A DNA stretch of 32,000 bases from Hymenobacter glaciei (GCF_039539585.1 NZ_BAABDK010000010.1:1-32000), one strand, 5' to 3'; shown: positions 1 to 32,000, counted from the first letter of the stretch. Numbers and translations: made by a program. The notes: generated by a model from the letters alone, not told the origin.

Positions 1-51
1 TTTTTGCTGTCATGACAGAAGAAATATACGTCCTCCTTCTGTCCGGCCTAC

Positions 52-242
52 CTAGACCACCTCAATATACATCCCCATCTTGGGGTCGTAGTAGCGGAAG
101 CGGTTGTAATAGAGGCCCGTTTCGGTATCTTCGTACTGGCCCTGGTAGCGGAAGGGGCAGTCCTGGGGCTTGCCTTGGCCCTGGCGCACGGCCCCGTAGC
201 TGTCGAACTGGGCCTGCCACGTCTTGGTGCCGGCGTGGTCGC
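52..242 (-). pseudogene. Orphan Rhs core remnant (fragment 2), about 63 codons ending at a stop at 52-54
   Basis: My translation of the minus strand gives [62 protein letters not shown]. Bases 82-241 align without gaps to 1741-1900 of orphan 1 (136/160 identical by my count). They are also protein-homologous to the end of the main Rhs core ([46 protein letters not shown]). Homology stops abruptly at ~242. The ORF-track entries 12..323(+) and 62..289(-) are off-frame shadows of this remnant. Confidence 0.7.
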
Positions 243-303
243 TTTATCGTTCGGGTAATGTTCCCAAATGGCTGTAGTTTAAACGGCAAGCGCTGGTGGT
301 TCG

Positions 304-1095
304 CTAAGCTACAGGTTCGGTAGGACGGACTGGTTCAATGCCAAAATAGCCGTCGAGTAAGTTGGCAATTCCCTCCGAAATGCTAGCAAATTGTGGGTCG
401 TGCTTTTGGTCAAGTTCAGCTAAGAAGGCCATTAATTCCTCTTTGATAGCGGGGTCTTCTTCTTCCATACGGTTAGCAGCCTCCTCGTTAAAATACCCCA
501 AGTAGCGACGTAGGGCACTCTTCTTACTCGCGCTTGTTGCGTAACGACTTTGGTGGGGGCCAGCACCTGATATCAGGTAGCTAGATGCTTGTTGCAGCAT
601 CCAGCCAACGTGTGCATGATTGTTGAATAATATACACACGTTTTCGAAAATTTGCAGTGAAAAATCATACTCGAATGAATCTGCTTTCTTAACATTGACT
701 AAGAAAAGCTCGTCGTCAACGGAATTGTAAATGCTCGACTGGCAACGGGCTAAACTAAAATTATGGGCAGTATGAAGTAAAAGCTGCCCTTGGTACTTTG
801 TACACACGACGGCTTGAAAATTGCGGCCGGCGAGCTGAACAACATCTGGGACCTTTAGCGCAATAGCTAATAGCATTCTGGTTTGCTTGGAGAATAGGGC
901 CGTATCGGCCCCGTCCCAAAGCCAATCCGAACTGCCGAACGAGGAACTCGCCAACGCTTCCAAGTCATCCCCGTTCTGGAAATGTCCCGCCCACAGCGAC
1001 CAATCTGCCAAATTCCATCCTGGCTTTAGGGCATTGTGTGGGCCTGCGCTGCCATCGGGCACTACCTCAACGTTGTTTGAAATAGTATACTCCAT
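304..1095 (-). CDS. Hypothetical 263-aa protein; candidate immunity protein for the orphan-1 toxin tip
   Basis: Clean ATG ORF in an AT-rich segment, the next gene downstream of the orphan Rhs toxin tip on the same strand. No signal peptide or family motif recognised. The immunity call rests on position only. The 144-nt gap and the hairpin at 1132-1158 weaken simple co-transcription. Confidence 0.4.
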   Translation of the reverse strand: MEYTISNNVEVVPDGSAGPHNALKPGWNLADWSLWAGHFQNGDDLEALASSSFGSSDWLWDGADTALFSKQTRMLLAIALKVPDVVQLAGRNFQAVVCTKYQGQLLLHTAHNFSLARCQSSIYNSVDDELFLVNVKKADSFEYDFSLQIFENVCILFNNHAHVGWMLQQASSYLISGAGPHQSRYATSASKKSALRRYLGYFNEEAANRMEEEDPAIKEELMAFLAELDQKHDPQFASISEGIANLLDGYFGIEPVRPTEPVA

Positions 1096-1131
1096 ACTCC
1101 AATGATTTTAGGTGGGTTAAATTAAATAGAT

Positions 1132-1158
1132 GAGCCTCCAACTTCTAGTTGGAGGCTC
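1132..1158 (-). terminator. Perfect 11-bp stem / 5-nt loop hairpin between the orphan toxin tip and the 263-aa gene
   Basis: gagcctccaac-ttcta-gttggaggctc. On the minus-strand transcript it is followed by AUCUAUUUAAUUU (A/U-rich, not a clean U-tract). Confidence 0.3.
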
Positions 1159-1239
1159 AATGAGCACCAGCACCTGAGCCCGGTAGCACGAACTATGTTT
1201 TACGTGACACTTCCGTCTGCTTTAAACCACTAACTATAA

Positions 1240-1635
1240 TTAGGGAATTATTTGCGTCGCCGGAGCTAAGAAACCGCCGTTGGGAGCCGGTACTTGGCCG
1301 CCTACTATTTGTTCGTGGCTTACAGGTAAACCAGGTTCTGTTGGCTGACCACCAAAGATTGATGCACCACTTTTTCCTTGGGGCCCCGAAGGACCGTAGC
1401 TGGTCACTATTTGCCCGCGGCTACTGCCTGGTCCTTCAGTTATCACAACGTCGCCGCCTTTTCTAAAAATAAGACGTCCCCCACTACCGTTTGAATGGTA
1501 AACCGCATCGGGGTTAGACAATATTTCTATTTCCTTGGGGCGGCCTAAACGACCATGGTAGCCTTTGGTTTCTCGCACTTTTCCTGTTCGCGCTTCCTCA
1601 ATAGTTTTGTTAGTCGCTTTTAAGGGACAACCTGC
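1240..1635 (-). other. Toxin tip of orphan 1 (131 aa after the core-terminating ...DPNTWVDILGL motif); activity unknown
   Basis: The Rhs core ends at YYDPEAGQYISQDPIRL...WVDILGL. The following sequence (AGCPLKATNKTIEEARTGKVRETKGYHGRLGRPKEIEILSNPDAVYHSNGSGGRLIFRKGGDVVITEGPGSSRGQIVTSYGPSG...) is unrelated to the main Rhs tip and has lower GC than the core. I recognised no catalytic motif. Confidence 0.6.
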
Positions 1636-3234
1636 CAACCCGAGTATATCAACCCATGTATTGGGGTCGTTTACGTAAGAATAAAGTGCCCTACCGCCGC
1701 TGAGACGAATCGGGTCTTGGGAGATGTACTGGCCAGCTTCGGGGTCGTAGTAGCGGAAGCGGTTGTAGTAAAGGCCGGTTTCGACGTCCTTGTACTGGCC
1801 CTGGTAGCGGAACGGACAATCTTGCGCCCGGCCCAAGCCTTGGCGCACGGCCCCGTAGCAGTCGAGCTGCGCCTGCCACGTCTTGGTGCCGGCCTGGTCG
1901 TAGAGCTCGAGCGGCGTGCCCAGGTGGTCGCACACGACGCTGTAGCTGCCGTGGGCCGTGAGCTTGGCCGCCGGGGCAAAGCTGTGCTCCTCGAAGAGCC
2001 ACGTGATTACGTCATCGGCGCCGCCCGCCCCGGGCCCGACCTCCAGTTCGCTCCACTCGTGCAGCGGCACGTCCCCGTCCCAGACCCAACGCGTGACCCG
2101 GCCCCGGTAGCGCTTGCTCACCCGCCGGCCCAGCGCGTCGTACGCGAAGGCAACGGCGTAGCCGTCGGGGCGCTGGACTCGGGCCAGTTGGCCCGCCCCG
2201 TTCCACTCGTAGTGCCAAGCCTTGCCATCGGCCGTGGTTTTGCGCACCAAGTTGCCTTCTTCGTCGTAGCGGTAGCGCGTGCCGCCGGCCTGGCGCAGCT
2301 GCCCGCCGGGGGCGTAGGTTCGGTCGTCGAGGGCCGGCGTGCGGAACAGGTTGCCCACCGCGTCGGCCAGGCGCACGTCCGTGCTTCCGTCGGCGTAGCG
2401 CGCCCCGGTCAGCGTCCCGACCGCATCGTAGGCGTAGTGCGTGCTGCCGGCCAGCGAGTCCTCGATGGCCGCCAGCTGGTCGGCCCCCTACCAGGTGTAG
2501 CGCCGCTGCCGGCCGGCTCCACCGCCGCCCGTCACTTGCTGCTGCACCGGCCGGCCCTGCGCGTCGCGCTGCCAGCCCACGCGCACGCCCCCGCTCAGCG
2601 TGCGTTGCAGCTCCAGGCCCCGCACGTCGCGCCGCAGCTGCGCCTGCCAGTGCGCGCCGGCCTGCACGGCCGTGGTCTCGCCGCGCGCGCCGTGCTGCCA
2701 GGCGAAGGCTGCCCCAGCGAGGAATGCAGCCCCGTGCGCTGCCCGCGCGCGTCGTAGGCGTGGGTAAGCGTGTGCGCCCCTTGCTGCTCGCTCACCACCC
2801 GGCCCCGCGCGTCGCGCGCCAAGCGCACGGCGGTCGTGGCGGTGCGCGCCTCGGCCAGCCCACCGCCGGCGTCGTAGGTGAAGTGCTCGGCCGTGCCGTC
2901 GTGGTGGGCCACGGCCGTCACCCGGCCGGCCGCGTCGTATGCGTAGCGCGTGTGGCGGTCGGCCGGGCGCAGCACCTGCGCCACCCGGCCGGCCGCGTCG
3001 CGCTCGTAGCGGCGCACCAGCCCGTCGAAGCCGGTTTCTTCCACCACCCGCCCGGCGGCATCCAGTGCGAAGCGGTAGTGGCGGCCGTGCTCGTTGGTCA
3101 GGCCCGTGAGCCGGCCCTGGCGGTCGTAGGCGTAGCGCACTTCCTGCCCGGCCTGGCGGCGGGCGGCCAGCTGGTTGACGGCCGTGTAGGCGAAGTGCAC
3201 TTCCTGCGGCCCGTCCTGGGCGTGGGCCACGTTG

Positions 3235-3301
3235 CCCTCGGCGTCGTAGGCCAGGCGGGTTTCGCGGCCGTCGGGCTTGCGCAGGGCCACTACCTGGCTC
3301 A
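3235..3301. repeat. 67-bp direct repeat, distal copy (cassette boundary)
   Basis: ccctcggcgtcgtaggccaggcgggtttcgcggccgtcgggcttgcgcagggccactacctggctca matches 6180-6246 at 63/67 positions by my count. The GC-rich to AT-rich switch occurs immediately after it, at 3302/3303. Confidence 0.85.
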
Positions 3302-3305
3302 TATG

Positions 3306-3851
3306 TCAGACTAAAGCCTCAAGATGGTTCTTGCAAAGTGTAGCATGAGACACTGGTTTGGTTAAGTCGAATGGGTCAGAACCTGTATTATAATCAAGAA
3401 GGATTAATGATGAATTGGCAGCTATTTTACTTAGAGAGGCCATTTCGTCCTGCAAGTATTGCTCTATAACCCATGTATAACAAGGAATGTAAATTTCCTT
3501 CTTTGCAGTTACATAATCTAATATTGCTTTGCCTTCTACGCCTTTTCTATGCCCTATAATCTGCCCATTGGCTTTGCTTGTCCGTTTGATTCCTCTCATA
3601 TTGCTTACAGCAAACTTAGATTGGTCAATGTCACTGTTAACAAATACTTTCAAACCTTGCCAGATACCTTCAACTGAGACAGCGTAATAGCCTTGAGAAA
3701 AGGGAATAGGAATATTGCCGTGAGGATAAAAAGGACTGAGTTTCCTATATGGCATTGTCGCTTGGGATGTTGTGTCAATTATGGTAGGATTATCATAACG
3801 ACTCAATAGAGTTGAACGGGAAGTGCGCCTATTTTCAACATAAACTGGCAT
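3306..3851 (-). CDS. Hypothetical 181-aa protein carried on the AT-rich Rhs cassette; weak NADAR(YbiA)-like motif; possible second or enzymatic immunity factor
   Basis: ATG ORF, very AT-rich, last gene of the cassette. LSPFYPHG...IPFSQGYYAVSVEGIWQGLKVF resembles the NADAR pattern (FSNF ... SxEhyfQaxKF; E, Q at +4 and K at +7 are preserved relative to E. coli YbiA TSEHYFQAQKF). I could not see the C-terminal NADAR motif, so the assignment is tentative. Confidence 0.3.
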   Translation of the reverse strand: MPVYVENRRTSRSTLLSRYDNPTIIDTTSQATMPYRKLSPFYPHGNIPIPFSQGYYAVSVEGIWQGLKVFVNSDIDQSKFAVSNMRGIKRTSKANGQIIGHRKGVEGKAILDYVTAKKEIYIPCYTWVIEQYLQDEMASLSKIAANSSLILLDYNTGSDPFDLTKPVSHATLCKNHLEALV

Positions 3852-3871
3852 GGTTTACTGAATTTACTCTG

Positions 3872-4177
3872 TTAACAAAATAATGAATAAGCCAAGTCTT
3901 GCAGTTGTATCCCTGCATCTTCAATTTTATTTGTTTGGTATTCATCATAAATGCCTTCACGAAATGAAAAAGAGGCATATATGTCAACGAAGCACAGTGA
4001 TAACCTTTTAGGTACCATGTTCTTGTCTTGATAATATTCAACAAGAAATTCTATGGCTGATACTAAATGTTCAAATCTGACAATGTCTAATCCTTTGTGC
4101 TCCCTCAATTCTTGAGGAATAGAATTATCATTTGTAAGGCAAGAACATACAATGTCTAAAGCGGATTCTTCGTTCAT
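3872..4177 (-). CDS. Putative cognate immunity protein (101 aa) of the main Rhs toxin tip
   Basis: Small acidic cytoplasmic-looking ORF starting 15 nt after the rhs stop, same strand, same AT-rich composition as the toxin tip. This is the classic Rhs toxin-immunity arrangement. No family motif recognised. Confidence 0.6.
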   Translation of the reverse strand: MNEESALDIVCSCLTNDNSIPQELREHKGLDIVRFEHLVSAIEFLVEYYQDKNMVPKRLSLCFVDIYASFSFREGIYDEYQTNKIEDAGIQLQDLAYSLFC

Positions 4178-4192
4178 GAGTGTCGTTTGCTT

Positions 4193-4579
4193 TTAGCAGG
4201 GGCTAATTTTTGTGATTTTATCAGCTGGTACATGCCCTTCAACTAGCACCTCTTGAGAATTGATGGCGTAGTTACGTGCTGGACCTTTTACCCCAGCCTC
4301 TGCGGCCTTTTCAGGCGTTGTTAGGTCTACAATGCTGCGATTTCCATGAGAGTCGGGTACAACATTATTTGTGTCGAAAGTTACGGTTGTTTGCCCTTCT
4401 GCTCTCCATTTAGCAGCTACTTCGGGGTCAGTAGTGGTTGAAATGTATTGAGACCCCTTAAAATTGGCATTACTGCCGTTTCTTACGTGTCCGGCAGGGC
4501 TCATGCCGCGTCCAGGATTTTTGGCAGAAAGACCTTCCGCAGGATTTTCATTTGGCCTTAAGTTTCTGTATACAGGAAT
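4193..4579 (-). other. C-terminal toxin tip of the main Rhs; ADP-ribosyltransferase-like R/S/E motif spacing (tentative)
   Basis: Tip sequence is IPVYRNLRPNENPAEGLSAKNPGRGMSPAGHVRNGSNANFKGSQYISTTTDPEVAAKWRAEGQTTVTFDTNNVVPDSHGNRSIVDLTTPEKAAEAGVKGPARNYAINSQEVLVEGHVPADKITKISPC. It has aromatic-Arg (VYR), Y-I-S-T-T 42 residues later, and S-Q-E-V 63 residues after that. This matches the order and spacing of the R, STS and [QE]xE regions of R-S-E ARTs. The first position of the ExE-like motif is Ser, which is non-canonical. Confidence 0.4.
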
Positions 4580-7500
4580 TAGGCCTAAAACGTCTAGCCA
4601 ATTTTGAGTATTTTTTACGTACGCATATAGTCTTCCGCCACCCCACAATCTCAGAGGGTCCTGGCTGATATAGGTTCCGGCTTTAGGGTCATAATAACGA
4701 AAACGGTTATAATATAGCCCCGTTTCAGTGTCTTCGTATTGCCCTTGATAGCGGAATGGACAATCTTGGGGTTGTCCTTTACCTTGCCGTATAGCGCCGT
4801 AGGCATCAAATTGGGCCTCCCAAGTTGCATTGCCGTGTTGGTCATACATTGCCATTGGCGTCCCTAAATGGTCGCATACAACACTTTGGTTGTCGTTCGC
4901 CCTAAGCTTAGCGGTAAGCGCATGCGAATTCTCCTCAAATAGCCATGTAGCAAGCTCCTGCACTGCGGGATTCTTGTTACATGTCTCCAACTGTTGCCAT
5001 TCGTGCAGTGGCTTACTGCCGTCCCATACCCATCTAGTTGTCACACCCCTATAGTTTTTACTAACACGTCGCCCCAGTGCGTCATAAGTAAACGTAACCG
5101 CATAGCCACTTGGTAGGATTACAGCCACCAGTTGCCCCTTTGGACCCCAGGTATAGTGCCAAATATCGCCGCTTTGCGTCACCTTCCGTACGAGATTACC
5201 CTCATCATCGTAATGGTAACGTGTCCCTTCCGCTTCGCGCAACTGGCCGCCGGCTGCATAGCGGCGGTCCTTGCAAGTGGATGAGCGAAATAAGTTGCCT
5301 ACCGCGTCGGTTAGCCGTACGTCTTGGTCGCCGTTTGCGTAATGGGAACCAATGAGCGCGCCACAAGCATCATAAGCATAACGTGAGGTGCCCAGGTCGT
5401 TACTATCGTCAATGGCTGCTAATTGGTCAAGTCCCTCCCATTGATAACGCCGCTGCCGGGTGCTGCCCTTTCCTACAACATGCTGCTGTGTTGGGCGCCC
5501 CAATTGGTCGTGCTGCCAACCTACACGCACACCTCCACTGAGAGTTCGCTGCAATTCCTTACCGCAGGCATCATGAAATAAATTGGCTTGCCACTTTTCG
5601 TTAGCTTCTACGGTTGCCAACCGCCCAAGGGAGTCATGCTGCCAAGCAAAGCATGCACCCAGCGAGGAGCTTAATGCTGTGCGCTGACCGCGCAAGTCGT
5701 AATTACTTACAACCGTATGTTCGCCTTGTTGCTCTTTCACCACACGCCCCAGTGTATCGCGCTCAAACCGAATAGTAGTGGAATCGTTACGAGCTTCAAG
5801 CAGTTCTCCATTAGCTTCGTAGGTAAAGTGTTCGCTGGTGTCATCATCAAAACGCACTTCTATAATTCGTCCAGCAGCATCATAGCTATAAGTAGTGATG
5901 CAGCCATTGGCACGATGAGCAGTTACCACTCGACCGGTAGCATCCCGCTTGTAGCGGCGCAATAAGCCGTCGAAACCTTCTTCTGTCACCACCCTGCCTG
6001 CAGCATTAAGGCCAAAGCTGTAGCGCTGCCCATATTCATTTGTACAGCCTATAAGGCGGGCCTGGCGGTCATATGCAAAGTGCAGTTCCTGTCCTGCTTG
6101 ATGCCGTACTGCTAAACGATTCACTGCAGTATACTTAAATGCTGCTTCAAGATTGTCGGTTCGCATCAACAGCACATTTCCCTCGGCGTCGTAGGCCAGG
6201 TGGGTTTCGCGGCCGTCAGGCTCGCGCAGGGCCACTACCTGGCCCAGGCGGTCGTAGCGGCGGTGTTGCGTGTGGCCCAGCGCGTCCGTTGACGCCACCA
6301 GGCGGCCCAGCGCGTCGTAGGCGCGCGAGCGGATACTCTCGTCGGGGGCCACCACGTGGGCCAGGTTGTGCTGGCCGTCGTAGCGCAGGCGCGTGGCGTG
6401 GCCCAGGGCATCGGCTAGCTCCACGGTCCGGCCCTGCGCGTCGTAGCGGTAGCGCGTCGTGGCGCCGGTCGGGTCGGTTTTTTCGGCCAGCTGCCCGGCC
6501 TCGTTGTAGGCCCACTGCCAGGCGCTCCCGCCCGCGTCGGTGCCCTGCACGGGCCGGTCGCGGTCGTCGAACGCCGTGCGCTCCTGCCCGCCGTCGGGGT
6601 AGGCCACGGCGGTGCAGTTGCCGCGCGCGTCGTAGGTATAGGTAGTGGTGTGGCCCAGCGGGTCCTGCACGGCTTCGAGCTCGGCGTAGACGTTGTAGCG
6701 CCAGTGGTGCTGGGCCCCAAGCGGGTCGATGTGGGTCGTGACCAGGCCCTGCTCGTGGTAGTACACATCCACGGCGGCCGGGTCATCGGTGTAGAGCGTG
6801 GTGCAGCCGGGCTCGTACACGAAGCGTCCGTTGTAGTAGTTCTCGTCGCCCCAGGTGCGCGTGCAGCGGCCCAGCGCGTCGTATTCGTAGTAGTAGGACG
6901 TGCCCTCGGCGAAGGTTTTGCGCACCAGCCGGTTTCCCTCGAAGTGGAACTGGCGGGTGTGGCCTTCGGCGTCGCTCATCTGGGTCATGTGGCCCGCCTC
7001 GTCATAGGCATACCGCACGGCGACGAAACTGCCGGCCGAGCCGTCGGGATGGGGCAGGCTCACCGTCAGCATCCGGCCCTGGGCATCGGTGGTAATGCCA
7101 ACGGGCCGCCCCACGCTGTCGACAAGGCGTTGCAGGTGGCCCCGCTCGTCGTAGTCAAACCGAACCGCGTGCCCGTAACCGTCGGCAATTGCCGTCAGGC
7201 TGTACTGTTCCGGTTGCGCCACGGATGGCACAAACCGGTAGGTAAGCTGTTCAATGGTGCTGTACACTTCGTAGCCATCAAGCCCCCCGGGAGCCGGGCG
7301 AAGCTCTAGTTTACGGCCGCGGTGGTAGCTGCAGTGGTCATTCTCCGGGGCGGGAGCATCAAAAACGGCCAGGCGGCCGTCGCCCAGGCGCATGGCCACG
7401 GTACCCGTACTGGCCTCGGGCCACAGGGCCAGGTCGTAGCGGTGGTGCCAGCCGTAGCCCAACGGGCCTTTTCTTTCCGAAGTCGAGTACCAGGTGCGCT

Positions 7501-8497
7501 CCCAAATTACCGGTACCGGGCCGGGGAGCGTGAAGTCGACCGAATCAAAAAACATCGCTCCCGAAGCCACGTCAACTGGGTCGTTGCGGCCCGTACATTT
7601 GGTTTTTTCCGCACCTGGCGTGGTTTCGAGCTTTTGAGCACCGGCTACTTCCTCCACCCGACCGCCAATTTCATTCGCCTTGGCTTCAATTACCTTGGCC
7701 CCGAACAACACCACCAAATCGCTGGCCAGAACCAGGCCATTCGCCAGGGTAGGCTTTTTATAAAAGGCAAAGGCATCGGCCGCCGTGGCTATGCCAAACA
7801 TGGCCCCTGATGCTTCCATCAAGGCTAGTGAAGCCGGCCCGCCGGCCACGGCCGCCGCACCGCCCACGGCCCCCATTGCTGCTCCTATCAGTAGCCCGCC
7901 GGCCGCGCCTTTCACGGCCCCCATGGTGCCGCCGTGCGCGTAGCCTTCCATGCCGCCGGCTACGGCACCCACGCCACCCCCGATTACAGCTCCTGTAGCT
8001 GCAGCACCTAGCACCAGGGGCAGGGCTGCTCCGCCCGTAGCAACTACCACGACCACGGCCACCGCAATTGCCGCGAAGAAAAGCAGGCCGGCTTGTGCTT
8101 TCGCCTCTTCGGCCACCTTCTTTGCAGCGGCCTCCTGCTGGTCGTCGGCCAGGGCCTGGGTAACGGCGGCCCGGGTAAAGAAAATATCAATTTTGCCACC
8201 CAGCGTACAAGGCAAAAAGGAGTCGTCCATCAGCGGGTTCTGGGGCATGCCCATGGCCACGATTTTGGTGCTGCCCAGCAGCGGGTTTTGCCAGCGCACG
8301 GTGGCCGGCACGCACGGCGCGTGCGTGATGGCGCACAAGCCGAAAGAGGTGACGTTCACCAGGGGCAGGGCGTCGCTTTCCACGGCCCATTTCTCGTCGT
8401 AGAGGTTGGGGCCGGGGCGCATAATTTGCAGCCGGCAGGGCGTCACTCCTTTGTCACACTTCAGGAATACGTTGGCGGGAACGTGCTTCTTGCTCAT
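4193..8497 (-). CDS. rhs: T6SS Rhs-family polymorphic toxin with an N-terminal PAAR-like (DUF4280-like) domain, a Gly/Ala-rich hydrophobic region, YD/RHS repeats and a 128-aa C-terminal toxin tip
   Basis: 1434-aa ORF. N-terminus MSKKHVPANVFLKCDKGVTPCRLQIMRPGPN...FGLCAI...LPCTLGGKIDI resembles DUF4280 PAAR-like domains. Aa ~135-245 are Gly/Ala-rich hydrophobic. There are many YD repeats (RYAYDEAGHM, YTYDARGN, RYRYDAQGR, YSYDAAGR). The core ends ...FRYYDPKAGTYISQDPLRL...NWLDVLGL. The gene is compositionally chimeric: 6180-8497 is GC-rich and 4193-6179 is AT-rich. Confidence 0.9.
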   Translation of the reverse strand: MSKKHVPANVFLKCDKGVTPCRLQIMRPGPNLYDEKWAVESDALPLVNVTSFGLCAITHAPCVPATVRWQNPLLGSTKIVAMGMPQNPLMDDSFLPCTLGGKIDIFFTRAAVTQALADDQQEAAAKKVAEEAKAQAGLLFFAAIAVAVVVVVATGGAALPLVLGAAATGAVIGGGVGAVAGGMEGYAHGGTMGAVKGAAGGLLIGAAMGAVGGAAAVAGGPASLALMEASGAMFGIATAADAFAFYKKPTLANGLVLASDLVVLFGAKVIEAKANEIGGRVEEVAGAQKLETTPGAEKTKCTGRNDPVDVASGAMFFDSVDFTLPGPVPVIWERTWYSTSERKGPLGYGWHHRYDLALWPEASTGTVAMRLGDGRLAVFDAPAPENDHCSYHRGRKLELRPAPGGLDGYEVYSTIEQLTYRFVPSVAQPEQYSLTAIADGYGHAVRFDYDERGHLQRLVDSVGRPVGITTDAQGRMLTVSLPHPDGSAGSFVAVRYAYDEAGHMTQMSDAEGHTRQFHFEGNRLVRKTFAEGTSYYYEYDALGRCTRTWGDENYYNGRFVYEPGCTTLYTDDPAAVDVYYHEQGLVTTHIDPLGAQHHWRYNVYAELEAVQDPLGHTTTYTYDARGNCTAVAYPDGGQERTAFDDRDRPVQGTDAGGSAWQWAYNEAGQLAEKTDPTGATTRYRYDAQGRTVELADALGHATRLRYDGQHNLAHVVAPDESIRSRAYDALGRLVASTDALGHTQHRRYDRLGQVVALREPDGRETHLAYDAEGNVLLMRTDNLEAAFKYTAVNRLAVRHQAGQELHFAYDRQARLIGCTNEYGQRYSFGLNAAGRVVTEEGFDGLLRRYKRDATGRVVTAHRANGCITTYSYDAAGRIIEVRFDDDTSEHFTYEANGELLEARNDSTTIRFERDTLGRVVKEQQGEHTVVSNYDLRGQRTALSSSLGACFAWQHDSLGRLATVEANEKWQANLFHDACGKELQRTLSGGVRVGWQHDQLGRPTQQHVVGKGSTRQRRYQWEGLDQLAAIDDSNDLGTSRYAYDACGALIGSHYANGDQDVRLTDAVGNLFRSSTCKDRRYAAGGQLREAEGTRYHYDDEGNLVRKVTQSGDIWHYTWGPKGQLVAVILPSGYAVTFTYDALGRRVSKNYRGVTTRWVWDGSKPLHEWQQLETCNKNPAVQELATWLFEENSHALTAKLRANDNQSVVCDHLGTPMAMYDQHGNATWEAQFDAYGAIRQGKGQPQDCPFRYQGQYEDTETGLYYNRFRYYDPKAGTYISQDPLRLWGGGRLYAYVKNTQNWLDVLGLIPVYRNLRPNENPAEGLSAKNPGRGMSPAGHVRNGSNANFKGSQYISTTTDPEVAAKWRAEGQTTVTFDTNNVVPDSHGNRSIVDLTTPEKAAEAGVKGPARNYAINSQEVLVEGHVPADKITKISPC
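6180..6246. repeat. 67-bp direct repeat, proximal copy (recombination junction inside the rhs gene)
   Basis: 63/67 identical to 3235-3301. It marks the point where the rhs gene switches from GC-rich (above 6180) to AT-rich (below 6180) while the protein stays Rhs-like. Confidence 0.85.
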
Positions 8498-8499
8498 GG

Positions 8500-9363
8500 T
8501 CAGGCGGGCTGTTGTACCACGACGTCGTGGATGGTCGAATTGTGGTAGATGCCGGCTACCTCGGCGCGCAGCACTTGTTGCGCATGTAGCAGCGCGCCAG
8601 AAGCCGCGTCGAACGTGTGGGCCCCGGTGCAGTCAATTTCCAGGTCCACCGGAAATTTGAAGTCGTCGACCAGGTCCCGAATCATGCGGCGGAAGTCCTC
8701 GTGCGCAAATGCTGCGTCGTCGAGCGCGCCGGTAGTCGTCACGTGTAGGTTGGCCGGGCCAGTAGGGGCTCCTGCGGCCGGAAGGCCTTGCTGGCTGGTC
8801 AGCAGCAAGGGCAAATCGAGCGTGTTGAAGAACCCGGTTATGCGCCGGCTCGTGAGCACAGCCGGCTCCTGCGGGCCATACGCATACCCGTAGAGGCCTG
8901 GCAGCAGCGCGCCCAGTACACCCTTGTAGCGCAGGTTGGGCTCGAGGCTGCCCGGAATGGCCAGCTGCTGGCCAAAAGCCTCAAAGAAGGGTTTTACTTC
9001 GGGCTGAGCCTCGTATTTCTTCAGTAGCGGCTGGCGTAGCAGCTCCCACTCAGCTAGCACCTGTTCCTGGTTTTCGACCCGCAGCAGGTTCCCGTGCAGG
9101 TCGGTTTGCACCAGCAGCCGGCGGCTGGCCTGGTTCACATCGGCTACCACCCGGCTCATCAGGTCATCGGCCTTCTGCATGGTGTGCTGCACATTGATTT
9201 CGAGCAAATAGCCAAGCCCCTGCGCGGGGTGCAACTGCTGTTCGACAACGTACAGCAGTTCGTTTTCAAATTTTCGCTCTCCCACCTGAATAGCGGTGGT
9301 GGTACGCAACTGGTAGCGTAGCGGGGCCGAGTGATTCTGGGCCAGTAACAACGGTTTGGACAT
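8500..9363 (-). CDS. Hypothetical 287-aa protein between vgrG and rhs; candidate effector adaptor/chaperone
   Basis: ATG ORF with host-like GC. Its stop at 8500-8502 lies 2 nt before the rhs start codon at 8495-8497, and it starts 56 nt after the vgrG stop. No TM segment, signal peptide or recognisable domain. The call is positional only. Confidence 0.35.
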   Translation of the reverse strand: MSKPLLLAQNHSAPLRYQLRTTTAIQVGERKFENELLYVVEQQLHPAQGLGYLLEINVQHTMQKADDLMSRVVADVNQASRRLLVQTDLHGNLLRVENQEQVLAEWELLRQPLLKKYEAQPEVKPFFEAFGQQLAIPGSLEPNLRYKGVLGALLPGLYGYAYGPQEPAVLTSRRITGFFNTLDLPLLLTSQQGLPAAGAPTGPANLHVTTTGALDDAAFAHEDFRRMIRDLVDDFKFPVDLEIDCTGAHTFDAASGALLHAQQVLRAEVAGIYHNSTIHDVVVQQPA

Positions 9364-9419
9364 GGGGAAACTAGGGGCAAGTGAACAACGAGGAGAAAGC
9401 TGGCGCAGCCGCGTTTCGC

Positions 9420-11231
9420 TTAGTGAACCTTGGTGTCGCTTGATTGCAGCGTCGCCTTCGAGCCGCCGTGCAGGGCCAGTTCGGTATTTGACTGGACTGT
9501 GGCTTTGGATGTGCCCACAACCAGTACCTCCTTCGCCGTGAGGGACATTTTATCCTTCGCAGCATCCACAGATACGCCCTTGTTTTTGGCGGCAATTTTC
9601 ACATCGTCCTCGGCCACCATGGTGATGGTCTTGGCGTGCATCTTAATCTCGCCTTTCTCGCCTGCCTCGAGCGTAATGACTGAGCCGTTGACCGTGACCG
9701 GCCCCTTGCTGTGGATGTGCACGCTGCCATCGCCCTTAAAGCTGACCGACACCGCCGTGTCCTTGTTGTTGGAGTTGGAAAGCAAAATCGTCTGCTCGCC
9801 CTTCTTATCCGACATCACCACCTTGTTGCCGCCGGCCGTTTGCATGCCTTTGAGGTGGTTGTCGGGCGTGCTGTACTTGGCGCCCTGTTTGTTCTGCGGG
9901 TGAAACAAGTTGCCGAGCACCACGGGGAAATCGGCCAAGCCGTGCTCGTAGCCCACGAGTACCTGCGAGCCTTTTTCGGGCGTGAACATCTGGCCTTTGC
10001 CGTCGCCTGAATAGGGCGTACTCACGCGCACCCAGCCGGTTTCGGCGTCGGCGGGTTTTGCTACCGGCCAGTAATAGCGCACCCGGATGCGGCCTAGGTG
10101 GCGTGGGTCGGCCAAGTCAATTACCTCGGCGAGCTCGGGCTGCGCATCCGAAGCAGGGTAGAGTGGGTTGGCCGGTGCGGCGGGGGCCGCGTCGGGCATG
10201 GCCTCAAAGTGGTTGCTGTAGTTACCATCCCCATCCACTTCGTGGCGCACGGCTAGCACCCGAAATTTGCCGTAGGCAGCGCCCGCGGCGTCCTGCACGT
10301 CGAGCACGCTGCCCGGTACCATATCGAAGGTTTCCCCGCTGCCTTCCAGGCTCACCTGGTTGCCAGCCCGCTTAGCAGCCAGCCCATCGATGGCGCGCTG
10401 CAACTGGGCCTGGTCGTTCAGCTGGGTGCCGGCCTGCAGCCGGTGCGGCTGCGAGAATAGCTCGTCGGACTTTTGCACTGCAAACTGGCCAAACGGGTGC
10501 CCCGCCGTGGGTGCCGCCGCCTTTGTTTTTAGGGGCTGGTGGGTGCGGTAGTTGTAGTGTGCGCCTTCGGCCTTGCCCGGCTGCAGGTGCATCGAGAGCG
10601 TGAATACCTGCGCACTGCTGCTCTTGAATGAAATGGATTTGCCCGCGCCCTGGCCCAGCCGCAAGGTGGTGCCGTCGTAGTACAGCCACTCGCCCTGCTG
10701 CGCCGCCAGCCGACTCAGGAAGTTGAAGTTGGTTTCGTTGTACTGCACCACGTACGGCAGTACATCCTGGCTTTGGGCCTTGAGCTGCTTTTGCAGCGGG
10801 TTGCCGGGATAATCGCCCAGCACCTGCGTGAAAATGGCCTGCAGTGACTTCTTCACAAACGTGCGGCTCTGCGTACCGTCTTCCAGCAGAAAGGTGGGGC
10901 TATAGCCACTCACGTGGTAATAGTTCACCAAGTCGGCATCGGTTTGGATGCTAACGTGCGTGATAATGCCCTTGAACTCGAACGAGCGGCCGCCGTTGTC
11001 CGGCATGTTACTCGTCCAGCCAATGGTGATGTTCTTGCCGCTTAGCTTCTGGTGGGCCTGAGTAAACAGGGTTTCTGGCTTGAGACCAAGGGCCTTACCT
11101 AGGGCCTCGAACGAAAAGTCGAGTGCGAACGAATGGTGCGTGAGCACGTGCTGGCTTAGCGTGAGCTTGTTGTAGTCGGCAAGGGTAGTGCCACCATCAA
11201 CATGCACGCTAACGTTTACTGGATAGGACAT
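9420..11231 (-). CDS. vgrG: T6SS spike protein VgrG (TssI)
   Basis: 603 aa with gp27/gp5-like layout typical of Bacteroidota VgrG. The N-terminal region is MSYPVNVSVHVDGG...YNKLTLSQHVLTHHSFALDF. It has the RIRVRYYWP motif and a C-terminal beta-helix-like repeat region (KVVMSDKKGEQTILLSN...VHIHSKGPVTVNGSVITLEAGEKGEIKMHAKTITMVAEDDVKI). Confidence 0.9.
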   Translation of the reverse strand: MSYPVNVSVHVDGGTTLADYNKLTLSQHVLTHHSFALDFSFEALGKALGLKPETLFTQAHQKLSGKNITIGWTSNMPDNGGRSFEFKGIITHVSIQTDADLVNYYHVSGYSPTFLLEDGTQSRTFVKKSLQAIFTQVLGDYPGNPLQKQLKAQSQDVLPYVVQYNETNFNFLSRLAAQQGEWLYYDGTTLRLGQGAGKSISFKSSSAQVFTLSMHLQPGKAEGAHYNYRTHQPLKTKAAAPTAGHPFGQFAVQKSDELFSQPHRLQAGTQLNDQAQLQRAIDGLAAKRAGNQVSLEGSGETFDMVPGSVLDVQDAAGAAYGKFRVLAVRHEVDGDGNYSNHFEAMPDAAPAAPANPLYPASDAQPELAEVIDLADPRHLGRIRVRYYWPVAKPADAETGWVRVSTPYSGDGKGQMFTPEKGSQVLVGYEHGLADFPVVLGNLFHPQNKQGAKYSTPDNHLKGMQTAGGNKVVMSDKKGEQTILLSNSNNKDTAVSVSFKGDGSVHIHSKGPVTVNGSVITLEAGEKGEIKMHAKTITMVAEDDVKIAAKNKGVSVDAAKDKMSLTAKEVLVVGTSKATVQSNTELALHGGSKATLQSSDTKVH

Positions 11232-11356
11232 GCAGTAAGGGAAGAGTGGAAAGAGGAAGCGTAAAAGTAACCGATTTAACTAAACTTCGCCAGCGAGTGC
11301 TTTCGGAAGTTCCTGCATGAGGCTTTTCACCGGTTTTCATCCACTGTGCGCCGGTG

Positions 11357-11556
11357 CTTTTCCGTACTGTGCTGTACCTTGCCCCCGAACCAACCTTCCT
11401 TTCCATGAATCCAGGTTTTCAAGAAGGGCGTCGGCCGCGGGCCAACGCCGTGGCTTCGTTGGCCCATACCGGCCACGCGAGCCCCTGAGCCGCCGGCCTA
11501 GCATCGGCGCGGTAGCGCACGCGCCCAGCCTTACTGGGCGGCCGGGACCGCGGCCG
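11357..11556 (+). repeat. Conserved leader, copy A (upstream of module A); 88-bp core at 11388-11475 identical to 13482-13569
   Basis: Direct comparison with 13451-13639 shows the core is 88/88 identical, with recognisable but mismatched flanks. A 1-nt indel (agcccct vs agccccct) changes the reading frame between copies, arguing that it is non-coding. It contains a perfect 9-bp hairpin, gggccaacg-ccgtggctt-cgttggccc, at 11439-11465. Confidence 0.8.
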
Positions 11557-12702
11557 ATGTCGGCCCGTCAAACTACCGCTGTTAACCAATGGAATGCCGC
11601 GACAAAGCGCGTGGTAGCCCAGTTCTTGCGGGATGCGCAAAACACGTCGCGCCAGCGTGCGTTCAACCGTGAAAACGCTGCTGCCGAAGCAGAGTGGTCG
11701 GACCGAGCTACCAAACGCGCGTGGGAAAGCAAGCTTTTTCCCAGCTATGACCCCCGTGGGGGCAATGCGTACGGCGTTGACGTGGCGGATACCGGTGGTT
11801 GGGCCACCGGTTATCACGGACACAAATTCGGAGAAATGTGGGTGTACATCCGCGTGAAGGGACACCACAATACGCTGGAATACGCCGTGCTGAACCCCCA
11901 GACCGGTAACCTGTTCGTGTTTACACCGGAGGCTGCTTTGGCTCCCCCAAACCGGGTTTACATGTCGGAGGCTGACCAAGTGCGGAGTACGGCATCGGGT
12001 ACGGGGGTAGCAGGAGGCTACCTTGAAAAAGGCTTTATGGGCCTCTCAGTAGGCATAATGGCCGCTCCGCTCGTGCTTGCCGCTTCAGAAACAGCCGTTG
12101 GCGGAATAGTTATCACGGGCTTCCGCACCCTGGGAATGCAAATGGTCAAGCAATTCACTTGGAGTACGTTCCGGCAAAAGGTTTTTACCGACCTCTTTGT
12201 GCAAAGCGCAGCAGGCACTCTGAAGAACGGAGCCGATTGGAAAAAAACAGCAGGCGAAATCAACTTGACTGCACCTCTTGTTGCGTGGCTCTTGCCAGGC
12301 TCAACGTGGTCCGCTGCTGCCCGTAATAGCATAGTCAAGGCTACCTTGAAAGCCAATACGACCATTGATGAGGAAAACAACATTAGCTTCAGGGTGCAGT
12401 TGCCTCACCTGGATTCCATGGAAGGGTTTGCTAAATATTTGACTGACATCGGTACTGATGCCGTGGCTACCATGGCTAAGGCCAAATTAGTAACCGGTGC
12501 CATACCAGCCGCACGCTGGGCTTCGCAAGCCATGCAGCGCACAGGCACTGCTGCCGGCCGTTGGATTGCTGCGCAGCGAGTAACCCTAGGAACGTGGGGC
12601 ACCATCGGCACAAGCGTGGTGAGCAAAGTGGCCAAAGACCAGGAAAAGAAGCGAATGACAGACCGCGTTGAGAAGCCTTCCCCCGCTCATCCGCGCCAAT
12701 GA
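11557..12702 (+). CDS. Module A gene 1: hypothetical ~381-aa protein with a soluble N-terminal region and a hydrophobic Gly/Ala-rich C-terminal part; candidate T6SS cargo effector
   Basis: I trimmed ORF 11317..12702 to the ATG at 11557 (MSARQTTAVNQW...) because the upstream extension lies in the non-coding conserved leader. It is a paralogue of 13640..14809, sharing the block ASGTGVAGGYLEKGFMGLSVGI vs AAGTGVVGGYMEKGFLGVSAGM and the N-terminal MSA(R/Q)Q. No family recognised. Confidence 0.6.
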   Translation: MSARQTTAVNQWNAATKRVVAQFLRDAQNTSRQRAFNRENAAAEAEWSDRATKRAWESKLFPSYDPRGGNAYGVDVADTGGWATGYHGHKFGEMWVYIRVKGHHNTLEYAVLNPQTGNLFVFTPEAALAPPNRVYMSEADQVRSTASGTGVAGGYLEKGFMGLSVGIMAAPLVLAASETAVGGIVITGFRTLGMQMVKQFTWSTFRQKVFTDLFVQSAAGTLKNGADWKKTAGEINLTAPLVAWLLPGSTWSAAARNSIVKATLKANTTIDEENNISFRVQLPHLDSMEGFAKYLTDIGTDAVATMAKAKLVTGAIPAARWASQAMQRTGTAAGRWIAAQRVTLGTWGTIGTSVVSKVAKDQEKKRMTDRVEKPSPAHPRQ

Positions 12703-13220
12703 AACTGCCCACGATGCGGATAAAAAGCTTGCTGCTCACGATTGGGCTGTTGGGATTTGTGGGCGTCTATGCCTACTATCTCTATCGTACCCGTGAAGGG
12801 CTCATGCACCGGGGCAAGTACACCATTGGGTATGTGACAGGGGCTGCGCTAACGGTCGGTAGCGGTTGGACCCTCGAGTACCGCTTCGAAGTGAACGGCG
12901 AAACTTATACCGGCTCACGCAGAGAGGAGAGCAAGACAAATACTGCTGTCGGGGCTCGCTATCTGGTAAAATACGATAGCCTTTCTCCGGACTGGCACCA
13001 AGTGTACTACGAAGCATCGGTGCCGGACAGCATTCGGCAGGCCCCACGCAATGGTTGGCGCCACCGTCCCTGGCCCGACCCGGCGCATCCCGAGGCTTCC
13101 GCCCCGCAACCAGCGGCCCGGCCGGCGCGCAGTTCGGCCGAGGCGGCCATGTGGCGCGAGATGGACGCAACCCAAGCGTCGGCCGATTCGCTTGAGGCCC
13201 GCGCGCGCCGCGCGCCGTGA
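12699..13220 (+). CDS. Module A gene 2: small protein with an N-terminal TM anchor (DUF3592-like appearance); candidate immunity protein
   Basis: Its ATG overlaps the gene 1 stop (ATGA at 12699-12702). It has a TM helix (SLLLTIGLLGFVGVYAYYLY). It is a paralogue of 14806..15249, sharing RGKYTIGYVTG / RARYTIGYITG, YRFEVNGETY / YRFAVKGKEY, GARYLVKYDSLSPD / GARFLVEYDSLDPE and SVPDSI. Confidence 0.6.
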   Translation: MKLPTMRIKSLLLTIGLLGFVGVYAYYLYRTREGLMHRGKYTIGYVTGAALTVGSGWTLEYRFEVNGETYTGSRREESKTNTAVGARYLVKYDSLSPDWHQVYYEASVPDSIRQAPRNGWRHRPWPDPAHPEASAPQPAARPARSSAEAAMWREMDATQASADSLEARARRAP

Positions 13221-13450
13221 GTGACTGCGGCGGACTTTGCAAGCACCAGTAGAACCCAATCAATTTTCATTCTCAACCGCACCAGAAGGCATGTAAGATG
13301 GCTGCTAGAGCAAGCTGCGGTTTATCAGCATAGTTGCTGGGCACCGAGCCGTAGCCACGGGTTAATGACCGGGCAAGGCGTCCAGACAGAGGGTAGAGAA
13401 GAGCTTCTAGGGCTACGGGCAGTCCCATCGAGCTGCCGTACGGTGGAATT

Positions 13451-13639
13451 CTTTCCAGTACTATGCAGTAACTTGCCCCAAAACCAACCTTCCTTTCCAT
13501 GAATCCAGGTTTTCAAGAAGGGCGTCGGCCGCGGGCCAACGCCGTGGCTTCGTTGGCCCATACCGGCCATACAAGCCCCCTAAGCCGCCGGCCCAGCATC
13601 GGGACGGTAGCGCACGCGCACAGGCCAGGACCCCAGCCC
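13451..13639 (+). repeat. Conserved leader, copy B (upstream of module B)
   Basis: See copy A. The identical core is 13482-13569 and the hairpin is 13533-13559. Confidence 0.8.
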
Positions 13640-14809
13640 ATGTCAGCTCAGCAGGTTGCGAGCATAAATGCTGCCCACAGCAATACAAAGCGCGCAGTAA
13701 ACCAAGTTGTTCAACTCACGAAAGAAGAAGCTTGGCGCCTGAACTCTGATGCTCGGCTGCGCCAGCAAATGGAGCGCCTGCCTTACTCAGCGTACGACGC
13801 TAATACAGTTGACCCCAGTGCTAAAAAGGATGTGGTTGACGAACATGATAATCCGCTAGGGCAGGAGCGTTATGTGATAGGGCATCTTTGGGTGTTTGCC
13901 AGCACGCTCAATGATGCATTTGGCACACGCAAGTACTGGGTATACAATACCAAAACCCAGGTATTGGTGTCGTTCGAGCCAGAACATGGCATAGCAGCCA
14001 AAAACCGGACGTATATGCCGGCAAACGCCCAGTTTAGGAACATGGCTGCCGGCACGGGCGTGGTGGGGGGCTATATGGAAAAAGGATTTCTGGGCGTAAG
14101 TGCGGGCATGCTCACCGGAGGTCTGATTTACGAGATAGGTGGCGTTGCAGTGGTAGGCACTGCTATCCGCGCCTATCTAGTGAAAACCGCTAAAGGTGCC
14201 GGCACACGGATATTGGTTGATTTGACTACGCAGTTTGGCGTCGGTGCGGTAACCGGCAAAGGCTCATGGAGTCAACGCGCGCAAGCGTCTTTCATGGACA
14301 TAAACTGGGTTTCGGCGCTTGGAGCAGCAGCAGTAAATACTGAGGGTTTGCGCTGGCATGCCAAGTTACTGGCTGCTTTTGGTACTTCTGTTGGGTCCAA
14401 TGCTTATTCCTTCAAATTCAACAATGAGGAAAAATACCATAGCCCGGGGCATATGGTAAATATAAACGATGCCAAGGAAAGCAAAGATTTTGTCATCAAT
14501 GTTATTTTAGGCACCGTGTTCGACCAAGCCAAGGAATATGGCGCCCCGTGGCTCGAAAAGGTAATGCGCAGCACCCCCAACACGATGGGCATGTTAACGG
14601 CATTGAAACACCGCCGGGTGGTGCCGCGCTTAAGTGCCAGCAAAGTTGACCAAAGTATGGTGGCAGTTCTTAGCTATCACATGGGCGGGGCCATGGAAAC
14701 CATCAAAAAAGGAGTTGAAAACTACTTTGCCGACAAGCAAGAGCAACAGGAGGCGGCCAAAAAAGCGGCGCTGCGGAAAAAAACAGCTGCGCGGCCGAGT
14801 AAGCCATGA
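13640..14809 (+). CDS. Module B gene 1: hypothetical ~389-aa paralogue of 11557..12702; candidate T6SS cargo effector
   Basis: I trimmed ORF 13499..14809 to the ATG at 13640 (MSAQQVASINAAH...) by analogy with copy A. It has the same conserved hydrophobic block and a lower GC than the T6SS core genes. Confidence 0.6.
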   Translation: MSAQQVASINAAHSNTKRAVNQVVQLTKEEAWRLNSDARLRQQMERLPYSAYDANTVDPSAKKDVVDEHDNPLGQERYVIGHLWVFASTLNDAFGTRKYWVYNTKTQVLVSFEPEHGIAAKNRTYMPANAQFRNMAAGTGVVGGYMEKGFLGVSAGMLTGGLIYEIGGVAVVGTAIRAYLVKTAKGAGTRILVDLTTQFGVGAVTGKGSWSQRAQASFMDINWVSALGAAAVNTEGLRWHAKLLAAFGTSVGSNAYSFKFNNEEKYHSPGHMVNINDAKESKDFVINVILGTVFDQAKEYGAPWLEKVMRSTPNTMGMLTALKHRRVVPRLSASKVDQSMVAVLSYHMGGAMETIKKGVENYFADKQEQQEAAKKAALRKKTAARPSKP

Positions 14810-15249
14810 GTCGTTTTTTTACCTGGGCTCGTAAATATTTAGTGTATCTGGTCATCGGCATTTGCTTGGCTGGCGGGTGGTATGGCATGCGGGCCAAGCA
14901 AACGATGCATACCCGGGCCCGTTATACCATTGGATACATCACTGGCGGGATATACCGACCCAAAAGTGGCAAAAGCTATAGCTACCGCTTTGCGGTAAAG
15001 GGCAAAGAATATGAGGCTACCGATATCAGCGAGGCTGGAATGGAAACGGAGAACGGCGCACGATTTCTGGTCGAATACGATAGCCTAGACCCGGAGGTAA
15101 GTACTGGGCATTTTACCGTTTCTGTGCCTGATAGTATAGCTGCTAGCCCACCCAGTGGCTGGATTATTCCCCCTTTCCCTAATAAGGCCATAGGCCATCC
15201 GATGAGGCTAAGCCAGCCGAGTGGACATCTTTTCCGGATAATTTTATGA
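14806..15249 (+). CDS. Module B gene 2: small TM-anchored paralogue of 12699..13220; candidate immunity protein
   Basis: ATGA start/stop overlap with gene 1 (14806-14809). TM helix YLVYLVIGICLAGGWYGM. The conserved motifs are listed under 12699..13220. Confidence 0.6.
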   Translation: MSRFFTWARKYLVYLVIGICLAGGWYGMRAKQTMHTRARYTIGYITGGIYRPKSGKSYSYRFAVKGKEYEATDISEAGMETENGARFLVEYDSLDPEVSTGHFTVSVPDSIAASPPSGWIIPPFPNKAIGHPMRLSQPSGHLFRIIL

Positions 15250-15758
15250 GGAAGTTATTGTTCGCCACCTCACTACTGGTGGCTTGTTCTGCGCCCACAG
15301 CACCACAAAGCGGTGTAGCAGAAATGGAAGCACCAGTGGCCGACAAGCACGATGCCTTGTTGGCCGCCAAAACAGGATATGACGGGCACCATTTGGGCGA
15401 CTCGCTGAGTCGCTTCACCATTTCCTCGCTAAAGCTGGTGCCCCGGCTGTGGCCGGCAGTGATGTATACGGTGCCGAGCCATACGCTACGCCTTGATACA
15501 ATTCCACTCAGCGGCATCAGCTACGAGTTTTGGCACGGCAAACTCTACCAAATCGATTTCAATTCCCGGCACTCGGGGCTGCTTGAAGCCGGCAAAATGA
15601 TGTATGGCCCAGGCGAGCAGGTTAGCCCCACCGAGTACCGTTGGCAGGGCCAACACAGCTCGGCAAGCTATACCACAAATGGCCCAATAAACTACCTGCG
15701 GGTTTTCGATAACGCAGCAGCTATACAGGTAGACTCAGCCGTCGCAACCGCACAGTAG
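15246..15758 (+). CDS. Putative lipoprotein (170 aa), translationally coupled to module B
   Basis: MRKLLFATSLLVAC has a signal peptide with an L-V-A-C lipobox. Its ATG overlaps the preceding stop (ATGA at 15246-15249). No family recognised. Confidence 0.6.
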   Translation: MRKLLFATSLLVACSAPTAPQSGVAEMEAPVADKHDALLAAKTGYDGHHLGDSLSRFTISSLKLVPRLWPAVMYTVPSHTLRLDTIPLSGISYEFWHGKLYQIDFNSRHSGLLEAGKMMYGPGEQVSPTEYRWQGQHSSASYTTNGPINYLRVFDNAAAIQVDSAVATAQ

Positions 15759-15841
15759 CACCACGCGGTGGTACGCCTGCAAGCGTCCGGGTGGTGCTAC
15801 TGCGCGGATTTACTCACCCATTTCCAAATGGGCGGCGGCTG

Positions 15842-16246
15842 TTAACGCGTCTGTGCCCAAGTACTGTCGCGCTCCACGGTGCCGAGCACTAGCTTGGCGG
15901 CCGAGAGCTGCAGGGTGCAGCGGTAAGCACCTGCAGACTCGGCTCCGGAGCGAAAGTCCTCTTGGTAGGACACGCAGAAGGCATCTTCGAACTCGAGCTG
16001 CTCGCTGAACGTGGGGCGGTTGGTTTCCAGAAAGAGCAGGGTGCCGCCCAGTTTCTTTTGCGGGTCGGTGGCCCAGGCCAACAGTTGGTCGTCGTGGGGC
16101 ACGTCGAGTTCGAGCGTGATGAGGCCGCTGCGCACTTTGGCCGCTACCCGGCCGCGCTGGGCGGTAGGTTGGCTAAATTGGTAAGCACAGTGCACAACGG
16201 GTAACTCCTGCCCAGCGAGCAGGAGAAGGCAGCGGAAGGAAGACAT
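15842..16246 (-). CDS. hcp: Hcp/TssD tube protein paralogue (134 aa), same subfamily as the N-terminus of the Hcp-lipase fusion
   Basis: It has the length and pattern of Bacteroidota TssD. It shares RGRVAAKVRSGLITLELDVPHDDQLLAW...AGAYRCTLQLSAAKL with the fusion protein (RGRTAAKVRHGLVHLALDVPDDDLLLDW...AGAYVCNLVVSATRL). Confidence 0.8.
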   Translation of the reverse strand: MSSFRCLLLLAGQELPVVHCAYQFSQPTAQRGRVAAKVRSGLITLELDVPHDDQLLAWATDPQKKLGGTLLFLETNRPTFSEQLEFEDAFCVSYQEDFRSGAESAGAYRCTLQLSAAKLVLGTVERDSTWAQTR

Positions 16247-16265
16247 GATGGGCCGGGCTAAAAAG

Positions 16266-16661
16266 TTAAACAGGCCACTTGTTGTCGAGCGTGACCTCGC
16301 CGCTGCTCAGCTTGTTCGCCGATACAGTGAGCGTCATCGTCATGCCTTGGGCAGAGCCCGAACCATCAAAATTCTTGCTCAGGCCCACGCAATAGGCTTC
16401 TTCGAACCGAATGGTTTTACGACGGGCCAGGCGGTTGGCAGCGGAGAATACCACGAGCTCACCGCTCATTTGCTTGGTGTCGTCCAGAGCCCAGTGCTGA
16501 ACCGTTTCGTCGGGTTCCGAGTCGAGCTCGACCATGAGCTGGCCGCCCTGCACGCGGGCATCGGGCCGGCCCACGGCGTCGGTGTTTTGTTGCACGCCCC
16601 AGTTGAACCGGCGGACGGTGTAGCTTTTGTTGGCGAGAATAAGCGCAGCGCTGAATGCCAT
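16266..16661 (-). CDS. hcp: Hcp/TssD tube protein paralogue (131 aa)
   Basis: I trimmed ORF 16266..16736 to the ATG at 16661 (MAFSAALILANKSYTV...). It aligns along its whole length with the hcp at 27133..27534 (GRPDARVQGGQLMVELDS vs GRPSSVVQGGVIKVTIVS; FEEAYCVGLSKNFD vs FKEAYCVGYTETFD; TVSANKL vs VISANKV). Confidence 0.8.
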   Translation of the reverse strand: MAFSAALILANKSYTVRRFNWGVQQNTDAVGRPDARVQGGQLMVELDSEPDETVQHWALDDTKQMSGELVVFSAANRLARRKTIRFEEAYCVGLSKNFDGSGSAQGMTMTLTVSANKLSSGEVTLDNKWPV

Positions 16662-16797
16662 ATAGTGGAAGGAGGAAAGTGGACGGGAAAGAACCGGCTG
16701 CAAGGTACGTAAAGCCGGCGCTATAGTCTCGCCCACCCGAGCTGGTCGCTGCGGGCCGGTTTGCCGCCTGCCCGCCCATCTGCTACCTTCGCCCCCT

Positions 16798-17223
16798 ATG
16801 AGTGCTTCGTACTACCACTTGCCGCTCGACCTGGAAGGAATTCTGGAACGCCAGCATTTGCCCCGGTGCTCGGTGCAGGAATCCATTGCCCAGCACCTCT
16901 ATCTGATGCTGACGACGTATTTCGGCGAGTCGCGCTACGAGCCTGACTTTGGCTGCCAGGTGTGGGAGCAGGACTTCGAAGCCATGACGACCATGCGCTG
17001 GAAGGACAACGTGCAACGCTCGATTGAGGAGTCCATTGGCGAGTACGAGCCGCGCCTGGCCCGGGCCCGTGTCGATGTTTCCGTGTCCGACTTCGAGCTG
17101 AAAAACGTGCAGCAGCGCATCCGCAAGCGGCTCGAAGTGAAGGTGAGCGCCGCGCTCCACCGCACCGACGAGCCGTTCCAGTTTCAGGCCAGCTTATTCG
17201 TGGCGCCGCTGTCGGTCGACTAG
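16798..17223 (+). CDS. tssE: T6SS baseplate protein TssE (GPW/gp25-like)
   Basis: 141 aa. The sequence SIAQHLYLMLTTYFGESRYEPDFGCQVWEQDFE...IEESIGEYEPRL is typical of gp25/TssE-family proteins. The gene sits directly upstream of tssF. Confidence 0.8.
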   Translation: MSASYYHLPLDLEGILERQHLPRCSVQESIAQHLYLMLTTYFGESRYEPDFGCQVWEQDFEAMTTMRWKDNVQRSIEESIGEYEPRLARARVDVSVSDFELKNVQQRIRKRLEVKVSAALHRTDEPFQFQASLFVAPLSVD

Positions 17224-17250
17224 CGGCGCATTCCCTTTCCTCCTTTCCCG

Positions 17251-19149
17251 TTGTCCGTGCTACATCCCGTTTCCTTTCCTTCGCCTACCAGCACCGATTT
17301 CCGCAAATCCAGCGTCAAAAGCCGGCTCACCCGCCAGGCCGCCGAGCTGTGGGGCTACACCGAAGCCGACCTCGACGGCTTCGACCCCTTGGTAAACCTG
17401 CTGCTCGAAGCCTGCGCCGTCGAGTTCGAGAAAGTAGGGCAGGAGCTCCACAACACCCAATACCGGCTGATTGAGCGCCTCGCTACCCTGCTCAACCCCG
17501 ACGTGGTGGACGCCCCGCACCCGGCCCATGCCATCGCGCAGGCCCAGGCCCGCGAGCCCCTGGTGATGCTGCCCGACGACGCGCAATTCGTGTTTGAGCC
17601 ACCCACGGCCGGCCGTCGCGTGGCGGGGCAGGAGCTGTTTTTTTCGCCCCTGCAAAACACCCGCCTGGTAGGTGGCGCCGTGCGCGCCCTAGCCACCGAT
17701 TCAATGGTTTGGCTAATAGAGCCCGGCGGCCAGAAGCGCCCGGTAGCGCAGGCGTTGGCCCCACCGCCTGCCACGCACCGCCGCCTCTGGGTTGGCCTGC
17801 AACTGCCGACGGAAGGCGTTGAGCTAACGGATTTGACGTTCTATTTCGACTGGCTAAACGAGCCGCGTCGTGCGGCCTACATGGCCTTTTTGCCAGGTGA
17901 AGAGTGGCGGTTGGGCAATACCTTGCTAACTCCCGTGCCGGGCCTGCCCGAAGCGGCCACTACGCCCGGAGCCACTGGTCTGCCCGACGGCCTCAACCGC
18001 GAATACGATTTCCTGCAGCGTGCCGAGCAGCATGTGCGCGAGGTGTATGCCCCGGCTTTTGTGCGGCTGCAGGCCCCGGTGGGTGCGTTGGCGGCCTACG
18101 TGCCGCGCCCGTACCCGGCCGAGCTGGCTACTGCTTTCCCTGCCCCGGCCACCGAGCTCCAGGGGCTCACGCAGCCGTTGGTATGGCTGGAGGTACGCTT
18201 TGCGCACGCGCTGCCGCCCGAGGCATTCGACCAGCTGGTGTGCGCGCTCAACTGCTTTCCGGTGCTGAACCGCCGGTTGCACAAGGTATTGTTCCGGTTG
18301 CAGCCGGCCCTCAACCTGTTCCCATTGGCCAGCGACGAGCCCTTCCTGGCCGTGCGCGACATCTACAGCCTGAGCAACGTCGCCTACCGCTCCACCACGC
18401 TCAGCGACTTGTCCGATGGCGCGACCGATACCTACACCCTGCGTACCCACGGCGTGGGGCGTTTCGACACCCGCACGGGGCGCGAGGCCCTGCGCGAGCT
18501 GCTGGAGCTGCTGCGCGACGAAAGCCGGGCCTTCACCGCTGCCGGTACCGATTTCATCGGCACCATTCTGCGCGAGCTCGACCAGAACCTGGCCCGCCTG
18601 GAAGAACGCCTCGACCGCAACCGCGCCGCCGAACAGCCGGTGCCCTACGTGCTGCTACGCCCCCAGAACGTGAACGACAGCGTGTACCTCGAATACTGGT
18701 CGAGCAACGGCGAAACTGCCAACCGCCTGGCCGCCGGCAGCCGCCTGCGCGTGCACGACAGCCATTATGTTGATGAAGTGCGCCTGCTCACGACCACCAG
18801 CGGCGGCCGTGAGCGCCCCCGCCCCGAAGAGCGCACCCACGCCCTGCGCCGCAACCTGCTGGCCCGCAACCGCCTCGTCACGCTGGCCGACATCAAAGCC
18901 GCCTGCTGGGCCGAGCTGGGCACGCACCTGGCCGCCATCGAAGTCACCAAGGCCTTCCAGACGGGCGCCACGCCTACTGCCGGCTTCGTGCGCTGCATGC
19001 GCATCAGCCTCACGCCGTCCGAGCCCAGCCGTCTGAGTGCCCCGGAGTGGCAGCGCGCTGCTCACGAGCTGCAAACCACGCTGGCCAGCCAGTCGGCTAT
19101 GAACCTGCCCTACGAGGTGGTGGTGAAACAAGTAGGAGTGGGGGTATAG
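17251..19149 (+). CDS. tssF: T6SS baseplate protein TssF
   Basis: 632-aa ORF immediately after tssE, with size and position typical of TssF. There is no ATG near the 5' end, so the start is probably TTG at 17251 or GTG at 17257. The assignment rests on context and general resemblance, not on a checked alignment. Confidence 0.7.
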   Translation: MSVLHPVSFPSPTSTDFRKSSVKSRLTRQAAELWGYTEADLDGFDPLVNLLLEACAVEFEKVGQELHNTQYRLIERLATLLNPDVVDAPHPAHAIAQAQAREPLVMLPDDAQFVFEPPTAGRRVAGQELFFSPLQNTRLVGGAVRALATDSMVWLIEPGGQKRPVAQALAPPPATHRRLWVGLQLPTEGVELTDLTFYFDWLNEPRRAAYMAFLPGEEWRLGNTLLTPVPGLPEAATTPGATGLPDGLNREYDFLQRAEQHVREVYAPAFVRLQAPVGALAAYVPRPYPAELATAFPAPATELQGLTQPLVWLEVRFAHALPPEAFDQLVCALNCFPVLNRRLHKVLFRLQPALNLFPLASDEPFLAVRDIYSLSNVAYRSTTLSDLSDGATDTYTLRTHGVGRFDTRTGREALRELLELLRDESRAFTAAGTDFIGTILRELDQNLARLEERLDRNRAAEQPVPYVLLRPQNVNDSVYLEYWSSNGETANRLAAGSRLRVHDSHYVDEVRLLTTTSGGRERPRPEERTHALRRNLLARNRLVTLADIKAACWAELGTHLAAIEVTKAFQTGATPTAGFVRCMRISLTPSEPSRLSAPEWQRAAHELQTTLASQSAMNLPYEVVVKQVGVGV

Positions 19150-19248
19150 GCCCGCAGAACCGGAATGCGTAAGCCATGTTAAAATTGCTGCTGATTTTGG
19201 GCGGGGTGGGTGTCGCTGCGCTGGGCAGCTTGGCTTGGATAGTGGCCA

Positions 19249-19713
19249 TTGGCACAGCCAGTGCTGGTGTGGCGCTACGAGTATCCCACTCAGGAGCTGC
19301 GCACCGATTCAGCCGGTCAGTTGGTTATCAAGGGATACGAAGCGTTTACCACTAATATTCTTACCGGTCCGCACCGGCCCGATGCCTTTTTGGCGCGACT
19401 GGCTTTTCCTGGCCTGTCACCCTTGTTCTACCGCTTCGAGCTGCGCCACGATGGGCCAGCACCCTACCAAGTTTTCAATACCTCGTACGATTACGACTGG
19501 GGCCACCAATGGGTGGGAGACTTCGATGCTACTGGCCGGGTCCGTAGCCAGACCAAACCCGATAAAACGGGCAAAGTCAATAGCACCGTGCCGCCTACCG
19601 GCGGGCAAACGCAGCTTTGGCAAGCCAATGCTGCCCTGCATCGGCTTGCCAAAGTAAAAACTGGCTCTCACTACGCCATCGAGCTGAACCTGCAGCAAAA
19701 TGGCGTAGAATAG
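19249..19713 (+). CDS. Hypothetical protein downstream of tssF; 5' end unresolved, possibly frameshifted from a signal-anchor ORF starting at 19176
   Basis: This frame is open only from 19243 and starts with TTG or GTG. An ATG at 19176 in another frame, 26 nt after the tssF stop, encodes MLKLLLILGGVGVAALGSLAWIVAIG..., a convincing TM/signal segment. That ORF stops at 19353-19355 (59 aa, below the track cut-off). Confidence 0.4.
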   Translation: MAQPVLVWRYEYPTQELRTDSAGQLVIKGYEAFTTNILTGPHRPDAFLARLAFPGLSPLFYRFELRHDGPAPYQVFNTSYDYDWGHQWVGDFDATGRVRSQTKPDKTGKVNSTVPPTGGQTQLWQANAALHRLAKVKTGSHYAIELNLQQNGVE

Positions 19714-19755
19714 GTCGTTGACCGCTGAAAATTAGTCAGGCTTCCAATGGCGCCC

Positions 19756-20742
19756 TTACAGCGGAGGGAAGGGGATGCCTTCGCGCTGCATCCAGGCCCG
19801 CATGGCTTGGCGAGCCGGTAGTTCTTCTTTCGTCCAGGCTTTGCCTACCACGTCGGGCTGGGCTCCGAGGGCATCCAGCTTGATGCGCCAGGCGTGGCCT
19901 TCGGGCGTTTGCTCCCACTTTTCGCGGATGGCCGCGTAGCGCTGGGCGCCGGAGGAGGGCACCGGAAACTTCACGCCCTTCGCCATCAGCAGGTGCTTGA
20001 CTTTGATTTGCCACTGGGTTGCTTGCGCATTGCCAATGTCTTTCTCCTGGGTGTTTAGCGCAATACTGCCGTTGTCCTTGCGCCAGTCGGCCCCGCGTTC
20101 GAGTAAGTAGTGCACCAATTCAAAATAATTGAGCCGGGCCAGCACAACGGCCGCCGTCGCCCCGGAGCTATCCATAGCATCAATATCAGCCCCACGGTCA
20201 AGGAGCAGCTTCATGCGCTGGTATTGGTGAGCGTACATGGCATTGTGCAAGGCCGGTTCCTTGCGTTCGTCTTTTGCATTGGGGTCAGCACCGAGGTCGA
20301 GCAGGGCCACGAGCAACTCGTCTTGGGGGCCTCCGGCGGCGATGTTGAGCAGGTGCGTGGTGTCGGTGCCGCCCTTTTCATTGGGTAAGTGCAGCGGGCG
20401 GTTGGGGTCGGCGTGGTGGGCCACCAGCGTTTTCATGGCCTTCACGTGGTGGTGGGCGTAGGCCCAGAACAGGAACGTGACGCCCTGCCGGCCTTCCTGG
20501 TTAGCATCCAGGCCCGGGTGCTGGGCAAAAACTTTGTCAAGGGCCGATATGTCGTCGGCCCGGATGGCCCGGGCCACGTCCAGCGCCGGGGATGTCGGAA
20601 AATACTCCTCCGGCGCGTGCTTGTAAATGGGATTAGTAACCGCTTGCATACAGCCAAATAGATGAAAAGGAAAAAGAAGAAATACGGCCACCGCCATGCG
20701 TAACCGCCGACTTAGCAGCCGCTGATTCACCCGTTGCTTCAT
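19756..20742 (-). CDS. Ankyrin-repeat lipoprotein; putative periplasm-facing immunity protein for the Hcp-lipase effector
   Basis: The N-terminus RMAVAVFLLFPFHLFGC has a signal peptide and a lipobox-like LFGC. Ankyrin-like repeats are present (TFLFWAYAHHHVKAMKTLVAHHADPN; LLVALLDLGADPNAKD; ALHNAMYAHQYQRMKLLLDRGADIDAMD; ELVHYLLERGADW). Its start overlaps the effector stop by 4 nt (20739-20742). Confidence 0.7.
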   Translation of the reverse strand: MKQRVNQRLLSRRLRMAVAVFLLFPFHLFGCMQAVTNPIYKHAPEEYFPTSPALDVARAIRADDISALDKVFAQHPGLDANQEGRQGVTFLFWAYAHHHVKAMKTLVAHHADPNRPLHLPNEKGGTDTTHLLNIAAGGPQDELLVALLDLGADPNAKDERKEPALHNAMYAHQYQRMKLLLDRGADIDAMDSSGATAAVVLARLNYFELVHYLLERGADWRKDNGSIALNTQEKDIGNAQATQWQIKVKHLLMAKGVKFPVPSSGAQRYAAIREKWEQTPEGHAWRIKLDALGAQPDVVGKAWTKEELPARQAMRAWMQREGIPFPPL

Positions 20743-22139
20743 GGGGCTAAGTAGTAGGTGAGGGTGGCCGTATCCACGTCTTTTTCGGCTTCAATATGGT
20801 CCACCATCTGCGGGCTGATGCCGTGGCCGTGCAACGCCATGGTTTTGGCCGCCGTGAGCGGGTTGCCTTTCACCAGCTCACTCCAGCCGTGTTTCCATTT
20901 TTCAGCGGGTGCGACCAGATGGGGCACCCCCAATGCTTTGGGTAGCACGACCCCCCGGGTAACCAGCGAAGCTTTCTGCGCGTTGTTGAGCGGGTCCGAA
21001 GTTGAACGGTAGGCATCAATCAGCGCCCCTTGCTCTTTCATCACCGACCGTGAAACTGCGTAAGGGGCGCGCTTGACCGTGTTGGTGTGCAGGCCTGCCG
21101 CGTTGAAAGTGTAACTTTTGATGCCTGTCACGACGGTTGCGGCGCTGGCTAGCCCACCGCCGAGGGAGTGGCCGGTTGTTTCCATATCGAGTGGGTCGCC
21201 TGAGTTGGCAACGCTGGTTGCTAAACTCATGGCCCGGTCATACTGCGCATCTTTCAGCCCCACGCCCTGGCGCAGGTCGGATAGAATATCCGGCTTGTCT
21301 TCCGTGCCGGCGTAAGCGATAACCAGCTTCGGAGGCCGCTCAAACGAGGATTGGTACAGTGCGGCCTTGAAGCCCGACTTCGGGTCGAGCAGCATCTCAG
21401 GCGACACGCCTTTCGCCCCTAGCTCGGCCGGGTTCAGCATGTGCCATCCCTCCGGCTCGGGTATGCGCAGCGTAGCGGGATTGCCCAGTTCATCCAGGTC
21501 AAACTCGTCGCTGTGGTACACGTGCCCGCTGAGGCGGGCACGTTCTACGGCCACATTGTTGCGTTGCAAGCGCTCCAAGGCCGTTTGAGCGGGCGCGTTG
21601 GCCACACCGGTCAGCTTCTTCTGGGCATTGGCCATCATGCTCATCCGTACATCGTAGCGTTGCTGCTTCGATAGCTCGGCCACTGCTGCGAGCGGTGCCA
21701 GGGTCTCGGACGAGGGCACGTAGGCGTACTCCCGGGCGGCGGCCGACGCCATTGCCCGAACCGGCCCACCACTTATCAGTTCCAGGCGAGTAGCGGAAAC
21801 GACAAGGTTGCATACGTAGGCGCCGGCCGTGCCATCGCCCGAAACAAACGTTTCGTGGTAGCCCACGCACTGGCCAGCCTCCCAGGACAGGGTTTCGCGG
21901 GCCGTGTGGCGCCCGGTGTCGAAAAACGTGACGTGCCCAGCAAGGGGTTTGTGTGCGGTATTGCCCCAGTCGAGCAACAGGTCATCGTCGGGCACGTCCA
22001 GCGCGAGGTGCACCAGGCCGTGGCGCACCTTGGCCGCGGTCCGGCCGCGCTCGTTGGTGGCTTGCGTAAATTCGAAGTAGCAGCGGCGCACCGGGTAGAC
22101 GCGGCCGCTCACTTCCAGCTCGGCTTGGAAAGACGCCAT
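20739..22139 (-). CDS. Hcp(TssD)-domain fused to a C-terminal alpha/beta-hydrolase (class-3-lipase-like, GHSLGG) toxin domain: specialised Hcp effector
   Basis: Aa 1-~125 are a full Hcp/TssD domain (see 15842..16246). The C-terminal part contains KLVIAYAGTEDKPDILSDLRQG...METTGHSLGGGLASAA, the GxSxG nucleophile elbow in lipase_3-like context (xAFRGT...GHSLGGALA). Later candidate catalytic residues are Asp (STSDPL) and His (ALHGHG / VDHIE). Confidence 0.75.
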   Translation of the reverse strand: MASFQAELEVSGRVYPVRRCYFEFTQATNERGRTAAKVRHGLVHLALDVPDDDLLLDWGNTAHKPLAGHVTFFDTGRHTARETLSWEAGQCVGYHETFVSGDGTAGAYVCNLVVSATRLELISGGPVRAMASAAAREYAYVPSSETLAPLAAVAELSKQQRYDVRMSMMANAQKKLTGVANAPAQTALERLQRNNVAVERARLSGHVYHSDEFDLDELGNPATLRIPEPEGWHMLNPAELGAKGVSPEMLLDPKSGFKAALYQSSFERPPKLVIAYAGTEDKPDILSDLRQGVGLKDAQYDRAMSLATSVANSGDPLDMETTGHSLGGGLASAATVVTGIKSYTFNAAGLHTNTVKRAPYAVSRSVMKEQGALIDAYRSTSDPLNNAQKASLVTRGVVLPKALGVPHLVAPAEKWKHGWSELVKGNPLTAAKTMALHGHGISPQMVDHIEAEKDVDTATLTYYLAP

Positions 22140-22210
22140 CGCAAAAGAAGTTAAGGGTAGAGGAACCCACCGGCGTTAACGTCCGGCTCTTTTCTGAGAG
22201 ACTTGGTGGT

Positions 22211-24838
22211 TCAAGCCTCCTCCAAAGCTGTCGGGACGGCGGTAGGCGCGTCGGGCTCAGCAGCAACAAGCTCCGGTTCCGGCTCGGCTGCCGTTTGCGT
22301 GGTCGTCCACGTCACCTCCTCATTGTCCTTGGCTTTGTGCAGTTCCAGCACCGTGCCCGGCCGGGCTTCCCCGCTGATGATGAGCCGCGAGATGGGCCGG
22401 CGCAGCTGCTGCCGAATTACGCCCGTAATGGGGCGCGCGCCATACTTGGGCGTGAAGCCCGAAAGGGCCAGGTGCTGCCGGGCCTCCGTGCTCAACGACA
22501 AGGTGATGCCCTGGCGCCGCAGTTGCTCCGTGAGGGGGCGCAAGTGAATGTCGAAGATGCGGCCCACGTTTTCCTCCGAAATAGGAGCGAAGGGCACAAT
22601 TTCAGTGAGGCGGGCCAGAAACTCGGGGCGGAAGAACCGGGTCATAGTTTCCATCAGGTCCGTAGAAGCCGGCACTTTACCCGTCGCGAAAGAGGCTGCA
22701 ATCTGCTCCGAACCAATGTTGGAGGTGAACAGGATGACGGCGTTCGAGAAGTCGCCCTCACGGCCCAGCCGGTCGCTGAGCCGGCCTTCGTCCAGAATCT
22801 GCAGGAAGATGTCGAACACCGAGGGGTGGGCCTTCTCAATCTCATCGAACAGCACCACCGAGTAGGGCTTCTCCCGGATTTTATTCACCAGCAGGCCGCC
22901 TTCCTCGTAGCCCACGTAGCCGGGAGGCGCGCCGTACAGCAGGGCCGCCGAATGCTCTTCCTTGAACTCCGACATGTCGAAGCGAATCAGGAACGACTCG
23001 TCGTTGAACAGAAAGTCGGCCAGCGCCTTCGCCAGCTCGGTTTTGCCGGTACCGGTGGGGCCCAGCAAAAAGAACGAGCCAATGGGCTGCCCAGCCTTCG
23101 TTAGGCCCGAGCGCGACTCCAGAATGGCGGCGCACATGGCCCGCACGGCATATTCCTGCCCCACCACGCGCTGCTGCAGAATCTGGTCCATGCGTAGCAG
23201 CTTCTCGCGCTCGTTGCTTTGCAGCTTGCCCAGCGGAATGCCGGTTTTGCCCGATACAATGGCCGCGATGTCGTGCTTTTCCACGCTTTCCTTGCGGACA
23301 TCCGCGAAGGCCAGCACGGCCGTCAGCATATCACGCAGGTAAGTTTCCAGTTCATTGCTGGTTTCCAGCGTTTCGGGCTGCTCTTCGCTTTCGAGCTGGT
23401 TTAGCCACAATTGGCTCACCTGGTTCTGCACCTGGTACAGGAACCAGCGCAGCTCGCGCAGGTAGTCGGGCTCGGCCAACTCGTTGTGCCGGGCCACGAG
23501 GGCTTCAAAGTCGGTTTGCAGCTGCGAGAGGCCCGCCACGGCCTGCTCGTCGAGCATGCGAATGGCAGCCATGGTGCGGTCGACCAAGTCAATGGCCGAG
23601 TCGGGCAGCTGCCGGTCCTTCAGGTAGCGCTTGGCCAGGCGCACTGCCTCGCCAATGGTGCCCTCGCCCAGCGTGAGGCCGTGGTGCGTGGCATAAATGG
23701 GCAGCACGCGCTCCAGCATGCGCTCGGCCACCACCACAGTGGGCTCTTCCACCCGCACAATGTCGAAGCGGCGGTTGAAGGCCTCGTCTTTTTCGATGTA
23801 TTGCCGGTACTCATCGTTGGTTGTCGCCCCGATAACCGTGAGCTCGCCCCGAGCCAGCTCAGGCTTGAGCAGCTGCGCAATGCCGCTACCGGCACTGCCT
23901 TTAGGGTCGAGCAGTACATGAATTTCGTCGATGAACAGGATGGCGCGGGTGTACTGCTTCAGCTCCGTCAGCACCTTCTTTATGCGGTCTTCAACCTCGC
24001 CTTTGTAAGAAGCGCCGGCCACCAGCGTGCCCAAATCCAGCTCAAACAACGTCACTTCGCGCAAATGCACCGGCACTTGCCCTTGGGCAATCTGCTGGGC
24101 AAAGCCTTCTACCAGCGCCGACTTGCCCACGCCCGGCTCGCCAATAAGCAGCACGTTAGGCTTGGTGCGCCGGCCCAGAATCTCGGCCACCAGCCGGATT
24201 TCGCGGTCCCGGCCTACAATCGGGTCGAGCTTGCCAGTGCGGGCCTGGGCGGTTTTGTCGGTGCAGTAGGTGGCCAGCGCACCTCCCTTGGCAGTTGGGG
24301 CAGCACCAGCGCTACCCGTGGCCTCATTTCCTTCGGCAGTAGGGGCGGGGGCCGGCATTTCAGCCTGTGCGGCGTCCATCAGCTCCTTCTGGGTGAGGGG
24401 CAGCGATTTCAGCTGCTCCGCCGTGAAAGCCAGGCCCGGCCGCAGCAGGGCCGCCAGGGTCGCCAGCGGGTCGACCTGGTCGCGGGACAGCTGCAGGGCC
24501 ACCAGCTCGGCCATTTCCAGCACCTGCTTCACGCCCGGGTCGGGGGTGGGCATTTCGGGTGGGCGGGCGGCCTTGGGCTGGTCTTCGAGGCGCACCTCGG
24601 CCCACTCGCGCAGGTAGTGAATGTCCTTGTCGAGCACGGCTACCAGCCAGGAGGCGAGGCCAATTTCATTGTGTAGCAGGGCGGTGAGCAGGTGCGGGGC
24701 CGCGTAATGCTCCTGGCGGTATTCGTGTGCTACCGCTTGTGCGATGTGCAGGCTGCGTTTGAGGTTGTCGGAGTAGGCCAACGGATGAAGGGGAAAGGTG
24801 AGCTGCAAAGTTGCGTAGTTTCCGCTTCGCATCTCCAC
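22211..24838 (-). CDS. clpV: T6SS AAA+ ATPase ClpV (TssH)
   Basis: 875 aa and ClpB-like, with a Clp_N-like N-terminus. It has two Walker A motifs (GEPGVGKSA and [13 protein letters not shown]) and the conserved blocks ILFIDEIH and [12 protein letters not shown]. The start is GTG at 24838 or ATG at 24832. There is a Pro/Glu/Ala-rich C-terminal tail. Confidence 0.9.
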
Positions 24839-24951
24839 TGGCTTGGGCTACTTTATCGAAAGCTACCCACCAACTAAAAAAAGTTAGCGTGCAATAAAAA
24901 GACAGGAAAATGCCGCGAATGGGCCTGTAGGAGAGGATTTAGAGTGATTTA

Positions 24952-24960
24952 CCCCCCCCC
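24952..24960. repeat. C9 homopolymer followed by T4 in the divergent clpV / tssB intergenic region
   Basis: gatttaCCCCCCCCCttttcgg, located 114 nt upstream of the clpV start and 146 nt upstream of the tssB ATG. Confidence 0.9.
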
Positions 24961-25105
24961 TTTTCGGTCAGGAAATAGATACCGAAGTACCAACTTTAAT
25001 CAATATATCGACGTAAGGGCGTTAGATTGCCACCTCAAAAGATGCCTCCACAGGTTGGAGCCAGCCATTTACCCAGGGCTGCCCAACCACCTCCTTATAT
25101 CGGCT

Positions 25106-25546
25106 ATGTATACTTACGGAATTGGTGGTCAGGAGCGTAAGCTCGACAACGCCTCCGAATCTATTTCGGACATTCCCCTCAACCGCACCCTGATGGTGCA
25201 GAAGCTCACTACCAACACCCCCATGCGGCCGGTGATTGTGGAAGGCCTCAAAACCCCCGAAGCAGTTTTCGCTCACTACAAGCCCGAAGTCGACGTTGAG
25301 TTCGACAACGCTTCCGGCGCATCTGTACGCGAAAAGCTGCATTTCGCCTCTTTGGGCGATTTTGGCAAAAAGGGCATCATCAGCCAGAGCAATTTCCTGC
25401 AGGAGTTGGCCACCGAAACCGACGACCTGCAGAAGCTGCTGCGCCAGCTCAAGTCAAACAAAATTCTGAAAACGGCGCTGGAAAACCCCGAAACCAAAGC
25501 AGCCTTTCTCTCGGCTGTGCAGGCCATGATGGACGAACTGGGCTAA
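25106..25546 (+). CDS. tssB: T6SS contractile sheath small subunit TssB
   Basis: I trimmed ORF 24944..25546 to the ATG at 25106 (MYTYGIGGQERK..., 146 aa). The size fits T6SS-iii TssB, and it contains ...KLHFASLGDFGKKGIISQSNFLQEL... It lies directly upstream of tssC. Confidence 0.75.
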   Translation: MYTYGIGGQERKLDNASESISDIPLNRTLMVQKLTTNTPMRPVIVEGLKTPEAVFAHYKPEVDVEFDNASGASVREKLHFASLGDFGKKGIISQSNFLQELATETDDLQKLLRQLKSNKILKTALENPETKAAFLSAVQAMMDELG

Positions 25547-25608
25547 TCCCGGTTCTACTCCACATCTGATTTCGGAAGCCCCACATCGCCTTTCCCCTTT
25601 TCTATTTT

Positions 25609-26982
25609 ATGGCACTTGAACAGCAAGACGCTGCCGTTACGGGCTACCGTACCCGCGAGGCGGCCGGCCCTGCCCTCGAACAAAGCACCCAAGCCCTCCT
25701 GAAAGTTGGCGGCTTCGACCTCCTCGAAACCACCATCGACGGAGCGTCCAACCTTAACCCGGAAAAGAAGGCCCGCAAAAAGATTTTCCTTTCCGAGGAT
25801 AACAAGAAAACCGACCGCAAGCAGCTGAAAAAACGCCTCGAGCTCTGGCACTCGCTGCTGAGCGAGTCGAATTCGGTAATTGAGGCCATTGAACAAGGCG
25901 AAAAGCGTGTTGATTCGTCCCAGCACCTGCTCACCGACAACTTGAAAAAGGCAGTGGAGGCCACGCACGAGCTGGAGCAAGCCTATCGCTCGGTGGCCTT
26001 GTTCTACCGCAACACCGACTTGGATGAGGTAAAGAACGTGTCCATCATGAACGCGGACAAGGACCAATTGCAGGACCTTGATAACACCACCTTCATCGAC
26101 GCCGTTTCGGCCGAAATGGAGCAGAACTACGACCGCCTCGACCTACGCGACAACTACTCGCTGCTGGTCGTGCCCGGTTACCTGGGCTCGAATAAGGTGA
26201 TTGACAAGTGGGCCAAAATTGCCCACAAGAATAAGGTGATGATGGTTACCGATTTCGAGCATTACGAGACGCCCGAAGACGTTATCGAGCTTTTCGAAGA
26301 AGCCAACCTGACCGGCGCCGAAGCCCACAAATCCAACGTGATTATGGCTGCTAACTGGCTCGTGGGCCGTGGCAAACTGGAAGAGATTGGCGAAGAGGAA
26401 GACCTGTTCGTGCCGCCATCGTCGGCACTGGCAGGCCGTATCTACACCACGCTGGCCTCGCAGGTAACTGCCGGCCGCAAGCACGGCACCCTGAACGAAG
26501 TGGACGGCGTGAAATTCCCGCTCCGCAAAAGCGAAATTGCCAACCTCGAGAAGCTGGGCCTTGTGCCCATGGTGAACGAGTACGGCCGGGTAATGGCTTT
26601 CTCGGCCAAAACCCTGTTCAACGGCGATAACATTGGCCTGCAGACTTACTCGGTGGTACGCGTATTCGACTACGTAACCAAGGTGCTGATTGACTTCCTC
26701 AACCGGCGCGCCTTCGAAAACTGGGACCATAACATGCGCATGGATATTCAGAACCAGATTGTGCGGTTCTTGGATGGCATTGCCGGCCCGGGTAAGTTGA
26801 TTGAGAAATTCTCGGTCAAGAAGTTTGAGCGCGACCCCGACCAGAAGGACCGCATCATTCTCGACATCCACATGGTGCCGTACTTCCCGGCCAAAACCTT
26901 CCTCGTGTCATTAGATGGTACCAAGGGCGACGACCCGGACAACCCCGGCCGCGATTGGAACGCCGAATACGCACAACAATAA
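25609..26982 (+). CDS. tssC: T6SS contractile sheath large subunit TssC
   Basis: 457 aa, following tssB by 62 nt, with sheath-like sequence (NYSLLVVPGYLGSNKVIDKWAKIAHKNKVMMVTDF...GLVPMVNEYGRVMAFSAKTLF...). Size and context match Bacteroidota TssC. Confidence 0.8.
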   Translation: MALEQQDAAVTGYRTREAAGPALEQSTQALLKVGGFDLLETTIDGASNLNPEKKARKKIFLSEDNKKTDRKQLKKRLELWHSLLSESNSVIEAIEQGEKRVDSSQHLLTDNLKKAVEATHELEQAYRSVALFYRNTDLDEVKNVSIMNADKDQLQDLDNTTFIDAVSAEMEQNYDRLDLRDNYSLLVVPGYLGSNKVIDKWAKIAHKNKVMMVTDFEHYETPEDVIELFEEANLTGAEAHKSNVIMAANWLVGRGKLEEIGEEEDLFVPPSSALAGRIYTTLASQVTAGRKHGTLNEVDGVKFPLRKSEIANLEKLGLVPMVNEYGRVMAFSAKTLFNGDNIGLQTYSVVRVFDYVTKVLIDFLNRRAFENWDHNMRMDIQNQIVRFLDGIAGPGKLIEKFSVKKFERDPDQKDRIILDIHMVPYFPAKTFLVSLDGTKGDDPDNPGRDWNAEYAQQ

Positions 26983-27072
26983 TTTTCTTATTCGGACAAA
27001 CAGTTTGTTAATCAGCTCCGTATTTCCATTAGATTTAATATCGAAAAAGAACGATAAACAAATCTAATGTCT

Positions 27073-27080
27073 TAATTTTG
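27073..27080 (+). promoter_or_regulatory. Candidate Bacteroidota -7 promoter element (TAnnTTTG) upstream of hcp
   Basis: TAATTTTG lies within an unusually AT-rich 150-bp tssC-hcp spacer, 53 nt upstream of the hcp ATG. I found no convincing -33 TTTG element at the expected spacing. Confidence 0.3.
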
Positions 27081-27132
27081 CCTTGAGTTTTTCAAGTTTT
27101 CTTCCACATTTTTCCACAAACCCCTTTACCAC

Positions 27133-27534
27133 ATGGCCTCATTTAGTGCTGTTTTCGACGCTGCTGGCAGCGAAGAGTGTGAAGTTGTAAGCTGCGGCTA
27201 CACCTTCAATCAAACCACCGACGATAAAGGACGTCCTTCGTCCGTCGTGCAGGGTGGTGTTATCAAAGTAACCATCGTATCGACTGATAGCGTGAAGCTT
27301 ATCAGCTGGATGCTGGATCCCTACAAGCGGGCCGATGGTAAAATCGTGTTCAAGCGCGGTGACCAGGATTCGAAAATGAAGGAGATTGCCTTCAAAGAAG
27401 CCTACTGCGTGGGTTACACCGAGACCTTCGACGCTCGTGGCAGCGGCGACCAGGCTTCGATGGTGTTGAGCCTGGTTATCTCGGCCAACAAAGTCGACGT
27501 GAACGGCGCTAACCACGACCAGAAGTGGGTGTAA
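27133..27534 (+). CDS. hcp: Hcp/TssD tube protein (133 aa), the main tube candidate
   Basis: MASFSAVFDAAGSEECEVVSCGYTFNQTTDDKGRPSSVVQGGVIKVTIVS...FKEAYCVGYTETF...VISANKVDVNG follows the canonical Bacteroidota TssD pattern. It is the last gene of the tssB-tssC-hcp unit and is followed by a strong terminator. Confidence 0.85.
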   Translation: MASFSAVFDAAGSEECEVVSCGYTFNQTTDDKGRPSSVVQGGVIKVTIVSTDSVKLISWMLDPYKRADGKIVFKRGDQDSKMKEIAFKEAYCVGYTETFDARGSGDQASMVLSLVISANKVDVNGANHDQKWV

Positions 27535-27559
27535 TACCCCGCCTGTAGCATTTGATAAA

Positions 27560-27588
27560 CCCCGTTGGCCTTGCCAGCGGGGTTTTTT
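27560..27588 (+). terminator. Rho-independent terminator after hcp
   Basis: ccccgttgg-ccttg-ccagcgggg (9-bp stem with one G-U pair) followed by TTTTTT. Confidence 0.75.
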
Positions 27589-27669
27589 GTTGCCCGGCAT
27601 TGTACGGTTGATACAGCCGGGCACCGGTCGAATCCGTACTTTTAGGAATCCATTCCCACCCGCAACACT

Positions 27670-28875
27670 ATGGCTTATTACCACCGCCTCGGCCAGATTC
27701 CGCGCAAGCGGCACACCCAGTTCCGCCAGCCCGACGGCTCTCTGTACTCGGAGCAGCTGGTGGGCACGCAGGGCTTTCATGGCGTGTCGTCGCTGCTGTA
27801 CCACGTACACCCGCCTACCCAGATTAAGCACGTGGGCACGCCCAAGCCTTATGCACCCAAGCTGCTGAAGGACCGGCCGCTGCAACCCGAGCACCTGCGC
27901 ACTTTAGCTCAGACCACCACCGGGGGAGACTACCTGGCCGCCCGCCAGACGCTGCTCGGCAACGCCGACGTGACCATGAGCATCTGCAACCCCACGGAGC
28001 GGCGGATGAATTACTACTACAAGAATGCCCAGGCCGACGAAGTCATTTTCGTGCACGAAGGCAGTGGCGAGCTGTGGAGCCAGCTGGGCAAAGTCGTGTT
28101 CGAGGCCGGCGACTACGTGGTGGTGCCGCGCACGGTCATTCACCAGTTCCACTTCGACGAAGGCCCGGTGCGGCTGATGATTGTGGAGTCGTTCAGCCCG
28201 GTGGAGACGGTGCGGCGCTACCGCAACCACTTCGGCCAGCTGTTGGAGCACTCCCCCTACTGCGAGCGCGATATTCGCCCCCCAAGCGAACTGATTAGCG
28301 GCGATTTTCCCGAAGGCGACTACGTGGTGCACGTAAAGAAAGAAGGCCTGCTGCACGAGCTCACCTACGCCCACTGCCCCTTCGACGTGGTGGGCTGGGA
28401 CGGTTATTTCTACCCGTACGCCTTCAGCATCCACGACTTCGAGCCGATAACCGGCCGCCTGCACCAGCCGCCGCCCGTGCACCAGACCTTTGAGGGGCAC
28501 AACTACGTCATCTGCTCGTTTGTGCCGCGCTTGTTCGACTACCATCCGCTTAGCATTCCGGCGCCCTACAACCACGCCAACGTCGATTCTGACGAGGTGC
28601 TGTACTACGTGGCGGGCAATTTTATGTCGCGCAAAGGCGTTGATTTGGCTTCCTTTACTTGGCACCCGACAGGCCTGCCGCACGGCCCGCACCCCGGTAC
28701 GGTGGAGGCTAGCATCGGCAAAAAGGAAACCCATGAACTGGCCGTAATGGTCGACACCTTCCGCCCGCTCTACCTCACCGAGGCGGCGCTGCCCTATGTA
28801 GATGGGCGCTACCCCATGAGCTGGAACCCGGGTTTCGTGCCCGACCCGCCCAAAGCGGCGGATATGATGGATTAG
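27670..28875 (+). CDS. hmgA: Homogentisate 1,2-dioxygenase
   Basis: 401 aa. The sequence MAYYHRLGQIPRKRHTQFRQPDGSLYSEQLVGTQGFHGVSSLLYH...HPTGLPHGPHPG is characteristic of the bacterial HmgA family as I recall it. GC content matches the host. Confidence 0.7.
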   Translation: MAYYHRLGQIPRKRHTQFRQPDGSLYSEQLVGTQGFHGVSSLLYHVHPPTQIKHVGTPKPYAPKLLKDRPLQPEHLRTLAQTTTGGDYLAARQTLLGNADVTMSICNPTERRMNYYYKNAQADEVIFVHEGSGELWSQLGKVVFEAGDYVVVPRTVIHQFHFDEGPVRLMIVESFSPVETVRRYRNHFGQLLEHSPYCERDIRPPSELISGDFPEGDYVVHVKKEGLLHELTYAHCPFDVVGWDGYFYPYAFSIHDFEPITGRLHQPPPVHQTFEGHNYVICSFVPRLFDYHPLSIPAPYNHANVDSDEVLYYVAGNFMSRKGVDLASFTWHPTGLPHGPHPGTVEASIGKKETHELAVMVDTFRPLYLTEAALPYVDGRYPMSWNPGFVPDPPKAADMMD

Positions 28876-28976
28876 TCAAATTCTGCCTAACTTGTAGGAA
28901 GAGGTCTCGTAGTTGCTCCCAAACTTTTTAGTGGCAGGGGTGCGTATACGAAGCTCAATCATTATTCCAACTATTT

Positions 28977-29516
28977 ATGAAGAAGCTGCTTTTTCTCGCC
29001 CCTGTGCTGGTGCTACTAACGGTGTTCGGCTGCAAAAAGAGCGTGCTCGATGACCTGCTGACGTTTACCGTGGACGTATCGCAGAATTCCCGCATCCCAC
29101 CGCCCAGCATCTTCTATACCGGCCTGCCCAAGCCGGTATCCGTCATTACGAACTCGGAGGCGTCGTTCCGTAACAACAAAACCACGCGCGACAAGGTCAA
29201 GAACGTGCTGCTCGACCAGATGCAGCTGACGCTGGTGAGTCCAACTAACCTCAACTACGATTTCCTCGACAGCCTGAAGGTGTACATCAACACGCCCAAG
29301 GTTAATAACCGTATTCTGCTCGCCTACCTCTATAATCCGCCCAGGGGCGTGAAAACCCTGACGCTGGTTCCGACCACCGAACGGCTCGACGACTATCTGA
29401 AGGCTGAGACGTATGAGTTGACGGTGTATAGCCGGCAGCGGCCCAATTATTTTATCAGGGATTCGCTCACTATTCGTTCCGATACCCGCTTTAAGGTTAC
29501 TGCCAACTCGTTGTAG
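28977..29516 (+). CDS. Hypothetical lipoprotein (179 aa)
   Basis: MKKLLFLAPVLVLLTVFGCKK has a signal peptide and a lipobox-like VFGC. No family recognised. Confidence 0.55.
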   Translation: MKKLLFLAPVLVLLTVFGCKKSVLDDLLTFTVDVSQNSRIPPPSIFYTGLPKPVSVITNSEASFRNNKTTRDKVKNVLLDQMQLTLVSPTNLNYDFLDSLKVYINTPKVNNRILLAYLYNPPRGVKTLTLVPTTERLDDYLKAETYELTVYSRQRPNYFIRDSLTIRSDTRFKVTANSL

Positions 29517-29540
29517 AAGGTTCGCCTCCCGAAAATAAAA

Positions 29541-29575
29541 AGGCCCTTTTCGCACGTGCGAAAAGGGCCTTTTTT
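29541..29575. terminator. Bidirectional rho-independent terminator between convergent genes
   Basis: The perfect palindrome aggcccttttcgcac/gtgcgaaaagggcct is flanked by aaaataaaa on the left and ttttt on the right. Confidence 0.8.
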
Positions 29576-29601
29576 CTGTATTTAATCGCGAGCCAGGTCC
29601 G

Positions 29602-30327
29602 TTATTTCACCACGGCCAGGCGGTTGAAGTAATCAATCATGCGGGCCACGTCGGTGGGCTTGTCGTAGAGCAGCTCCTTGGTTTGGGCAAAGGCATTCAC
29701 GGCCTCGGCCCGGTTGCCGAACAGGCGCTGCACCGCCGAGCGGCTCAGTTCCAGGGGGCGCAGGGGCTCGGTTGGATTGTTGCCGGCTCCTACCAGCAAT
29801 AGCGGGGCCATCGAGAGGCGGCCGGCCACGGCATCGGCTCCCGAGGTGTAAAGCCAGGCCAGCAACAGTGGCCCGGCGTCAACCATGGTGAGTACCTCGA
29901 CAAACTCGCGGCGCTGGCCGGCACTTCCTTCCTTCACCAGGCGCGGGCGGAAGCGGCGCGGGGGCGTAGCCTCGCCGGGCTCGCCCAGGTCGAAGCCCCG
30001 CAGGCTGCCCACGGGCCAGAGGTGGGTCGAATCCGTATTGATAGAGTCCTGCGCTTCGAGCAGGCGCATGCCGGCGTGGTAGCGTAGGCCGGGCACAGGC
30101 CGGTAGCGCCCGTCGAAGGTGCGCAGTGAGCCCGGTTGCAGCGAGCCATCGCCAAAAAAACCCGAGCCCTGAGCTTTCAGGCTGGCACGCAGGGTAGCTT
30201 CCTGCGGCTCGTGGTTGGCTTGCGCATATACCGTGCGGGCCTCGGCAATGTCACGGTTGGCCTGGGCCAATGCCGGCTGGGTACCAGCTGCAAAGCCAAG
30301 CAGAAGCAACAGAAAGGTAAATTTCAC
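29602..30327 (-). CDS. Hypothetical secreted protein
   Basis: ORF 29602..30363. The GTG at 30327 gives a canonical signal peptide, (M)KFTFLLLLLGFAAGTQPALAQA, so it is the preferred start. No family recognised. Confidence 0.5.
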   Translation of the reverse strand: MKFTFLLLLLGFAAGTQPALAQANRDIAEARTVYAQANHEPQEATLRASLKAQGSGFFGDGSLQPGSLRTFDGRYRPVPGLRYHAGMRLLEAQDSINTDSTHLWPVGSLRGFDLGEPGEATPPRRFRPRLVKEGSAGQRREFVEVLTMVDAGPLLLAWLYTSGADAVAGRLSMAPLLLVGAGNNPTEPLRPLELSRSAVQRLFGNRAEAVNAFAQTKELLYDKPTDVARMIDYFNRLAVVK

Positions 30328-30453
30328 GAATAGTCCTACTAAAACGGTGATAAAGAAAAACAATTGACTAGCACACCATCAAAAATACAATCGGCGGAGC
30401 ATTATTGATGTTGTTGTCTTCGCTTTTCAAGCACCGTGCCACAGCTGCGGCAA

Positions 30454-31995
30454 TTAACGGTTGCGACCGTACTGTTCGTGGCTGCTTACCCAGTCGGAAC
30501 TTGAGATGGCGGCGCCCAGGCTTAGCTCGCCGGCCAGCACCACGCCGGCCACTATTTCGGCAAATTTGCGCACCGTGCCCCGGCCCACGCAGCCCAGCAT
30601 GCGCAGGCACTCGTTTTGGGTGGCCAAGCCGGTGCCGCCGCCGTGGGTGGCCACAATCAGCGACGGAATGGTGATGCTGATGTAGAGGTCGCCGTCTTTG
30701 GTGACTTCCGAATACAGGATGCCGGCGCTCGATTCGCTCACGTTGGCTACGTCCTGCCCCGTGGCAATGAACATGGCCGTGATGCCGTTGGCCGAGTGCG
30801 CGCCGTTGTTGTTGGCCCCCGAAAGGAAAGCGCCCACGTTGCTCACCTGCCCGTGATAGGCCAGCTGCTCGGGCGTCACGCGCATGCGCTGCATCAGCAC
30901 GTCGCGCTTGATGACGGCCTCGGCCACCACGCGCTTGCCCCGGGTCCGCATCACGTTGATTTGCGAGGCCTTCTTGTCGGTGGCGAAGTTCGATTCGAGG
31001 TAGAAGTGCTCGACCTTCGCGCCCTTGTAGTTTTCGAGAATCCAGGAGCAGGCAGCAAAGGTGGCACGGCCCACCATGTTTTGCCCGGCCGCATCGCCGG
31101 TGCTGAAGTTGAAGCGCAGGTAGGCGAACTTATTGCTGAGGTAGGTATCGATGTATTGCAGCTTGGCCACGCTCGACGTGCTTTCGGCCTGCGGCCGAAT
31201 CAGGTTGATGTTATCCTCCACCCATTTGCCGAAGTCGCGGGCTCCTCGCGCGTCATCAAATACAAACACCGGCGCGCGCTGCATGGCGTCGCCAATAACG
31301 GTGCACTTCACGCCGCCGCACAGGTTCAGCAGCTGGATGCCGCGGTTGTAGCTCGCCACCAGCGTGCCTTCGGTGGTGGCCATCGGAATCAGGAAATCGC
31401 CCTGAGCGTGTTCGCCGTTCACGGTGAGCGGCCCGGCCAGGCCCACCGGAATCTGGGCTACCCCCATGAAGTGCTCGCAGTTGCCCTGCAGTTGGTGGGG
31501 GTCGAAGGAGTAGTGCTTGAGGTGCTGGAACTGCTGCCCCGAGAACTCCTCGGCGAAACGCTGGCGGGCGGCAATGGCGGCCTCGGCGTAGTCGTCTTCG
31601 TTCGAGCGCGGAATGCGCGGCTTCGAGCTGGCTACCCCCACAATGGCGTCTTCCACCTCCACGTGCAGGTCGCCGAAGGCATCGGTGGCAAACCACATCT
31701 GCACGCGGTGCATGCCCTCGGGCAGAGTCGGCGTATCGAGCAACACCGTGATGGAGCGGCCCACGGGGAGCTCCACGGCCTGGCCATCGGCATCAATCGC
31801 GGTGGCGGCGCGCTGTTCGCCGTTGCCCAGGTCGACCCGGATTTTGTCGGCTGGCACTTCCAAGTCGCCAATCTGCACCTTTGTGAAGCTGGTCACCTTC
31901 ACTGTATCAAGCCGGTTTTTGAGGCTGAAGGCGACACCCGCATTCTCGGGCTGGTTGTGCAGGCTGCCGCGCGTGTAGAGCAGCTTGAGAAGCAT
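30454..31995 (-). CDS. Hydroxymethylglutaryl-CoA reductase (class I type) with an extra ~130-aa N-terminal domain
   Basis: The catalytic region has HFMGVAQIPVGLAGPLTVNGEHAQGDFLIPMATTEGTLVASYNRG, STGDAAGQNMV and VATHGGGTGL, all typical of class I HMGR. The N-terminal ~130 aa are soluble-looking and not a membrane anchor. Confidence 0.8.
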   Translation of the reverse strand: MLLKLLYTRGSLHNQPENAGVAFSLKNRLDTVKVTSFTKVQIGDLEVPADKIRVDLGNGEQRAATAIDADGQAVELPVGRSITVLLDTPTLPEGMHRVQMWFATDAFGDLHVEVEDAIVGVASSKPRIPRSNEDDYAEAAIAARQRFAEEFSGQQFQHLKHYSFDPHQLQGNCEHFMGVAQIPVGLAGPLTVNGEHAQGDFLIPMATTEGTLVASYNRGIQLLNLCGGVKCTVIGDAMQRAPVFVFDDARGARDFGKWVEDNINLIRPQAESTSSVAKLQYIDTYLSNKFAYLRFNFSTGDAAGQNMVGRATFAACSWILENYKGAKVEHFYLESNFATDKKASQINVMRTRGKRVVAEAVIKRDVLMQRMRVTPEQLAYHGQVSNVGAFLSGANNNGAHSANGITAMFIATGQDVANVSESSAGILYSEVTKDGDLYISITIPSLIVATHGGGTGLATQNECLRMLGCVGRGTVRKFAEIVAGVVLAGELSLGAAISSSDWVSSHEQYGRNR

Positions 31996-32000
31996 GGGGC

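Follow-up and report, generated by a model that had tools for sequence, protein, structure and literature searches.

Tandem large/small gene pairs between vgrG and hcp in Hymenobacter glaciei as probable cassettes of an unnamed polymorphic toxin/immunity family

Two tandem gene pairs in a T6SS-iii locus of Hymenobacter glaciei, each encoding a large and a small protein, are probably cassettes of an unnamed polymorphic toxin/immunity family that is found in a few Hymenobacter lineages only and occupies the variable slot between vgrG and an hcp pair. Most likely the kind of weapon is one that is ordinary for bacteria and the protein family is new and very narrowly distributed; searches returned 18 protein clusters among 5.8 billion. 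A preliminary description of this DNA had proposed an effector-immunity cassette that was duplicated and then diversified, a reading now backed by strict gene order, arrays, orphans, a mosaic swap, fast divergence and adjacency to vgrG and hcp.

The window (the whole stretch analysed, 32,000 nucleotides, NZ_BAABDK010000010.1:1-32000) carries T6SS-iii genes for VgrG, PAAR-Rhs, Hcp, TssE, TssF, ClpV, TssB and TssC; an Rhs array also lies within it, at 1240-8497. Both pairs stand in a single slot, with vgrG on one side and two hcp genes on the other. The features, counted from the first nucleotide of the window, are as follows.

9420..11231, minus strand: vgrG (context), divergent from module A; Phage_GPD 3.4e-26, Phage_base_V 7.7e-18
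11375..11382, plus strand: candidate Bacteroidota -7 promoter box of module A, TACCTTGC
11405..11488, plus strand: gene A extension, truncated; 27 codons (MNPGFQEGRRPRANAVASLAHTGHASP), then TGA
11482..11556, plus strand: remainder of the gene A extension, PLSRRPSIGAVAHAPSLTGRPGPRP, in the frame of the body
11557..12702, plus strand: large protein A body, predicted effector, 381 aa counted from an internal ATG
11995..12045, plus strand: junction motif of A, putative recombination breakpoint, SGTGVAGGYLEKGFMGL
12022..12126, plus strand: sole hydrophobic segment of A, aa 156-190, of helical-hairpin length, KD19 maximum 1.77
12699..13220, plus strand: small protein A, predicted cognate immunity protein, 173 aa, N-terminal TM anchor and beta domain
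13469..13476, plus strand: candidate -7 promoter box of module B, TAACTTGC
13499..14809, plus strand: large protein B, predicted effector, 436 aa at full length, including the extension (13499-13639)
14048..14098, plus strand: junction motif of B, AGTGVVGGYMEKGFLGV
14090..14191, plus strand: sole hydrophobic segment of B, aa 198-231, KD19 maximum 1.53
14806..15249, plus strand: small protein B, predicted cognate immunity protein, 147 aa
15246..15758, plus strand: predicted lipoprotein, 170 aa, with an ATGA overlap with small B and translationally coupled to it
15842..16736, minus strand: two tandem hcp genes (context), boundary of the slot; TssD matches 9e-26 and 5.5e-33

Both pairs of open reading frames called in the preliminary description (11557..12702 with 12699..13220, and 13640..14809 with 14806..15249) are present, and all the motifs it quoted as shared among the large and among the small proteins were found. 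The pairs are indeed paralogous, the large proteins being 29% identical over 233 aa (E=2e-23) and the small ones 39% identical over 123 aa (E=7e-26). The ATGA start/stop overlap holds in both pairs, and a third such overlap, at 15246, joins small B to the next gene. The region also has the lower GC content attributed to it, 0.52-0.60 vs 0.60-0.68 in core genes. What had to be corrected are the large-gene starts, which had been set at internal Met codons; gene B in fact begins at 13499. The body of large protein A is 100% identical to H. glaciei GCM10022409_09190, and large protein B equals GCM10022409_09210. The 170-aa lipoprotein matched no family in Pfam or NCBIfam; copies 59-67% identical to it stand directly before the hcp pair in four relatives (loci L001, L004, L007 and L008), and it is probably a conserved gene outside the cassette.

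No Pfam (at E<=0.1-5) or NCBIfam family matched the large proteins, and neither a recognised T6SS marker or adaptor domain nor a catalytic or pore-forming family was detected in them. The preliminary description did not recognise them as a named T6SS effector or Tss component, and no profile places them in TssN/O/P or another family. Identity with TssN, TssO, TssP, TssQ or TssR was also rejected by profile (e.g. Pfam TssN, PF17555), the large protein giving no match and the small one only a sub-threshold match to DUF3592; a genuine TssN was detected separately in L003. The phage holin Hol44 (PF16079), the sole hint of such a family, was considered and set aside, its best score being 17.2 bits vs a cut-off of 29.2, over the hydrophobic segment only and in 4 of 16 members. 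The large proteins have no detectable signal peptide and no N-terminal TM helix. In place of the several long hydrophobic stretches first reported, each has only one segment of ~35 aa, directly after GTGV[AV]GGY[LM]EKGF, and 23 of 24 family members have a comparable one. An AF2 model of large B (low confidence, pLDDT 45.6) places disorder at 1-49, a helix at 50-92, beta structure at 111-159 and an all-alpha region at 175-427; because the model is so poor, the fold offers no function for the large protein. A single hydrophobic segment of hairpin length does no more than suggest pore formation, for which one short segment of this kind is thin evidence.

The small proteins are better modelled. 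In small B (AF2, pLDDT 88.7), a helix at 2-36 is followed by five beta strands at 38-106, giving a soluble beta domain of ~70 aa, and an N-terminal TM segment is predicted in small A as well. The K+R charge around the TM helix is 1.5 on the N side and 3.2 on the C side, a bias by which the beta domain may face the cytoplasm; such an orientation would be unusual for immunity against a toxin that acts from the periplasm. The DUF3592-like look noted at first sight is real as a resemblance, with weak Pfam matches to PF12158 in 5 of 12 small-family members (best E-value 8e-4), but it falls short of membership, which was rejected at 15.6 and 17.5 bits against a gathering threshold of 25.3. A fold search with the small protein returned only insignificant OB-like or DUF2500-like matches. 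The relationship to DUF3592 may be a distant one.

Among relatives, a map made with family HMMs gave a strict large-then-small order on the same strand in 12 distinct loci, for full and truncated large genes alike. All full loci found (L001, L003, L004, L007, L008, L009, L014 and L140) use the same vgrG/hcp slot; the tandem hcp pair is kept in relatives, and vgrG is divergent from the module in L001, L003, L004, L007, L008, L014 and L140. Copy number ranges from 1 to 3 large genes and from 1 to 4 small genes, with three tandem modules in L012 and one large gene followed by three small genes in a row in L001, L015 and L140. Large fragments occur in L003, L004, L012, L016, L017 and L139. In L003 (11734-12552) and L004 (12937-13092), orphan fragments begin at or near the junction motif, and each has its own small gene. 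Further fragment-plus-small pairs lie inside an Rhs-fragment/Imm7 island (L016, L017) or amid housekeeping genes (L139, L138).

Such scattered pairs could also be read as toxin/immunity or toxin/antitoxin modules that make no use of a T6SS, for example a self-contained, membrane-acting bacteriocin or a holin-like or abortive-infection system in a recombination-prone island. The orphan pairs outside T6SS loci (L138, L139, L016), the weak holin-like match across the hydrophobic segment and the lack of a recognised T6SS marker or adaptor domain all fit this explanation, which is nevertheless unlikely. Every full-length copy bearing the N-terminal extension described below adjoins vgrG and hcp, whereas those found away from T6SS loci are cut short and have no extension, as is expected of orphan remnants. 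Moreover, no signal peptide or other export signal was found, PADLOC gave no match, and no family member was matched in plasmids.

The pairs also diverge far faster than their surroundings. Best matches to the large and small proteins are 26-75% identical, vs 71-89% for the core genes VgrG, TssE and TssF. Within the family, divergence is uneven: the junction motif [AS]GTGV[AV]GGY[LM]EKGF has a mean pairwise identity of 62%, and the parts outside it and the extension lie at 27-35%, with the C-terminal domain at 27%. Comparison of module A with L013 revealed a mosaic. Nucleotide identity is 80-89% up to ~12000, 36-67% from ~12000 to 12930, and 77-82% thereafter, the sharp fall coinciding with the junction motif. 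At the protein level, the N-terminal part of the large protein is 86% identical and its C-terminal domain 47%; in the small protein, residues 1-95 are 48% identical and residues 96-135 are 81% identical. As read from this alignment, the exchanged block consists exactly of the C-terminal domain of the large protein and, continuing into the small gene, its first ~95 codons. Across 10 pairs, identity of small residues 1-95 correlates with that of the large C-terminal domain (r=0.91) and with that of the N-terminal part (r=0.82). Three sequence-level features by which polymorphic toxins are recognised are present in the family: a conserved N-terminus that meets a variable C-terminal domain at a conserved junction, a small gene directly downstream that covaries with that domain, and orphan C-terminal fragments with immunity genes together with immunity-only arrays. 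As for T6SS effectors, all full-length copies are genetically linked to vgrG/hcp.

A second explanation would make the large and small proteins structural or accessory components of the T6SS-iii that are specific to this lineage, such as co-opted substitutes for TssO, TssQ or TssR. Hymenobacter has been reported to lack a full T6SS-iii membrane complex, with co-option of other genes raised as a possibility (PMC10781749). TssO, TssQ and TssR are described as missing or unidentifiable, and TssQ, TssO and TssP share the small protein's plan of one N-terminal TM helix followed by a soluble domain. In addition, the position of the large-plus-small pair is constant among all full loci seen, a pattern that would equally be expected of a conserved accessory component. 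However, a structural part does not readily account for the variable copy number (1-3 large and 1-4 small genes), for truncated and frameshifted copies, for pairs that lie far from T6SS genes in Rhs/Imm7 islands and among housekeeping genes, or for the mosaic of exchanged cassettes. Paralogues in one genome are only 29-39% identical, vs 80-89% for TssE and TssF across species. Pfam TssN and TssO did not match, the large protein lacks an N-terminal TM helix, and the soluble domain of the small protein is beta rather than elongated helical. We consider this explanation very unlikely. The preliminary description had itself named membership of a single-copy structural or housekeeping family as a result that would count against an effector cassette; the large protein is not conserved as a single copy, and it has no profile match.

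Both modules begin with a common leader, as first described: 11357-11528 and 13451-13623 are 89-100% identical and contain a 47-nt exact match, which none of 100 shuffles produced. Its supposed non-coding status did not survive, as the leader is translated. It is in frame with gene B, yielding the open reading frame 13499..14809 of 436 aa, and the large-family HMM aligns to gene B at positions 1-448 in one frame. In gene A a 1-nt deletion in the C-run at 11482-11485 (C4, vs C5 in gene B) puts it out of frame; here the HMM aligns at positions 1-27 in the extension and at 27-446 in the -1 frame from 11482. The close relative L012 has the extension in frame where gene A is shifted. In both L003 and P0005 a Leu replaces the internal Met, and the start must therefore be the upstream ATG; L012 copy 2 has the same replacement. 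Across loci, variable columns of the extension number 8/7/21 at the three codon positions, and pairs differ by 5-13 synonymous codon changes. Judged at the codon level, then, the extension of ~50 residues is translated, coding sequence. It is basic and predicted to be disordered, with the conserved sequence MNPGFQEGRRPRANAVASLAHTGH..PL.RRP....RPGPRP, and its 61% mean pairwise identity puts it, together with the junction motif, above every other part of the family in conservation. In 7 of 8 aligned loci a conserved TAnnTTG-type box precedes the extension ATG by ~23-30 nt; by its likeness to the Bacteroidetes consensus TAnnTTTG it is a candidate promoter. The promoter/leader type of module B is the one that stands first after vgrG in L012 and L013.

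That the ~175-nt leader is instead a nucleic-acid element (a 5' UTR RNA or a protein-binding DNA site), with the large proteins starting at MSA[RQ]Q, is scarcely credible. In its favour, the leaders are 92-100% identical as DNA and the bodies only 29% identical as protein, gene A has its leader out of frame, and several gene callers choose the internal Met, yet the changes concentrate at third codon positions and are mostly synonymous, the internal Met is replaced by Leu in L003, P0005 and L012 copy 2, RNA folding is no better than that of shuffled sequence (z = -0.22), Rfam has no match in the leader, and the promoter-like box lies only ~25-30 nt upstream of the extension ATG. The DNA identity of the two leaders within the genome is explained by recent recombination or gene conversion. 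Gene A is possibly crippled by the upstream frameshift; because the 1-nt deletion removed its extension, it may be silent or no longer exported, with a small gene that is still protective.

Returning to polymorphic cassettes, the large protein would begin with the basic, disordered extension, followed by a variable long helix and a small beta-sheet head and then by the junction motif; beyond it would come the one hairpin-length hydrophobic segment and a variable all-alpha C-terminal domain of ~200 residues, the predicted toxic part. The toxin would putatively insert into the cytoplasmic membrane of the target and permeabilise it. The small protein, the predicted immunity protein, would be held in the inner membrane by its one N-terminal helix, next to its five-stranded beta domain, and its N-terminal ~95 residues would set specificity for the toxin domain. 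Recombination would generate new specificities, with the promoter-bearing extension and the GTGV..EKGF motif serving as two conserved junctions; the unit swapped would comprise the toxin domain together with the immunity gene's 5' half. The extension is a putative tag that loads the effector onto the T6SS via VgrG or the neighbouring Hcp pair. We advance only tentatively, as a possibility, the combined proposal that the extension is a new T6SS-iii loading/export tag (Cytophagia), that the two junctions form a swap system and that gene A carries an on/off switch. If so, the extension would be recognised by VgrG or the adjacent Hcp pair, the two junctions would permit swapping of whole effectors or of toxin-immunity blocks alone, and the C-tract frameshift of gene A would switch export of one of two effectors on and off. 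The extension was seen only on this one family, in Hymenobacter, and a general role as an export tag is unsupported because no fusion to other toxin families was found.

Among known systems, the T6SS-iii membrane complex differs in architecture. TssN has five TM helices, TssR is a lipoprotein, and TssQ, TssO and TssP have one N-terminal TM helix with helical or PKD periplasmic domains (PMC10781749). A match was rejected, the large protein having one internal hydrophobic segment and the small one a TM helix with a five-strand beta domain. It was also rejected for a single-copy component evolving at the core rate, given the variable copy number, the fragments and identities of 26-75% vs 71-89%. 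DUF3592 (PF12158) proteins resemble the small proteins in having an N-terminal TM helix and a small beta domain, and UniRef labels the latter DUF3592 domain-containing; DUF3592 has been noted beside LXG toxins, where its role was called unclear (PMC12482557). The pore-forming T6SS toxins VasX and Bte2 are at least 850 aa long, with PF20249 and a C-terminal Ig domain (PMC12718326). Like the predicted Hymenobacter counterparts, they are T6SS-delivered alpha-helical toxins with buried hydrophobic helices and membrane-associated immunity proteins (PMC12718326). Membership of that group was rejected for the Hymenobacter large protein, with its ~435 aa, single hydrophobic segment and lack of any Pfam match, PF20249 included.

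In Bacteroides, an N-terminal loading region recruits T6SS-iii effectors to an Hcp2-Hcp3 heterohexamer (PMC13035841). In B. fragilis this region keeps its fold, including a beta-strand pair, at <17% sequence identity and binds the inner surface of Hcp3 (PMC13035841). Like the predicted effectors of the present family, the GA3 variable-region-1 effectors of that species (Bte1, Bfe1, LysM) are T6SS-iii cargo encoded in a variable slot beside paired hcp, with a common N-terminal module and divergent C-terminal toxin domains. In contrast, the N-terminal ~50 residues in Hymenobacter show sequence conservation (61%) and predicted disorder, and the family is linked to Hcp by adjacency to two hcp genes; a ~435-aa protein may also be too large for the Hcp lumen.

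MIX, FIX and RIX are N-terminal marker domains of proteobacterial T6SS effectors, RIX being an arginine-rich domain in Vibrionaceae. The extension is similar in that a short conserved N-terminal sequence, here too arginine-rich, would mark polymorphic T6SS effectors with divergent toxin domains; it differs in being found on one family only, and no sequence relationship is expected. In Rhs and CdiA proteins, the junctions PxxxxDPxGL and VENN, respectively, precede variable toxin domains. Unlike these, the Hymenobacter family has no YD/Rhs repeats, PAAR or filamentous-haemagglutinin repeats, its large protein is only ~435 aa with GTGV[AV]GGY[LM]EKGF as the junction, the swapped block runs on into the predicted immunity gene for ~95 codons, and a second conserved junction lies at the extreme N-terminus. 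What it shares with them is a conserved N-terminus separated by a short conserved junction from a variable C-terminal domain, the predicted toxin; a predicted immunity gene directly downstream; orphan fragments of the large gene that start near the junction and keep their own small gene; and cassettes that are replaced by recombination.

Within the window, a Bacteroidota-type T6SS-iii locus carries two modules, A and B, each comprising a gene for a large protein (the predicted effector) followed by one for a small protein (its predicted membrane-anchored immunity protein). Large A is 100% identical to H. glaciei GCM10022409_09190, and large B is GCM10022409_09210.

Features of the locus (coordinates, strand, description)
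82-241, 1741-1900 and 4685-4844: three copies of a 160-nt direct repeat
1240-2376 and 2595-3302, - strand: two orphan Rhs fragments
3306-3851, - strand: DUF6939 protein, in a low-GC stretch (0.40-0.48)
4193-8497, - strand: PAAR-Rhs protein, PAAR(DUF4280)-DUF6531-Rhs
8500-9363, - strand: 287-aa ORF, no annotation
9420-11231, - strand: VgrG
11405-15249, + strand: modules A and B
15246-15758, + strand: 170-aa predicted lipoprotein
15842-16736, - strand: two Hcp genes
16798-17223, + strand: TssE
17251-19149, + strand: TssF
19756-20742, - strand: ankyrin-repeat protein, 328 aa
20739-22139, - strand: Hcp fusion, 466 aa, with an N-terminal TssD domain
22211-24838, - strand: ClpV
24944-25546, + strand: TssB
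25609-26982, + strand: TssC
27133-27534, + strand: fourth Hcp

The preliminary description regarded the modules as a duplicated, diversified effector-immunity cassette, and this view is supported. The four ORFs were found at the coordinates it gave, as was every sequence block it quoted; the large proteins share 29% identity over 233 residues (E=2e-23) and the small proteins 39% over 123 residues (E=7e-26), and the ATGA start/stop overlaps of both pairs are real. A third such overlap in the region joins small B to the lipoprotein gene at 15246. In an HMM map of all loci fetched, each large gene, whether complete or a fragment, has a small gene following it on its own strand, and this strict order is accompanied by arrays, orphans, a mosaic (L013) and faster divergence than in core genes.

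Arrangement of the family in relatives' loci
L001 and L140: one large and three small genes
L015: one large and three small genes
L009: one large and two small genes
L003: large, small, a fragment beginning VAGGYLEKGF, small
L004: large, two small, lipoprotein, a short fragment, small genes
L012: three modules
L013: two modules and a lone N-terminal extension
L016 and L017: C-terminal fragment and small gene, inside a Rhs-fragment island that also has an Imm7 gene
L139: truncated large and small, surrounded by transporter genes; shares its genome with L015
L138: a distant pair, among housekeeping genes

Comparison of module A with L012 gave a uniform 72-92% nucleotide identity. Against L013, by contrast, identity is 80-89% up to ~12000, 36-67% at ~12000-12930 and 77-82% at 12978-13160; at the protein level, the N-terminal part of the large protein is 86% identical and its C-terminal domain 47%, while residues 1-95 of the small protein are 48% identical and residues 96-135 81%. 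Since identity drops over these two stretches, the exchanged unit comprises the predicted toxin domain and, with it, the 5' half of the small gene, and the sequences place its borders at the GTGV..EKGF motif and the GAR[YF]LV[KE]YDSL block. Across loci, VgrG is 71-88% and TssE and TssF 80-89% identical, whereas the best large and small matches reach only 26-75%. The promoter/leader type of module B is the one found first after vgrG in L012 and L013 (88-92% identical, -45..+75), which suggests that the leader junction in H. glaciei has recently undergone recombination or gene conversion.

Our preferred reading is that these pairs are T6SS effectors with their immunity proteins. They might instead form a toxin system that does not use the T6SS, a reading that retains some probability even though every full-length copy with the N-terminal extension adjoins vgrG and hcp. 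No TssG, TssK, TssN or TssP gene lies within the 32-kb window, although TssE and TssF are present, and the region downstream of TssF (19235-19713) has nothing but unannotated ORFs, 140-154 aa in length; H. glaciei thus has its T6SS-iii genes divided among more than one locus, which fits the published remark that Hymenobacter has no complete recognisable set of membrane-complex components (PMC10781749). That published remark prompted a further proposal, that the large and small proteins are a co-opted membrane-complex component substituting for missing parts; this was rejected, because copy number is variable, fragments and mosaics occur, some sites lie outside the T6SS and divergence is fast.

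The family is small. A word-indexed search of 5.8 billion proteins yielded 18 large clusters (the small family is larger, at 63), and an exhaustive search of 1.84 billion representatives with a profile yielded 37 proteins, many of them fragments. A genome scan of 185,579 species picked up four genomes (H. monticola, H. metallicola, a Hymenobacter MAG and a MAG labelled Janthinobacterium lividum), and the H. cellulosivorans locus was reached via the small protein; hosts comprise five named Hymenobacter species together with Hymenobacter-like MAGs and metagenome contigs. No match for the family was found in Pfam, NCBIfam, PADLOC, PDB sequences or plasmids, and a sequence search of the PDB gave nothing meaningful. 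The Janthinobacterium MAG (L003/L011, JBPBPC010000053.1) carries a Bacteroidota-type T6SS-iii locus with TssN and TssD Pfam matches as well as the Hymenobacter family, and its taxonomic label looks wrong.

Conservation along the large protein is uneven.

Mean pairwise identity along the large protein
Extension: 61%
Long helix: 34%
Beta head: 35%
Junction motif, [AS]GTGV[AV]GGY[LM]EKGF: 62%
Hydrophobic segment: 28%
C-terminal domain: 27%

Its AF2 model is poor (pLDDT 45.6, from an alignment of 16 sequences whose depth is limited by the 18 to 37 relatives that exist), with a disordered region at 1-49, a helix at 50-92, beta structure at 111-159 and an all-alpha region at 175-427. Several hydrophobic stretches had been described for each large protein; hydropathy analysis instead revealed one segment of 24-46 residues straight after the junction motif in 23 of 24 members, sometimes joined by a second. 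A signal peptide is absent. Hol44 holin matches over the segment (4 of 16 members) are all sub-threshold, and a holin relationship was accordingly set aside.

The small protein was modelled better (pLDDT 88.7, 52-sequence alignment), with an extended tail after a helix at 2-36 and five beta strands at 38-106; 46 of 52 small proteins have a single N-terminal TM helix. The resemblance to DUF3592 proposed earlier holds for the order of TM helix and beta strands, but the Pfam DUF3592 match itself is sub-threshold, and Foldseek against the PDB returned only insignificant OB-like or DUF2500-like matches. The charges flanking the helix (K+R 1.5 on the N side versus 3.2 on the C side) hint that the beta domain may be cytoplasmic.

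On the preferred reading, the large protein would be toxic through its C-terminal domain and the small protein would confer cognate immunity, with specificity putatively residing in the TM helix and first strands of the latter. If the large protein is a toxin, membrane permeabilisation is its most likely activity, at roughly even odds, because the hydrophobic segment is of hairpin length, the domain is predicted to be all-alpha, the immunity protein is membrane-anchored and no enzyme motif is present.

The ~175-nt leader preceding each large gene is a repeat, as had been noted (11357-11528 versus 13451-13623, 89-100% identical), and contains a 47-nt exact match, such as none of 100 shuffles produced. 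The reading of it as non-coding was rejected by codon analysis: variable columns number 8/7/21 at codon positions 1/2/3 (first 26 codons; 8 leader copies from 7 loci). Leader pairs between loci differ by 5-13 synonymous versus 2-9 non-synonymous codons. An RNA element was likewise ruled out by this pattern, the lack of an Rfam match and a fold no better than that of shuffled sequence (z = -0.22). Homologues carry an in-frame extension, MNPGFQEGRRPRANAVASLAHTGH..PL.RRP...RPGPRP, 5' of MSA[RQ]Q, where the start had been placed, and the internal Met is replaced by Leu in L003, in the homologous large protein P0005 and in copy 2 of L012. Because of the extension, the codon pattern and these Leu copies, the start of large B is placed at 13499, giving a product of 436 aa. 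A TAnnTTG box, which we take to be similar to the Bacteroidetes -7 promoter element, lies ~25-30 nt 5' of the extension ATG; a scan for sigma-70 promoters and terminators gave the same counts as shuffles.

A profile search for the extension on other proteins returned only five short same-family fragments, weak negative evidence since known full-length members were not listed. A degenerate DNA pattern of the extension matched at least 120 metagenomic stretches, and none among the matches listed fits any of three HMMs. Lone or broken copies occur in L013 (4294-4494) and L012 (2828-3067), one with a CTG rather than an ATG start and one with a stop and gap preceding the body. Recombination or decay is thus frequent at the extension itself.

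The extension ORF of gene A (11405-11488) runs for 27 codons before its stop and ends AGC CCC TGA. Its C-run is C4 (11482-11485) versus C5 in gene B, a 1-nt deletion that shifts the body into the -1 frame relative to the extension. Extension and body are in frame in L012, an 87% identical relative, so the lesion is specific to the assembly or strain; the copies standing second in L012 and L013 show breaks of like type between extension and body. Possible explanations of the C4 run are an assembly error, a mutation that pseudogenises the gene and a slippage-prone on/off control; were tRNA-Pro to slip by -1 on C-CCC, the family consensus ..HASPLSRRPS... would be restored.

Several neighbouring genes merit mention. 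Across vgrG from the modules lies a second polymorphic-toxin array (1240-8497, - strand), in which the DUF6939 protein (3306-3851) is probably the immunity protein of PAAR-Rhs (4193-8497). The 287-aa ORF between vgrG and the PAAR-Rhs gene may encode a VgrG/Rhs adaptor: it has no family match and is detectably similar (~30% identical) only to copies in L003, L009 and L014, and unannotated genes of similar size (278-328 aa) occupy the slot 3' of vgrG in L003, L004, L007, L008 and L014. The lipoprotein (MRKLLFATSLLVAC...), translationally coupled to small B and also without a family match, may have a lineage-specific accessory role in the T6SS; L001, L004, L007 and L008 carry copies 59-67% identical to it, immediately upstream of the hcp pair. 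The Hcp fusion, whose C-terminal domain has no assignment, and the overlapping ankyrin-repeat gene that follows it (19756-22139, - strand) are likely a further effector/immunity pair; the equivalent fusion in H. cellulosivorans (L014) matches PF26363 Phospholipase-like.

To our knowledge, almost no T6SS-iii effectors are known beyond gut Bacteroidales, and we know of no experimental study of a Hymenobacter T6SS. The family offers a compact effector (~435 aa), a membrane-anchored immunity protein, clear swap junctions and natural mosaics, so that specificity determinants should be readily mapped, and in its strongly conserved extension there is a tangible candidate for the way T6SS-iii cargo is selected, a process still poorly understood. 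With 18 clusters and five named species, its general importance is limited unless the loading tag or toxin mechanism is new. The kind of system, T6SS polymorphic effectors with immunity and orphan modules, is already known; new are the protein family, the conserved extension and the junction motif, undescribed in the libraries and papers searched. The extension would serve as a loading tag, acting via the Hcp pair beside the slot or, equally possibly, via VgrG. The closest parallel comes from B. fragilis, where an Hcp2-Hcp3 heterohexamer binds the N-terminal loading region of effectors (PMC13035841); in the present locus, the slot is flanked by two hcp genes.

Follow-up and report, generated by a model that had tools for sequence, protein, structure and literature searches.

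Constant N-terminal segment of a polymorphic, probably T6SS-delivered protein family as the likely identity of a repeated sequence beside vgrG in Hymenobacter glaciei

The perfect 88-bp repeat near vgrG in Hymenobacter glaciei is best explained, with a probability of roughly 0.8, as part of the constant 5' end of a polymorphic, probably T6SS-delivered family of membrane-active proteins whose cassettes would be exchanged through it. The constant end would consist of a promoter-like block (about 11357-11387), a short G-poor 5' untranslated region (5'-UTR), and a translated N-terminal segment of 47 to 53 residues, and the 88-bp core would be the portion of it over which the two H. glaciei modules happen not to differ. 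The constant segment would serve as the stretch through which homologous or homology-facilitated recombination inserts or replaces cassettes, so that both modules would carry their own genome's version of the segment, with a recent event of this kind producing the 88/88 identity. Retention of the encoded peptide would reflect a role in loading the protein onto the T6SS spike or targeting it there, and the small DUF3592-like proteins encoded downstream would act as immunity factors. One of the two copies, copy A, would have lost one C from a run of five, and translation from its ATG would consequently end after 27 codons.

The window, which is the whole 32,000-nucleotide stretch of DNA that was analyzed (NZ_BAABDK010000010.1:1-32000), is a Bacteroidota-type T6SS(iii) cluster. 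Its minus strand encodes VgrG, a 287-amino-acid protein, and a PAAR-like Rhs protein accompanied by orphan Rhs fragments, and its plus strand holds the two modules, A and B; farther along are two TssD genes and genes for TssE, TssF, an Hcp fusion and an ankyrin protein, ClpV, a TssB-like protein, and TssC. The features around the repeat are as follows.

9420-11231, minus strand: VgrG (TssI) gene, divergent from the modules; its DNA diverges in step with the constant segment
11357-11404, plus strand: predicted promoter-like block and short G-poor 5'-UTR of copy A, with CTTTT (a -33-like element) and GTACCTTG
11388-11475, plus strand: 88-bp core, copy A, read as the last 17 nt of the 5'-UTR and codons 1-24 (the first two bases of codon 24)
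11405-11488, plus strand: first 27 codons of the constant segment (MNPGFQEGRRPRANAVASLAHTGHASP), start codon included, copy A, with a premature TGA at 11486-11488
11482-11485, plus strand: C4 run of copy A, predicted site of a 1-nt deletion (compare C5 in copy B)
11482-11556, plus strand: second half of the constant segment and linker (PLSRRPSIGAVAHAPSLTGRPGPRP), copy A, in the frame of the downstream gene
11557-12702, plus strand: variable body ("cargo", A-type) as annotated by NCBI, WP_345050869.1, 381 amino acids, 83% identical to the cargo of locus L014
12699-13220, plus strand: small membrane protein cognate to A (DUF3592-like, immunity-like), 82-87% identical to its counterparts in L014 and L015
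13451-13498, plus strand: predicted promoter-like block and 5'-UTR of copy B (CTTTCC ... GTAACTTG); the duplicated unit starts here
13482-13569, plus strand: 88-bp core, copy B, identical to the core of copy A
13499-14809, plus strand: full gene of copy B, 436 amino acids (NCBI start 13640), with constant-segment codons 1-47 (13499-13639) and a B-type body
14806-15249, plus strand: small membrane protein cognate to B (DUF3592-like, immunity-like), 74-75% identical in L017, L001, and L019
15246-15758, plus strand: third gene of module B, 170 amino acids, which travels with B-type modules

Direct string comparison confirmed that 11388-11475 and 13482-13569 agree at 88 of 88 positions, and the bases bordering the core differ on both sides (G in copy A and A in copy B on the 5' side, C and T on the 3' side). 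The flanks are similar with mismatches, as had been noted before, and the weaker similarity spans 11357/13451 to about 11575/13658. Positions 11357-11387 and 13451-13481 are identical at 24 of 31 sites, and because similarity farther upstream is random (13 matches in the 50 bases 5' of 11357/13451), the repeat has a sharp start at these two positions. Downstream of the core, a 1-nt indel distinguishes a C4 run in copy A (11482-11485) from a C5 run in copy B (13577-13581), a 12-nt indel leaves extra bases in copy A at about 11528-11539, and the blocks between the 1-nt and 12-nt indels are identical at 38 of 43 and 23 of 35 positions. The observation that the shared ATG is in the frame of the gene only in copy B also holds: ATG 13499 opens an open reading frame (ORF) of 436 codons, whereas ATG 11405 in copy A opens one of 27 codons that closes at the TGA at 11486-11488. 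The variable bodies of A and B share 29% protein identity over 233 residues, and the small proteins encoded 3' of them are 39% identical to each other. The 230-nt spacer between the modules (13221-13450) showed no similarity to any fetched locus.

The earlier note on this DNA had proposed a search for further copies of the element, and such copies exist. A protein search returned 22 homologues (labeled P0020 and so on), 25 loci (labeled L0xx) were fetched from genomes and metagenomes, and tblastn placed 23 copies of the peptide in them, including 18 VgrG-adjacent primary copies in Hymenobacter genomes and metagenomes; with the peptide alignment as query, the genome collections yielded 4 true loci and the metagenome collections 1. 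All 18 primary homologues sit 110 to 185 nt from the vgrG start on the opposite strand, and every Hymenobacter T6SS(iii) cluster sampled has one such gene immediately divergent from vgrG. Three Saccharibacteria matches from the peptide scan (L005 to L007, positions 4001-4075, reading RPRANAVASL...PL(A/S)RR in one frame) were set aside as degenerate-pattern matches that most likely arose by chance inside an unrelated gene.

The core had been described as evidently non-coding and as not being a conserved N-terminal extension, and both descriptions are contradicted by the homologous loci. In the 18 VgrG-adjacent homologous genes, the shared ATG (11405/13499) opens an N-terminal segment of 47 to 53 codons with the consensus MNPGFQEGRRPRANAVASLAxTGHxSPLxRRP..G..H...RPGPxP, followed by (M/L/I)SA, and all of the homologues called in long form start with this peptide and carry it through RPGPxP(M/L/I)SA. 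The peptide is nearly invariant among proteins with bodies that are only 28 to 40% identical. Over the first 25 codons, the mean pairwise differences at codon positions 1, 2, and 3 are 0.11, 0.07, and 0.40 in the 18 primary copies and 0.12, 0.08, and 0.40 in all 23 copies, so that substitutions fall mostly at third positions, 23 of 24 of which are variable; because only one third position is invariant, nucleotide-level constraint beyond coding is not seen. Over 150 nt, frame 0 is open in 17 of the 18 primary genes, with copy A of H. glaciei as the sole exception, and frame +1 is closed in all 18, while changes in linker length between homologues are whole codons. Relatives of both A and B carry the peptide in frame, including the copy A orthologues P0020 and P0021, and a hand count of codons 24-47 gave about eight synonymous and four nonsynonymous differences between A and B. 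The core is read on this basis as the end of a short 5'-UTR followed by codons 1-24 of an N-terminal segment that is conserved, and the substitution pattern shows purifying selection at the protein level on this predicted segment.

The NCBI gene models start both H. glaciei genes at an internal Met (11557 and 13640), which leaves the repeat intergenic. This Met is absent in 4 of the 18 primary genes (L011, L014, L004, and L026_1), a further point against a non-coding core, and proteins P0029 to P0033 likewise have Leu, Ile, or another residue in its place. Public gene models are inconsistent for the H. glaciei pair and for several homologues (P0004 and P0007 to P0009), in which they start at or after the internal Met and leave out the most conserved 47 to 53 residues. 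A correction of the gene models would restore the most conserved part of the protein, which the internal-Met annotation hides in H. glaciei and in several database homologues. An alternative upstream start for copy A, ATG 11317, opens an ORF of 461 amino acids; it was rejected, as it would read the core in a frame unlike that of all relatives, and sequence 5' of 11357 is not conserved.

Upstream of the ATG, similarity between species collapses except for a G-poor leader and a GTAyCTTG box, which lies at a constant distance from the ATG (-31 to -24) in nearly all VgrG-adjacent copies. In H. glaciei copy A, this is GTACCTTG, a TAnnTTG box fixed at -31 to -24. Bacteroidota promoters differ from the sigma-70 type and have a -7 element with the consensus TAHHTTTG (PMC6847099). 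The GTAyCTTG box resembles this -7 element and may function as a promoter; the candidate box, TAnnTTG, is 7 nt long and lacks one T of the consensus, and it would give a 5'-UTR of about 20 nt. On the opposite side of the intergenic region, the 58 nt adjacent to the vgrG start (11232-11289) are 80 to 90% conserved across Hymenobacter loci, whereas the middle of the intergenic region is not, and these 58 nt probably contain the vgrG promoter and 5'-UTR.

Comparison of the loci indicates that the constant segment and the rest of the protein have separate histories. Pairwise DNA identity between segments shows no correlation with identity between the cargo proteins (r = 0.00) but follows DNA identity between the adjacent vgrG genes, compared over their first 360 nt (r = 0.74, Spearman p = 6e-24), and vgrG and cargo are likewise uncorrelated (r = -0.05); these correlations use non-independent pairs, so the p-values are indicative, and several of the loci are metagenomic contigs. 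Among close relatives, segments with about 80 to 100% DNA identity are joined to cargos with 28 to 40% protein identity. The cargo of L014 is 83% identical to that of copy A, yet its segment is only 83% identical to that of copy A, whereas copies B and A have 29% cargo identity and 100% identity over the core. In L016 and L026, vgrG and the segment are 96% identical and the first cargos (L016_1 and L026_1) only 28% identical: L016 contains an extra A-type module in the vgrG-proximal slot, behind which lies a displaced L026-type module with a 2-nt deletion and ACG replacing the internal ATG, followed by a remnant that retains only the segment. The DUF3592-like gene follows the type of cargo (72 to 87% identity among A-type and 74 to 75% among B-type modules, versus 33 to 45% otherwise). 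These data fit the suggestion in the earlier note that the element is a recombination handle for swapping effector cassettes, and they show, as far as sequence comparison reaches, that the segment evolves with the vgrG backbone and that the body and the small membrane protein form a cassette unrelated in type to that backbone.

Tandem arrays with decaying segment copies recur in other genomes, as the same comparison of predicted modules shows. Arrays were found in L016 (three copies), L017 (two), L026 (two), and H. glaciei (two), and the lesions in displaced copies include loss of the ATG (CTG, GTG, or GTA), frameshifts, and handle-only remnants; the second copies in L017 and L026 have GTG or GTA replacing ATG. 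The 5' edge of the repeat varies by array, lying at -48 in H. glaciei and at -17, -4, and +1 elsewhere, and the edges therefore speak for separate recombination events and against a site-specific mechanism. The handle-only remnants L016_3 (L016 4294-4467) and L017_2 (L017 3707-3856), have CTG or GTG for ATG, run into early stops, and carry no cargo; both are found at the far end of their arrays, just ahead of tssD. In L002, L003, L009/L010, L011, and L020, a single cargo gene is followed on its 3' side by two to five tandem DUF3592-like genes, which look like arrays of orphan immunity genes. In H. glaciei, an inverted repeat at 15748-15807, between the convergent 170-amino-acid gene and tssD, is a candidate bidirectional terminator.

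The identity between the two H. glaciei cores exceeds what coding constraint would leave. The 68 coding bases are identical in A and B (68/68), compared with 78 to 88% identity in the other arrays and a mean of 81% and a maximum of 97% for segments from different contigs. Because the chance of 68/68 identity is about 3e-8, as estimated from column frequencies and 246 between-contig comparisons, coding constraint alone is inadequate to explain the 88/88 match. The repeated recombination or conversion that had been inferred earlier from the identity of the two cores is borne out to this extent, and the match indicates a recent recombination or duplication in the H. glaciei lineage, which would have been either the tandem insertion of a conspecific module with the same backbone allele or a short intragenomic conversion tract.

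An alternative account holds that the repeat is purely a recent local gene-conversion or duplication tract and that nothing sets the segment apart from other N-terminal coding sequence, with no role as a loading signal or as a favored substrate for recombination. It agrees with the restriction of 100% identity to H. glaciei among the arrays and with the differing 5' edges of the repeats, but it does not explain why the breakpoint between backbone and cargo lies repeatedly at the 3' end of the segment or why modules are bordered by copies of the segment in no fewer than four independent arrays. Across all cargo types, moreover, the peptide is far more conserved than the remainder of the protein and so appears to be under a strong constraint of its own; a tract of this kind without further function is considered unlikely. 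A cis-regulatory 5'-UTR RNA or operator that is common to both cassettes, acts through a 9-bp hairpin, and precedes genes starting at 11557 and 13640 would suit the intergenic position of the repeat in the NCBI annotation, and the perfect 9-bp stem with a 9-nt loop reported for H. glaciei is indeed there (11439-11447 paired with 11457-11465). The stem exists, however, because the Ala-Asn codons (GCC AAC) and the Leu-Ala codons (TTG GCC) are reverse complementary, and it is not conserved. Among the 22 distinct sequences in the alignment of 23, 4 keep its central A-U pair, which elsewhere is lost through the synonymous Leu change of TTG to CTG, and in 10 the two outer pairs are disrupted. Consensus folding by RNAalifold omits the stem in favor of another structure that is itself weak (covariation term, -0.19 kcal/mol), and no compensatory changes in the stem, for which the earlier note had proposed looking, are supported in this alignment. 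The minimum free energy of the 88-nt core, -33 kcal/mol, is unexceptional, as 11 of 200 shuffled sequences fold equally well (z = -1.8), and Rfam 15 gave nothing at the gathering threshold in the whole window and nothing at E <= 10 in 11200-13900. Pairing in the noted structure is slightly above that in column shuffles (84.3% versus 82.8% of paired cells, reached by 2 of 500 shuffles), and a minor RNA-level effect on translation could accompany this weak excess. The codon-periodic substitutions, the whole-codon indels, the reading frame kept open in nearly all primary genes, and the four relatives with no start codon at the alleged downstream start all run against an RNA element; given the codon-position data, the RNA reading looks refuted and is assigned a very low probability. 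Structured 5'-UTR regulators such as riboswitches and leader RNAs resemble the H. glaciei element in their 5' position on two paralogous operons and in the hairpin, but the element differs from them in its codon periodicity and in having neither covariation nor an Rfam match, and it does not appear to be a new regulatory RNA.

Two further alternatives concern the frame of copy A, which reads AGC CCC TGA where copy B and L024 read AGC CCC CTN and other relatives AGC CCG CTG. The ORF from 11405 closes 68 nt 5' of the ATG at 11557 and could on that ground be taken for a separate leader peptide or upstream ORF (27 codons, MNPGFQEGRRPRANAVASLAHTGHASP) regulating the downstream gene, a role that the earlier note had considered. 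The stop, however, occurs only in copy A of H. glaciei and is due to one missing C, copy B and all 16 other primary loci read the same ATG into the gene, and the codons past the stop are still conserved in the frame of the gene. The free-standing leader peptide thus appears to be an artifact of the frameshift in copy A, and a regulatory upstream ORF is a most improbable explanation. Full-length A protein could instead be made by recoding, through a -1 P-site slip of tRNA-Pro on C CCC UGA (11482-11488) that would yield ...SP-LSRRPS...; the C4 run lies directly 5' of the stop, and reading on after a -1 shift reproduces the conserved sequence exactly. No relative has this arrangement, though, and most read AGC CCG CTG in frame; a conserved shift site for programmed ribosomal frameshifting was not found, every other sequence being in frame at this position, and there is no conserved stimulatory structure. 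Other displaced copies have degenerative lesions of different kinds (2-nt and 8-nt deletions and lost start codons), and a homopolymer error in the assembly could equally have produced the C4 run, so recoding merits as little credence as the upstream ORF. Addition of one C to the run restores a 432-amino-acid protein that is collinear with P0020 and P0021. The lesion is read as private to this genome, namely, the loss of one C from a C5 run, and as a real mutation or a homopolymer error rather than a conserved site of recoding; the sequence as it stands would at best allow the A body to be made from Met 11557 without the constant segment.

The constant segment, understood as the N terminus of an exchangeable family, belongs to what appears to be an undescribed, Hymenobacter-restricted family of vgrG-adjacent polymorphic proteins. 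An exhaustive phmmer search with the peptide against 1.84 billion representatives gave six matches, all within the same protein superfamily and restricted to Hymenobacter, and the tag is consequently not common to unrelated cargo. Neither module protein matched a Pfam or NCBIfam model. A twin-arginine (Tat) signal (GRRPRANAVASLA) was considered and rejected, as the peptide matched no NCBIfam or Pfam signal model and its hydrophobic stretch is only about 8 residues long. AlphaFold2 with a 21-sequence alignment gave a poor model (pLDDT, 49.6), in which residues 1-47 are of low confidence and contain a short helix at 13-21. The A and B genes are probably toxin-like. The strong conservation of the segment together with its location beside vgrG suggests a spike-loading or targeting tag, and a membrane-active toxin accompanied by immunity proteins would account for the glycine-rich hydrophobic core of the body and for its membrane-protein partners; these effector and immunity roles are drawn from position, polymorphism, and the glycine-rich hydrophobic segments only. 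A more specific proposal, which is tentative, is that the segment is a new effector-loading tag of the Bacteroidota-type T6SS that docks diverged membrane-active toxins on the divergently encoded VgrG and, as the sole invariant stretch, doubles as a portable homology arm for cassette exchange between Hymenobacter strains, with the promoter-proximal copy expressed and the downstream copies serving as a silent reservoir. To our knowledge, almost nothing is known about the recognition of T6SS(iii) effectors, and the constant segment offers a handle for effector-loading experiments in Bacteroidota.

The N-terminal domains MIX, FIX, RIX, and PAAR/prePAAR are markers or loading domains of polymorphic T6SS effectors. 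The Hymenobacter proteins resemble effectors of this type in combining a short conserved N terminus with diverged C-terminal parts and in being encoded beside spike components. They differ in that the segment matches no Pfam or NCBIfam model, occurs in Hymenobacter only, and has a loading role that is predicted; in the window, the PAAR-like DUF4280 domain is present only on the Rhs protein.

The organization of the modules also parallels that of other polymorphic loci, in that the Hymenobacter genes have a constant N terminus, a cognate small gene, incongruence between backbone and cassette, and displaced degenerate modules. As in Rhs/CdiA orphan loci, for which the displacement model is discussed in PMC5361080, a constant region is joined to a variable toxin-like part with a cognate small protein downstream, displaced tandem modules keep a fragment of the constant region, often without a proper start, and the constant and variable parts are phylogenetically incongruent. 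The constant region of Rhs/CdiA proteins, however, exceeds 1,000 codons (a YD-repeat shell or filamentous hemagglutinin), compared with about 50 codons and a promoter-like block in Hymenobacter, where the variable part is nearly the whole protein. The Hymenobacter variable types are also distant homologues of each other, whereas those of Rhs/CdiA are unrelated toxin domains, and no RHS or CDI domains were found in the Hymenobacter module proteins. In Vibrio cholerae, T6SS effector-immunity modules adjoin vgrG and are swapped between strains via conserved 5' sequence by homologous or homology-facilitated recombination, with older modules and immunity genes pushed downstream (Kirchberger et al. 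2017, PMC5361080). The extra modules and the two to five copies of small membrane protein genes in Hymenobacter are similar to these arrays. The conserved 5' sequence in V. cholerae consists of vgrG or adaptor genes on the same strand (PMC5361080), whereas in Hymenobacter it would be the first 50 or so effector-like codons, divergent from vgrG in a T6SS(iii) cluster. The Hymenobacter family may thus provide a compact example, in 50 codons instead of kilobases, of the constant-region and orphan-module logic of Rhs, CDI, and Vibrio T6SS loci.

The minus strand of the H. glaciei window itself provides a textbook case of Rhs organization, a classical orphan array at 12-8497 in which the main PAAR-like (DUF4280) Rhs gene lies at 4193-8497; a 160-nt repeat from the end of the Rhs core (4685-4844) recurs at 1741-1900 (85% identity) and at 82-241, and these copies mark displaced Rhs C-terminal modules at 1240-2376 and 2595-3302. 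A gene for a DUF6939 protein (3306-3851) lies among these Rhs elements. Among the fetched loci, the L004 contig is labeled as a Janthinobacterium lividum metagenome-assembled genome and contains a Hymenobacter-like vgrG (72% identity) and a gene with the constant segment, and the taxonomic label of the bin looks doubtful for this contig. At 19756-22139 on the minus strand of the window, a protein with an N-terminal Hcp (TssD) domain and a long C-terminal extension (466 amino acids) is followed by an ankyrin-repeat protein; the two are likely an Hcp effector and its immunity protein, since the same Hcp-fusion/ankyrin pair in L011 (16346-18854) carries a phospholipase-like domain.
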